A stretch of 63,986 nucleotides of DNA, filler included, from Collodictyon triciliatum (lineage: Eukaryota): assembly GCA_043381765.1 (NCBI GenBank). It is 4 parts of 4 records of this genome, joined end to end, with 100 filler letters (N's around TTAATTAATTAA, not from the genome) between each part and the next. Parts side by side here need not be neighbours in the genome. Positions count along the whole stretch, not along the records: positions 48,842 to 63,986 come from JBHJMP010001613.1; 3 more parts are not named here. One strand, 5' to 3'. Made by a program: the position numbers and the translations under genes. This document shows, in pieces, positions 1 through 63,986 of this stretch. Numbering within the stretch: the stretch's first letter is position 1; every line of letters starts with the position of its first letter. Below the pieces are notes generated by a model that worked only from the letters and a program-made list of their open reading frames with translations, had not been told where the DNA came from and ran no database searches.

Positions 1-84
<84 letters not shown>

Positions 85-120
85 CTTTTTTTTTCTTTTT
101 TTTCTTTTCTTTTTTTTCTT
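1..120. repeat. Poly-T / T-rich low-complexity tract at window start
   Basis: Nearly pure T with sporadic C. Confidence 0.95.
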
Positions 121-122
121 TC

Positions 123-152
123 CCCGGTGCGGAGCACGGGCACCACGGCTAG
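123..152 (+). mobile_element. Helitron-like 3' terminus (GC hairpin + CTAG)
   Basis: CCC(G)GTGC-GGA-GCACGGG stem-loop, 8-nt spacer, then CTAG followed by T of a (TA)n run; this is the standard Helitron 3' end layout. No RepHel sequence visible. Confidence 0.65.
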
Positions 153-611
153 TATATATATATATATCTGAGTCTTCTTCAAAGCAAAAAAACAAAAAAC
201 AAAAAACAAATATTGATCGCACAGGATGTATGGATTAATGTGCCACCTCTTATTTACTACAGCCCGGAAGACAGTTACAGAATAAAATATATATGAAGGC
301 ATGTATAATACACAAGCATACAAATTTTATTTATATTGAGCAATCAAGAGTCAATAGTGTTAACTAATATGTATTTATAAATAAATTCCATCAATGGAAA
401 GTAGACTTTCCTTACTTTTGTGGAAGTGTATCCGAGCAATCCAAAAACCGCTTCAAACGCAAACCCGAAACGCCGGATAACCGACTCGTACTTTAATCCC
501 ATCTCTCCCTTTCAAGGCGGTGCCAACGAGCTGGGCACAACCCCATGATGCAAGATCTGATTTTTTTAGACAGAAAGCAGCAAACCAATTGCAAAAGCAG
601 ACAACTCTCCG

Positions 612-1475
612 ATGAGTTCCCGCGATACAAGTAGAATTCCCACAAAAGAATGCACCCATTTGCTTCGATGCTGCGCGCAACTATGCCGTCAACTCACCGC
701 GAATGGGATGCCCATCCAAATCAATCCGACAGCTCTGGTTTCCGGCTGCATTGACGAGCACATCATGATTCATCAATTCCTTCTCATGCGGTTCTCCGGC
801 CCAATCCACCGATTCATCCTTCGCAACCACCCGTCGCTCCTTTTGCACATTCCTTCCGAAGCGCCTCGTGAGGCCGAGTCCGAGGATTCCTTGTCATCTA
901 TCTGCCGATATGCCTCAAGCACCCAATCAATCAGACTCGATCCCGCCCTTGTAATCCAAGCTACATCTCTCTTGGCCTCGCTTTACCCACAACTTGGGTC
1001 TCCCTTTTCCGCCAAGCAGTTCATTCAGTACTCAGCCGCACAGAAGGCTGACGTGACAACGGGGCTGGTTATTGGATTTCGAAACTGGCACAACTCGCTC
1101 GTCAGGTCTAAACGCGCATCACAGTCAGCTGAGTCTGGCTTCTCTGTCATTACGCACGACTCATCTGAATGTGCCACAAGGAGAATAACGAGTCCGATGA
1201 AAACACCGCAACCGAATCAGCAGCATCGATACGTGAGAAGCAGCCCGTCGCTGGAGCCGTCGCCTTGCTACCTGGCCGGTTCATCTTCGAGTGTGGATGG
1301 CAGCGATGATGGCAAGGCCGATGCGGATTGGGTTCGTCTGGTCGAGTCTCTGGAAAAAAACTTTGTACGGGAGTGCTTTGCATTCCAGGTTGATGAGGAG
1401 AGTCCGCTCGACGCCAGCCATCAGGTATCCTCCTTCGAGACTGTTGGAATAAAAGCCACGAATCTCGCTTGTTGA
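612..1475 (+). CDS. Intronless hypothetical protein (287 aa; alternative start ATG at 708)
   Basis: Long open frame, GC-richer than flanks, Ser/Pro-rich C-terminal half; no family recognised. Confidence 0.6.
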   Translation: MSSRDTSRIPTKECTHLLRCCAQLCRQLTANGMPIQINPTALVSGCIDEHIMIHQFLLMRFSGPIHRFILRNHPSLLLHIPSEAPREAESEDSLSSICRYASSTQSIRLDPALVIQATSLLASLYPQLGSPFSAKQFIQYSAAQKADVTTGLVIGFRNWHNSLVRSKRASQSAESGFSVITHDSSECATRRITSPMKTPQPNQQHRYVRSSPSLEPSPCYLAGSSSSVDGSDDGKADADWVRLVESLEKNFVRECFAFQVDEESPLDASHQVSSFETVGIKATNLAC

Positions 1476-2071
1476 CAAACAACAATAACCTATCACGCGC
1501 ATGAGAACGATACGAACAGCTGTTTGATGTGTTTCATTATTTTTTTTCATAATATCTTGATGGCGCAAGATGTATAGATATATAATTGTAATTATGAAGC
1601 AGAAAGGACGTAATGACGAAGTAGCGAACAAATAAAAAGGAGGGCGAGACCACTGTTTTTTTTCGGGTTTGCTTCTTCGTCTTGGTTTCTTTCCTTTTAA
1701 TGATATTTTCCCCTCCTTCTTGGGATGACTCCTGCATTGTTTGTGGTACGTAGTGCGACTTGTGCCGGGACGGTGGGTTGAGCAGAGGACATGCGAAGGT
1801 GGGAAAGAGAAATCCTAGATTCAGTACGCGACTTTCTACCTCGCATCCTTACATCATATCAAAAATAAAGAAAATGAGAGCGAAGCATAACAGATGAGAA
1901 CGGAATATAAAAAAGGGAATGAAGGAACGAAAAGGAGCACAAGAAAACATGTGGAGGAAAAAAAAGAAAATAGAAAATAATAGGATCGAGACGAGGTATT
2001 GGATAAAAGTTCCGATTCTTTCTATCCATATTATTCTCGCTTAATTTCTTTTCTTGCTGCATTTTTCTCTC

Positions 2072-3655
2072 CTAAAAGCCTATGGCCTCCAACTTCCGCT
2101 GTAGAATAATGGTTTTCACAGCATTCAGCACAAACTTCATGTTGTCAGTGTCTGTGGCGCATGTGAGCTATGTATCATTTGGGTTGTCAGTGGGTTGTAT
2201 AAAAAAAAAAAAAATGTGAAACGAGATAAGGCTAAGGAGTGAATAAAATGCGAACCTTGATGAAGATTTCTCGATGGTGAATTCTGAGTGACAGAATAAA
2301 TTCGATTCAATAATCCAACAGGTTTCAATGCAAAACTAAGTACGAATCTGAAAAAATACCTGTTTAGTTCCTTGAATCTATCTTGAATGTAGCCGGTGGC
2401 TTCAGGAAAGTTGTTTCCTCCTGACAAATAGCGTGCAATTAGAAGTCAACTATTTGGACAGAAGGGCGCGACTACACCCTATGCTTTTAAACGAATCTGT
2501 GATATTCTACACAGTAAAGCTTTTTCGAGTACCTTTATAATCTGGAAATGCAACAGTAAGCTGCTTTCCTTGCTCCAGCTTCCTCTTGAACAAGTCTTGC
2601 TTGTTCAAAAAAAGGATGAAAGGTGTGTGTTCAAACCTGGGTAATTATGAAAGGAGAAAACAATAAAAACGGGATTATTGAATACTGTGGAGTTGAAGTA
2701 TGAGAATGTTATATTATTATACCATTTGTTATCGCAAATCTCTTTGAACAGCTGCATCGATTCAGCCATGCGGTTGGTGTTCTCGTCTTCAAAAAGCACT
2801 TGATCAAACCTTCACAGATTCCGTAGATTCGTTCAGTGGTGTCATTAGGATAAATCAAACATACACCCATTACATTATGTCTTCTTTTTATCTATAAAAG
2901 TAAAAATGTGTATTCTGACACAAAATAGACACATCAAATGTATATTACTAGAATCAAAGTAGAAAAAAAAAACAATTTAAATGGAAAGTATGAGAAAATC
3001 TACTCGCTGAGTGCAACAACAAATATGACGCAGGTGACATCGCCGAAACATGACATCCATTTTTTTCGCTCACTTCTCTGACCCCCGACATCCACAACAC
3101 GAAAAGCATTTGAGTCGATGTTAAAGGTGGTCTCTGTAACCCCAGTCGTTGCAACTCTCGAGCGTAGAATATCCTGAAAATGAAATAATTATTTATCATG
3201 AGTTGTGATATCAAAGAGAGAAAAATTCAAATGAAAAAGAGGAGAAAAAAGAGAGAGGAAAGAAACAAAGCATATACCTGCTCATTAGGCGCATACGTCG
3301 GTGCGCTGATGCGTTCGATGTTCTCAAAGTAGCTGTTTAGGAGAGAAGGCGAAATATGAATATAAAAAAATTCGAATCAATTCTACTTGATATACGCATA
3401 TTCTGGTAGAATACACAGGGAATATTCCAATATATAAAGGGAGAGGGTGGAGCGACTGATAAATCGGTTAGTAGAACACTTGGTCACTCACTATGCGGCA
3501 GAATCAATCAACTGGAATTCGTTTCGCCTTTCATATGCTTTCTGAATGTCTACATCTTCCCAAATCTGCTTGATAGACGCTCCCACCGAGGTAGAAAAGT
3601 CGTTTTTGCCTGTGAGCTCCTTGATTGTCGCAACATTTTGCTGGTGGAAGGGTAA

Positions 3656-3751
<96 letters not shown>

Positions 3752-4318
3752 AAATGAGTGAATGAGAATTGAATAAAACAAAATGAAAACGGAATAACCA
3801 ACAGGATAACTAAACTATTATAGGCGAAATGATGTCCATCTGAACTGAGATTATAAAGGAAAATAACGTAGAATGTACAAACATAAGTCTCTTCGTTGCT
3901 GACCACGATATTGAGTTTCTCTGCGCCACTAATCAGGCTTTGCATGCTCTTCACCACATTGAAAAAGATCACATCCTTGTACGAAGAATACTCATCACGA
4001 GAAAAGCCAGACCCGTAAATCAGTTTCATCTGCTTCAGGATTGTGCTCTTGCCAGACTCGCCCGCACCTTTGTTTTCAGACATATTGTTTCAAACCTCAT
4101 TTCGAGAGGATCAGAAAGAACAAAAAGAAAAAGAAAATATTATGCATATATATATTCGAAGCCTGTCTAAAGAGAAACGAATCCTCACCAAGCAAAAGCA
4201 TTTTGATCTCTTTCGCGAGCCGATCGCGCTCCACCTCCAACTCACGCTCGATTCTCTTTGAGTGAGCACGGCTGACTTCGTCCTCAGGGTTGGCCGGTTG
4301 TGATCCGCAGCAGCCCAT
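2072..4318 (-). CDS. Heterotrimeric G-protein alpha subunit, 10 exons
   Basis: Spliced product has MGCC N-terminus, [43 protein letters not shown], ends KLEAIGF*; all nine introns GT-AG and phase-compatible. Confidence 0.97.
3656..3755. repeat. (AAAT)n microsatellite in G-alpha intron 2
   Basis: Tandem AAAT visible directly. Confidence 0.95.
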
Positions 4319-4993
4319 TCTGGCGTTGATTCGCAGTGCCTTATCAAGCTCTTTTAGTCACGTGGCTCAGAACGCCCAAAGCTCCTTATAATCCCAGTGA
4401 ATAAAAAAAACAAAAACAAAAAACAAAAAAACAATAAAAACAATAAAAACAAAAAAAACAAAAAAAACAAAAAAAACAAAAAAAAAAGAAATTAATAATT
4501 AATAATTAATAGTCATAATAAAGGGCCATTTTTCTGACACCTTGAAGCGCTTGGATCGGCACTCACAGAGAGGATAATGAAAGAGAGCAAAAAGAAAAAA
4601 TGAAAAAAAATAAATGGTTGTTGCTTTACCGCCAAAAGAACCAAAGTTTGTTCCAAATCAGATCCAAAGCCGAAAGAATAATCACGTAGACTGAATAGCG
4701 GATGAGCTATATATGGACATTCTGAATAGCGCAATCATCGTATATACATTTCTGGAAAATATACTCTGTGTATTTTATGGGTGATGTCAATTTTAACCAA
4801 GACTGGAATATGTTCTCTGAAAGAAAGAAGGACAGAACGCGTATTCCTGTCACATTACACAACAGCAGCAGAAGCGGATGGCCCGAAAACTCGTCAGACG
4901 TTCTGTTCTCGCATCAACAAATGACAGGTACATATATCTCATTTCGTAACTCACAACCCCATATCATTCTATATCTCGGCCGGTCTTTATATC

Positions 4994-7900
4994 CTACTTC
5001 CTACTCTCACGGATTGGGCGATTTGATGGGCTTGTGCTTGCAAGTGCAGGTTTCTTTGCAGACCGCGATGCAGACGAATGTGTCTTTGGTTTTGCCGACG
5101 AGGAATTGGATTTCGGTGGTGTTGCTTCGACGAGCGATGCAGTTTCCTTCCTCTTGCGATACGGCGTTTCTCGCAGTCTGGGAATGTTTTCGGCCAGCGC
5201 AGGGAGTGGCGATTCACGCACAGATTTCCGTTCTTTTTTCTTGGGCCGGCCTCGTTTTCTTTTGCCGGATGATTCGGGCGTCGCTGTCAAAGATGCTTCG
5301 CTATGAAGCTCAGACTCTGGTTCGGATTCCGTCTCCGCCTCGGCCAGATTCTCCTCTGTATCCGCTGATTGACATATTTATTTTGTTAGACGGGGAAGGA
5401 ATCCAACAAATACGCGTTGATATATGAAAAATTCACTTTCATCGTCGTCTGAGCGCGCATTCGATGTTGCCTCGCTCTCAATGGGCTGCGAGTAGTCGGA
5501 TTTCTCGGTGTTTCTTGCAGAGGCAGTCTCACTCTCCGCGCACTCGGTTTCCTCCATAATACTTTTGAAGAGCTCGCGCGATGGATTTGGTTTCTTTTCC
5601 CCACTTTCCGCTTCGTCATGAAAACCTTCCTCAGGGTGTCGATTTTCTTGATTTTTTGATTGCTCTAGCATCTTCAAGTCATGGGGAGAGAGGTTATCAT
5701 ATTGATGACCCGAATATCTGCCAATGTCACTTGAAATTTGTTGTGTTTCAGTCTGTATATTGTGCTCTATCGTTTCTTCATTAAGGATGGTGCCGTGGGA
5801 CTCTGACGCAGTGGCCATGTTTCCCTCAGATAAAGAAGTTGAGCTTTGCGAAGAGTCTAGAATGTTGGAGCTGTTTGGTTCCTGGTTAATCGGGGCATCT
5901 TGGTCGCTGTCTTGTGCTATCATCGTATCATCCACAATAGTTGTATCCCCAAGTTCAGATGTGTCTCCTTCCACAAACCGATTTGTGATGTTTTGGTCCG
6001 TATGGTATCCGCTGTCCATTGTTGTATTATTCAAGGGAACTCTAAGCATGTGAAAAAAGTCCTTTATTTTTCTTTTTTCTTTTTGGGATGTATTAAAGGC
6101 GAAAACAATATATTCACTTTAAAAAGAAAAATTTAATCTTTTTTTTTTTTGCTTCAAGGCAAAGAAGAGGTATGTTGGGCTCAAAATCAAGGCCAATTGG
6201 TTTCATGTTGCTTTAGTCATCAATTACCGAACGGTTATTTCTCCGTCTATACGAGCAACCCGGCGCGGAATCCAAAGTGGACTAGACTCTGTTAATCTGG
6301 AGTTGATTCCCACAACATTACCACCGCTCATAATAGAGGTATCCTTTTTATTTTTAGCAAATATTTGTTAGGAAATGGGGGTTTAATTTGGTTGAATACA
6401 TCGTTCTTTGCAATGAAAAAAAAAAGAAGGAAAATTGTTAGAGTCTGCTTATGCTATTAACAGAAAAGGTTGTCCTTAGTTTTAGTTAAGATAAGCTAAC
6501 ATTCTCGGTCAACGTTGAATCATTAGGGTCGACGCTGGCGTTGCGAATATCGGAGAGATCGAGATTTCCGCTTCGATCTACAGCAAATTTGCGATTAAAG
6601 CAAGGATATGAATTTCTATATTTTAGTTGAATTTGAATGACAGAAAATTCAAATATAGTCACGATGGCGTTTCAAGTAATTTTAAATCGTATTCGATTGG
6701 AGACATAATACGAGTTTAATCAAATGAGCTGTGCATATCAATTTAGCACATGTATTCATCCTTTTCACCTTCTCGGTTTGTAAGTTCGACACAACTGAGA
6801 TTGACAACGTTTGAGGAGTCTTTAGCATCGCTAGAGTTAGCATTTTCATGCCCATCCGCATGACTATCATCAACTTCGTTGGTATTCCTTTCTGTGCTAT
6901 CATCAAAATTTTCCTTTGCTTTATATTAACAATTTATCAGCTAGGAAATGCAACGCAAGGAGCGAAGTCTATAAGATGCGGAAAAAAAGATACCTATTTT
7001 TAAAATTTTAACTAAAACAAATTGTAGTAGTAAGCATGTAAACCCATACTTTTGGATAAATCGGTCTGATGATTGCCCAATTCGTTAGAACTTTCAAGAT
7101 TGGTACCGAGTCTACATGATTTCATCGAAATGTGAATATGATGCTATCAAATTGAACTGAAATAAACAAAATATGAGAGATTGCGTGGATTTAGAAACAT
7201 AATTGTCGTTTGTAAGTACTTGGATTCGAAAGGAAGCGTGTCGTCATTTGAAAGGAACGATTTTTCGGCATGAAGGGAATTGTCGAAGGTCAAGTTTGTT
7301 GGATTGATTTTATATCGCTGGGATATTCGAGACACCATCGAAGTATTCATAACAGAGTCGTGCATCGACTATAAAATTTAAGAAAAGTAAGAAATATTGA
7401 CACTTGAGAAAGAAAGATATTCTAAAAAATTCAGCGACAAGAGACATAACAAAAATTTATAAGCCAATAAATGTTTGTACTAGAATTAACTAAAAGAAGA
7501 TAATTACGTGATTGATATTTCCACGAAAAGGAGAGGAGGCAGGGACTAAATGGAAAATATTATGTAAGTAATTATCAGGATATACAGTATGCTCCCAAGT
7601 TTACAAAATATGTTGCCATTACAAGGTCTGGGATTGGTGCTTGAGATAACTCTCATTCTTGGCCTGTTAGAACAATTTTTTTTAACAAGTGATAAATCTA
7701 TTTTTTTTTGATTATGTTTTTATCACAACATCTATATATGCTGAGGGAGCAACATACGTTGCGAGCGTATGGGAAAATGAAGAATTGAACCCAACAGGAG
7801 GTTTGGGCGTCGCAAGAATTTGATCTTTCGTGGTGTCCATTTGTACGTTTTCTTTATAGAAAATGAATTAATAAAAGATGTGAAATCCACTCGATATGCA

Positions 7901-10900
7901 AACAAGCATCTTATTAGAGAGAAATATTACAAATGTATTAGGTTCAAAACAAATATAAAATAAGAGCTTACTTCTTTAAATAAAAGTGTGTGGGTCAGAA
8001 GAGATTAGTGATGAATATTGCCGCTTTATTAGAAACTAGATGGTTTTGCAAGCATACGTGATTCGTGACGGTATGTTAAAAATGCAATATTCACCTTGCG
8101 TTTAGTGACATTGGGGAGGGTGCTTTTGTGCTGTTAGAAGCAGAAATCCGCTTGGATGCCTGCAAATGTATTAAACAATGAGAGAACAGAAAATGAATTC
8201 ACTTAAATGAAAAATGAAAAATTTAACATGTAAAATGTAAAATGAAATACAGACATGTTGCTTTGGAGATGGCGACGTAAAATCAGACCTACATAAAATT
8301 TTTAGGAATTGCAAAAAGATAACTAAAAAATTCCGGATATTTGTATATTTTTTTTTTAAGGATACCTAATTGAAGAGTTGACATCCTCTAAAAACCAGAG
8401 ATTTACAATGATCAGAATCAAATAATTAATTTGATTATTGAAAACAATTTTCAATATAAATACATCAATAAACCATCATCAACACCAACATCACTATCAC
8501 CAAAATGAAAAATAAAAAAAGCAAAGAAATCATATGTGAGGAGAAATTAGTGCCATATACCTTCGAATGGAAGGCTCTTTAATGATTTCAAATGCTCCAT
8601 CTATATTTGTGAGCATTTGTGTGTTATAAAAATTGAAAAGGGCGAAAAAATTTTTAAATATAAGACTTTAATGTGAACACTTCGTAATGAATATATCAAG
8701 GCAGCAAAAAGGAAAACCAAAATATCAGTGTTTAAAGGACATTAAATTGATTTTTTATGAATAAAATTATCCCCACAAAGTCTGCGGTAACTTTTTGGAG
8801 AGACATGTTATGAGAGATTGGATTCTCGAAGAGAAAAACGCTTTTAATTTCAGAAAACTTCAATCGGCCGATGAAATAATAAAGCAATAGCCTGTAGTAC
8901 TCATGGTTCTACAGGGTGAAAATAAAGAATAATCAGTCATGAAGCAGAGTTTATTTTTATGACTTTTTAAAGATTGAAACGACAAATTGCAGAGCCTAAA
9001 ATACCAAAAATTACACCTAATTTAAAGTACCACGAACCTTTGTCCTCATAATCCAAGAGATCATCTCTTTTTCTTCAGTTGGGTTCAAATCCAGGCAAAA
9101 AACTTCAACGAATTTGTTTCCTTTACATCATTTGAGTATATCGTTATGATTTTTTTCTTCCTTTCCAACGAAATTCAATAAATCATATCTTTCATGTAAA
9201 GTTACCTTGGTTCATGGTCATTATCATATTGATGATCGATGCAACAGAGTATGCGTTTTCCGGGTCCAAGAAACTGATTCGACGCTATGTCATTTTTTCA
9301 GATGATGAAGCACATATTGTCTTTGATTCACAATATTAACCAAATGTGATAGATTCTAATGATGTTGGTTATATGGTTCTTACCAATAAATCAATCGCAT
9401 TTTTTACCAATTTATTTCGACAGTACACATAGGCAATCCATTTCATGTTTTCTGTATCATCTTCTTTAATCTGTTGCATATTTCAGGAATAAGTATTATA
9501 CCACTCTTTTTCTAAAACCAAACACATTTATTAAATCCAGGCTGACATACCCTTTTTCTTTTTTCTTTTTTAAAAAAAAAGAGTATATTTCATGTAAAAA
9601 TTAATGACTGTGTTTTCTTGAAAAACGAAACCATACGCATAATTTGTGGACGCATCGAAGTGCTAAATCATATCTTCTATGATGACAGAGCAGCTCAATA
9701 ATCAAGAATTCAAAACCCATCGATAATGTCCCATGGGAAATGTTGGTGACAGCATCCTAAAAAAAAAAATAGATGTGTTCATCTCTGCAAGGTAAAATGA
9801 GACGTACCACTATGTTTATCAATTATTGAATTCATATATATGTTTGTTCTTGATTTAGCAAATAGAAATCGATACGTCCAGTCGACCATGGTCAAGAAGC
9901 CAAAGGAACTGAGTAATCTGAAGATTTAAATGGCTCATTTCAGAGTATTTTTTTTAAAAGGAATATACAAATATTCATCTCTAAACCGACGTTTTCTAAT
10001 TTTAAAATGTTAAATCCCATTCGAAATTTTTAAAAGGATTATTTATATTTGTGCATTTATTATGCACTCAACCCCGATTGTGGATTGTGACAATCCAGCA
10101 TTGTGCAGTGCATCAGCAAGCTTCTCGAGGAGTGACTTTCCGGCATCTTCAAAGCTCTTTAGATCGCGATATCTCAACTCCAACAGAACATAAACGAGCT
10201 GTTGGGTCATAATATGAGGGAACATATAAGGGTGATTTACATTCCAAAGTAAACGGCATGCTTATACGTAATAATGAAGGTATACCATCATCTCATTTGC
10301 AGGTGAGTTCACTGACCGAACCTTCAAATCGCACAAAAATTTGCTATAAGGTTGAATGTTCCATCAGAATTCAACAATGGAAGTACAGAAATAGCATATG
10401 TTTTAGATATTTTTATGTGATACATATGCGAGCCATGATTTGAACCTTAATTCGGTTCCTTGAAAAAGGTTATGATCTCCTAAAGATACACCACTGCTTA
10501 TTTCATCAAGAAATATGATTACTCTGGATTGCGGGGTTGCGCTAATTATAAGAAAAGAAGGCGATTATTATGCAGGATAAAGTAATGTTACTATAAGAGC
10601 AAAAAATAATACACATCAAGAAATAGTATACCATAATGATATAATTAAGAATAGAATATCGATAAAAGGATAAACACGGGAAACAACGACAGTTAAATAA
10701 ATGACATAAAATTAATTTTATGAGACATTACGCATCCGACGATTTCTCTATGCTTGAAAGACGTGATGCATATGCCTCCTTCAATTCATCGAGAACCTCG
10801 TCGAGATCGAGTGACTGTGTTAGAATACCATGAAGAGCTTCATTTTCTTTGCAAGGATATGCTTGTGAGACTCGCTCAAAGTACATAATCATAGAGATGG

Positions 10901-13749
10901 CCTAATTAATTCAAATCTTAATGACTTCACCAACACCACTTTGATCAAGACGGAATGAAGAAAATACAAGACAAATTGCAAAATTGGAAAGAAAACATGT
11001 TGGGAATACACGAGCAAGAAATTGCCTATTTAAAAGAAAAACGAACCCATGAATAAGATGCTATACGTCCAAGTTTTGCGCGATTGGTATTATCTAGAAC
11101 ATCCTCACCCTTTTTTTCAAGAATGGAAACGATCTGGCGAACATCTAAAATCAAAAAAGAAAAAGAACAGCCTTTTAATTGATGCAGAGGCTATGAATTA
11201 GTAGGCAAGCATCATCAGTATCAAGTGTAATTTAAAATGTGTAAAAGGAAGCGAGAACAAACAATCAAGAGTTCCAGGGATATTTGATTTTGGGACGGTT
11301 TGAATGAAATCGCCTATTATATTTTGGTGTATTTTAGTGTTGGATTCATATTTAATGAATATTTCTTATAAATGTGATTGAATTTTCTGAACCTATGCTC
11401 AAATTTTTCCGATAAAAAGAGAAGAAGAAAAAAAGAAATAGCGAGAAGAACATGAAAATAAACTTGTGTATTCTTCCAAAGAGTCAATAAACTGGGTAAG
11501 TTCTGATGGATCGTGGGGTGCGCCGATTACTATTGCAGCATATTATTTTAAGATTAAGAATATCATGATTGAGTTTACTGCTGAAAATTATTTCTTCAGT
11601 AATCCGTGCAATTGATTATATTTTTTTATGAAAACTTCCTAACTAAAACTCTGATAAAGAAAGTTGGTGTTATTAAACCTTCGAATATCACATCCGATAT
11701 TTTGAGGACGAATGCTGCATGAAAACAGAAAGTGATAGCATCGCAAGAATCAGGGAGTGGCCCAACTCTCGTCAGAATATCCGGTACATTTCTAACTGTT
11801 TTGTCAGCCATGCGCTCTTGAATCCACAATCGAAGGTCCTTTATTTCCTGTCAATTTAGATGGTTGTTTTTTTTTTTTTTTAAAAAAAAAAGAATCAGTA
11901 TTTGTATTTGAAGGGTTGCGCGATTCACTTGTAATTTAAGGTTGGGTTAGTATTTAATTCGCAGAAAAGGGATATTTTCTCACATCACAATCAAGTACAC
12001 AGGACAAAAAAAAAAAACACTTTTTTTAACAAAATAGTTCTCATGTAATTTCCTTTTACCAGTAAAAATGGAGTTTCGAACTCAAATTCAACTGATTCAG
12101 TCGGAGAGATAAGAGACAGATGACAACTGGAAGTTACATCTGCGAAAAAAAATGGATAGCGATGCTTAAGCAGAGCTGTTTATTAATATATCGCAAGAAA
12201 AAAAGCGAGACGAATGCAAGATAATTATACATTTTCAACCACGTGCGCGTATTAAAATAAATAAACGAGAGGTAGAAAAAAAAGAGACCGACAGTTTTTG
12301 AATTCAGGGGATTCGATCAGTGCCTTGGGTAACGCATAAGCGTGCTGTATTGCGGAAGATTAAATCACGCATGGATTTACAAAAAAATTAAAACAAAGGA
12401 AAATAAAGCCTAAATCAACAAAGCCTGCTTTAAAATTGCAAAAGTTGCATCACCGAATAGTCGATTTCAAATTCCTCCTGAGTCAAGGTGTAGACATAAT
12501 CAACTTCGGATGCATTATGAGAGCCAAGGAATTCGATGCCATGAAACAGTTTTGTTGCTTGTCCCGCTACAAATGTGACAATTTCAAAAATTTGTTTGCA
12601 ATTTGTCGATTATATCAAAAAAGATTCCATACCATTTTCAGAAAGGATAATGTATTCGCTTATCAAAGGCTGTTTCATCAGGGCTATTTCAAATATCATT
12701 AATATCAAATCATTATTCAAGAATGTGAAATAATACAAAGAAGGCTTTTGAATTTTGAGCAGAAAGATTTTACAATTGTAAATTTGATTTTTTGAGAGAA
12801 TATCGAAATAAGGTGCTTATATCTTTATACAAGAACGAAGGGGAAGCACTCGTAGTGACTGTTCTTTGTCAAAAACTGTAGAATGACATGCGGTGACTCT
12901 GGAATAAAAAAAATTGGAACATAAAATGTACAATTGCCAATCAATCAGACGGATGGATGGATGAGAATTCAGGCGTGGTATATATGACATATTACAAAAG
13001 ATCCCTGACAATAGCCCACAAAGAGGCATTCTTGCTATTTATGAATGCATATTGCCTTCTCATTTTGTAGGATTGTGATTAATTGGAGAGAAATAATACC
13101 TTCCCGAGTTTGGGTGAATGAACCATGAATTGATGCGGTTCTCATAAGAGCATATGAGATGAATCAAACTCTAAGGAATGAATGGAATTATTTATTATTT
13201 TTTTTGTTGTGAGACTCAAAAAGATACAGAAACTCGTAAATTAGAAGGTGGCATACATAAACCATTGAATATGAAATTCTCAGGAAATCAAGTAGAATGT
13301 ATTATATGACTTTTAGAAGAGATGGACTGCCTTATTTTGGTTAGAAATGACAATGAGGGAGGACGGAGATATCAAATCTGCAGCAATTTAGGTATTATAG
13401 GATTGAATGAGAAAGTGTGTGAGTTTAAATGCCATTACATTATACGAATATGTCACAGGTTGTTTATTGACCGTCACAATTACCTGAGTGCTCTACGCAA
13501 CACAGGTGCGTGGTTGATGAGGACGCCCACAAATCAGCATGCCCCTTTGTGGAAAGGCTCACGAGAATAGACGCGTCGTTGGAGCAGTACAATTTTGAAA
13601 CCTGATAAATGGGGACTAATATTCAGTTCGTGCTAAATGTAATGATGCAACAAATGCAATTAAAAAACGCAATCATTTAAAAAATTCTGATAGTGCCACA
13701 CTTACAAGTAATTTTCAAAATAATGATAAAAATGATGATGATGATGATG

Positions 13750-13844
<95 letters not shown>

Positions 13845-15375
13845 GAATGGTTTATGCATATCTCTTTCGGGTTTATTTTTTGAGAATCTTAGATATTTAA
13901 TCTTACGTAATTATCCATGCGACCGTCTTTTTGAATCCTTTGGGTTGTTAAGAATAGAAATAAAAATAAAAAGGTATATAAAAATAGATTATGAGTCCAT
14001 AAATTCAAATATGCTAAAATTGTTATAAAAAAGTAAATCAATTAGTCATCAAAACAACTTAGATGCCTTTTCACTTTCAAAAATCTTGCTGGATAGTCGG
14101 GCTCCCTTTCTGACGCAATTGCGATATGCCTGGGCACGATGCCTTTAAATGCAGAGAGCTTTGCGTCATTTCGTCCCCACGAGCTCTAATAAGGAAAAAA
14201 ATACGGTTCATATTGATCAATTTATTTGATGTTTGGTTGACAAGTATGGTTGAAATCTGGGATTTTCATGAAATACTGACTGGTGATGGAATGTCGAAAA
14301 AGCGGATTGATGAAAAATCATCTACATAACAGATCCTTACACTCCTGACATTTTCGTTTGACTATAAAGAGAACAAGAAAATATTTAAGTGAAAATACAG
14401 GCAAACCTAGTACCACGGTACATATAAAAGCAAATATATATTAAGAATTATAAACACAATGCAACATAACATAACATAACATAACACAATACAATACAAT
14501 ATATGCTAAACAAGATGAAGGGGCATAAAAAGTACTGTTGTTAATCCAGGTACAGCCACGACGCTTCTTGCCTTCCCGTCCAATTCGATTTGTATAAGAA
14601 TTTCAGATAGAGATGGCGTGAAAACGACTACATAGCTTCGAGTTGGGGTGTTACATACGACACCAAAAGCGTAGAACATCGAATCTGGCCAAAATATATC
14701 AACCACATCGACAATGCAGAGCTGCCATAGACAAATACAGGATTGATAATAAGGTTTACGCATGTTATTTATTCTAAACATTGCGATAAAGATGCGCATA
14801 ATTGAGGTACCAAATCATGTTTTTCGATAGCAAGAAAGATATATATATATAAAGAGGCAAATGAGCAATTCTACCTCTTCGTCTGCAATACAACATAGCT
14901 TCTTCTGGAGACCGATAGTCCCACTTTTAGTATTTACTACGTAGAATGTATTGTCCTAGAAAAAATAAAAGAATTCCTGTCTGTCAATTTTGAAACGGTA
15001 TTGAATTCCTCCATATAGGAAGAAATAAGGAGGAAAGGAAGAAAACTGAAGAACTCCGTCATGATAAATGAAGGGAAGGAAGTTTACGAGAAACAAAAAG
15101 AGAACAAAAAATATAAATATTTAAATAGGTATATAATGGAAAGCATAATCAAAGAAAAGAACGAATGATAGCGTCTTATTAACACAGAGATGAGGTCGCC
15201 TCGCAGGAGCGAGTGCTCTCTTCAATAAAAAATATAGAAGATGAACCTTGAAATTGAACAAGTACGAGCTGCTCTTTGACAAAGACGAGGAGAGTGCGGC
15301 GGAGTTTATTTCATCATCCGAAATCAGCGGTGACACGGGAAAATACTTTGGTGAAAACTCGACAATGTCCACCAT
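4994..15375 (-). CDS. ELYS: ELYS/AHCTF1/MEL-28-like nucleoporin, many exons
   Basis: N-terminal exons resemble the animal ELYS propeller (FYVVNTKSG; SYVVVFTPSLSEILIQIELDGKARSVVAV); central helical exon ITQFLWLLDHGRLD matches the ELYS FWL[IL]DH motif; long Ser/acidic disordered tail ending with AT-hook KRKRGRPKK. Not all internal exons resolved; 3' end approximate. Confidence 0.82.
13733..13842. repeat. (ATG)n(ATA)n compound microsatellite, intronic
   Basis: Directly visible; explains the spurious poly-Ile ORFs. Confidence 0.95.
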
Positions 15376-15451
15376 GGAAGGCCACAAAACGAATCTCTGT
15401 GGTGGGTGGGATTTCCTGCGGAACAAAATAATAGGTTAGATGCTGCTTCAA

Positions 15452-15590
15452 ATGAAAAGAATGAAAAGAAATCAAAATAAATCAAAATAAAATGGAATAA
15501 AGAAATGAAAAGAAATGAAAAGAAATGAAATGAAATGAAAAGAAATGAAAAGAAATGAAATGAAATGAAATGAAATGAAATGAAATGAAA
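15452..15590. repeat. (GAAAT/GAAAA)n pentanucleotide repeat
   Basis: Directly visible between ELYS start and the RT fragment. Confidence 0.9.
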
Positions 15591-15679
15591 AATTCAAAAA
15601 TTCAAAAATATTATTGTGGAAATTATATCAATTTAGTGTTTGGGTGATTGGCGCAGACCCGAAAACTCTAAGACGCGTA

Positions 15680-16184
15680 GAACCGACACCGGATATCATA
15701 AATGTATATTACACATCCCTACTCAGTCTAAATCGCAAAGCATCAGACTCTGACCGCCTACCTAGTGAAGCGTACGCCACCTTCTTCCAAGTCATCTAGG
15801 CATCCCTCCTGGGACTCCTAAACAGCCTGATTGCAGATGCAGACAACATCCTGGATGGCTTTACAGAAGCAATGGTGCGTCTAATCCCAAGGAAAGAGGA
15901 TGCAACTGACCTCAGAGACTGGCGCCCGATATGTCTGCTCAACAACGACTACAAGATATTTGCCACAATCCTAAGAAACCGAATCTCTGATATCGCCGAC
16001 AGGCTCATATCAAAGGGCAAATAGGATTCATGCGTGGCAGGAACATCGACACAAACATATGGCTCGTGAACAAGGAATACATGGGATATCAAGTCTCCAA
16101 AGACCCACGCATCATGATATTCTACGACCTTGAAAAAACATATGACTATGTGAACCATGAAGCCCTAGAAATCATCCTACAAAA
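15680..16184 (+). mobile_element. Degenerate non-LTR retrotransposon (L1/Tx1-like) reverse transcriptase fragment
   Basis: LIPRKEDATDLRDWRPICLLNNDYKIFATIL, GFMRGRNI, YDLEKTYDYVNH match RT subdomains 1-3; interrupted by a stop near 15797 and frameshifts; cut by scaffold end. Confidence 0.9.
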
Positions 16185-16284
16185 NNNNNNNNNNNNNNNN
16201 NNNNNNNNNNNNNNNNNNNNNNNNNNNNTTAATTAATTAANNNNNNNNNNNNNNNNNNNNNNNNNNNNNNNNNNNNNNNNNNNN
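16185..16284. other. Artificial scaffold linker N44-TTAATTAATTAA-N44
   Basis: Exactly 100 bp, six-frame-stop core, identical to the other two linkers. Confidence 0.97.
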
Positions 16285-16374
16285 TATGTATGTATGTATG
16301 TATGTATGTATGTATGTATGTATGTATGTATGTATGTATGTATGTATGTATGTATGTATGTATGTATGTATGTA
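16285..16374. repeat. (TATG)n microsatellite at scaffold start
   Basis: Directly visible. Confidence 0.95.
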
Positions 16375-16439
16375 TTTATTTATTTATTTTGAAGCATATC
16401 TGAGTATATCCACCTTTCATCGGTGTTTTCCTGAAATAG

Positions 16440-17099
16440 ACTCCAGGGAGGACAAATATCGGCCTCCGTCCCAGCACACATCTGCCTGATATGCAGAACT
16501 GACAACATGACTATGCCGCATACAACGGATTGCGGACATCTGTACTGTTATTACTGTATCCAGGTGACATGTTTGCGCCATTTAACCATCGACTCGTGAA
16601 TCCTCTTCGCACAGTTATTACAAAAATATGTAGCAGACAAAAGAAAAAGAAAAGAAAAAGAAAAGAAAAAGAAAAGAAAAGAAAAAGAAAAAGAAAAGAA
16701 ATACACACAAGAAATAAGAACTATGAGTTGCCACCATGGAATACTAATTCATAATATTATATCACACCTTCATTTATTGTCTTTCTTGATTTAGTCAAAC
16801 ATGATGGGAGACCCACGGTTCTCTTGTCCTAGATGTGGTCAGGTACTAGACTGAAGTTCTCCCGCTGCTGGGCGTACCAAAAGACATTTATTGTTCATTC
16901 TCCAACTATCCTATTTTCTTCTTCTTTTTTCCAATTCAATTATATTTCATCACAGTTTATCATTTTTCATCAAATTCCACGACGTTTGAATCGAGGTCAA
17001 GGAGCTTATTTATGTTGCTTTCAAGTACGCACGCACACGCGATTAATTCGCTTTTCCTCGTAGGCCATCCAATCAATCGAGCGCTATTTTCCGCAATAA
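16440..17099 (+). CDS. PEX2: Peroxin-2-like C3HC4 RING, last three exons (5' truncated)
   Basis: Spliced CLICRTDNMTMPHTTDCGHLYCYYCIQ|SNMMGDPRFSCPRCGQ|AIQSIERYFPQ*, matching the PEX2 C-terminal RING (TMPH..C.H..CY.C...F.CP.CG). Confidence 0.82.
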
Positions 17100-17519
17100 A
17101 TAAATGAACAAAAAAATTATCATCAAAATATCAGCAAACTTGTAAAGAAAGCCGGCGAGAAAAATAATACGACCACCGATTTATATTAATTGCTTAATCA
17201 AATAAAAGTTTATTTCCTTTTAAAACAACAATAAATAATACGCGACTTGAGATTTGGGCAAGTATATTTTCCACATCTGGAATGCACATAAAGCATCAAT
17301 GAACAAATAATCCACAAAAGGTATCAGAGCGCAGCTGGATCAGCTGGTAGATGCGTGAAAGGGAAAGAGAAAAAGAAAGAGAACAAACGAAGAGAACCTT
17401 GCGTGAGACTTTGTTATTTGCTCGTGCGGCATGGGAAACCTGCTCAGGCCGAGAAGCAGGTCGAAAGCGTTGAAGGCACACCGTCACAGGATATCATCTC
17501 TCATAGACTTAGACAGGAA

Positions 17520-17955
17520 NNNNNNNNNNNNNNNNNNNNNNNNNNNNNNNNNNNNNNNNNNNNNNNNNNNNNNNNNNNNNNNNNNNNNNNNNNNNNNNNN
17601 NNNNNNNNNNNNNNNNNNNNNNNNNNNNNNNNNNNNNNNNNNNNNNNNNNNNNNNNNNNNNNNNNNNNNNNNNNNNNNNNNNNNNNNNNNNNNNNNNNNN
17701 NNNNNNNNNNNNNNNNNNNNNNNNNNNNNNNNNNNNNNNNNNNNNNNNNNNNNNNNNNNNNNNNNNNNNNNNNNNNNNNNNNNNNNNNNNNNNNNNNNNN
17801 NNNNNNNNNNNNNNNNNNNNNNNNNNNNNNNNNNNNNNNNNNNNNNNNNNNNNNNNNNNNNNNNNNNNNNNNNNNNNNNNNNNNNNNNNNNNNNNNNNNN
17901 NNNNNNNNNNNNNNNNNNNNNNNNNNNNNNNNNNNNNNNNNNNNNNNNNNNNNNN
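17520..17955. other. Intra-scaffold assembly gap (436 N)
   Basis: N run without linker motif. Confidence 0.95.
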
Positions 17956-18006
<51 letters not shown>

Positions 18007-18017
18007 TCTCTTCTCTT

Positions 18018-18059
<42 letters not shown>

Positions 18060-18092
18060 TCGTCCTCTCTCTCTCACTCTCTCTCTCTCTTC
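17956..18092. repeat. (CT)n microsatellite
   Basis: Directly visible next to the gap. Confidence 0.95.
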
Positions 18093-18159
18093 TGTTTTCT
18101 TTTCTTTTCTCTCTTTTGTTTTTAAACGTGCTGAAACAGACGCTGTTGTTTCTCGGCAG

Positions 18160-21100
18160 ATCGCCGTGTCGAAGAGCAACCAGCCGAGCTGGCAGCCGAC
18201 CTTTTTTCTGGGTTGACCTTGAAGGTTGACTCTGAAGGCAAAAGTGACGAGCCTCAGCAAAGCATTGGACAGGAAAACGATTCGTAGCCTTTTCTTTTGC
18301 CATGATATGTGTAAAGAATTTTTGTTTGAAATGTCCATTTATTCGGGATATTTTAGTTTTTCTGATTATATCTTTCAATTTATTTTTTTTTGTCAAAGCG
18401 CTCAAGACTCGAATACTCAGACATCTGCATTTTCTTTTATGAATGCCGCATCTAACAATGGTATTACATATATGGCTTGCTCAATAATTATGAACTCATT
18501 TAATATCTATATATCTCTTTTCTTGCAAGTGGATGCGATATTTTCTTCTCTATTCGATTCAAAGGAAGGTTGATGTGATCTTAAATAGAGAGGACTATGG
18601 AATGATTTCATATTATGTAATAAACACGATGTTAGGAGGGATTCCCGATGCCAATGCGGATGCACCTTCATCCTTCTCTTTCATTACAAACGACACTCCA
18701 GTGGATGAAGCTGATACTCCAGCTATGTCTTCATTCTCCTTCATGAACTCTGAACCGCTGCAATCTGCATCGCAAGTCCAAAGCGATGGTTAGGAAACAA
18801 TGATGTTGATATTCGTTTCACCTGCATTGAGTCAGAAATGCAATATCTGAAGCACATTTTGAGAATAATCTTTTCATAGAAACAACTGATGGGCAAACTG
18901 AAAACTCTGTTTTTGATTTCCTAAATGCTGCTGTGTCAAGCGAACCAAGAGCTGATATCGTATCCTCAACAAATTCTGTTCCAACACCTTCAAAACCATC
19001 ATCAAATACAGCAACCGAGAGTCTATCGTCATCATCCCAGATTGTCAAAGCTGCCGGGAGAAACAGTAATATCGCAACTTTTTTTTTTCTACTTTCGTGA
19101 ATTCATTACCCATTATATATGACCACAATTTTTCTCCCTCTGAAGGACCGGCTGCGGTGAGGAAAACCCGGTCTGGAGTTATTCGTCCGGGATATGCCCG
19201 CGAGGTGGAGGTAAGCAATACGAAAAATTCATGAAAATAATTAGTATACCAGCACTCCATCTATGAATATATCATTGTAATATTATCAACATTTTTATTT
19301 TAAATACTTTTTTTCAACGGGGTTGAAATTATAAAGTACTTAATACCCAGTGACTAAGGATGACTGAAGTCATTTAGTCTATCAATCCTATTTAAACCAT
19401 ATCCTTCGGCAGAGTCCACAACCTGAGTCCAAACCAGGCGACCACCAGCAGCAACAATCTACCGCATCGAGGCGATCTTCAAGTAGTCTTTTAATTATCG
19501 TAATATATTGTGAATGCTACTGGCCCTTTATTCACTTTTTCTCTTTCACATTAATTGTTTTTATATTATACCTTTTTTTTCTTCCTTTTCTTCCTTTCCG
19601 TTTGTGCAATTATAATTCTGTTACAAATTAAAGTTAATTAACCAGGAACTCCATCGGAAGTCAACTCAGAGCTGCACTCTGAAACTCAAAACGAACACTC
19701 TGGTCAGTCTCACTCCTCTCAAAATACCACAGCCCCGTCGAGTACACTAGGCACATCAAATGGTGCAAGTTCTGTAAATACGGGACACACAGTGAGAGCT
19801 GGAACTGATAATCATGCTGAAAACGGTATTACATGTTCATTTATATTTGTAATTATTACAAAAAATAGAAAACTAAATCACTTAATTTATTCTTCCTTAA
19901 TCATCTCCACAATTATTATTATTTTTTTTTGCATAATTTTAAATGATTGTCAGTTTTTTTTCCTTTTTGCCGCATAAAAGAAAAATAGCAGTAGAAGCTT
20001 TACCCATATATTATACAAATGTATTACTTTTGGTTTCAGCCGAGCAAATCACTTTACTAATGGCAATTTATGACCCAATATAAATGTCACAGAGGAAAGT
20101 CAAACACCAGCACAAAATGTGGCGGACTCTTCCTGGAGAGATTTAAATGATTCGACAGCTGCTGAACCGCCTTCAAGTTACCATATATCAGATGAAACTT
20201 CATCTGTTATTGCCCCATCAATGACCGAGACAGATAACCCTTCTCACACATACAACCCTCCCGTTTCCAGTGAAGCGGCAGACCAAGAGACAGTAGTCAA
20301 TTTCTATTCCCGACTTGACTCTCATGTGTTTATTCTTCATATAAAATTTTATGTATATTTTTTTTATTATTCTCATTCTTATTATTTGTTTAAAAATGAC
20401 GCATATATTATGCGAATTGAAACTACATATTATTGACTGTTTATCATTCTATCCAGGCTGATAGCCTCGCTCACTACTCCAGAACATCGAGTTTCTCATC
20501 AGGGGGCAAGTCTCTCGAATCAGATAAGAATGAATTACCGAAGCACTTTGACGACTCCACAATCACAGGACAATCTCCACAAAGTACAGTCGCAGAGCGC
20601 ATCACATCTAATGAAGACCCCTCGAATCAGTCAGTTGACTATGCAGACCCACTCCAGCCACCTCCAATTCCTGCGAATGTGTCAAACACTCAACCTGTCA
20701 CAGGTTTAGAGAAATCATCGCCAACAAATAATACCACTACATCTACTCCTGCTTCTCCTGTGGTGGCAGAAACGAAGCCTGTGATAGGTTTGAGCATCAC
20801 ATACAAGCACCTTGACTTATGTGGTGCATTTTTTTTTCTTAAGAGCTGTTTTCTGAGATACTACTGCCCATTATTCTCTTGATCGTATCAATACCAATAA
20901 ATGTGATGTCAATTTTAACCATGAATATTTTACACTAGACGAAAAACTGTTGATAGATGAAAAGATAAAGGCTATTCAAGAGAAAAGGGATATCCAGTTG
21001 GTAGAGTTAAAGAGAAAAGTTACAGACTATACCCAACGAATTTCGCAATTGGTCAAGAAGCGCTGCGAATCTCATATTCAGAAAGAAAAGGTATTCCGAA

Positions 21101-22576
21101 ATAGAATTATAGCTGGTGTCAAGAAAATTCAACCTATTTTACTCCTGTGCGTCAAGAAACAAACAATTCAATATGGACACTATTGTTTTACTTTTATTTT
21201 TTTTTAAAAAAAAAGTTATAATTAGTACTCTTTTTAAAGTTACAAAAAGATATCTGCGACGCGGAGAGTCAGCAAATAGAAGCATCTGAAAAGGAAGATT
21301 TCGAAAAAGCAGACCAGCTCGGCGAACTCATGATAAGTCTGCGCCAGAAACTTCAGTATGATCAAAATTCAACTCCTTTCATATTGAATTTTTTTCCAAC
21401 TGACATTATTGCACCGGTCATTCAATTGTATTATAGATAAAGCGGTATTTTTCTTCTAATATTCTCTGCTTAAATGTACCAGTGATTTGATTCCAAAGGA
21501 ATCCGTGCTTCTTGCTGAGGAAGAGAACCTAATAGCATCATTGGTACTAGAAGAAAAAAGCATTAATGTCGTCTACCAGCGGAGTGCCTTGGAGGTTAAG
21601 CAGCTTTTGGTATGCTGAATTATGTCTACAAAGTTTAATTATGATCAACAAACAAAAAGAAAAAGAAGAGGATAATATGCGATGAAATTCCAACAAAATC
21701 GTTCGGGGAAGAAAAGAATAAAATCACGGAATAGAATGATTCCTGATCTAACTGAGCTCAAATATAAAATCATCTAGGAACTGAAAGGCATATTGATTCA
21801 GAAAGAGAGTGCAGAAGCTCGAATTAAGACATCTCAGGAAGAATACAAACTGCAGCAAGATATGGATCGTATTAACAGTGAGCGAAGGTATCTTACTGTT
21901 TCTCTATATCGTGGCGATTGCCATNNNNNNNNNNNNNNNNNNNNNNNNNNNNNNNNNNNNNNNNNNNNNNNNNNNNNNNNNNNNNNNNNNNNNNNNNNNN
22001 NNNNNNNNNNNNNNNNNNNNNNNNNNNNNNNNNNNNNNNNNNNNNNNNNNNNNNNNNNNNNNNNNNNNNNNNNNNNNNNNNNNNNNNNNNNNNNNNNNNN
22101 NNNNNNNNNNNNNNNNNNNNNNNNNNNNNNNNNNNNNNNNNNNNNNNNNNNNNNNNNNNNNNNNNNNNNNNNNNNNNNNNNNNNNNNNNNNNNNNNNNNN
22201 NNNNNNNNNNNNNNNNNNNNNNNNNNNNNNNNNNNNNNNNNNNNNNNNNNNNNNNNNNNNNNNNNNNNNNNNNNNNNNNNNNNNNNNNNNNNNNNNNNNN
22301 NNNNNNNNNNNNNNNNNNNNNNNNNNNNNNNNNNNNNNNNNNNNNNNNNNNNNNNNNNNNNNNNNNNNNNNNNNNNNNNNNNNNNNNNNNNNNNNNNNNN
22401 NNNNNNNNNNNNNNNNNNNNNNNNNNNNNNNNNNNNNNNNNNNNNNNNNNNNNNNNNNNNNNNNNNNNNNNNAATCGCAAGCATTCTTCGTCTGCTGTTT
22501 TCTTTTCACTTTTCATATTTCCTTTTTTTTTTTTTTTAGAACCTTAGATCCCTTTATTAAACGGAAAACCAGATGA
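18160..22576 (+). CDS. Disordered + coiled-coil protein with UVR-like motif and candidate AP-4 ear-binding motifs (first exon missing; 3' end spans a gap)
   Basis: Phase-compatible exons give DLFSGLTL, SAFSFMN, SSFSFIT, SSFSFMN, SVFDFLN, RKTRSGVIRPGYARE, then coiled coil with ASEKEDFEKADQL (UVR-like). Last exon after the gap is tentative. Confidence 0.75.
21925..22472. other. Intra-scaffold assembly gap (548 N)
   Basis: N run without linker motif. Confidence 0.95.
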
Positions 22577-23062
22577 GCCGAGGCTCAAAGAATCGCTCCT
22601 CCATTCGTAATTACAAGGTTAGTTATTTTCTGCAAGAAATCATTTTATAATACTTGACAACAACAGAAAAACAACTGTGTATGCATCAACCAACCATCAA
22701 ATGAATCGCTCAAATCTCTCATGTTCCAAATAATTGACTTCAATTTTTCTTCAATCACACACATTTTTTTCTATCTGGAATAATCGGAATAATGATCCCG
22801 TAATATACAGCAATATATTGTTCACAAGGAGAGACAGACGGGTACATTTGAGAACAATATGTAATTTTTGCGTTTTTTCTCCTGTTGAAATTATTGCTGC
22901 CTTTCGTTGGTTGTGAACCGCCGTCATACAAGCGCATTCTGTAGCTTTTCACCACCTTCGCCGAAAGCATCACCATCTGCTTTATTTCAAGCACTCTTCA
23001 AACCTGGAAGCAAATCCATTGCAGGAAATGAAGTTGATGACTTGGATGAGCATCATGAATCG

Positions 23063-24594
23063 ATGGCCAAGGAAGCAGACGGCGCGGAAAGGGAAGCTGA
23101 CTACAACGACAGTTCATCTTTCAGTTTAAGCAGCGAATACTCATCCGCAACAAAAATAGAGCTCCAATCAGAAAACCAACAAATTTTCTGCTCTCAAGAG
23201 AGAAGCGAAGTGCTATCAGAATTGCCATCATCTTCATCGTCTTCATATTCTTCATGCGCCTCAATTTCAGCAACTTTTTCGACACAACAAAATTCGGATG
23301 GTGGTGATGATGATGATGAAAAAAGCCACGGGACGCTGAATCCTCTGTTACTGCACAAACATGAAGAAGTTCGAGTGAATTCACCTCTATATATGACGGT
23401 TGTGTGGACTGAATTCGAGCAGAAGCAACTGGACACTGCCATTAATAGGTTTTTCTTCAAAAAACAACATACATATAATAGATATATATTCCCTTGTGAT
23501 AATTATTCTGAAAATTTTAAATATATTAGATTAATTTCTTAATTACAGATATCGCGCCGGGACACACACCCCACTTTTGACATACTTGAAAATTGCATCC
23601 ACACTACCTGGTAAATCGGTGAGGGATGTCGCACTTCGGATTCAATATATGAAAGCACTTCATGTAAGTCCATTTCTTAGCTGTTGTTTTTATGTAATTT
23701 TTTTTATCCCTTCATAATTTACTGAATAAATCGAAATGAAATTCAATAAATGGCTGAAGTTAAGTCTCGTCTAGAAGCAAAAAAAGAGAAAGGACAGACA
23801 CGCCTCGAGACAAGCAGTATGCTAGCATTCCTCATATATTTTAATCTTTTTTTATATTCAACAACAGTTTTGGTATTAAAACAACAAGAACTGCATTAGG
23901 TCAAATCATTGCGCAAGATTATCACTACAAAGGGCACAGGAAATAAGAACGCCATCCATGACGAAACGGTACGTTGGTTGATAACTGAATAATGAATTTT
24001 AAAGAAATATTGAATTAAATGAGGGCACATACGTCAACGATGGTGAAAACCAAAAAATTTTTTTTAAAAGAAGCATAATATTCCACGGATTAAAAGGAAA
24101 TGTAAAAACTATCACGGTGAAAATTGAATTATCTTTCTAGGATGCGAGTGAACAAGGAATTGTAGATAATGTAAATTGTCTCTTTCCAGACCCAATACGA
24201 AAATATGAGCACACCAAAAAAAGTGATTTGGCTGAAACGATGCGAACCGCAAATAAATTAATGGCGGATAATGAGTGCATTCTTCAGGAAATCGCATTTT
24301 TGCAATCCAAGGAAGACAGCTTGGCTGATATAATCGAACTCATGTCCAAGTTTAAAGGAAATATCGTCGATATTGATAAATTGTAAGAACAGCAAAGTTT
24401 TTTTCCACTTTGATACAACTTTTTTTTGGATAAGCAATATTTTTCGTCCAATATTCATTCTGAACGACTCTAAAATGCGATTTAGATTATCCCAGATTTG
24501 CGACATTCCGATGCCACCGCTGCCAGCAATAGCAGATTTTGAACTTCCATCCCATTTGGCTGGCACGATGCGAATCCACACAAGCCTCATATGA
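23063..24594 (+). CDS. Myb/SANT-like + DUF3755-family protein
   Basis: WTEFEQKQLDTAINR|Y...YLKIASTLPGKSVRDVALRIQYM and C-terminal LMADNECILQEI...MPPLP match this family's pattern. Start uncertain (possible acceptor at 23025). Confidence 0.8.
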
Positions 24595-25189
24595 CGATGT
24601 GTGTGGATTACCCGAAAGGAATCAAGGACTTTATCAATTATGATTGTATTTTCGGGGCTTCAAGCTCGGGCATAACTTATTTACTCGGCTTCAAATAATT
24701 ACAGAAAATATTGAGGATACGCATCATGTTATGGATGGTATTGTGTTAATTTTTTTTGTTAATTGTTAAATTGAACTTGATAAAAAGCACGTGGAGTAAT
24801 AAATTACCATATCTATCTTGTGGGAAACAGAGCCCATGTTACACCGGCCAAACCTAGATATCTTCACCATCACCACACACAACCCGAAAATAAGAAAAAG
24901 AAAAAGAAAAAAAGATGGAGATATCGAAACAGAAAGATAAAAGAGGAAAGAAAAAAGAAAAAAGAATAAAGAAAAAAGAAAAAAGATGAATAAAAGATAT
25001 CGAAATAGATACAAGATAAAAGAGGAAACACCGACCGAATACGCGAACACGTTTCAACCAAACGCGGAAATTAAAATTGCAGACACAATCTCGAAAACCC
25101 CGCGATCGCAGGCAGGCAGCAGAAAAGCAGGCGAGGGCAACAGGAAAGCAAAAGACAAAGCACAAACCCAGGAAGAAGAAGCCGAGAAA

Positions 25190-26090
25190 ATGCGGTCCCG
25201 CATCGACAAAATGGCCGACTATCTGGACAGCCTCGACCAGCCTGCGACGGAAGAGGCGCGTCTCGAGCGCTTGAAGAAGGAGAAGCAGAAAAAAAAGTAC
25301 GACAAAATCCAGCAGGACTTGACTGCGCTCTGCCTCGTTCTCTTGGCCGGGGCGGTGATTTACTACACAGACTTTTTCCACAAGATTCTGTACAGCCCAA
25401 AAGTCAACACGTATGCTTTTATTCCCCAGGCCTTCTTTTCTCTTTCTTTTCTTTGCATCATCCACAAAAAGCGCCTTTCGTCAGCATCTTCTATGTCTCT
25501 GCAAAAGACATCGCTGATTCCTTTTATCGCAGTCCCCGTAGTGTTTACTTGTTCCTTTTTTTTATATATATTTTTCCTCAGAGAATACAAAAGAATATAA
25601 CACGTTGTAAACCCGTCAGAAAACACAAAGGTCTCCTTTCCCTGCCATTCTATTCGCAGTCACAACTCCCCCCAACTTATCCACCCGTCTGTCCACACAC
25701 ACTTACACATACACACAGAACATTCTTTTATCTCGGCATCACCCTCAGCTTTGTGGGTGTATCGCTCTGTGGGTATCTGATTGTGGATCTGGGCTACATC
25801 AAAAAGGCCAAGGACTGGAACGAAGAGAAGCCGACCGAAATCATGGTCGCAACCTTCTCCTTTGTCTCGTCGTACTTTGTGTGAGTGCGCCCATTCCCAA
25901 ATGCTCGTGGCAGATTGCAGTCTGCTGAGCGCGGACCAAGACACATGCTTGTTTGTCAGCTGACTTGTCTGCATCTCTCTTGCGCAGGTATGCCATTGCC
26001 TTCTGGCCAATCTGGGGACTCTGGACACCCGCCATTCTGCTTGTTCTTTCGGTGGGCCTCTTCCTTATCCTGATCCGCGTGCCACTCTAA
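25190..26090 (+). CDS. TMEM128: TMEM128-like four-TM membrane protein, 3 exons
   Basis: AVIYYTDFF, CGYLIVDL, AIAFWPIWGLWTPAILLV pattern; four hydrophobic segments; GT-AG introns in phase. Confidence 0.8.
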
Positions 26091-26323
26091 GAAAGCAGCG
26101 GCCCTCCATCCCCCTTTTTGTTTCTGGCGTGTGCGCGTGTGTGCGAGGATGTGGCTCTGGTTGTCTGCTTGCACAAAGACACGCGAATAAACGCAACCTT
26201 TGTGATTTAATTAACGCGCATGCCTTCTGAGGCAACAGAGCAGGCCGATGGGCGGAGGCGTTCTTATCTCCTGCAGTCTGCCGATAAGGCTCGGCCCTAT
26301 GATTGTTTCTCACGCATGGAGCT

Positions 26324-26730
26324 TTATTCCTTTCGTCCGAGTCTGCTTGTTGGCAGGGGTCTCCAGTGTGTGCTTTGTTGGGCAGAGACTTGCGTCTACG
26401 TTTTCTTCCTTATTCTGCTCTGCTCTGTTCTGTTTTGTTTTGCTTTGTTTTTTTTCGCAGGGCGGTCGAGAATGAGCGGAGGAGGTTTTACAAATCCTTT
26501 GTCAGCTCACGGAACTTGTCGACAAGGTCTTTGCACTTGTGGTGGTGATTGGCCCGCTCCACAAAGTAGCACTCGCGCAGCTGGCGGCGCACAAGCTTGG
26601 CCTGCTCGATGCGGATCATGCGGTCGCGCGTGGCCTGGTCCTTGGCGTCCATGGAGGCAATCAGCTCGTTTGGATCAAGCTGCTCTGCGCTGGGCACGCG
26701 GGGGAAGTGGCGGCTCGAGTCGGTGGCCAT
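26324..26730 (-). CDS. NDUFB10: Complex I accessory subunit NDUFB10 (PDSW)
   Basis: RDRMIRIEQAKLVRRQLRECYFVERANHHHKCKDLV. Unspliced stop at 26488; a short second exon (LLGRKE*) ending 26324 is phase-compatible. Confidence 0.85.
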
Positions 26731-27074
26731 TCTGTGGGTCTGGCGAAGAAGCGTGTCAGTACAGAGTTGCGGTCGGCTTCGTTGGCAGCCGGGGATAATG
26801 CCGGCGAAGTCATGTGATTGTGCCAGTGGCTGTCTGCACGTCCCAGGTTTTAGGGGTTCGGAGAGTAGCAGTGAAAAGAAAAAGGGGGTAGGGCAAAGAG
26901 CTGAGAAAGAAAAAAAAAATAGGGGAGAGGAAGGAAAGAGTTCGACAGAGTTGAATGCCTTTCTTTAAGGATTTCTGAACTCATTTTTTTTTTTGTTTTC
27001 AGATTCAGAAATACTTGCTCTGCTCCAGTCTTCAGCGTGGCTGCGCTTGGAGAGACACTCTCCCACAACGCAAC

Positions 27075-28259
27075 TCACAGTTCCATACGGCCAGACTGCT
27101 TCGGTAGCTCGCTGTTTCTTCTCTGCACGATTTCTGATGAATCGCGGGTGAAATCACACAGAGAGCAGATGAATCTGGATTGAAGACGAGATTTTCCAGA
27201 TTTGTATATTAAACGACAGGAAGTTGTCGAAAATCCGAATGTGTTTAAGGGTGGAACGAGATATCCTCCTTTATACAACACGGCTTCGTGTCAGGCTTTC
27301 TCAAACGTTAGAGTCGTAGTTCAGACGCGCGCCCATCTCCTTCAGCTCCGTTGGGGTCAGGTGGGACTCATAGTACTAAGAGATGAAACATTATTCGTGA
27401 ATTTTTCACAGATTCTTTTCCTTTTTTTTTTCTTCTTCTTTGCTATTTTCTTCCAGTTGAACATACACATGGCACAATCAGGTTTGTGATTCGGGGTGGG
27501 AAACTTACTCTGTCCAACGCAGCGTAGTAAACACTCGCATTCATCGAGTCTGAGTGTCTTCCAGTCTCTGCAATAGTTCAAAAATTTCATGAATACATTT
27601 TGAAACAGTATTTCAAACATACAAATTTCTTAATGAATCGGTGATGTTTGCAAACAGACGATGCGTATTCTGTTATTTTCTATTGGAATGAAACCATACC
27701 ACCAATACTCCTCACATGCGTTTCCTTCAGAGGCAGATATAAAGTGTTAAGAATGATTTTGTTACTAATTTGATACTTGAAATGGAGATGATTGAATATA
27801 TGCGTAGCACATGGCAATTTCATATTACTGCAAATCCCTCTGAATGTGCGCGTGATTGCGATGATTCGGCCATACCACTTCCCTGGCTCTTGCGTAGCTT
27901 GGATGTGATTTTTTTTAATTTAAAATTACTATATTCAAACCACTGAATCATAAAAAAAAATCATCGAGTCTCATGTGGTTAATAATGCTTACAAAAATAA
28001 TATTTATCTTTCACTAGTATCAGACAAAAGAGAATGGAAATATAAACCATGATGCCTCTAATAGAAAAAAAAATATATTGATAACGACAATAAACAAATT
28101 GTATCATGTTTTCAATCGTTTGAAACCTCGTTCATGCTGGAAGAAAGTGGTGGCAATCCAGGATTCACTGTCTGCAAATTTTCCAGCAATTCTTCGCCAC
28201 TGGGGGTTGGAATCCACTCGGGATATGTCACCTTTGTTTATTCATCAAAATGTAAGATT

Positions 28260-28300
<41 letters not shown>

Positions 28301-31300
28301 CTCAATCAACATTTTCAGGGAATGTTTTTTTTTTAATTATGATTATTAGTATCGATTGAAATAATGAATGAAACACATTTATATCATTCAACTGAAAAAT
28401 GAAAACTTTGAAATTGATAAATGATTTCTCCATTTTTCCATGCTTCGTGAGTGTGCGGCCACTTTCTTCGTTTTTCTGCGTGTATATGATTTTCCCAATC
28501 TTTAATACATAAATATATGAAGCAATATATTGAAGAGCACATGTAAGAATGACTCTTCAAAAAATATGCGATTTAATTTTTCAACGAAATAATGATTACA
28601 GAAAAAATTCTACTGAATTGGAAAAATGTGCAAAAACAAACGTGTTCACGACGGCGAAAATTAAACATTCCATAAGCACAAATATGTCCTGTAATTATAT
28701 CAAAAGATATTCGTGAAAGCTGCTGGAAGAAAAGAAGTTTTTGAGCATGAGACCCATAACCCCAAGAAAAAAGAGGTATTACGTCGATTATACCCAACAA
28801 GAAAGAATTATTTGAAACAAAAGGCATGCCTACCAACTCCTTCTTCGTGAACGGTGTTCTCTCGAATAAAATCAAGTATGTTTTGTGAGGGAGTTAAGTA
28901 CAAAAATAAAATAATAAAATAGAATGATTGAAGCGACGTATGAAAATGTTTTTATTTTAAATGAATTGTTTGGATGAAATATAACATCATCGGTGGTGAA
29001 AAAAAGGATATCAATCGATCTGGACATTGAAAACCACATGACGTAAGGGGTGATGAATACTCCCAAAAGTTCTTGAGCAAACAGGCTTTTGATAAAAGAA
29101 ATCAGAAAAACAGATAGATTTTCAAATATCATGACATATACCTTGAGTGAAGATATTCTTTCAACTTTCTTAATTTATAAGAGAGCTACCTTATTCTATA
29201 TTGGAAGAAAAAGCTAAATTCTTTTCTGACCTGATACATATCAATAAATCAAGACCTGAGCGCTGTGCAATTAAGTATTCCATACAATTAACTGTTCAGC
29301 GACATAATGTACACCAATTTTTAAAAACGGGAGGGCATATATACTTTCCATGTATGCGCATGGTCTTTCCAGTGCTTCGGAAAGTAGTGAATATGCTCCA
29401 CAACTTTTCGCAAGACATCATCTGGGTCGAATGCCTAGATATATAGCAAAATTAAACAAAATCCTATCAAAAGATTATAAACAAAAATAAATAGATAAAT
29501 ACATACAGTGTTTTCTGCTGGCAGGAAAGACCTAGTAATAGCTAGTATCGTTCCAAAAATACCCACGTAGAAAATAAGGCTAGAATAATCGAAATAAAGA
29601 TGTCTTTAATTCAACCACTACACATATTAAATCAAAATTAAGTTTATGTCCAGCCATGACTTCAGGATTTCATTCTCACTTTCTTTTTAAATTGGGAATT
29701 AAGCTTTTGTCTGGTACCAATTACCGAGAAAAAAAAGTAATTAAAACAAACCTCTTTGTCAGGACATGAACATCAAGAAGGACTCCTTCGTCAATCAAAC
29801 CAATCAGCAAAAGAACAGCAGCCATCGCTCCGACGACAAATGAAACAAGTCTATGATTTAGAAAATAGGATCAAATTCTAAAATTTACTTTTATCCTTGT
29901 CACGATACCCATATCCATTTATTTCATGCCTTCAGGAAAATTCGAAAAATTGCATGCAAGAATAGCATTTAAAAAAAACCTTGCAAGAGCGGACACGCGA
30001 TAATCAGGAAAATTATCAATGTATGACTGCGCAAAAGGCATGCTGAAGTTTAACCTAAATGGAAGTTGGTGAATACTTTGTATTTTTGCTGTTCTTCTCA
30101 ATTAATAAAGTTTTATCACCTGTTCTGAAAAATATGTGGAAGTTCGTTAAACTCTCGAAGCTTCCACCGAGCATACGGCGACCATTGGCGAGTCCCAACC
30201 CTGGATGGGCGGCTCTGAATTTCCTATGAATTGATGATTTCATAAATATTAGTGCGCAAACTCAGGTTTTAGAGCAATTATGCCCCTGAAATAGTAAAAA
30301 AAAAAACAGTGCTTAAGTTTATATGCAAAAAGGAGATTGAATCAGTAGGGCGTACTGAATGAAAATTAATGTGTAATATATGTCCAAAGTGTTCTGATAG
30401 ATTGCCACCCCGAAATATAAATATTTTATGACATACTTCACCGTATCGAAAGAAGGTGTAGACGATAAGAAAGAGGACTATGCATGGAGACAACAATATA
30501 TTTGCAGCAATCAACCATACCAAATGCTTCTTCATTCTAATATTAAAATCGTCTACACTTTTAAAAGACTCTTATTTTTTTCACGATTTCGAAAGAGAGG
30601 GAGAGAGAGAGAGAGAAAAAAAAAGAAAGTGAAATGAAGAAATTTAGACAATATCTCTTATACTATGATAATTATGGTGTTGAGAGGAAAACATAAATTC
30701 ATTAAATTCGCATATATAAACCTTTCAGCCAATCTTTTCCTAGATTTCAAAATAATGTCAAAGTTATTATGAATAAAACCATAGTCAGTTTAGAATAAGC
30801 ATATTTATTGGCTTTTCCTTCGATTACTAGATATGTTTGTATAATGTACTTGTTCGAAGGATTGAGATACTCGCGATGGATAGATGAATCAATGCTGAAG
30901 ATGTTGTTAAGAATCAGTAGGGACATATTCCACTCTAGTGTTTGAGTAAAGAATACCCTTTCTCCGATAAACGGGAGTGTGAGCCTATGCCGAATAGGGG
31001 ATGAGAAATCTTTGATCATTTTTTTTTTAGGAATGAATATTGACTATAGAGTTACTCATACTTATAGTCAACAATTTCATTGTTCAGGAGTGCAATTAGA
31101 TAGTTATCTTTGCGCATGATTCTGTTTACAACATCTAGTTGTAATTAGTAGATGGTTTTTGAAATTAACCACAGTATCAATTTTTATGAGTCACAGAGAA
31201 TAGCAGAAATTGAAGTACCTAAAGCTGTAAGTTCGTCCTTGACAATGCAAAAACGATTCGTTTTCTATTCACAGACATTATTTAGATATGAAGATTTCAG

Positions 31301-32469
31301 GTGGTAACGGAAAAGCACCCTGGTGAAAAGAATGATTGAAGCAAAGGGGTGAAAAAAATTATTAAATTTCATTACCTGGAGATTGATCAGTCTTTGAAGG
31401 ACCTCGCACCAGCGCATGCTCTCTATATCCGCCTACAAAATTCAAATTGGGAACCAAGAACAACAGAAAAAGAAAAAGAAAAAGAAAAAGAAAAAGAAAA
31501 AGAAAAAGAAAAAGAAAAAGAAAAAGAAAAAGAAAAAGAAAAGAGAAAAAGAAAAGAGAAAAAGAAAAGAGAAAGAGAAAAAGAAACAGAAAAAGAAAAA
31601 AGAAGTACCTCGGATATCATCAACTTCTTATTTATGAATTCCTTTATCTCTAGGAGGCTTCTCAGTTGGTAGAAAAAACGCACAAATTCTACCAACCACA
31701 CAACGCTGAATATGCCGAAGCAGAAAACGAGAAAGTAATGGCTTTTGCTAAGAAAATGAAAGGAATCAGCAATAATGAAAATCACAGACCTGTGTAATCA
31801 TAATTAAAGTGTGTAATTATTACAAAACGTTTATTTCCACGAATTTTATGTTGAACTTCTTGATTTTGATAATGAAGAAATAGAAAATACATGAATATCC
31901 AGATAAATAAACTTTATTTGTCAATATATTTACCAATCGGAATATGATACCTATTTGAGTCGCTGAGAGACTTGAATACCAGAACTTTATCATCGAAAAG
32001 CACACCCCAGTCGATAAATAAAAGCAATAGCGCGGAAAAGAAAATAATGAAGCCAAGGATTCTGGAGGCAGGAACAGAAAGTTTTTTTTTTAAAAAAAGA
32101 AAATACGTTTCTTCTGTATAGACAACATAAAATTAAATCCTGCTGTATATTGAAAGGTGGAGCTATTCCTTACAAAATATTCACAATGCGGTTCAGTATT
32201 ATGCATACAAATCCCTTTCCGGTGTAGTATTCATATATCTACTCGTTTGCAAGTTACATATATTAAGAGCAAAGCTTCTTGCGATGACTAAAAGCAGATT
32301 AATCGTAAAAAAACCTAATGTAAAATATGATGAAAAATAGATATGTTCAAATAGTAAGCCATGTGCATTCGATGGAACCTTTCACGAGATTATATTAAGG
32401 TCAACACTAAGTACCTTTGTGAAGAATTCATCGAGGTTAGGAATGAGATTCCACTTGTCAGACTCACCG
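27075..32469 (-). CDS. ATG9: Autophagy-related protein 9 (5' truncated by scaffold end)
   Basis: WNLIPNLDEFFTK|IYEYYTGKGF, FIDW, YIDNFP...ALAR, ELLGVFITPYVMWFSM, HGKMEKSFINF; multiple TM exons. 3' end approximate. Confidence 0.95.
31465..31603. repeat. (GAAAAA)n hexamer repeat in ATG9 intron
   Basis: Directly visible; explains the spurious KE/KR/poly-K ORFs. Confidence 0.93.
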
Positions 32470-32569
32470 NNNNNNNNNNNNNNNNNNNNNNNNNNNNNNN
32501 NNNNNNNNNNNNNTTAATTAATTAANNNNNNNNNNNNNNNNNNNNNNNNNNNNNNNNNNNNNNNNNNNN
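32470..32569. other. Artificial scaffold linker N44-TTAATTAATTAA-N44
   Basis: Identical 100-bp linker. Confidence 0.97.
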
Positions 32570-32692
32570 GTCTTTGTCTTTGTCTTTGTCTTTGTCTTTG
32601 TCTTTGTCTTTGTCTTTGTCTTTGTCTTTGTCTTTGTCTTTGTCTTTGTCTTTGTCTTTGTCCTTGTCTTTGTCTTTGTCCTTGTCTTTGTC
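32570..32692. repeat. (GTCTTT)n hexamer repeat at scaffold start
   Basis: Directly visible. Confidence 0.95.
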
Positions 32693-32759
32693 TTTTCTCC
32701 ATCTTTTTCTCCTGATTGTGTTGTGAATGCCCCTGGTTGAATCATTATGGATTTTGTAG

Positions 32760-35700
32760 GACGAGAAACTGGAGAAGCAGTATGGAGTGTTCTATGCTGA
32801 CCGACAACTGACTACCCTGCGAAAGATTTACACAGCACTGGTATTGAACCACTTTCCAAAAAGAAGAAAAGAAACGATTCTCAATCACTCCGATCTTTAA
32901 ATCCTGCAATTCCTCACCACATTCGCCATACTCTTCTTCCTTCTGCAATTCGAACAACATAATATTAATATGCCTCTGGGTGTTTTTATATATTTTCTCA
33001 CAAAAAAAGCTGACAATTGTTGGATTTGTATTTGGATTCCAATTGGATGAGAATGGATACACCAACAAAACGAGCGCCCTCATATGCATCGCCTTAATCT
33101 TCGTTTGCTTGGTATCGCTTCTTGTTTTCTCATACACGCGGTCTGTAATAACTCTATCAACTACTTCTCGATTTCTACTTAAATCGCCTTTTATGCATCA
33201 ATAGAATTTAAAAGGTTTCACGCATGCCATACCTAACGCTCTGTATCTATTTCATATATCTCTTTTCAGATACTACCGAAAATGGTTTACATTCACTACC
33301 GTGGTATTAGCTATAGTCAGCTGCGTGTGTTTCATCCACCTCACTGTATTGATGAAGGACGACAAAGACATTATGACGATAATCATTTATCTTTTCTCAG
33401 TATACACGTTCCTGCTTGCATTGACTTTTCCAGCTGTGGTTTGCTTTTTTTTTTAAAAAAATATATTTAGCAAAGTTATGTTGCAGTTATATCCTCCTGC
33501 GATAAATGAATGGCATACTTCTAAGCACCTTCGCCGTTCTCAATGTTTCCCACAGCTTTTGATGCACATAGTTATAATGGTCACCACCATGGTGGATTGG
33601 AATGACGCAGGGATTTTTTCGGACTCGAAGGACAAAGTTGTAACCTTTTTCAGATTATTCTGCACCTCTGTTCTGTTCTTGTACGCAGCATACAAGAACG
33701 ATTATCTTTTCAGGTTTGTGAGCTGATTTTTCCGAAGCCATTCTCTTCTCCACACGCAATCTTTTATTTTATTGTATTTTTTTTTTAAAAAAAAAGCACT
33801 CTCCGATCTTTATTATAATACTCGAAATATATATAAAATATACCTATATGGCTTCCACCAGACGCGTCTTTTTATCAACATACCAACTTCGAACGGATAA
33901 TCGAGTAAGATGATTCCATACGATTATTTTTACCATTACCAACATTCATATCATTCTGGTCTTTTTTCTGTTACTGTTTATTTGCTATAAAAATTCTATC
34001 AGTGCTCCTTCATCTATTTGACATTTTTTCTTTGAAATAAGTATTTTCTTTTTTTTTTAAAAAAAAAGACAAAGACTTAAAGTTGATGAGCTTAAGCTAG
34101 CTTAGTTTCACTTTTCTGAAAACCAATACTTTTTTTTATGTTTAGGACCTGAGATACGAAGTGGTCAGGCTAAAACAGATGGAAAATAATAAACCTGACG
34201 ATATTGATTTGGAATCACCCATGTATAAAGTCATCACAACGCTGAAAGACATTCGAATAGCTGCCGGTAAATTCAAGGGTTCCTTGCTTAATAATATTCC
34301 GCTTCATCACACTGGTTCAATCTTCTAAATTCAATTTACGTTTTTATGGTGACAATCCTATTCAGAATGAAACTATCCCATTAGGAACGGAGGGAATGAT
34401 TGATAAAGATAGTGTTGTCAAACTGGATGCCGTTATCGACACTCTTGTCCACAATACCGACATATTTAGCCCAAATATAGTCGCACAGTTTGCTGATTCC
34501 AAGAAACGTTTGTATTTTTTTTTCGCACATAGTATACGTGTATTTTTTTTTTAAAACATTTGGTTTTGATTTGGTGAAAAAATGTTCATGTTCAACTCAG
34601 TTCCGACGGCCTTTTGATAACTTTAATAGCCAGCTACTTCAATTTTCAATAATAAAAAAAATTCATCATTTATACATTACCTACAGGCATCGATGGAGAT
34701 GTTCAAAGCTGGGTCCTCTCTGAGCTGACTAACAAAGATTCACGCCCTGTCTCAAGTAGTCCGGTAAATGTGATCAAGCCTAAACATAATGAAACACCCG
34801 GGTTTCTCGATTATTTTGCTTCCGCAATTATGGCCAAAATATAAGATTTATGAAATCTAGCAATATCGGAGATTGGACTAGCATTATTCAAAGTGAAGCG
34901 TGATAACTAATAATGGAATTGAATATGATTTAGGAAGCAGCCACAAATCGAAGGTCATCTCTTCCTTCTGGCTCTAAACGACGAAAGAGGTCCCCCTTCC
35001 CTTTGCTGTCTTTTTACCTTCTCTTTTGGCCTCTCAGATTATTTTTTTTTTGAGTTTATCTTTTTATTTTATTTTCCTATCTTTTAGATACTCGAAAGTT
35101 TACTTGAGGCCTTAATCGATGGTAAGATTCGGAAATATTTATCTAATGTAGTACAATGTTTAGCAGTTCAGGTGTTCGTGGCACTGGGATGCTTCCGTTC
35201 TCCTTACGCGCTGCTTCGGAATTACAAGAGCTTGATCCAGAGTAGGCAACCAGTGTCACTTATTACATATTGTCCAGTATTCTCTGCGAAAAAAAATCTA
35301 TGCAACGTACAGAGAATTTTACAATGACTCTAATTTTTTTTTATTTAGCTTTACTCTGGGCATCGTTGCTTTTCTTGACAGCCATATTGACCAGTGGAAC
35401 TTTGATTCTTTTGCTTTTTCTGAAAAGTGTAATGGACGTCCTCTATTCCATCTGGCAAACTATCTCTTTAAGCGATATCAACTGACCACAAAGTTTGAAA
35501 TAGATCCCATCAAAGTGAGGGGGCTTTTTGATCTTGGATTTATATTTATATATAACCATATAAATATCATGATTTTTAATATTTGATGTAGTACATTGAT
35601 TTTATTTAAAAAAACGCATTAAATTTGTGTAGCTTGATACGTTTTTAAAAGAAGTTGAAAGCACTTATCATTCCAACAATCCATATCACAACTCTACACA

Positions 35701-37059
35701 CGCAACAGGTATTTTAAAGTGTGTAATTTTCAACTACTGTGTCAACTATTATCCCCAGGGCTCAATATGCTCTGTCGGTTACTTAAAAGCATATGATTGT
35801 TAGATGTCTTACAAAGCGCTCATCAGCTTCTAGTTAGTTCTGGTGTCATTACGTACGTTTTAGGATATTTTTGAACTAAAAGTTCACGATATGATTATGA
35901 TAATCTCTAATGCAGGATTCTAGACGATATGGAAATTATGTCTGTCATTCTGGCATGCATAATTCATGATGTAGATCATCCGGTAAACCCTTTTATTAAT
36001 ATAAAAATTCGCAATATATCCCGAGATTGATATGCGCGTTATAGGGACGCACGAATATTTTCATGGTCAATAGCGAATCCGATCTATCTCTGCTATATAA
36101 CGACAAATCTGTAGGATTTTTATGATGAAAACTATATACTGACATAATATCTTCTTTGTCATTTTCTTTTATAATAAGAATCGTCCAGACTACCAATACC
36201 TTGCATTCTAAGCACACGGCAAATACTATCTGCACCAGTTGAAATGTTAATTTATTTTAACCATCAGGTTTTGGAAAATCATCATTCTTCTGTTGGGTTT
36301 CGGTTCATGAAAGACCCCAAAACCAACATTTTGGATAATATGTCGAAACAAGAGTAAATCGCTGTTATTTTTATTTATTCAACTGGATATAACAATCTAT
36401 CAATTAATCATTTTTATTTTTTACACGATGTGTCTATGTGATAAGGTTGTTTCAGTTTATTCAAATACTCAAGCCAATAATGCAGGAGAAAAACGATTCG
36501 GTCCTCAATAATTGATCTAGTGCTGTCCACAGATCTCTCTCAACATTTTGATATTGTCGGGAAGTTCAAAAGCAAGCTAGAGGCCGAGGGTTTCTTCAAT
36601 TAATTCATTCAACTTATCACCTATTAATTTATATAGATAGTGTACTATTACCATCAGAAACATCCAGTTTTACAAAGTCGATAATAGAGATGCCAATTGA
36701 TATCTTTTGCAACGTAATTCACAAAGGGATTTATTTTTATTTTTTTACCCCCATATAACCTAGATATGCGAGCCTCAAAAGAAAACCTTCCAATGATTTT
36801 AAAAATTATTGTTAAATGTGCTGATGTTAGCAACCCCGCGAAACCAGACTACATATATCAGTCCTGGGTAGATAGGATTATGAATGAGTTCTACATTCAA
36901 GTAAGTATCATGAAAAAGCGGTTATTATGCCGAACTTGTTACCCCGGCTCTATTTGTATCTTCGATTTGTAATTACTAGTAATCGATATCAGGGGGATGA
37001 AGAGGGAAAACTTGCTCTACCCGTTTCACCATTCATGGACCGGACGAACCCAACTGTAG

Positions 37060-37138
<79 letters not shown>

Positions 37139-37737
37139 ATATTAGTTATGAAATCTGTTCGGTACCTTCTTTCACTCACCCAGAGGCTTTCAAAAAGTTC
37201 GACACAATACATTTGAAGGAAATGAGCCAGACCCTTTGATGCATTTTTCTGATTTTCTTTTCTTTTTCTTTTCCTTTTTTTACTCATTTTTTTATTTATT
37301 TGTGATGACAGGTTGAGAAATGTCAGTGTGGCTTCATGGACTTTATCGTCAAACCTTTGTTTGAAGCGTACTGCAACTTCTCCAAGGACCAAACGTGCGT
37401 CCGAATCCTGGAAAACAATCGCCAATTCTATGGAAAAAAGTATTTTTTCCCTTTTTTTTTTTACCGAGTAGATACACAAACCGAATAGAAAAAAGAAACG
37501 GAAAAAAAGGAAAAAAAGGAAAAAAAAGCTGAAGGGTGTCGCTTGTTGCTGAATGAGCCATCCTGTCGCAGACTAGCCGCACTGCAGCCAAGCGCAGCAC
37601 CGAATCCTCCTCCGACGCAGCAAACGCCTTCAACCCCGACCGTAGCGCCCGTGGTTTCATCCCCGCCAAGTCCTGCACAGCTTTCGGTCACATCAGTCTC
37701 GCAGGAGTCCACCACACCACGCACAGCCGGGAAGTGA
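32760..37737 (+). CDS. Membrane-anchored class I 3',5'-cyclic nucleotide phosphodiesterase (5' truncated)
   Basis: About six hydrophobic helices, then DLESPMYKVI and catalytic motifs NPYHNSTHATDV, IIHDVDHPGRTN, YNDKSVLENHH, LSTDLSQHF, KCADVSNPAK, EFYIQGDEE, PFMDR, QCGFMDFIVKPLF; Pro/Ser tail ends AGK* with AATAAA about 40 nt downstream. Confidence 0.93.
37062..37137. repeat. Poly-T tract in PDE intron
   Basis: Directly visible. Confidence 0.95.
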
Positions 37738-38029
37738 CAGACCCAGAGGACCAAGACAGTGGCCATGCCTTTGTGCATCAATAAACAGACTCCCGAAAGC
37801 AAAAGCAAAAGCAAGAGGAAAAAAAAAGGTGTGGGAAAAAGTAAAAACAGACTCCCGAAAGCAAATGAACAAAAAAAAAATAAAAAAATGAGAAAAAGGA
37901 AGGAAAAGCAGAAGAGGAGAAAAAAAGAGGACACCCGGACAAAACCGCGACACCCGCCCCTGCTTGCTTGCACTCGCAACGCGGGCGCACAAATGAGACT
38001 GCGTGCTGATCCAAATCGGCTGCCTGTAG

Positions 38030-41000
38030 ATGAGCGCAAGTCCTGTGCCTGTGTCGGCTTCGCTGCGCGCAGGCAGGCGATCGTCCCCGCCTGAGGCGCA
38101 GTCCATCTGGTCGAGCACACGCAGCCAGAAACCCTCCGCCATCGCCACGTCTGCGCTGCTTTCCGGCCGCGAGGAGACCGGCATGCCGGCCGCCCACGAG
38201 CTGCCCTCCGCAATCCTGTTTCCCTCTCCTGTCGAGCCGTCCCGTCGAGCCGAGCCGCTGCGGCCGGCGCAAAGACAGACCTTCGATGCCTTCACGCCGA
38301 CGAGAGAGCAGCCCCGGGTGCTTTCCATGGACGAGTCTCTTCGCGAGGCCCTCATCGATGGTGCGCAGTACACTCTGGACGGGAGGGCCGCGTCCATCCC
38401 AGGTGGCTCCGACAGCCCTTTGTTCGCCCTCCAGAACGTACACGACTATGATGCAGACCCTTACTACCGGCCAAAGACTCCCCCGATATCGTCTTTTGCA
38501 TCGCTCATCGGCGAGAGCAGCCGTGCAGCCCGTTCTAGCCATGAGAAGGCAGCCTCGCATCCGGTGCAAATGAGTGACATCCAAGCTGCAAGCGAGCTCA
38601 GCGAGCTGAGAAATGTGGTTGCAGAGCTAGAGGCAAAGGTAATTTCTTTCTATCTCTATTAATGCTACAATGACCAGAATGATATAATACAGTCCTTAAA
38701 CATATTTGATAACGAATTCCATAGAAAAAAAAAGGACAGAAAAAAAGTATCACTTTTATACCCATCATAAAACCTGATGCAAATTGGTGCACGCAAAACA
38801 TTCAACTACTTTCCATTATAACATAAAGTTACAATCAATAACCGCACGGAATCAGCGACTAACTAAAGAAGCTCATGAAGCAAACGCCATGCTGAGAAGA
38901 ACACAGAGTGAAAAGGATATATTTTCGTCTCTCATTGATGACACATCATCTCTTGTAATGCAAAAGTATAATTCACTCTCTTTGTCATACCCGAAAAGCA
39001 TTCCCAAGGAAGGAGATACTCCTGAGGAGTCTTATAGTCCAAAAATAGCACAATTTCGTACCCTCGTATATCATTTGCTTGGGGACATTTCTAAATTCCA
39101 TAGAGAGAACAGGTTAACACATGTGTCTAATCAACTCCACTCTTTAGATATTGGCCACCAAAATTATGAAAAATGCACTCCATTTCATTATCTCATATTT
39201 ACTTATTTTATTCTCCTTTGCATAGTTCAATTTAATTCAATTTAGTTATATTTTATTGTATTCATTGAATGGAGTAAAGAAAAAATGTTTTATTGTATAG
39301 CATTTCATCGGTTATTTTATATCTCCTCAAATCCCCGTTAAAAAAAACAGGGTGAAAAAGAATTTGTTCTTTTCCCCCAGAAACCGTAAATCTAACCATA
39401 CATGTATCACACACTATATCTATAGGAAATTTATTAGAGAGCATACTGAAGTAAGCTCTCAGCTAGAATCTCTGTCTAAAAGAGACCTTATTTCTGTTCA
39501 AATAGATTCAGAATTTGCATCTTTTAAAAGCCAACTGTCGCCATTTGATTATTCTATCCGAATAATTCAAGCCATAGATACCAAAATTCAAAAGCTTCAA
39601 CTTCAATCTAATAAGAACCGGATCGTTGATGAGAAACATTCAGAACTGAGCATGGGCATGAAGGATATAGCCTTGGGCCATAACCAATACAAAGTCGATG
39701 AGAAAGAAGAACAAATCAAACAACTTCAAAAAGAAATTGAAATCATATCCCAAGATAGGGACAAGTATTTTATGGATTCTAAACAATATCAGTTGCAAAT
39801 AGATTTATTACACCAATCTCTCATCGGCTTGAGGTCAACAAAGATTCGATACCAAAGGAATTCAACAAACACCGAGATTCAAAGTGACGAGCTTTATTAT
39901 GTAGGGGTTTTTTTTAAATGAAAAGATGAATAAAATGCAACTGAATTAAATATGAATATTCTTTGTATTGGAAATTATATCATAGTATTTATATCCTTAT
40001 TCTTTGTTTAGTTTAGTTTAGTCTTCATGTAACAATAACAGGAAAAAAATCTTGCAGGATAAAGATAGAGCGGAGCATGAAAGAATAAGTTTGAAGGAAA
40101 CTCTCATAGTTGCCATAACAAAATTGAGTGGTTCCTTAGCTGGCTTAGCTCCTACTATTGATTACTCAGATGATAAGTCATCTGAATCTATTGTTGATAA
40201 GTTTCATTCTCTTGTAGATGAAATATTTTCACAGGTTTTGATGTCATATTCTTCTTTTTTTTTTTTTTATTCAGAATCATAATTGCAACACTCGCACAAA
40301 ATATGAAAAAAAAATGGTTGCTTCTTTATTTTTTATATTTCATAATGCAAATAAATAGAGTCCTTGTACGATTTATCTTTAAAAAACAAAACGTTCTTTC
40401 TTTTTTAATTGGACTTTATGATTCTTCAACGATAGATGCAGAAACTTCGTCATGAAAATCACTTGATGCAGGCTACTCTTGGGCAAATGGAGTCATTTAA
40501 AGAAGAAGCACATACAGAACTGACACAAAGAGCCCGGGCTATTGATGAAGGAAAGCGATTGCATAGTATGGAACTATATAAGATGAAAGAGATAAAACTA
40601 CAACTGGAAAGTGAATTGGACAAAGTCCGAGCAGAGTTACATGAATCTTTAGGAAACATAGAAAGTATGTCAAAAGCCATTATGTTTGCAACTCGCTCCA
40701 TGAAAGAAAATTTGTCACCAAACGAGCTTCACCAGTCTACCAAATCCATATCCTCATTTACATCAGCAACTTCTGGAGTTGAACCTCGCGTTTATCCTAG
40801 AAAAATCCTTTGTGTTTTTGAGACGGTTTTTTCGTCTTTCTTACTGAAATTTTCATCAGAATCAACAAGGTCTAAAGATAAAGACTCACAAATTGGAGAA
40901 CTTCGAAATACAAATGATAGATTAAGACAGGATTATCAAGAGTTAATGCTGTTTAATACAAAACTGCAGAGACAAATAAAAGAAGCCAGACATTCCTACA

Positions 41001-44000
41001 CAACCCAAGCTGATGAAACTAGTGACCTTTTAGAGGATGTTAAGACATTAGAAGAAGAAAAAGCAAATCTTCAAAACGAAATTGAAAGAGCGAAAAAATT
41101 ATACGAAAAAATGTCTGCTGAATACGACCAATCTGAAAAGCTCAACACATCTATATCAAACCAATTACTGTCGCTATGCCAAATGTTTGAACTTGATGTC
41201 TTTGGGTCTGAGGTAGCGAAATTATGATTTATTTTTTAAATAAAAGAATTTCTCTATGCTCAAGCTGGTTTTTAAATGAAAGAAAAATAATCGAACTAAT
41301 ACACTTTCTTATCTAGAGGAAATCATTCAACATGGAATATGATAAAGTAAGCCACATATTGGACATCTTGTCATCACATTTAGAAGAGTACAGAAACACA
41401 TATTTCAGATTGTGGCAGGAAAATGATAATTTAAAAGTAGAAAAAGATTATTGCAAACAACAGGGACTGAAATATCAGGCCATATTGACTGAATCCTTAC
41501 GATTACTACACCCGTTTGTTCATGAATCAAGCTATGACCTCGATTATCACCAAAGTGAAGTGGATTATGCATCCTTACCTAGCACAATAACTTCCTTAAT
41601 CGGTACATGGCAGGCACATTCAAACGAAAGTCACTCTTTAAAAATACAAAATCAGCTTATTCTTCAACAGTATCAGGCATTAAAAAAATATATTGAAACT
41701 GAAATGGCAGAGTCCCAGTCATCTCTCACAAAAATCAAGCAAGTTTTATCGTTGGAGCAATTAGAAGCAAAAGAGCTCACTGAAAAAGCACAACAGATAC
41801 AAGATGACCTCCAAAAGAGTAAATCGAAACGTGATTACTACATGAGCATGCTTATATCGATAGTTTCAACATTATTTCAGAAAATAAGCTTTCATGAAAT
41901 TACGGATGAATTCGAGCATAGTGCTCAATTTGCTATCGATGCTGATACTCTGGAAAAAAGTGAAGTCATCTTCAAATGGGTTGATGATTCGATGGATTAC
42001 ATAGACCGATTGAGGGATTCCATCACCGAAGTACAGTCAAGGTTAGTGATTTCAGAGGTTCGCTCAGGCGAATTACAATCTAATCTCCACCAGCTGCGTC
42101 GAGACTTGGATATGATAAACAACCAAAACCAGATATACCAAAATGAAAATAGACATCTCATGGAATGTTTGAATACTAGCGACATGAAAATAGAGTCCCT
42201 TTCTAGGCAATTAGTAGGTTTGCACTCTGAACAAACAGAAATGAGGCAATGGATGGAGGACTCTCGAAAATTCATAGATGAAATGAATGTTTTAATAGAA
42301 ACATCCAATCAAGTAATGCAAGCAGAAGTCTCATCCAACTTACTGATGATAGAGTCTGTCGGACTAGGTACCATCGATCAACAGCAGACTGTATCCTCTT
42401 ACATGGTCACAGAGATAGATGAATCATCTGTGAATGTACATATGAGGACTCGTGTTTCAGAGAATATTCAAAAGCTGATTCAGTCCACGAAATCGCTCAG
42501 GGAAATTATTCATAGATATAAGGCCACTGAAGAGAACTACAAACTAGACCTGTCCAAGGCTAAAGTTCAGATTGAGGCAAACCAGCATCAGCTCGGTATT
42601 CTGGAAGACGAAGTAAGGAAGGCTAATCAACTTGTTACTCAAAAGCAGCAGAAGATGGACGAAATAATCATGGAATCAAGCGTGTCGCAATCCAACTTGA
42701 GGTGATTTTTTTTTTTAAGAAATAATAACACTTTGTTTGGTTTTTTTTTAACACAAAATCAATTTCCATTTAATTTCCGACTTACAATTTCATATATTCA
42801 CTATTTATTATGATTATTTTTTGTTATAGTTATTGTTATTGTCATTATAGTTATATATAATATATTGCTTCTTTTCTCATCTTTTCCACTTTATTAAGTC
42901 GGGTAGAATTTGAGCATAGCGCCAAGATATGGATTGATCATTTATTTTTTTGAAAAAAAAATTAAAATAAAAAAAAAACAGGAAGGACCTCGCTCAACTG
43001 AGCAGCGCATTACAGGAAAAAGAAATGCTTCTAAAAGAGGATACATTAAATCTTCGAAAACAATTATCTGTGAAAGAGGCTACGATGTCAGAACAAATCA
43101 ATACGATTGAAAAAATCACGGAGCAGAATCGTTTGCTAATCCGATATCACACAAAGACTTCCTCGATATTATCATCCAGTATCCAACATATCCATGATAT
43201 TTACAAATCTTTAAACATACCATCAGGGAATTCATTCTCTCGAAGAAGATTCGTCAAACTAGGAACTCTTAGAGACGGAGATATAAGCCAAACAGATGAT
43301 GAAGATTTGATATCTGATTACGAAAAAGCGTGGGATGATTTCACGAGAACTTTTAGAGCAGCTTACGCTTTGCAGCAAAAATCCAGCGATAAATATCATC
43401 TTGCAGAGTCCGATGCACATAACCACTATGAAAAATTAAAAATACAAGACCAAGAAATAGAGAGTCTTCGTTTCAAACTCGAAGAAGCAAATGACAGAAA
43501 TCGTGAGTTTGTCAAAGAACGCCATATTTTATTAGATAAGCTATCTTATATGGATGAAGAGAAAAGGGTGATGAAAGAGCAATTACACAAAACTCAGGAA
43601 GAAGCCAAAGCAATTATTGCTCGATTAGAGGAAAGCGAGGAATTGCATCTAGAGAATGAGAGGCTTTCAAAATGCTGTATTGAAGCTCAAGAGAACATAT
43701 CATCATTGAAAGAACAAATGAGCAAATATGACGAACAAACAGAGCTCTTGACACGTTCATTGCGGCATGAAAAAGTTAAGAAAAGCTCAATAGTAAAAAT
43801 TCTTGAGACAACATTACAGCACTTACGTCAATCAAACTTGTCAGTTGGGAACATCATGAATGACTTATCATCCACAGGAACACCTGTTGATCGGCCTCTA
43901 GATAGCTTTATATCATTCTCTGCCAATCCAAGTGCCAATCTGAGTTCCAATGCGTCGCAGGGTCACAAAACAATATCCAAATTTGAAGAGGAGTCAATAT

Positions 44001-44311
44001 CTTTGAAAAAGGAGTTTGAACTGCAACTAGAGAGGCTTCAGCTTTTATTGCTACAGCTGAAAGAGGCGAATGAATACTTGCAGAAGTGTTGTAGGCAATA
44101 TCAAAAAGAAGCAGAGAAGAAAGATAAGGACATCTCAAATCTTGGAGCTCAGATACAATCTACCAGGAAAGAAGCCCAAGCACTGCGGTCAGAGTACGAT
44201 GTCCTAAAGAAGAGACACACGTCCCAATTGCAACAAAACCTCTCACAACATGAAGCTAAATTAAAAACTGTAGAGGGAGAGCTCAGAACCGCTGTCGGGT
44301 TTCTAAAATAA
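38030..44311 (+). CDS. Large coiled-coil protein (>1400 aa) with Pro/Ser-rich N-terminus
   Basis: Series of spliceable exons, two of them 1.3-1.4 kb, rich in E/K/Q/L heptads; no family recognised. May be continuous with the PDE; 3' end uncertain. Confidence 0.8.
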
Positions 44312-44391
44312 ATCTATAATTTCTTATTCAATAATAAAGATGACAAGAATGATGAACGGATTTATTGAACTTGGATGGTGTGTGTGTGTGT

Positions 44392-44484
44392 GTTTGTTTG
44401 TTTGTTTGTTTGTTTGTTTGTTTGTTTGTTTGTTTGTTTGTTTGTTTGTTTGTTTGTTTGTTTGTTTGTTTGTTTGTTTGTTTG
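44392..44484. repeat. (GTTT)n microsatellite preceded by (GT)n
   Basis: Directly visible. Confidence 0.95.
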
Positions 44485-45065
44485 TAAAACAGTTTACGGA
44501 TGCATAAAAGAGAGAAGAAAAAAAAAAAACAAAGTTCATACAACATAGAGCTCCAAGGATTGGTGGGTATGATTCCCTGTTGGTGGACGTAAAATCACAA
44601 TGAGGGAGCCTACCTCTTTTCTTGTTCCTTTTATTTCTTTTTCCTCTTGTCCAAGTACAGGGAAGCGACGACATGAAAAAGAAAAAGAAAAAGGAAATGC
44701 ATACCTAAACCTTTGCTCGGCTTCAAGGTTCTGAGGATTGTGTTTCCTTGCAAGTATGGTGCACCCTCATCACCACCCTGGCTCATCTCAAAGCGCAAGC
44801 CGCAATGACACCCCAAAATCTGGTTGGCGCCGGTGACAGCACAAAGCCCGAAAGGGCAATCACAAAGGCCATACACGCGGGCGTTGTCCAATCTGGGGCT
44901 TGAATGAAGACTCTACAAACGTGCGCCTGGCGCTGCCAAAGGGGCTGTCGCTTTCTGCTTGGGCGCCGAGTAGCAACGAAGCAAAAAGCCGCCGTGCCCA
45001 AACACGACAGGAGCAGCCGACTGACAGGTGGCTGATCTACTTAGGCGTTGTGCGCAGAGCCTGCA

Positions 45066-48609
<3,544 letters not shown>

Positions 48610-48651
48610 GTAACTTTAAAATCATGATAATACGTGGTGTTTATTTATTTA

Positions 48652-48739
48652 TTTGTTTGTTTGTTTGTTTGTTTGTTTGTTTGTTTGTTTGTTTGTTTGT
48701 TTGTTTGTTTGTTTGTTTGTTTGTTTGTTTGTTTGTTTG
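48652..48739. repeat. (GTTT)n microsatellite at scaffold end
   Basis: Directly visible. Confidence 0.95.
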
Positions 48740-48741
48740 AT

Positions 48742-48841
48742 NNNNNNNNNNNNNNNNNNNNNNNNNNNNNNNNNNNNNNNNNNNNTTAATTAATTAANNN
48801 NNNNNNNNNNNNNNNNNNNNNNNNNNNNNNNNNNNNNNNNN
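48742..48841. other. Artificial scaffold linker N44-TTAATTAATTAA-N44
   Basis: Identical 100-bp linker. Confidence 0.97.
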
Positions 48842-48992
48842 TTTTTTTTTTTTTTTTCCTTTTTTTTTTTTTTTTTACGACCAACAGGAAATCAGTTTCC
48901 ATTCTGGCTTTAGATGATGATTCTTATATGTCGCATCGATTTTTTTTTTTTTTGCATTTGCCACAACACTTAACTCCTCGCACAACTGCTAG

Positions 48993-51900
48993 GCCCTTCT
49001 CGAATGGGTCAATTACAACCTCGATAAAATGGGGATAAAATCGAAGAATCTGCGTCAGGACATGAATGACGGATTTTTTCTCATTCTGTTGGTGAATATT
49101 ACCACCGGAGACAGTGTAGAAGCCTATCATACCCGCATATCCTTGTATGTTTGACAATTTTAAAATAAAGTCATTTTTTATACGTTCACTTTCAAAGAAA
49201 AATTCTTTTTCAAACTACCAAAAACAAATCTAATCAACAATTAGTGATCAACCTATCGAGGATGATGTCATTGTGAAAGAGAATCAATTAATCATGCGTC
49301 GATGGATAGCCACAAGACTCAAAGCAGATCACGAGGGCTCTCTGGAATTCATAAATCCGGACTTTAAAGGTGACAAGATATTTCATCTTATTCCCTATTT
49401 ATTATTGGCTCTTTCTATTACTTTCATTTAGTTTGATATAATACGTGTTGTAGTGTAACTTAAACGGATATAATTCCTATTAAAAACTTTTATTTTGCGC
49501 AGAAATTGTAAGGCTTACTCTATGGCACCTAGTTCATGCATCTATAGGATTAGATGAAGGAATTGAGGTACTGAATTCAATATCTCCCTGCACCATATAC
49601 GCCTCATTTATCTAATTAAAATAATCACAGAGAAATATACCTGAAATGTATGCAAGAGCCAAGCAAATCTTCTCTCGAACCAAAGTTCCATTTCCTTTCC
49701 AAGGTTTGATATAAATTCGATTCGAACCAAATTATTAAAAACTTGCTTCCTCTTTTTCTTTTTTTTTCATTTGGTATATAATTTTTTTTTTAAAAAAAAA
49801 GTAAATTCAAACTGCGATACTCTTTATTTTTTTAGGTCTGGGATTGGAAGATAAAGGGGATGTCATATTTATTAGAGCAAGCATTCTACTAGACAAAGTT
49901 TTTATTTATTTGCCATCTCGTTTTTTTTTATATAAAAAAAAGAATAATTAAAGCCAACATATGCCTCTAGAGCTAATTACAACATCTCCCTGATATCCAA
50001 ATTAGATATGCCCCTCAAATCATGACCAGAAATTGAAAAAGTGGCTTCCTCCTCCACAAAAATACACGACATCGAAGACGCTTGATCTGGATATATTCAA
50101 CGAGCGTGTAATCCGTGTCTTCTTTTCATCTGATGTCGATTTTGGTAGAATGAGAAAGAAATTCTTCGAACATGGCGGTAAAAAGTAAGTGATTATAAGC
50201 TGGTCTAAATGTCTAGCTGATCTATCTGCTGTATTATATTACCTAGTTTAATTTATGCCTTCCTTTATAAAGTATATACTGTAAAGATTGCAGGAATATG
50301 TGTCTTCGATTGGATTTGAATTGGTTTTCATCGACCTTCGTTGTGGGGTAAATTCAGGAGACAGCAAGGAAGGATGGGTAACCTCCTCCCTCAAAATAAA
50401 AAAAAAACATGCAAAATTTGTCTTCATATTGTCCAATAACAGTTCTTAATTTTCTGATAATTTTTTCAAGGCCATTATCCACAGTCTCGAATGCATAAAA
50501 AAATGTGCATACTTTGTGTGTGCTCTTGGAACTCACTACGGATGGACGCCTGACCAAAACAAATTAGAAACCAACGTAAAGGAACGATTTGAAGAACTGG
50601 CAAATCAAAACCCTGATGCTCGAATTGAAGATGTCCAAATCGAATGGAGATCATCAGCCAGCTTTTTGTTTCCCTTTATAGATTCAATGCCCGGTCTCAG
50701 TGTCACAGAATACGAGGTTAACCATTGATTTTCTATTTTTTCAATGTATTTTTATCGTTGTCACATTCTAATTAAGGAAATCAAAAGAAAGTATTTCTGA
50801 TGTTAAGCCATTTTAAATAACTATAAGGTTCAATATGCTGCACTTTTGGAAACCCCTAAGTGTAGTCGTGTCTTTTTCTACTTTTTGGATGCCGAATCAC
50901 CTACTCTTGCAGTCTCTGAAGACAGCAACCATATATCTGAAAAGGATATGCAATCGGTGGCCAACTCATCCTCTTATTTAAGAGCTATTAAAATATACAA
51001 TAAATCATTTTAATTTCTTTATTTGGTGAGTAACAAGTCTACACATATAGATAAATAAGCAAGAAACATTAAAAGGGAAGGTGATTGAGAAATATGGGCA
51101 TTTCTCTATCAAGAATGAGCAAGATTTTTTGGATTTAGTCCAGTCTCAACTACAGCATGCAATCAAACTAGATTTTTCGTGCACAGAGGTAAAAATTTCA
51201 ATCTGAGTAATATTCGGAGGTATCCCTTAATAAACTATTGAAAAAAAAGGTTGGAGATGCAGAAGATAGAGGACATGAGCAATTTAAGCTATTTCACTTA
51301 AATCGAGTCTTTAATCAGAGAGGAATTTTGAAAACCATTCATACTCAGGTAAAGCTATTTTCTTTTCTTTTTATTTAAAAAGAGAGAGAAAATTGGAATA
51401 ACTATTCACGCCATTCCATTAACAATGAACTGTGAAAGATATTGGAAAACATCTTGGAAGAAAATAGCAGACCTATTATCCTGTCTGGAGAATCAGGAAT
51501 AGGAAAGTCATCCATGATGTCAGTCATAGTTCAGAATCTAGAGGGATTAAATGATTCAAACCTCTCTATATTCTATCACTTTGTGGGGTGCACACACAGA
51601 AGCTATTTCGTGGAGAGGTAAATTTTCTGTTCACATATTTGCTTAACACAGCATTTTCTAGTCTCTCTTTCAACTCATGAAATATATTATATTTACATAA
51701 TTGTATTTATTATTCAAATATCTCAACAGTATTGTACTGCGCTTCTGGGAACTACTTACATCATCCAGAGGCGAATCATTTGATGATGATGGAAATGAGA
51801 GTAATTTTGAATACACTATTTGTATTATCGCTATCACCATTTTTTCACGGGTATCTAGTTTTTTTTCCTTTATTCGATTCAAAGATTCACGGGTATCTAG

Positions 51901-54900
51901 TTTGAATTGTACTTACTTATCAACATTTAAGATACGAAAGCGATGGGTCTATTCGATTTATTTAATCATGCTAAGCATAATAAAAGGTATAGCGTCTTAT
52001 CAAACTCTTTTACTTTGTTTTACAATTCATAATTCTAATATGATCTTTAATACCATAGCAGGGATGAGCGCTTCGTCTTTGTAATCGATGGTGTCAATCA
52101 ATTAAAGCCATCTATTGGAAATGCATATCCCCATCTTCTCCATTGGTTACCCAAAACAATTCCAAAGAGCATATGTTTGATCGTTTCTGGAGAGACTGGC
52201 CTCATACCTCAAGAAGTACACTCTAATACAAAGTTCAAATATTGTAAAAAGAATATTATTTCTTTTCTCTTTTTCTAAATTCTGTTTCATATATATCAAA
52301 ATACTATGTGACCACGTATACCTTATTGTTGCTAGACTCTATCAGAATTTTGTGCATACGAAGCAAATGCGATGATTGCAGACGAAATAGAAGAAGCAAT
52401 ACAGTCCATTTCTTACCAATTTGAAAAAAAACTAAGCTCCCAACAGGTTGCTATGATAACGGAGCTATATGATCGAACAGGTACTTTCTTTTCCTTTGTC
52501 CTACCTTCTAGCTAATATTTGAGTATTTAATCCTTCACAAAAAAAAAAAGAAGTTCAATTCAATCTATCAAGCACATGCCCTCACTTTATGAAATCTAAT
52601 TAAATCTTTATATTCATTTTTAGAAGATCAATAATTATTTTGTAACGATACTGACCATAATTGCTTAATATTGATAGGTCATCCCTTCTATCTGCGCACT
52701 CTTTTGGATGAGTTCCTTAGTTCTGGAATGTCCGATAGTTTGGGCTGTGACCTCGGTGCCCTTTTACGCTCAGAAAATGGAGAAATTCTGAGCTTTGCCA
52801 TAATAAAGAACTTAGAATCACGATATAATCAAAATGGTAACTTTCCATATTTTTAAAGAACAAACGAGTAACTGATTGCATCAACAAATCCTTTAGTCAC
52901 GTGCTTTTGAATGCTCGATTTTTCATTTTATTGAGTAACTCAAAAGGATCTTCGATGGTTGATTCGTGTATGTTGGGTCTACTTGTCTCTAGAATCGGTC
53001 TCACAGAAGATGGATTGGAAAAATATACCGAATATGTTATGAGTGCATGTATTGACGTATCTTTGTGGTATGTTTTTTTTAAAAAAATTTGAGTCCACAT
53101 TTATCGATAATATATCCATGTCATCATTCCTCTTTGTTACAAACAATTAATGGGAATTAAAATAAAATAAAAACAGGACCTCGTTCTTTTTCAGACTAAA
53201 GAACTTTCTTTTTGTTAGAAACGGCAGGCATGTCTCATACTTTTGAGTTACAAATACCTCAGAAATTTAACCATAATTAATAAATATTCCACATCTGACA
53301 TACTAAACATAACGTATTAGATACGTTTATTCGCACCCACACTTCGCTGACGCTGTCAGCAAGTACTTTTTTCAAGACCGTCTAGCTAAGATTAAAGTAC
53401 ATAAGGAGTTTGGAACTTGGTTGTTAAGTCAATACTACTATTCCCCTGCTGCGGATGAAGACATCATAGGAGAAATATGCCATCAGCTTTTTGAAGGAGA
53501 AAACTATGACTTACTTGTGCAATACTTAAGCGAAGACCATGTATTATATACCAACCTACTGATTTCCGAAAGTTCGAATTGAATGCTATAATGTAGTCGA
53601 GCGTAAAGTCAACTCATAATGATCTTCAAATTAGGTTGTTATTGCGATGCTGAGAGGAATTTATCGCACAGAGTTTTTCTACTATTGGAAGATTATGAAC
53701 AGTAAAAGAGTGGCAAATCACTTAGAAGTCTATGAAAGAAAAATACAGGTAAGTGTCATTCTTGAAGCAATGTCGCACCAATTTTTTTTATTCATTTGCT
53801 TTATTATATTTATGTCATATTTTACGAAACCAATTAGAAATCAAATGAAGTTGGAGATGTTCTCTCGGAATATTTTCTAGAATGCTACGAATTAGAATTT
53901 GTTTTGCATGGAGTCACCCAACGTGTTTCAACCAAAAAAAGTGAAGGTGAGATTATCTTAGTAGTTACTTGTGCTAATATTAAATTATTTCCTTTTTGTT
54001 GTTGTTAGAAAACTCTTTAAAATTGAATAACCCACAGAATCAAAATTAAGAGACTACTACACCCTTGGAATTGCATCCAAAGGCATTCATAAGTAACCAA
54101 ACACAAGCTTTTCTGAACAAATAAGAAATAGAAAAAGTGCTTTAGAAAAGATAAATAATTTAGAATAAGACAGGATGAAAATAATGCAACTGATTTTCAT
54201 TTATCTTAAGGTGGGAGGAAGCCATTTACTATTTCAAAAGATGTCTCAAGATACAGGATGAATTCGGACAAACAAGTGACCAGTTGGCCACCTGTCCTCA
54301 CAAAGAATTGGGAGATATTTACAAATACCAAGGGAGGTAAATAGTGATTTATAGCAAAAACATCTACTGGTAGTATAGCAAAACTAATACCTTTAATAAT
54401 TTATCGAATAAAGGGAAAAAATAATCTTAAAAAAAATTAAGGTTCGAGCTAGCCAAAGAGGAATACAATAAAAGTTTACTATTGGCATCAAGTAAATCTG
54501 AGCAAGCAGACATTTGCGTAGCTGAAATCTATGACTGTTTCGGCGATATGCACTTACTCAGCGAGAGGTTTTTCAATCATCTATCATTTGTAAAAATTAC
54601 ATGTCATAATCATTTAACATTTATCTTTTTATTTTAAAAAAATATTTGTTACTAAATTGGCTGTTTATTTTTATTTTTATTTTTGTACAATAATACCCTC
54701 TCCGAACTGTAGCATAGTCTTAGTATCTATTTTTAATTACAACTAAGAAAATTTCCAAAATTTTAGTAGCAAGCTGGCCATGTCTGAGTACGAAAAGTCT
54801 CTGAAAATCCGTACCAATATACTTGGCTATGTGCATCCTCTGCTTGCGACTTCCTATATCAGAATGGGACGTGCTCAAATGGCTGATAGGAAGTTTGAAC

Positions 54901-57900
54901 TTTTGCTTTTATATGGATACAGCATAGAATGTGTATATGATTCTCGAAATATGCATACTAAAGTAAAATTTTGAATGAATTTTCCCGCCAGACTTAGCGA
55001 ATCTGCTCGATTATTTGAGAAGGCCGAAGACATACTCGAGAAGACCCTTGGAAATATACATCCCAAAATAGCCATGGCCCTCTTTGATATTGGAGAGTCA
55101 TTATTCAAAATTGGAAAGTATGCCACAAAAATGTGATTAAAATGTCATGAATATTGCAAACTAATAGATTTCTATCTTTGAAAAGAATGTACGATAGCTT
55201 GCTTTACTTCATCCCAGCCCTGTCCATGTTCCTTGACACTTTGGGAGAGAAAAACATATTTGTTGCTTTATGCTTCCAAATGATTGGTGATGCAAATCAC
55301 GATTTGAACGAGTATTTTGCTTCCTTTTTTTTTCACGACTTTTATATAAATATCATGAATTAGCAGAGAACTGTGGCTTCTCTATTTTTCATTTAATTTC
55401 AAACATAATACCTTTTTCAGATTTTAAAATTGAATAAAAGAAAAATTGGGATGCTTTTTCAAAGTTCCCTCATAATACTGATCCTTTTTTATTTTTTCAT
55501 ATATTTTACCCTAGGTACAGCGCAGCTTTAGAATCCTACGAAAAATTGATGGAAATTAACAGATTACTATTCGGGGAAAATCATCCCAACTATGCTTGTT
55601 CTCTCGAAAATGTCGGTAGATCCAATTTTGAGTTGCAGGAGTACGTTTTTATTTTCATATCATATACTTTTCTATTTTTTCTTCATTTTTTGGGTGCAAA
55701 GTTGTTTATATTCAAACTTACATATCTCTTGATGATCAAAGAGTCTAATGATATGAAACAGGTATTTCGACTTCGTCTACTATTTTAAAAAGGCAGTCTC
55801 AATACGAAGAGAAACAAAAACCATCGTTTCAATGAAGAGTATATCCCAGGCCAAAAATATGATAGAGTATTTCAAGGCTAATCCAGACTACGAAATCGTC
55901 ATCGAGCTATATAAGACAATATTCTCATCCGTTCTAGACCAATTTGACTCGAGCTCCATTATGCTATGGAATGTCTATTATGATATCGAAAAAGTACACA
56001 AAACGATTAATAAGCACGAAGAAGCAATCGAATTCTGGACGGAAATTAGAGATACATTTACCGAAAAACTTGGATGGACCCACCCAATAACTCTAAACTC
56101 CTGCGAGTACTTATCATATCACTCTAAAGAAATAGGCATCCTTAAAGAGCCCTTCGAATTCACAAGGGTTAAATATCTCATTGAGGAAAATTTCAAAGAT
56201 ATAAAACCTGACCAATCTTGGGGCCGCGACTTTGTGATTGAGCGCCTTCTTGATATTATATACATGTCAAGAAGTGATGAGAGTAAATCAAAGACAGCAT
56301 CTGATGCAATTACTTTCCTTAACTATATGCGCATTTCTTTTAGTAGAATGGATTTTTCATTCATCAGAATTCCTAATGCTGACCTCAGCAATTCAATAAT
56401 TGATGGTGCAAACTTCACGGGCGCCATACTAGATGGTGTTAATTTCTCAAATTCCATTCTTGGCGATTGTATTTTTGATGACGCAAGCATGAAAAGTGTT
56501 AAATTAGGTCGCATGCATACGCGACTAGAGGGACATCTAAATACCATCACTAATCTGGCGTACATTCAGGCGCCAACCGGAGAAAATTTACTTGTCTCGA
56601 GCAGTAACGATAAAACCATCGCAATATGGGATTTGGCCACCGGAAATCAAATCCAATTATTAAAGGGTCATACGGGAGCCGTCAGAGCCCTGTGTGTGAT
56701 TCAGGAAACACATGGAAAAAATAAGGTGATATCAGGAAGCAATGATAGTACAATAAGAATTTGGGATTTAGACTCTGAAGAGCAGAATAGAGTACTAGAG
56801 GGTCATAAAGGAGCTGTCACTAGTGTTTCCATTTTCCAAGGATCCGATGGTGACCACTGGTTGGCTTCTGGAAGTGATGATAACACAATACGTATATGGA
56901 ATGTGTTCAGTGGGAATCAAATCAAAGTGCTAGAAGGCCACACAGAATCTGTAACATGCCTGTGTAGTATCCAAAGACCGAGTGGTGACCACTGGCTGGC
57001 TTCTGGAAGTGATGATAACACAATACGTATATGGGATGTGCTCAGTGGTAATGAAGTAAGAATACTAGAAGGGCATTTGGGCCCCTTAAAATGTATATCT
57101 AGCGTTCAAATTCCAGACGGGGCAATCTGGTTAGCATCCGGAAGTGACGACGAAACCATTCGTACGTGGGATGTGGACACTGGAAATCCGATTTACATAT
57201 TAAGAGGCCACACAAACAAGGTCAATTGTATTCAATTTGCCAAATATTCATCTGGAAACCATCTCCTTATCACTGGCAGCGATGATATCTCGCTACGCGT
57301 CTGGGACATAACCACTGGAGATCAAATTCGAGTCATGAACGGACATACAAGCTCTGTTATATGTCTTTGTAGCATTCCAGGACCTAATGGCGAGAATTGG
57401 CTAGCCTCTGGTAGTGTTGACAAAACGATACAAATTTGGGATATGGACGCAAATAGCCTAGTCGTAAACTCAAAGGGACATGAGGATTACGTGGCCAGCG
57501 TTTGCCAAGTTACCGGCCCCAATGGAAGAAATTGGCTGGCTTCTGGAAGTGTAGACAAGACTGTTCGTATTTGGGATGTGGCCACCAGAAATCAAATTAG
57601 AGTCTTGGATGGGCATGAACATGCTGTTACTAGTGTTTGTAGTATCAAAGGACCTAAAGGTGAAAATTGGCTGGCATCTGGAAGTGAAGATAAAACGGTT
57701 CGTATATGGGACATCAGTCAAGATGAAGAAATCGTTACTCTTGAGGGACATGAGGATACAGTAAGGTGCGTCTGTTACATTCAAGGGCCAAATGGAGAAA
57801 ATCTTGTGGCATCTGGAAGTAACGATACAACAATACGCATTTGGGATTTGGAACATGGAAGTTTGATCAGAACTCTTGAGGGGCACAAAAAACCGGTCTT

Positions 57901-60900
57901 TTGTGTTTGTAGTATCCAAGGGCCGAAAGGAGAACATTGGTTGGTGTCCGGGAGTGCCGACAAGACCATTCGTGTGTGGGACTTGAGTACCGGGGATCAG
58001 ATCAAGCTATTACTCGGGCACCGTGATTGGGTATTTTGTATATGCAAAATCACATGGATCAACGGCGAAAATTGGTTGGTGTCTGGGGGCGCTGACAGAA
58101 CAATACGTATTTGGGATTTGCCTTTCGAGGACGAAATCAGGTCGTGGATAGGGCATACAGGCACCATAATCAGCGTGTGTAGCATCAAAGGACCCCATGG
58201 TGAAAATTGGTTGGCAAGCAGCGGTGATGATAGAACTGTTCGTATTTGGAATTTGGATAGCAGTACGTTGGTAAGAAATATAGAATCCAACTACATCATG
58301 ACCAGCCTTTGTACATCTGCCGGGTCTGGAGCAGAAAATTTACTCTTATCCGGCTGCGGTGACTGCTCAATTCGCATTTGGGATTTGGATAGTCCTCCTA
58401 AGGTTGAAAATTCTCTATTGTTACCAAAATTAATTCTAGACCATGCGAAAAGCAACTGCAGAAATCGGTTCAATCGCTTGGTTTGTACTAAGTATGCCAA
58501 GGAGATTCACATTTGGGACATATTTGAAGGAAGCCAACTACAAGTTTTGGAGGTCCACGATACCGTCGAAGTTTTAAGCATATGCATTGTTGAATGCTCG
58601 AATGGTGACTATTGGTTGGTCTCTGGATGTAACGACAAAATCATCCGAATCTGGGACGTAGCCACCGGAAGCCAGATTAGAAATCTTGTGGGGCATGCCA
58701 GTGATGTATGTACTGTTTGCAGTATTCAAGGAATGAATGGTGAAATGTGGCTAGCATCTGGAAGCACTGACAAAACAATACGAGTATGGGATTTAGAGAC
58801 TGGATGCCAAGTTATGAAATTAGAAGGTCACGAAGGTGCTGTTTTTATCGTTTATAATATCAAGGTGGTGAATGGAAAACCATGGCTGGCATCTGGAAGT
58901 GAGGATATGACCGTGCGCATTTGGGATTTGACAACGTCCAACGAAATAATGAAATTCAAAGGGCACGAAGGTGGTGTCAACGGAATTTGCTATCTGAAAG
59001 GTATTTGGGGAAACGATTGCTTGGTATCTGGCAGTTCTGACAAGACAGTGCGCCTTTGGGATTTACAAACTGGTGCCCAAACCCATGTATTGGATGGTCA
59101 TGAGGACAGTGTCATGAATGTGTCTTGTATACGAGGTCAAACGAATATTATAATTGTTGCTGGATGTCTTGATAGCACTCTTCATTTTTGGAACACAGAT
59201 ACTAAGGAAAGAACGAAAACCTTGAATGGTTATGACCATTTCCTTCTTGACCCACAATTCAAAAAAGGCCCGAGAGGTAAAAACCTGTTTATTTATGGAG
59301 ATGATGGCGCTATTTGTGTATGGGATACCTGCTCTGAGTTTCACGTGAAAAAAATTCAAGTTCTGAACTACATTAACAGTGTATGCAGCACGCAAGGGCC
59401 AAAAGGAGAGAATTGGTTGGTGTCTGGAAGCAATGATAAGATGCTTACTATTTGGAACTCAGAAAATGGAAGTCAACTAGTTGACATGGAGGTTCACAAT
59501 AGCTGTGTTAATACAGTTTGCAGCGTACAAGGCCCAAGTGGAGAGAAATGGATAGCTTCTGGAAGTGATGATAAGATGATTTACATTTGGGATGTAATTA
59601 ATGGGAGTCAAATGAAAAAATTGAGTGGGCATACAAATGCAATTTTAGCTCTTTGCCACGTGAGAGGTAGAAACGGAGAAAACTGGCTAATATCTGGTGG
59701 TAGCGATAGATTAATAATCATTTGGGATGTCATCACTGGATATAAGCTCAAGACTCTAGAGGGACACACAGATTCTGTGAAGTGCTTGTGTGCTGTTGTA
59801 GGCTCGAATGGTGAGAATTGGATAGCCTCTGGAAGTAGCGATAGTACGGTACGAGTTTGGGATTTGGAAACTGGAAGTTTAATTCAAATTTTAGGGGGAG
59901 AAGAAAATATTGTCAATAGTATCTGTTCTATTCAAAGTCCAGACGGAGTAAACTGGCTCGCTTCTGGAGGTGACGATAAAACAATACGTGTTTGGGATAT
60001 ACAATCTGGAAAACAAGTCAAAGTATTAAATGGGCATCTGAAACGTGTCTATTGTATTTGCAACATTACGGGGCCTAATGGTGAGTATTGGTTGATTTCT
60101 GGTGGAGACGACGGTACTTTACGTATTTGGGATTTGATTACATGTAACCAAGTAAAAATGCAAAGAATGCAGTCGAAGCGAGTGAGCTTCATTCATCAGT
60201 TGCAAGGACCAAATGGAGAAATTCGACTGGCATTTGGGGGTGACAAAAAGGCGATTCTATTCTGGGATTTGGTGCCTTCTAACCAGATTGGTATGTTTTC
60301 GGGACACCAAGATATTGTAACACGCGCAATTATTACTTATGGGCCAAATGAGGAAACCTGGCTGGCCTCTGCAAGTTTTGATAAAACGATACGAATCTGG
60401 GACTTGTCTAGCGGGAAACAAGTCAGGGTATTTGAAGGACACACAGACATTGTGACAACAATGTGCTATACCCGAAGTATGTTTGGAGATAATTGGTTGA
60501 TTTCAGGAAGCGGCGACAAAACCATCCGTGTATGGGATATCGTCACTGGTGATCAAATTAAAATCTTGGAGGGAAGCCTTAAAAAAATTATAGATGTCTG
60601 CCCTCTCCGTGGGAAAAATGGTGAGCGGTGGTTGGCCTCCGGGTCTAAAGATAGCAAAGTTATTGTCTGGGATTTAGACTCTGGAGATCAAACCAAGGTA
60701 TTGCAGGGACATATTGGGAATGTGACAACTCTATGTAATATCCAGAGGCCAGATGGACCCCCTTTACTTGCATCAGGAAGCTATGATGGAACAGTACGTA
60801 TTTGGGATCTCCCAAGTGGGAATCAAGTCCAATCGCTGAATTGTCTTTCAAAGGTTGTATCCATTTGTGTGTTCAAGGGTCCCAAGGGAGAAACTTGGCT

Positions 60901-63043
60901 TGTATCTGCCGGAAAAGATAAAACGATCCGTATTTGGAACATCTACGAGGGTTCTCAAGTAAGGGTGATAAGCGCTAATTCAAGTGATATATCAAGCATT
61001 TGTCACATTAAAGGACTTTATGGAGCGGACTGGTTTGCATGCGGCAATAAAGACAGTAGTATTCATATTTGGGACATGAGGTCTGGAAATCAGATCAAAA
61101 AAATTGAAGGGCATAGTGGCGCAATATACTCCCTATGTGAAGTTCCCACTACTACCGAAAGCAGTTTGCTGATTTCTGCAGGCAAAGATAAGACCATTAG
61201 AATGTGGGATCTGACTCCTGTTTATCAGTGTAAAATTCTTCTGGCGGAAGAGCAGGCAACTACATGTGTTTGTCATATTAAAGGAGATTCTGGAGAGAAC
61301 TGGATTGCTCTTGGCAGAGAGTGTGGTATGATTTCCATTTGGGATATGCTCACAAAAACTCAACTGAGAATCCTAACCGGGCACGAAAACTGTGTCATGG
61401 GAATATGCCACATCCGAGGTCCCAATGGAGAGAGCTGGATAGCTTCTGGTAGCTGTGATAAAACCATCATTATCTGGGATGTTGGCACTGGTAGTCAGAT
61501 TAGAACTTTGGAGGGCCACACTGACTACATTAGGTGTGTCTGTAGCATCCAAGGGCCCAAAGGAGAAAATTGGCTTGTGTCGGGAAGCTGCGACAAAAAA
61601 ATCATGATATGGGACATTGCTTCAGGAGATCAAGTCAGCGTGCTAGAGGGTCATGCTGGCACTATAAGAAGTCTGTGTAGTACAGCAGGTCGAAATGGAG
61701 AAAGCTGGCTAGCATCTGGCGGCAGTGATAATGCAGTTTGTATCTGGGACATAGATACTGGATTTGAAATTGAACTTTTGGATGGACACACGTCAAGTGT
61801 GTTGTGTGTCTGTAGTATTCAGGGGCCAGGAGGGAACAATTGGTTGGCCTCTGGAGGAAAGGATAAGGTCATTTATATCTGGGATGTTAAAGATGGGAGT
61901 AAAATCAAGACACTCGAAGGACATACAGATTATGTTCGATGTGTTTGCAGCATTCAAGGCCCGAATGGAGAAAAGTGGCTGGCTTCTGGAAGCGATGACA
62001 AGACCATACGCATTTGGGATATAATGAAGGGAGAGCAAATCAAAATTTTGGGAGGACATGCAAGATACATTTGGGATGTTTGCAGTATTCAAGGCCCGAA
62101 AGGAGAAAACTGGTTGGTTTCAGCAAGCGATGACAAGACTGTGCGTATCTGGGACTTGTGTGATGCGAATGATATAATCTCTCTTAATCCTTTGTCGGAA
62201 TCTATTTCCAATAGTTTCGGAATCGAAGAGCAAAATGGAGAGAATTGGTTGGTCTACGTATCTGAAGACTATGTCATCAGCGTTTGGCGCTTGCAAAAAG
62301 GGAGACATATGTATCTCAAAGGACATTCTAAACCAGTCGGTGCTATTTGCTTGCTGGAAGGGTTTGATAAAGAAAAATGGCTAGCATCCGGAAGCTGTGA
62401 TGGAACCATCAGAATTTGGGATTTGAGTAATGGTAACCAAGTAAAATGTCTGGACCTCAACGGAGAAAAGTCTATGTGTATCAGCAATCTTCAGGGTCCT
62501 GATGGAGAGAATTTGTTGGCTTCTCGAAACGGTGATGGCAGTGTATGTGTGTGGGATTTAAGTACGTGCGAGAAAGTATATTCTGCTCACAAAACCAATC
62601 TATCATTTACAGCTGACGGATATCTGATGATGAAAGAAAATTCTGGGAAAATCCTGGCTCGATTCAAAAATGCATTCGACGCCTTAAATTTACTTGATTC
62701 AAACAAAATTTCTGAAGAGAAAACAAAAGGTATCATCGGCCCGTCCAAGATGATTGGCGGAAACCTACAATTAAGGAACACAAAAGACTTGAGCTTGTTC
62801 AATAGAAAGGTTTTGCTGTCGATTGGTGCCGTATCGTACGATTGCAATTTCGAAAAATATTGCAAATTATCGAATTACACAAACTTCCAGGCTCATATCA
62901 TGTCGAAGTGCTATGAAAATGGATATGGAACAGAAAAGGATATAGAAAAGGCTGTTGTGTGGATTGCAAAGGCTGGGAAATTGGGAAGTAATCACCGCCC
63001 AATCGAAAAATACCTTTTTTCCATGCGTCATGCCCTTGCTTAA
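48993..63043 (+). CDS. Giant NLR-like STAND protein: CH - DUF4062 - NACHT - TPR - pentapeptide - ~45 WD40 - Sel1 (5' probably truncated)
   Basis: ALLEWVN...NLRQDMNDGFFLILLV (CH); IRVFFSS, FIDLRCG, LGTHYGWTP, SVTEYEV (DUF4062); Walker A GESGIGKSS at 51487, YHFVG, Walker B FVIDGVNQL, WLP, GHPFYL; TPRs LGYVHPLLA, LGNIHPKIA, FGENHPNYA; phase-2 splice GA|G into a 7282-bp terminal exon (55762-63043). Confidence 0.9.
56531..62558 (+). repeat. Coding tandem array of ~45 WD40 repeats, ~135-nt unit
   Basis: Hand count; consensus GHxxxVxCVCSIQGPNGENWLASGSDDKTIRIWD. Confidence 0.92.
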
Positions 63044-63650
63044 AACTTGGTCATCACTAAATGGAGATGATTCGAGAGAACACAAAAAAAAAAAAAAAAA
63101 AATTCGATTGCACTGCCACCCACCCTGGCCTGGACGTGTCCCCGCTTCTTTTGGATTGCAGGAACTCTGGAGACATAAAATATGCAATTATTGAATTTTT
63201 GAGTTCAAAAATTTTTTTTATTAAATCATTTTATTTTAATCAAATGGTGCTGTTCTCATGAAATTATTGTATATGAACCTTGTGTCAAATGGTGATTCTA
63301 ATTCTCGAGAGAAATCAAGAAATAGACCATCGTGCCGCTCTTGTGATTATATCTTCCGAGGTGTACATAACAAGTAAAAAAAAAAATGTCTAGTTCATGT
63401 CATGTGTACTTTTTATTATTTTTTGTGTGTTTTTATTTGTTTCAAGTGGAGTTCGTGATACTATCGGTTGGTCGATTACGAGCCTGTATGGTAGACACCC
63501 AGATTGTCTAAAAGATAATTCTGGCAAGATGGCTACCTCTGGAAAAAAAGACATTCTTAATGGACACGTCAAGTGAGTGACCCGGCGTTTGGTTGGCTGT
63601 GTGGATAGAGGGGGTTGGATATGTTGTGGGAGGTATCTCATGATACATTC

Positions 63651-63878
63651 TCATATCTCCGCGTGTGGTCGTAGGAGCGGAGAATATGCGCGTGTTTCAG
63701 CATGCTGTTCAAGAGGCTGTATTGCATGAGGCTTTCTAGCTTGAATTTGCTGCCTTCTCGTTCTAGTGGGTCATTAGAGCGAGAGGATGCATGCGCACTC
63801 CGTAATGGTCTTCACCGTATGTCCCATTGCCGCTGTACAGATAATTCCAGGGTCGTGGGTCATTTGAACGTGTTTTGG
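63651..63878 (-). CDS. Possible last two exons of an unidentified gene
   Basis: Acceptor CCAG| then KTRSNDPRPWNYLYSGNGTYGEDHYG, GT donor, acceptor ACAG| then HAETRAYSPLLRPHAEI*; GC-richer than flanks; no homology recognised. Confidence 0.3.
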
Positions 63879-63882
63879 CTGG

Positions 63883-63986
63883 TTTTTTCTTTCTTATTTT
63901 TCTTTTTTTTCTTTTTTTTCTTTTTTTTCTTTTTTTTCTTTTTTTTCTTTTTTTTCTTTTTTTTCTTTTTTTTCTTTTTTTTCTTT
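63883..63986. repeat. (T7-9C)n low-complexity repeat
   Basis: Directly visible. Confidence 0.93.

Follow-up and report, generated by a model that had tools for sequence, protein, structure and literature searches.

The window (the whole stretch of DNA analyzed, 63,986 nucleotides in length) contains on its plus strand, at 48993-63043, a single intact gene of 30 exons that is cut at its 5' end. [quoted passage not shown] The curated spliced model comprises 3,609 codons with 0 stops, and the protein encoded by this freshwater protist gene is at least 3,609 residues long. Its domains run in the order CH, DUF4062/TeTIR, NACHT, TPR, pentapeptide, 45 WD40 units, and Sel1-like tail. All of these had been named in the preliminary description (with WD40 at ∼45) and were found by Pfam or motif count, Sel1, DUF4062, and NACHT scoring below cut-offs; the claim that one NACHT is followed by both a TPR and a WD40 array within a single gene was confirmed by the model, by RNA, and by alignment with P0014, a full-length transcript protein from Diphylleia rotans, a freshwater flagellate. 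The suggestion of an undescribed system did not hold in that form, since the same CH-DUF4062-NACHT-TPR-pentapeptide-WD40-tail build and domain order are present in D. rotans paralogs (EukProt EP00002: P0014, 2,619 aa; P0164, 2,401 aa; fragments P0013, P0015, and P0166), which are unannotated ORFs as far as searches show.

The TIR-like NADase of the TeTIR-NACHT family was recognized only recently, and passages of the source (bioRxiv 10.64898/2026.09.21.753143) give these proteins “either WD40 or TPR” C-terminally, in agreement with the earlier expectation that one repeat type is the norm. The window protein has both, with pentapeptide repeats between them. The locus thus shows both arrays co-inherited behind one NACHT and pentapeptide-linked, with genomic, RNA, and cross-species support, and the stacked build is unusual but not unique within the known family.

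The 5' end of the model is set by the assembly. A linker, N44-TTAATTAATTAA-N44, occupies 48742-48841, and the contig starts at 48842 within an intron, the 3' part of which (48842-48992, plus strand) ends in an acceptor AG at 48991-48992; one or more upstream exons are therefore missing from the window. An X1 RNA contig carries 114 extra letters 5' of 48993, the final 30 of which are not in the window, and P0014 has about 189 additional N-terminal residues that the window protein lacks because of the contig break. Exons 1-3 (48993-49144, 49245-49369, and 49503-49567; plus strand, as are all features below) encode a calponin-homology (CH) domain, matched by Pfam on 48993-49154 (E 9.1e-6; 26.3 bits, cut-off 26), spanned in spliced form by X6 record 24, and alignable to the CH domain of P0014. 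A CH-to-TeTIR linker follows in exons 4-5 (49631-49703 and 49836-49897), with a joint at 49567|49631 and P0014 collinear.

The TIR-like TeTIR/DUF4062 domain occupies exons 6-10 (50006-51188), as indicated by Pfam, alignment, and a joint at 50184|50287. The DUF4062 match on 50450-50728 (E 2.7e-4, 21.5 bits) stays under the cut-off of 24.7, a shortfall due to the division of the domain among exons; the collinear homolog P0014 gave 8e-11 for DUF4062 and 5.8e-11 for CH. Exons 11-17 (51250-52836) encode a NACHT-type STAND NTPase, identified by Pfam (NACHT/NPHP3_N; E 3.4e-4/1e-4 for the P-loop exon and 8e-4 for the Walker B exon) and by tblastn against P0014, with Walker A reading GESGIGKS (exon 12) and Walker B FVFVIDG (exon 15). 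The DUF4062, NACHT, and Sel1 matches on window exons are individually below Pfam cut-offs, and these domains were assigned mainly through the collinear homolog. Among the Pfam matches for window exons and P0014, one set of which consisted of the best 25 of 52 families, there was no LRR or death-fold family.

Exons 18-23 (52947-54092) correspond to a post-NACHT helical/winged-helix region, which includes one GC-AG intron (53228-53320). RNA joints at 53748|53838, 53946|54038, and 54092|54211 lie within or directly after this region, and 53540|53635 is backed by an 11-letter loose end of RNA. Exons 18 and 19 (52947-53067 and 53177-53227) were set by homology to P0014; like exons 9 and 10, they owe their positions to phase and homology rather than to visible RNA. 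Exons were curated by hand and by homology in place of an automatic chain that, with WD40 codon usage as its training set, called the NACHT exons wrongly. A path restricted to GT-AG introns via 53064/53202/53231 was dropped when P0014 revealed the true frame.

Six TPR_12-type units are encoded by exons 24-29 (54211-55640), at one 42-residue unit per exon. These exons measure 126, 126, 123, 126, 126, and 126 nt, are in phase 2 throughout, gave Pfam matches singly (TPR_12, E 4.2e-6), and are collinear with the TPR_12 region of P0014. The last intron (55641-55761, 121 nt, GT..AG) precedes a giant exon of 7.3 kb that alone encodes TPR-like units, pentapeptide repeats, and WD40 units. It opens with a TPR-like tail and linker (55762-56329; HMMER), bringing the protein to about 9 TPR_12-type units in total, and continues with a pentapeptide-repeat segment, a short beta-helix (56330-56506; Pfam Pentapeptide, E 8e-16; Pentapeptide_4 at residues 190-248). 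An intron-free run of 45 WD40 units follows (56498-62557), registered as 33 stretches by Pfam and as 45 units with a spacing of 44-46 residues by motif count. The gene closes with a conserved C-terminal tail (62558-63043) containing one Sel1-like repeat (62900-62989; about 25.1-25.2 bits, under the 30.7 cut-off) and a stop codon at 63041-63043. The tail motif GGN..., ...LL..G..S.D.DF..YC is common to the window protein, P0013, P0014, and P0015. Repeat-array growth differs within the gene, the TPR array having one unit per exon and the WD40 array being an intron-less tandem.

On sequence comparison, the gene belongs to the TEP1/NWD/NPHP3 (TeTIR-NACHT) STAND family, which includes NWD1/2 and TTC41. 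In a FastTree analysis (77 of 121 rows kept; 44 with <450 profile positions dropped; no true NPHP3, NWD, or TTC41 sequences among the rows), the window protein joined Diphylleia P0014 and P0164 with a support of 98, and P0165 with 100. The clade, which it shares only with D. rotans paralogs, is separate from that of TEP1 and from the bacterial groups. The branch of the window protein was long (1.33 versus 0.29 and 0.36) and its composition odd. D. rotans has at least six Trinity genes of this clade, five of which keep the pentapeptide-WD40 module and one of which has no WD40, and repeat numbers vary among them; the window protein is therefore neither unique nor a single-copy housekeeping protein. 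P0013, P0014, and P0015 combine TPR_12, pentapeptide, and WD40 with the tail seen in the window protein, and TPR, PF00805, and WD40 families are listed for P0164 and P0166. The composite C-terminal module is inherited and is common to the window protein and the D. rotans paralogs. The D. rotans proteins also share the Sel1-like repeat of the tail, but their WD40 units are fewer (9-28 versus 47 in the window by the same loose motif count, of which 45 are real).

The distribution of the stacked build is narrow. An HMMER search with the start/linker of the giant exon against 1.84 billion representatives returned 163 matches, of which the three spanning the full length were all from D. rotans; no full-length linker relative was found among these representatives outside that species, and the four next-tier matches tested were all TPR_10/TPR_12 proteins. 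A protist origin is plausible, the sole full-length relatives found being Diphylleia rotans transcripts. A word-based search with the first 262 residues of the giant exon gave 11 matches to unrelated pentapeptide proteins (4 of 4 checked), scans of metagenome contigs yielded no relative, and when the model was compared by tblastn with the remainder of the window, which consists of unlinked contigs, no paralog emerged (19 HSPs, 0 of them outside the gene). Literature searches revealed nothing relevant on Diphylleia NACHT proteins, and string matching for joined TPR and WD40, a method that cannot prove absence from print, found none on STAND proteins. DUF4062, NACHT, WD40, and TPR_1/TPR_2 are listed together for one metagenome protein, P0221.

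The next-best matches to the TeTIR-NACHT core were bacterial DUF4062-NACHT-TPR or -WD40 proteins (P0168, Chthoniobacterales; P0182, Pyrinomonadaceae; P0254, Gimesia; E about 1e-53). These show 25-28% identity over the core and the same motifs as the window, but each has one repeat type, no CH domain, and a shorter length (1,440-2,300 aa). Among animal proteins, TEP1, NWD1, NWD2, TTC41, and NPHP3 are described in parts of bioRxiv 10.64898/2026.09.21.753143 as having the TIR-like domain directly before NACHT, as in the window, and the family shares with the window protein the catalytic Glu column (SVTEYE in the window) and C-terminal superstructure-forming repeats. The window protein lies outside the clade of TEP1 orthologs; TEP1 has N-terminal TROVE/VWA, whereas a CH domain is found here (full-length P0014 has CH and no TROVE or VWA; the N terminus of the window protein is missing). 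Animal NLRs are NACHT-LRR proteins with CARD/PYD/DEATH-type effectors, in contrast to the window protein, which has no LRR or death-fold among the Pfam matches listed.

Alignment with Diphylleia, TEP1 orthologs, and bacterial DUF4062-NACHT proteins showed that the TeTIR motifs of the window, RVFFSS, DLRCG, HYGW, SVTEYE, and FFYF, belong to a shared series running from RVF.SS to FFYF and then the P-loop. In human TEP1 numbering, which was mapped via the Patella TEP1 sequence with a gap-free fit for each of the 8 residues that the paper names, the window keeps columns F902, S905, R914, R942, G944, and E1008. The last of these is the catalytic glutamate, present as the second Glu of SVTEYE at the SVTELE column. 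C959 is changed to Ser, R976 to His, and W943 to Cys; the STFRDM motif is disturbed, and the highly conserved RWG loop motif is lost (DLRCG versus DLRWG in the Diphylleia, TEP1, and bacterial rows). Parts of bioRxiv 10.64898/2026.09.21.753143, which assigns an NADase role to the TeTIR-NACHT family, report that human TEP1 alanine mutants at F902, R914, R942, C959, and R976 are inactive (near-inactive for C959A and R976A), that W943A lowers activity only modestly, and that the TeTIR domains of human NPHP3 and TTC41 are inactive. Within this active-NADase residue set, F902, R914, and R942 are kept in the window, and the change of Cys to Ser and Arg to His suggests that the TeTIR of this copy may be weak or inactive. 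The D. rotans domains retain RWG, Cys, and Arg in place of RCG, Ser, and His; with all catalytic TeTIR residues present in the three aligned Diphylleia paralogs, NAD+ cleavage would be a plausible output there. A PDB sequence search with the TeTIR exon gave 0 matches at E<=10 and one with the P-loop exon gave generic P-loop matches only, and a word-based search with the 82-residue TeTIR exon returned 10 candidates, none scoring.

The 45 WD40 units share a mean of 35% and a maximum of 76% amino acid identity (49 and 72%, respectively, at the DNA level). The Trp of the WD dipeptide is present in 45 of 45 units and the structural Asp at column 38 in 42 of 45, and the units probably form six or so beta-propellers. 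Their divergence indicates that the units are old, and there is therefore no sign of recent homogenization as in fungal NLR arrays. In the sections of Dyrka et al. 2014 (PMC4986451) that treat these arrays, the fungal NLR-like proteins (HET-E, NWD2 type) are multi-copy, have NACHT followed by WD40 or 42-residue TPR units in variable number, show >85% internal identity in a sizeable share of arrays, and reach a maximum of 21 WD repeats. The window array, with 45 repeats and at most 76% identity, is longer and stays below the 85% level, and the N-terminal domains differ. An AlphaFold2 single-sequence model covering the pentapeptide segment and the first 16 blades had low confidence (mean pLDDT 58.3, pTM 0.44, pentapeptide part <30); its hint of a grouping into sets of about seven blades is not relied on.

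By analogy with other STAND proteins, the repeat region would keep the NACHT module off, and partner binding at the TPR/WD40 surfaces would lead to nucleotide exchange and oligomerization, gathering the N-terminal TeTIR and CH domains. The output could be NAD+ cleavage in the Diphylleia paralogs, whereas the window TeTIR might instead serve in assembly or as a scaffold; the protein is probably tethered to the cytoskeleton by its CH domain. Plant TNLs and APAF1 follow a comparable logic, in which an effector domain precedes a STAND ATPase and a repeat sensor (a TIR effector in TNLs, WD40 propellers in APAF1), but they have NB-ARC rather than NACHT, LRR or two propellers only, and no stacked arrays. 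The locus offers a concrete protist system for asking whether the TIR-STAND-repeat logic of plant TNLs works outside plants and animals and what purpose a 45-blade array has.

The innate-immune or non-self sensor proposed in the preliminary description draws on analogy; besides this, the multi-copy family is the only indirect sign for the immune-receptor class. Against that reading are WD40 repeats without fungal-NLR-like conservation and the change of two TEP1-NADase residues. A bolder and rather improbable extension is that deep-branching freshwater protists related to Diphylleia own TNL-like immune or prey-sensing receptors, in which a NACHT switch, reading three stacked sensors (TPR solenoid, beta-helix, and about six propellers), would control a TIR-like NADase together with a CH domain that binds the cytoskeleton; phase-2 TPR cassettes would permit frame-preserving exon skipping or duplication that could vary the sensor, and the copy found in the window would be a diverged one whose active site has been remodeled.

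It is possible, if somewhat unlikely, that the same gene and family are not a non-self sensor but a constitutive cytoskeletal or flagellar scaffold, with a catalytically dead TeTIR and 45 blades as docking platforms, in the manner of ciliary NPHP3 or of TEP1 within ribonucleoprotein particles. The substitutions at C959 and R976, the CH domain, and the flagellate nature of the organisms concerned are consistent with this, as are the inactive human NPHP3 and TTC41 domains (parts of bioRxiv 10.64898/2026.09.21.753143) and the old WD40 units, which lack the recent homogenization described in portions of PMC4986451. Against it, every catalytic residue is kept in the Diphylleia copies, the D. rotans family is multi-copy (six Trinity genes) with differing repeat numbers and one member without WD40, and full-length linker relatives were found in D. 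rotans only, among the 1.84 billion representatives. Scaffolds with conserved housekeeping roles tend to be widespread and present in one copy. The family, being multi-copy and narrowly distributed, did not turn out to be a conserved single-copy housekeeping orthogroup, as the preliminary description had allowed it might.

A decaying, still transcribed copy of the family is very unlikely. The long terminal branch, the loss of several TeTIR consensus residues, the GC-AG intron, and an in-frame TGA (53090-53092), met when translation continues beyond the GTATGT donor at 53068, point in that direction; the 3,609 open codons with ordinary splice sites, the intact Walker A and B motifs, the retention of the WD Trp (45/45) and structural Asp (42/45), and spliced RNA in 3 studies argue against decay.

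The in-phase splice (GA|G) claimed at 55762 for the TPR-to-WD40 junction was recovered exactly, as a GT..AG joint at 55640|55762 in one X1 RNA contig with 85 letters on the shorter side and a depth of 6.6; this is one contig in one of four RNA runs, the other three having no cover there. Seven more junctions, six further GT..AG joints and 49144|49245, are spliced in RNA contigs from 3 studies; a lack of contig cover over other parts of the gene carries no meaning. Residues 1-1420 of the model aligned with residues 189-1610 of P0014 in one HSP (36.5% identity, 1,442 columns, 906 bits). That two adjacent genes, one encoding CH-TeTIR-NACHT-TPR and the other WD40, were wrongly joined by hand-splicing is extremely improbable: a single bridging contig and an early in-frame ATG in the giant exon speak for it, but RNA joins both parts, the last intron splits a TPR unit at the place and phase of the five upstream TPR-exon introns, so that the giant exon starts mid-unit and in register, TPR-like units precede the WD40 array inside that exon, and P0014 and P0164 are single transcript ORFs crossing the equivalent junction. 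Within the WD40 region, X6 records also contain joints that are not GT/AG, whose sides measure 23-32 letters and whose likeness is mostly 90-95%, and these were treated as relatives, paralogs, or assembly noise.

The candidate NLR-like gene occupies window positions 48993-63043 on the plus strand, and the frame at 55757-63043 (+), most of it in a 7.3-kb last exon that starts at 55762, is open over 2,428 codons. Within this frame, Pfam recognized 33 WD40 stretches, and a motif count gave 45 units, each ending in W-D/N/R and spaced by 44-46 residues. Pentapeptide repeats lie directly before the WD40 array (Pfam E = 8e-16), and one Sel1 repeat in the tail scored 25.1 bits, under the cut-off of 30.7. 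Upstream of the WD40 exon, matches were obtained to CH in a stop-free segment (E = 9.1e-6), to DUF4062 in one exon (E = 2.7e-4), to NACHT and NPHP3_N in single exons (P-loop exon, E = 3.4e-4 and 1e-4; Walker B exon, 8e-4), and to TPR_12 (E = 4.2e-6). Most upstream domain scores are at or under the Pfam cut-offs because short introns split each domain. All the elements listed in the preliminary description (CH, DUF4062, NACHT, TPR, pentapeptide, ∼45 WD40, and Sel1) were matched by Pfam or motif count, and the protein predicted there to be well over 3000 residues long corresponds to a model of 3,609 codons without a stop.

The WD40 array is old and structurally constrained. Amino acid identity among its 45 units averages 35% (maximum of 76%) and DNA identity 49% (maximum of 72%); the Trp at column 44 is invariant, and 42 of the 45 units have Asp at column 38. 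According to PMC4986451, many fungal NLRs carry homogenized, hypervariable repeat arrays, with a maximum of 21 WD repeats; the window array is not of this kind and has 45 units. Units that diverge more from the others return at intervals of about seven, and a low-confidence AlphaFold model (mean pLDDT of 58.3) contains confident blocks of about that length; the array may form some six propellers.

Relatives were sought by exhaustive HMMER search (E ≤ 1e-3) with the 190 residues from the last splice site to the pentapeptide repeats. Among the 163 proteins matched, the whole query was spanned only by P0013 (7e-29), P0014 (3e-21), and P0015 (1.5e-19), EukProt transcriptome ORFs from three Trinity genes of Diphylleia rotans. 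Proteins of the next tier matched in many short stretches, and all four of those tested were TPR_10/TPR_12 proteins, which indicates that the giant exon opens with TPR-like sequence. TPR-like units, pentapeptide repeats, WD40 repeats, and tail are therefore all encoded in one exon without interruption. The full-length P0014 (2,619 residues) contains CH (5.8e-11), DUF4062 (8e-11), and NACHT (1.6e-5; 25.3 bits versus 26.7), followed by TPR_12 (3.5e-40), pentapeptide, WD40, and a tail like that of the window protein, so the composite C-terminal module is conserved. One HSP joins residues 1-1420 of the window model to residues 189-1610 of P0014, with 36.5% identity across 1,442 columns. The subthreshold Sel1 match occupies the same position in three of four tails tested (window protein, P0014, and P0013) and was not detected in that of P0015.

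In a second search, the query was the P0014 core of TeTIR and NACHT (TeTIR being the TIR-like DUF4062 domain before NACHT), and 264 matches were obtained. The best 120 included at least three more D. rotans genes: P0164, built like P0014 and 31% identical to the window model over 1,445 columns; P0166, a partial protein that has TPR, pentapeptide, and WD40; and P0165, with DUF4062, NPHP3_N, and TPR and without WD40. Below these, again among the best 120, came bacterial DUF4062-NACHT-TPR or DUF4062-NACHT-WD40 proteins (E ∼1e-53, 25-28% identity) and then entries from Patella, Branchiostoma, and Pelomyxa that bear the name telomerase protein component 1. For a FastTree tree of the core, 44 of 121 rows were dropped for short coverage and 77 kept; the window protein, on a long branch (1.33), joined P0014 and P0164 (support of 98) and P0165 (100), in a clade distinct from the bacterial groups and from that of TEP1. 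Two further entries were observed. P0234 from Balamuthia mandrillaris, which bears the name “actin,” has actin, DUF4062, NACHT, and TPR families in one listing and so provides another case, besides CH, of a cytoskeletal domain fused N-terminally in the TeTIR-NACHT family. The metagenome protein P0221 lists DUF4062, NACHT, WD40, and TPR_1/TPR_2, so mixed TPR/WD40 arrays may occur in prokaryotes too.

A 2026 preprint (bioRxiv 10.64898/2026.09.21.753143) gives the name TeTIR to the domain before NACHT in TEP1, NWD1, NWD2, TTC41, and NPHP3, and describes either WD40 or TPR repeats in the C-terminal part. The unusual stacked architecture proposed earlier stands, in that TPR, pentapeptide, and WD40 repeats occur in one gene. 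As a TeTIR-NACHT STAND protein, the gene product is of a known kind; relative to that kind, its size, its CH domain, and its stacked module of TPR, pentapeptide, and WD40 repeats are new. A text-string search found no paper on the stacked variant, although the preprint's supplementary non-human architectures, outside its scope, may bear on this; the variant is already public as unannotated transcriptome ORFs.

The same preprint reports NADase activity for TEP1, near-inactive mutants E1008A, C959A, F902A, R914A, R942A, and R976A, and only a modest decrease for W943A. The window model was aligned with Diphylleia, TEP1, and bacterial members, and numbering was mapped via Patella TEP1, which matched the eight residue identities given there gap-free. 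The window protein keeps F902, S905, R914, R942, G944, and E1008 (the second Glu of SVTEYE), which supports its membership of the TeTIR family. Cys replaces W943, Ser replaces C959, His replaces R976, and R908 falls in a gap within a disturbed STFRDM motif. All these residues are present in the three Diphylleia paralogs aligned. As judged from sequence, NAD+ cleavage as an output would be credible for the Diphylleia copies, and NADase competence of the window copy is doubtful.

We infer a STAND-type switch in which the repeat region would hold NACHT back until a partner binds, whereupon oligomerization would bring TeTIR and CH domains into clusters. The leading alternative is a scaffold role outside immunity. 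The age of the repeats, the presence of CH, and the changes in the active site favor this alternative, whereas a family with several copies and a narrow distribution speaks against it.

Transcription and splicing were assessed from six public runs containing parts of the stretch (shares of 0.05-0.18), five recorded as RNA; these are freshwater or lake metatranscriptomes and one coded-organism run, and contigs of four were compared. GT..AG joints were found at 49369|49503, 49567|49631, 50184|50287, 53748|53838, 53946|54038, 54092|54211, and 55640|55762, with an eighth spliced joint at 49144|49245; joints marked “cut +2” were moved by 2, and the shift was checked. Splicing was thus observed directly for 8 of 29 introns and indirectly for another, where the 11-letter loose end of a contig matched an exon end at 53540. 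The TPR-to-WD40 junction 55640|55762, predicted in the preliminary description, is present in one contig of run X1 (depth of 6.6; shorter side of 85 letters), and contigs of the three remaining runs examined do not reach that place. Two separate genes and a pseudogene are both poorly supported readings. An X1 contig extends 114 letters upstream of 48993, the last 30 of them absent from the window, which therefore lacks one or more 5′ exons of the gene.

The automatic exon chain was poor in the NACHT region, and the model was rebuilt by hand and then corrected against P0014. Its 30 exons are separated by 29 introns of 61-203 nt, 28 being GT-AG; the other, at 53228-53320 (GCATGT...TATTAG), is a probable GC-AG intron placed by homology to P0014. 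Read past its GTATGT donor at 53068, exon 18 meets a TGA at 53090-53092. Six TPR exons of 126, 126, 123, 126, 126, and 126 nt, each in phase 2, encode one 42-residue unit apiece, so the frame would survive skipping or duplication of a 126-nt exon. The last intron (55641-55761) interrupts the following TPR unit at the same point as the preceding TPR introns do, and the giant exon therefore begins mid-unit (...NFELQE|YFDFVYYFKKAVSIRRE). Opposite structures were thus observed in one gene: the TPR region (54211-55640) has one unit per exon, whereas the 6-kb array of 45 WD40 units (56498-62557) is intron-less. In X6, the coded-organism run, 56562-62345 was covered by many contigs with 90-95% likeness, odd non-GT/AG joints, and high summed depth in some bins; because DNA identity between units of this gene does not exceed 72%, the contigs may stem from paralogs or from some related strain instead of cross-mapping.

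The window (63,986 bases) consists of four separate pieces of ∼16.2 kb, joined by N44-TTAATTAATTAA-N44 linkers at 16185-16284, 32470-32569, and 48742-48841. Each piece has a microsatellite at both ends, which marks these as ends of contigs, and the gene therefore stands alone on the last piece (48842-63986). A shared neighborhood with the other window genes is unsupported; no synteny is readable, and gene order across linkers is meaningless. GC-rich islands (>50% GC) were observed at 601-1500, 5001-5400, 25001-26900, 37501-38700, and 44701-45400, the remaining sequence being 33-37% GC. An ATG-initiated ORF (38030-38662) inside island 37501-38700 leads into AT-rich coiled-coil exons (38778-44311), and the RNA letters 5′ of 48993 are likewise GC-rich; first exons thus seem GC-rich and the rest AT-rich. 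On a different contig, ORF 3550-4089 (-) carries the P-loop motif of a G-protein α subunit. Downstream of the gene, a 104-codon frame (63675-63986, +), open at its 3′ end, reaches the contig end.

Follow-up and report, generated by a model that had tools for sequence, protein, structure and literature searches.

An NLR-like STAND gene of Collodictyon triciliatum with an intron-dense NACHT half and an intronless 7.3-kb last exon, probably shaped by cDNA-mediated intron loss in an old family

According to the available part of Kibby et al. (10.1101/2022.07.19.500537), bNACHT anti-phage proteins couple an effector to a NACHT switch and, at the C-terminus, to a sensor built from repeats that form superstructures (LRR, TPR, HEAT, beta-propeller or pentapeptide), and repeated transfers between bacteria and eukaryotes are reported for them. 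For Mortierellomycota, a gain of NACHT-PPR-WD40 receptors from Mycoavidus is described in the part available of a preprint by Ciach et al. (10.1101/2021.12.02.471044). In our searches, a flank motif, a pentapeptide stretch and a WD40 array (together, the cassette) recur behind unrelated NACHT modules in Mycoavidus, other intracellular bacteria, Reticulomyxa and metagenome contigs; the cassette was found in 26 of 80 prokaryote loci examined, 20 of these in Mycoavidus cysteinexigens MAG records, and in metagenome ORFs the NACHT preceding it comes with kinase, LRR, TIR, ARM or PARP heads. Here we describe a locus of the freshwater protist Collodictyon triciliatum, lying in a window of 63,986 nucleotides (the whole stretch of DNA analysed, four joined parts with filler). 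A single expressed gene, at least 3,543 codons long, occupies the locus and encodes an NLR-like STAND switch with the domain order CH, DUF4062, NACHT, winged helix, nine TPR units, a short pentapeptide beta-helix, 45 WD40 blades and a Sel1-like tail (Table 1). We compared it with transcripts of Diphylleia rotans, of which P0042, P0034 and P0044 are named, whereas P0156 and P0158 come from EukProt as Trinity transcripts and turned up together with P0042; the comparison covers transcript sequence and domain order.

Table 1. Features of the locus, in window positions.
Feature	Position	Strand	Details
CH-encoding upstream exon (part of calponin-homology domain)	48993..49151	+	Pfam and tblastn
Intron-dense 5' part	49294..55640	+	gene model, 28 exons and 28 introns
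DUF4062-like N-terminal domain, exons 5-7	50006..50716	+	IRVFFSS..., ...CAYFVCALGTHYGW
NACHT core	51439..52215	+	Walker A exon 51439-51617 (GESGIGKS), Walker B exon 52059-52215 (RFVFVIDGVNQL)
Predicted GC-AG intron (GCATGT...TATTAG)	53228..53320	+	joins ...FLFVRNGR to YVYSHPHF
Six TPR exons, one 42-residue unit each	54211..55640	+	54211-54336, 54442-54567, 54767-54892, 54992-55117, 55186-55311, 55515-55640
Last exon, 7,282 nt, intronless	55762..63043	+	TAA stop at 63041-63043
TPR units 7-9 (3 x 126 nt), in register, without phase-2 introns	55762..56139	+	AlphaFold, P0042 collinearity
Pre-cassette helices, junction motif, about ten pentapeptide repeats	56140..56515	+	ASDAITFLNYM from 56297
WD40 array, 45 units of 44-46 residues	56516..62581	+	GH..V.S.C.IQGPNGE.WLASGS.DKTIRIWD; Pfam WD40 E 2e-279
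Tail: post-array flank (GGNLQLRNTKDLSLFNRKVLLSIGAVSYD) and one Sel1-like repeat	62582..63040	+	Sel1 profile, P0042 C-terminal end
A19 run, sense strand, 40 nt past the stop codon	63084..63102	+	sequence

In the gene model, the 5' part holds 28 introns of 61-203 nt within 3,350 coding nt, with exons averaging 120 nt (range 51-246 nt). RNA contigs back 10 of the 28 introns. Nine are GT..AG joints in contigs from three freshwater or lake metatranscriptome runs (49367>49501, 49565>49629, 50184>50287, 53540>53635, 53746>53836, 53944>54036, 54092>54211, 54334>54440 and 54892>54992), the last three lying within or around the TPR exons, as does the tenth, a run X5 RNA contig in which 55640 is spliced to 55762 over a 121-nt GT..AG gap, so that the start of the last exon is placed exactly. 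The remaining 18 introns are predicted, and one of them is GC-AG; no joint was seen there in the RNA contigs, and this splice alone preserves the frame and fits ...SLFVRNGRYMYFHQ of P0042. Translated, the 5' part yields a DUF4062-like region, the NACHT NTPase, a stretch of winged-helix/helical type and the first six TPR units; this product aligns in collinear order with P0042 residues 274-1372 (37% identity, E 0). Pfam scores of single exons fall under the cutoffs, at 21.1 bits for DUF4062 on exon 50471-50716 (E 3.7e-4, cutoff 24.7) and, exon by exon over the NACHT core, at 23.0 bits for NPHP3_N and 21.0 and 19.4 bits for NACHT; P0042 reaches 43.7 bits for DUF4062 in the matching region (E 3.3e-11) and 26.7 bits, exactly the cutoff, for NACHT.

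The ATG at 49294 is the start of the gene model only. The CH exon lies further upstream (Pfam CH E 9.1e-6, 26.3 bits, cutoff 26; tblastn identity 44% to P0042 residues 189-238 and 40% to P0156 residues 127-176), and the true 5' end of the gene is at this exon or beyond it, adjoining an N gap at about 48.74-48.85 kb. What the first-pass annotation called the 5' half is indeed intron-dense, but the gene begins further upstream than it supposed. Such N gaps, as near 48.8 kb, are what might suggest that two genes were falsely joined on the scaffold; we find this scarcely credible, because an RNA contig splices across the border to the last exon, DNA and RNA contigs from independent runs match at 99-100%, and P0042 is collinear across the same border. 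In a neighbouring gene, open frames of 792-1,389 nt resemble long exons, judged by open frame alone, so that long exons are not foreign to this genome, a point against the intron-loss reading favoured below.

The last exon lies in a stop-free plus-strand frame of 2,428 codons in the standard code (55757-63043). This open frame, the RNA joint at its start and the 28-intron model agree with the initial description of a 7282-bp intronless exon following an intron-dense part, and the frame translation contains both strings quoted there, ASDAITFLNYMRISFSRMDFSFIRIPNADLS...ASMKSVKLG ahead of the repeats and LQLRNTKDLSLFNRKVLLSIGA behind them. No GT..AG joint falls inside the exon among the RNA and DNA-contig joints listed; the four joints listed there are non-canonical, match over 21-25 letters on their sides and mostly have additional letters in the middle. 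Two of them come from the DNA run, and our reading is that WD40 repeats or paralogs have cross-matched. Each of the 15 bins of 500 nt between 55500 and 62999 is covered in at least one RNA run, the cover of the last exon being patchy and in part 90-95% alike; the frame stays open along the whole exon, and the WD40 period of 45 residues is unbroken. With the intron density of the 5' part, the 7,282 nt would carry 60.9 introns (P of none 4e-27), and the 1,212 nt outside the WD40 array, where none is present, 10.1 (P 4e-5); with the 10 RNA-supported introns only, the two probabilities are 4e-10 and 0.03.

Growth of the repeats could by itself yield a long intronless exon if one intron-free WD40 unit had multiplied, and the strict 45-residue array does occupy about 83% of the exon (2,022 of 2,427 codons), with a unit number that varies among relatives (45 here, 18 split out of P0042). 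We nonetheless consider this account improbable, as the 404 non-WD codons are likewise intron-free at the significance given above. Tandem Repeats Finder reported no DNA tandem repeat in the array and the units average 38% alike, so the expansion is old, which counts against expansion as the sole cause; array units have a mean identity of 0.377 with one another and of 0.374 with units of P0042, and units as distant from each other as from those of Diphylleia indicate that the array is no recent expansion.

The exon border itself falls within the TPR array. In the gene model, each of the six TPR exons is exactly 126 nt long and entered in phase 2; their DNA is just 26-40% alike and their introns are not alike. 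Single units give weak Pfam TPR_12 matches (best E 2.5e-6, 28 bits versus a cutoff of 30.1), and P0042 scores 136.5 bits. For units 7-9, within 55762-56139, Pfam finds no TPR and a small HMM built from the six upstream units matches weakly; the stretch is collinear with P0042 from residue 1380, and its AlphaFold model (mean pLDDT 82.3) has six helices (2-18, 27-39, 43-60, 66-82, 85-103 and 108-123). Among solved structures, TPR domains of kinesin light chain match this model best (E 1.4e-4), at TM-scores of just 0.26-0.35. That all six TPR exons have a phase-2 intron at the unit border while the in-register units 7-9 have none supports loss of introns over repeat growth alone. Similarity to canonical cassette proteins begins at last-exon residues 126-160, and the intron-free stretch thus starts three TPR units, or 126 codons, ahead of it. 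Within the cassette, Pfam Pentapeptide (PF00805) matches at about 56375-56476 (E 7.8e-16), and the structure model of the pentapeptide part has one strand residue at each fifth position over residues 197-250. The tail shares 33% identity with P0042 at its C-terminal end, and its Sel1 match stays under the cutoff (E 2.4e-5, 25.1 bits, cutoff 30.7); a flank-motif HMM run against 55 sequences has near-C-terminal matches in two canonical ORFs, L038 (E 1.7e-5) and L061 (1.6e-4).

The first-pass annotation took the intronless exon as the mark of a foreign sensor cassette grafted onto this particular gene by horizontal transfer, retroposition of another gene or recombination, the exon border being the join. 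A recent graft would account for the sharp change in intron density at 55762, for the A run past the stop codon and for the cassette family's presence on other N-termini elsewhere, yet the border lies inside the TPR array rather than at the cassette, and this gene shares the join with others. In Diphylleia rotans, transcripts keep the order of NACHT half, TPR array, cassette and tail in collinear alignments at 33-39% identity; P0042 is collinear from the NACHT half to its last residues (37% over 1,112 columns of the N half, E 0; 36% in the exon head; 33% in the tail), and P0042, P0156, P0158, P0044 and P0034 all align through the TPR head, junction, pentapeptide and tail in the TPR-cassette-tail order of the window, with the cassette join present at 21-41% identity. 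A junction search of 1.84 billion representatives found the TPR context only in those five and in the 132-residue fragment P0005 (66%). In the NACHT tree, the window's protein, P0042, P0156 and P0157 form one clade (SH-aLRT 100), within which the branching order is not resolved. Both halves have common relatives, one part of what the annotation had itself named as speaking against a graft, the other part being introns in the cassette of orthologs. Its proposed comparison of codon usage lends the graft no support either: GC3 is 0.381 in the 5' exons, 0.389 in the WD40 array and 0.406 in the rest of the last exon, and synonymous use does not differ between the halves (chi-square p=0.41 for 5' versus non-WD 3', p=0.047 for 5' versus WD40). 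We hold a recent graft to be very improbable. The alignments and tree suggest that NACHT chassis and cassette were already joined in an ancestor common to this gene and several Diphylleia rotans genes. P0157 has the chassis and lacks the cassette, and sensors may have been swapped within this family.

We favour, at a probability of roughly 55%, the reading that an old family with the architecture CH-DUF4062-NACHT-TPR-pentapeptide-45xWD40-Sel1-like tail had its 3' introns erased here, probably by recombination with cDNA. The gene would have recombined with a reverse-transcribed copy of its own mRNA, or of a paralog's, leaving 7.3 kb intron-free; a 5' crossover inside the exon of TPR unit 7 would leave intron 28 in place and remove all introns downstream, and the A19 run may be a relic of the mRNA poly(A) tail. 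Fink's model, in which introns are lost by recombination with reverse-transcribed mRNA, reportedly leaves survivors mainly at the 5' end. The locus is like it in its retained 5' introns, the absence of all 3' ones, a border at a regular intron position and an A run past the stop, and unlike it in that a single 7.3-kb event would be unusually long and the gene is known without an intron-bearing parent or sister copy. Runs of at least 15 A occur twice on the plus strand in 62,738 non-N bases, the A19 run included, and such T runs seven times; as these 9 runs in 62.7 kb lie mostly between genes, the chance of one in this 3' flank is about 2-4% by rough estimate, and the A19 run carries little weight as evidence. 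A search of its flanks for direct repeats of more than 8 nt, as a target-site duplication would leave, found none, and RNA contigs between 63000 and 63435 mean that the transcript may run through it.

The main rival to loss through cDNA is that an intron-free segment, made up of the cassette and perhaps also of the last TPR units and the tail, came into the ancestor of the family from an intronless source such as a bacterial NLR gene and has gained no introns since, the chassis having kept or multiplied its own. In metagenome contigs and bacterial genomes, each canonical cassette gene is indeed one long ORF, with lengths from roughly 1,000 up to about 4,000 codons, the 126-nt TPR exons could stem from an exon-plus-intron duplication that left older units 7-9 intronless, and cross-kingdom transfer of this architecture is published, going by the available parts of 10.1101/2021.12.02.471044 and Kibby et al. 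(10.1101/2022.07.19.500537). We regard this history as possible but unlikely: the intron-free stretch begins ahead of the cassette similarity, in register with intron-bearing TPR units; codon usage is fully native, so that any transfer is old and would have left ample time for intron gain in a gene with one intron per 120 nt elsewhere; and the A19 run is left unexplained.

With intron loss through cDNA as the preferred history of its last exon, the gene can be set beside described groups of proteins. Its sensor half is like the NACHT-pentapeptide(PPR)-WD40 NLRs of Mycoavidus cysteinexigens and Mortierellomycota (10.1101/2021.12.02.471044) in the junction motif A[AS][ND]AIT.LN ... [IV]P.A[DN]LS, the short pentapeptide stretch and the WD40 array that follows. 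For Mycoavidus, the flank match proposed in the first pass holds: the motif is shared with its proteins, the pre-flank and pentapeptide part is 43-49% identical to the NACHT-pentapeptide-WD40 family, and some members have a similar post-array flank. In that family NACHT and its helical end stand directly before the motif (25 of 32 metagenome ORFs), whereas nine TPR units intervene here; the window's NACHT half is of another clade, with no BLAST match to those proteins at E<=1e-3, and the 45-residue WD40 unit with its GPNGE.W insert, the 45 blades and the additional Sel1-like tail are further differences. The NACHT half groups with DUF4062-NACHT proteins of the nephrocystin-3 and TEP1 kind, its nearest relatives outside Diphylleia being 'nephrocystin-3'-annotated DUF4062-NACHT-TPR proteins and TEP1 (DUF4062-NACHT-WD40), at about 22-25% identity over some 650-750 residues (E 1e-44 to 1e-20). 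Such relatives likewise have DUF4062 in front and kinesin-light-chain-type TPRs behind, and no pentapeptide domain is among the Pfam matches listed for them; nephrocystin-3 and TEP1 have one repeat kind each, whereas this gene has TPR, beta-helix and propellers, and its protein and those of Diphylleia form their own clade on a long stem. Because the cassette sits on unrelated NACHTs and the window's NACHT belongs with those of nephrocystin-3 and TEP1, it is a fair inference that STAND families exchanged domains at some time; the cassette does belong to another STAND family, as first proposed, but its capture by this gene is not supported, the join being present in Diphylleia too. If the protein works as other STAND proteins do, its repeats would keep the NACHT module inactive until a ligand binds, whereupon nucleotide-dependent oligomerisation could gather the N-terminal DUF4062 and CH parts as output. 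The gene shares this general logic with bNACHT proteins, as outlined in the part available of 10.1101/2022.07.19.500537, and differs from them in being eukaryotic and spliced.

The open frame that ends the NLR-like STAND gene runs without a stop for 2,428 codons (55757-63043, + strand), and its translation contains both strings quoted in the first-pass annotation; 5' of it the coding sequence is split into many short pieces. Contigs that match the locus, many of them at 99-100%, come from three metatranscriptome runs of freshwater or lakes and from one metagenome run, with contigs of this identity in all four freshwater/lake runs compared. Freshwater, lake and subsurface sequencing runs contain the stretch only in small shares (0.05-0.18). 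Between 49367 and 55762 the RNA contigs are spliced across ten GT..AG gaps, each 63-133 nt long, and because the final gap ends at 55761 the last exon starts at 55762, exactly as had been proposed. All 500-nt bins of this exon are covered in at least one RNA run, with patchy cover. Among the joints listed in RNA or DNA contigs inside 55762-63043 (four of six) none is GT..AG; the four, whose sides span 21-25 letters, are non-canonical and are taken for cross-matches among repeats or paralogs.

Dynamic programming was used to chain the exons around the ten RNA introns, which were kept fixed; two later corrections by hand, one introducing a GC-AG intron and the other an exon of 126 nt at 54992-55117, have no RNA support. 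The resulting model has 29 exons and 3,543 codons, and its first position, 49294, is not the true gene start. It places 28 introns in 3,350 coding nt (mean exon 120 nt), followed by 7,282 nt free of introns. At the 5' density 61 introns would be expected in the last exon (P of none 4e-27) and 10 in its 1,212 non-WD40 nt (P of none 4e-5, or 0.03 when only RNA-supported introns are counted). The intronless last exon behind an intron-dense 5' part is real and far beyond chance.

Features of the STAND gene and its product
Feature	Position	Strand	Basis and remarks
CH-domain exon	48993-49151	+	Pfam E 9.1e-6; 44% identical to P0042 residues 189-238; adjoins N gap
Predicted GC-AG intron	53228-53320	+	Donor GCATGT; must be GC-AG because frame and homolog match require it; no RNA support
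Winged-helix region	after NACHT	+	Gene model
Six TPR exons	54211-55640	+	Each exactly 126 nt, one unit per exon, each entered in phase 2
TPR units 7-9	start of last exon	+	Three 42-residue units in the register of units 1-6, without introns
Four short helices	ending in ASDAITFLNYM	+	AlphaFold model
About ten pentapeptide repeats	~205-238 residues into last exon	+	Pfam PF00805, E 7.8e-16
WD40 array	last exon	+	45 units of 44-46 residues; Pfam PF00400, E 2e-279
Tail, 153 residues	C-terminal	+	Sel1-like repeat near end, 25.1 bits, below cutoff 30.7

Intron density varies strongly between neighbouring genes, since a coiled-coil gene at 38778-44311 (+) has exon-like open frames of 468-1,389 nt; a search with its 462-residue open frame found no relative among longer proteins. 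Islands of high G+C (0.48-0.53 amid 0.32-0.36) lie at 38030-38662, ~25000-27000 and 44800-45400 and may mark gene 5' ends, and the open frame in the island at 38.0-38.7 kb, directly upstream of the frames of the coiled-coil gene, may be its first coding exon. Two further features were identified by eye: a multi-exon vWA-domain gene (46100-48400, +) just upstream of the STAND gene in the window, and a G-protein alpha subunit fragment (3550-4089, -). The window also contains homopolymers (T24 and T47 at its start, 13-84; T76 at 37062-37137), microsatellites ((TTGT)n at 44490-44517; (TTTTTTTTC)n at its end, 63883-63986) and N gaps near 17.5-18.0, 21.9-22.5 and 48.74-48.85 kb.

The Walker A motif GESGIGKS (within 51439-51617) and the Walker B motif RFVFVIDGVNQL (within 52059-52215) identify the protein as a STAND/NACHT NTPase. 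Pfam scores on single NACHT exons all fall below cutoff (NACHT 21.0 and 19.4 bits, NPHP3_N 23.0), and the NACHT of P0042, a collinear homolog, scores 26.7 bits, right at the cutoff. The DUF4062 domain, placed immediately before the NACHT, reaches 21.1 bits on one exon (cutoff 24.7) and 43.7 bits in P0042. TPR units 1-6 give weak single-unit Pfam matches (best 28 bits vs cutoff 30.1), with TPR_12 at 136.5 bits in P0042. DNA similarity among the exons encoding these six units is only 26-40%, and their introns are unrelated, so the exon-equals-repeat pattern is old. Units 7-9 have no Pfam TPR match, and a small HMM hits them weakly (best domain E 7e-4, among three sequences). For the last exon, residues 1-306 were modelled with AlphaFold on an alignment with six relatives (the P0005 fragment plus five Diphylleia proteins); the model reaches a mean pLDDT of 82.3 and predicts, in this order, six helices in three hairpins, four more helices, a beta-helix with a strand residue at every fifth position, and WD40 strands. 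Its best solved-structure matches are kinesin light chain TPR domains (E 1.4e-4, at TM-scores of only 0.26-0.35). By profile or fold, the protein contains a kinesin-light-chain-type TPR array (TPR_12). The intron-free block begins inside that array, 126 codons before similarity to the cassettes of other families sets in (exon residues 126-160), and the exon border consequently does not mark the join of a graft.

To place the whole gene among its relatives, we searched 120 residues around the junction against 1.84 billion representative proteins. The 7,850 matches at E<=1e-3 were mostly generic pentapeptide proteins, together with a small set aligned in one stretch at 40-66%. Three members of that set have KLC-type TPRs ahead of the junction: P0042, P0034 and P0044, all of them listed in EukProt as Diphylleia rotans transcripts. 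P0042 (2,619 residues) is collinear throughout with the spliced product by BLASTP: residues 26-1116 of the window protein align with 274-1372 of P0042 (37% identity, E 0), the head of the last exon aligns from residue 1380 (36%), and the tail aligns to the last residues (33%). Searching with the NACHT part of P0042 brought in P0156, P0157 and P0158, of the same EukProt source type as P0042. The Trinity transcripts P0156 and P0158 (54% and 71% identical to the P0042 NACHT part) share the P0042 layout; P0157 (44%) has the chassis and TPRs, with no pentapeptide or WD40 among the domains listed. The window protein aligns with P0042, P0156, P0158, P0034 and P0044 across the TPR head, junction, pentapeptide region and tail. 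No second copy of the gene was found by tblastn of P0042 within the window, and the metagenome scan yielded no close relative (best 53% over 76 residues).

The NACHT half is 0.56-0.72 identical among the Diphylleia paralogs vs 0.36-0.42 to the window protein, and the sensor parts are 0.19-0.36 (TPR units 7-9) and 0.26-0.41 (junction and tail) identical in all pairs. Fast-evolving sensor parts are usual in receptor families, and because they evolve fast in every pair here the fine topology is blurred. Among the Diphylleia paralogs, either the sensor has diversified fast or the NACHT half has been homogenised or exchanged between paralogs. A quick NACHT tree unites the window protein, P0042, P0156 and P0157 in one clade with an SH-aLRT of 100, a long stem and an inner order that the tree does not settle; nephrocystin-3-like and TEP1-like proteins fall outside this clade. 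The junction, too, has its closest relatives in these Diphylleia-type proteins, and the agreement between the two speaks against different phylogenies of the halves since the split from the Diphylleia genes. Nor does codon usage point to a foreign origin. GC3 is 0.381 in the 5' exons, 0.389 in the WD40 part, 0.406 in the 3' non-WD part and 0.364 in the neighbouring gene, and the synonymous-codon chi-square gives p=0.41 for 5' vs 3' non-WD and p=0.047 for 5' vs WD40. The higher G+C of the last exon (0.40-0.44 vs 0.32-0.34) is due to second codon positions and to the missing introns, which are AT-rich (mean GC 0.265).

At a deeper level the halves do differ in kin. Once Diphylleia is set aside, the NACHT half is closest to TEP1 and to DUF4062-NACHT-TPR proteins that carry a nephrocystin-3 annotation; none of these has a pentapeptide domain among the Pfam domains listed. 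Against 152 fetched proteins including canonical members, that is, NACHT-pentapeptide-WD40 proteins of the Mycoavidus/Mortierellomycota type, the N-terminal half matches only Diphylleia proteins (BLASTP, E<=1e-3), and neither DUF4062 nor TPR_12 occurs in 32 canonical N-terminal parts. In 25 of 32 metagenome ORFs (20 at or above the Pfam cutoff), a NACHT unrelated to that of the window directly precedes the junction motif, pentapeptide repeats and WD40 array. The compost metagenome contigs that carry the cassette behind a NACHT (GC 0.36-0.41) hold dozens of paralogous long ORFs, typically of 1,500-2,400 codons, with protein kinase, LRR, TIR, ARM-like or PARP heads; their source could be bacterial or eukaryotic. 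A protein of Reticulomyxa filosa has the cassette as well.

A motif scan of prokaryote genomes returned at least 120 stretches. Of the 80 loci read, 26 pass the junction pattern: 20 Mycoavidus cysteinexigens MAG records, four Gammaproteobacteria MAGs, one Coxiellaceae and one Chlamydiae. Among the 54 that fail, five were recognised by eye as cassettes with variant junctions (L117, L152, L164, L167 and L182; two Tatlockia, one Myxococcales and two Gammaproteobacteria), and the others were set aside as chance matches to the motif. The canonical cassette is concentrated, in these loci, in bacteria living inside eukaryotic cells (Mycoavidus, Coxiellaceae and Chlamydiae, and Tatlockia with variant junctions). 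The flank motif and the Mycoavidus link given in the first-pass annotation hold up, the junction-pentapeptide-WD40 order being found behind NACHT in M. cysteinexigens MAGs. For the post-array flank (..L..N...L.....LL...GA), a family HMM matches near the C-terminus of two metagenome loci, L038 (E 1.7e-5) and L061 (E 1.6e-4), with only four of 55 sequences below E 0.05 and 22 real matches vs 7 in the reversed control at E<=10; any sharing of this flank with the canonical family would be weak. In one preprint, Mortierellomycota are said to have acquired NACHT-PPR-WD40 receptors from Mycoavidus (10.1101/2021.12.02.471044); Kibby et al. count pentapeptide repeats as one of the repeat types in NACHT sensors and hold that bacteria and eukaryotes have exchanged genes repeatedly (10.1101/2022.07.19.500537). 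Since the two halves of the window protein differ in their deeper kin, it is reasonable to infer that STAND families long ago exchanged a sensor cassette, though this did not happen in this gene. The description of a foreign-style cassette thus stands for the kinship of the module and fails for a graft in this gene, the association being ancient and family-wide.

What, then, accounts for the intronless 7.3 kb? We put the probability at roughly one half that the 3' introns were lost when the gene recombined with a cDNA, either its own or a paralog's. Within one TPR array, every one of units 1-6 comes with a phase-2 intron, whereas units 7-9 lack introns. The 5' crossover would fall in the exon of TPR unit 7, which would explain why the block starts at a regular in-phase intron position and why the later unit borders are intronless. 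A run of 19 A (63084-63102) lies 40 nt after the TAA and qualifies as a poly(A) tract, as weak evidence in an AT-rich genome; only two sense-strand runs of A>=15 occur in the window (62,738 bases), the other being 36 A at 28263. No target-site duplication was found (63095-63180 and 55300-55830 share no exact match longer than 8 nt), and homologous recombination of the 5' end would need none. Less probable in our estimate, though a serious alternative, is that the sensor half entered the family ancestor without introns and never gained any: units 7-9 stand in register with the intron-bearing TPR units, and the native codon use implies a long time since entry. The remaining probability is divided among expansion of the repeats by itself, a recent graft and an artefact.

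Two other candidates were rejected. Against recent repeat expansion, Tandem Repeats Finder detects no DNA-level tandem repeat in the exon, and the WD40 units are 37.7% alike within the array vs 37.4% to P0042 units. As for an introner origin, the 28 introns compared with one another by BLASTN share nothing beyond A/T-rich matches of 14-19 nt, and so are not copies of one element. Loss through a cDNA would make the gene a tidy, if unproven, case of wholesale 3' intron loss.

A fuller history in two events is tentative, and we hold its odds to be well under even. An ancient fusion would have placed the cassette behind the TPR array, and a cDNA of more than 7 kb would later have replaced the 3' two-thirds of the gene. 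The first event may have occurred in the ancestor shared with Diphylleia, on a eukaryotic NACHT protein of nephrocystin-3/TEP1 type, the cassette deriving from a family that today appears to fill intracellular bacteria (Mycoavidus, Legionellales, Coxiellaceae and Chlamydiae), and may have produced an undescribed three-part sensor made of a TPR solenoid, a beta-helix and about six propellers. In the second, specific to this lineage, a single cDNA would have removed the introns, in the order of tens, in one step, and its poly(A) tail may remain 40 nt past the stop codon. By analogy with other STAND NTPases, the three-part sensor would be the ligand-binding, auto-inhibiting part; ligand binding would lead to nucleotide exchange and oligomerisation of the NACHT module, which in turn would cluster the N-terminal DUF4062 and CH domains as output. 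The CH domain is possibly the actin anchor of the protein.

So far discussed for Mycoavidus and Mortierellomycota, the pentapeptide-WD40 cassette also serves free-living freshwater protists as a mobile module, on a NACHT chassis of quite another type, which broadens the view of NLR-like receptor assembly from parts in bacteria and eukaryotes. The TPR array offers a test case for intron loss, with six units that keep an intron at the same place followed by three without. Neither point alters current concepts or amounts to a new kind of system.

None of the papers found on pentapeptide repeats together with NACHT and WD40 reports a NACHT protein of the TPR-pentapeptide-WD40 layout. With the canonical NACHT-pentapeptide-WD40 family, the window protein shares the junction motif, the pentapeptide repeats and the WD40 array, in that order, but it lacks the directly adjoining NACHT of that family, and nine TPR units intervene instead. 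With the DUF4062-NACHT group (nephrocystin-3, TEP1 and NWD1), its nearest kin outside Diphylleia, it shares a DUF4062 before the NACHT, whereas it belongs to a separate clade with the Diphylleia proteins.
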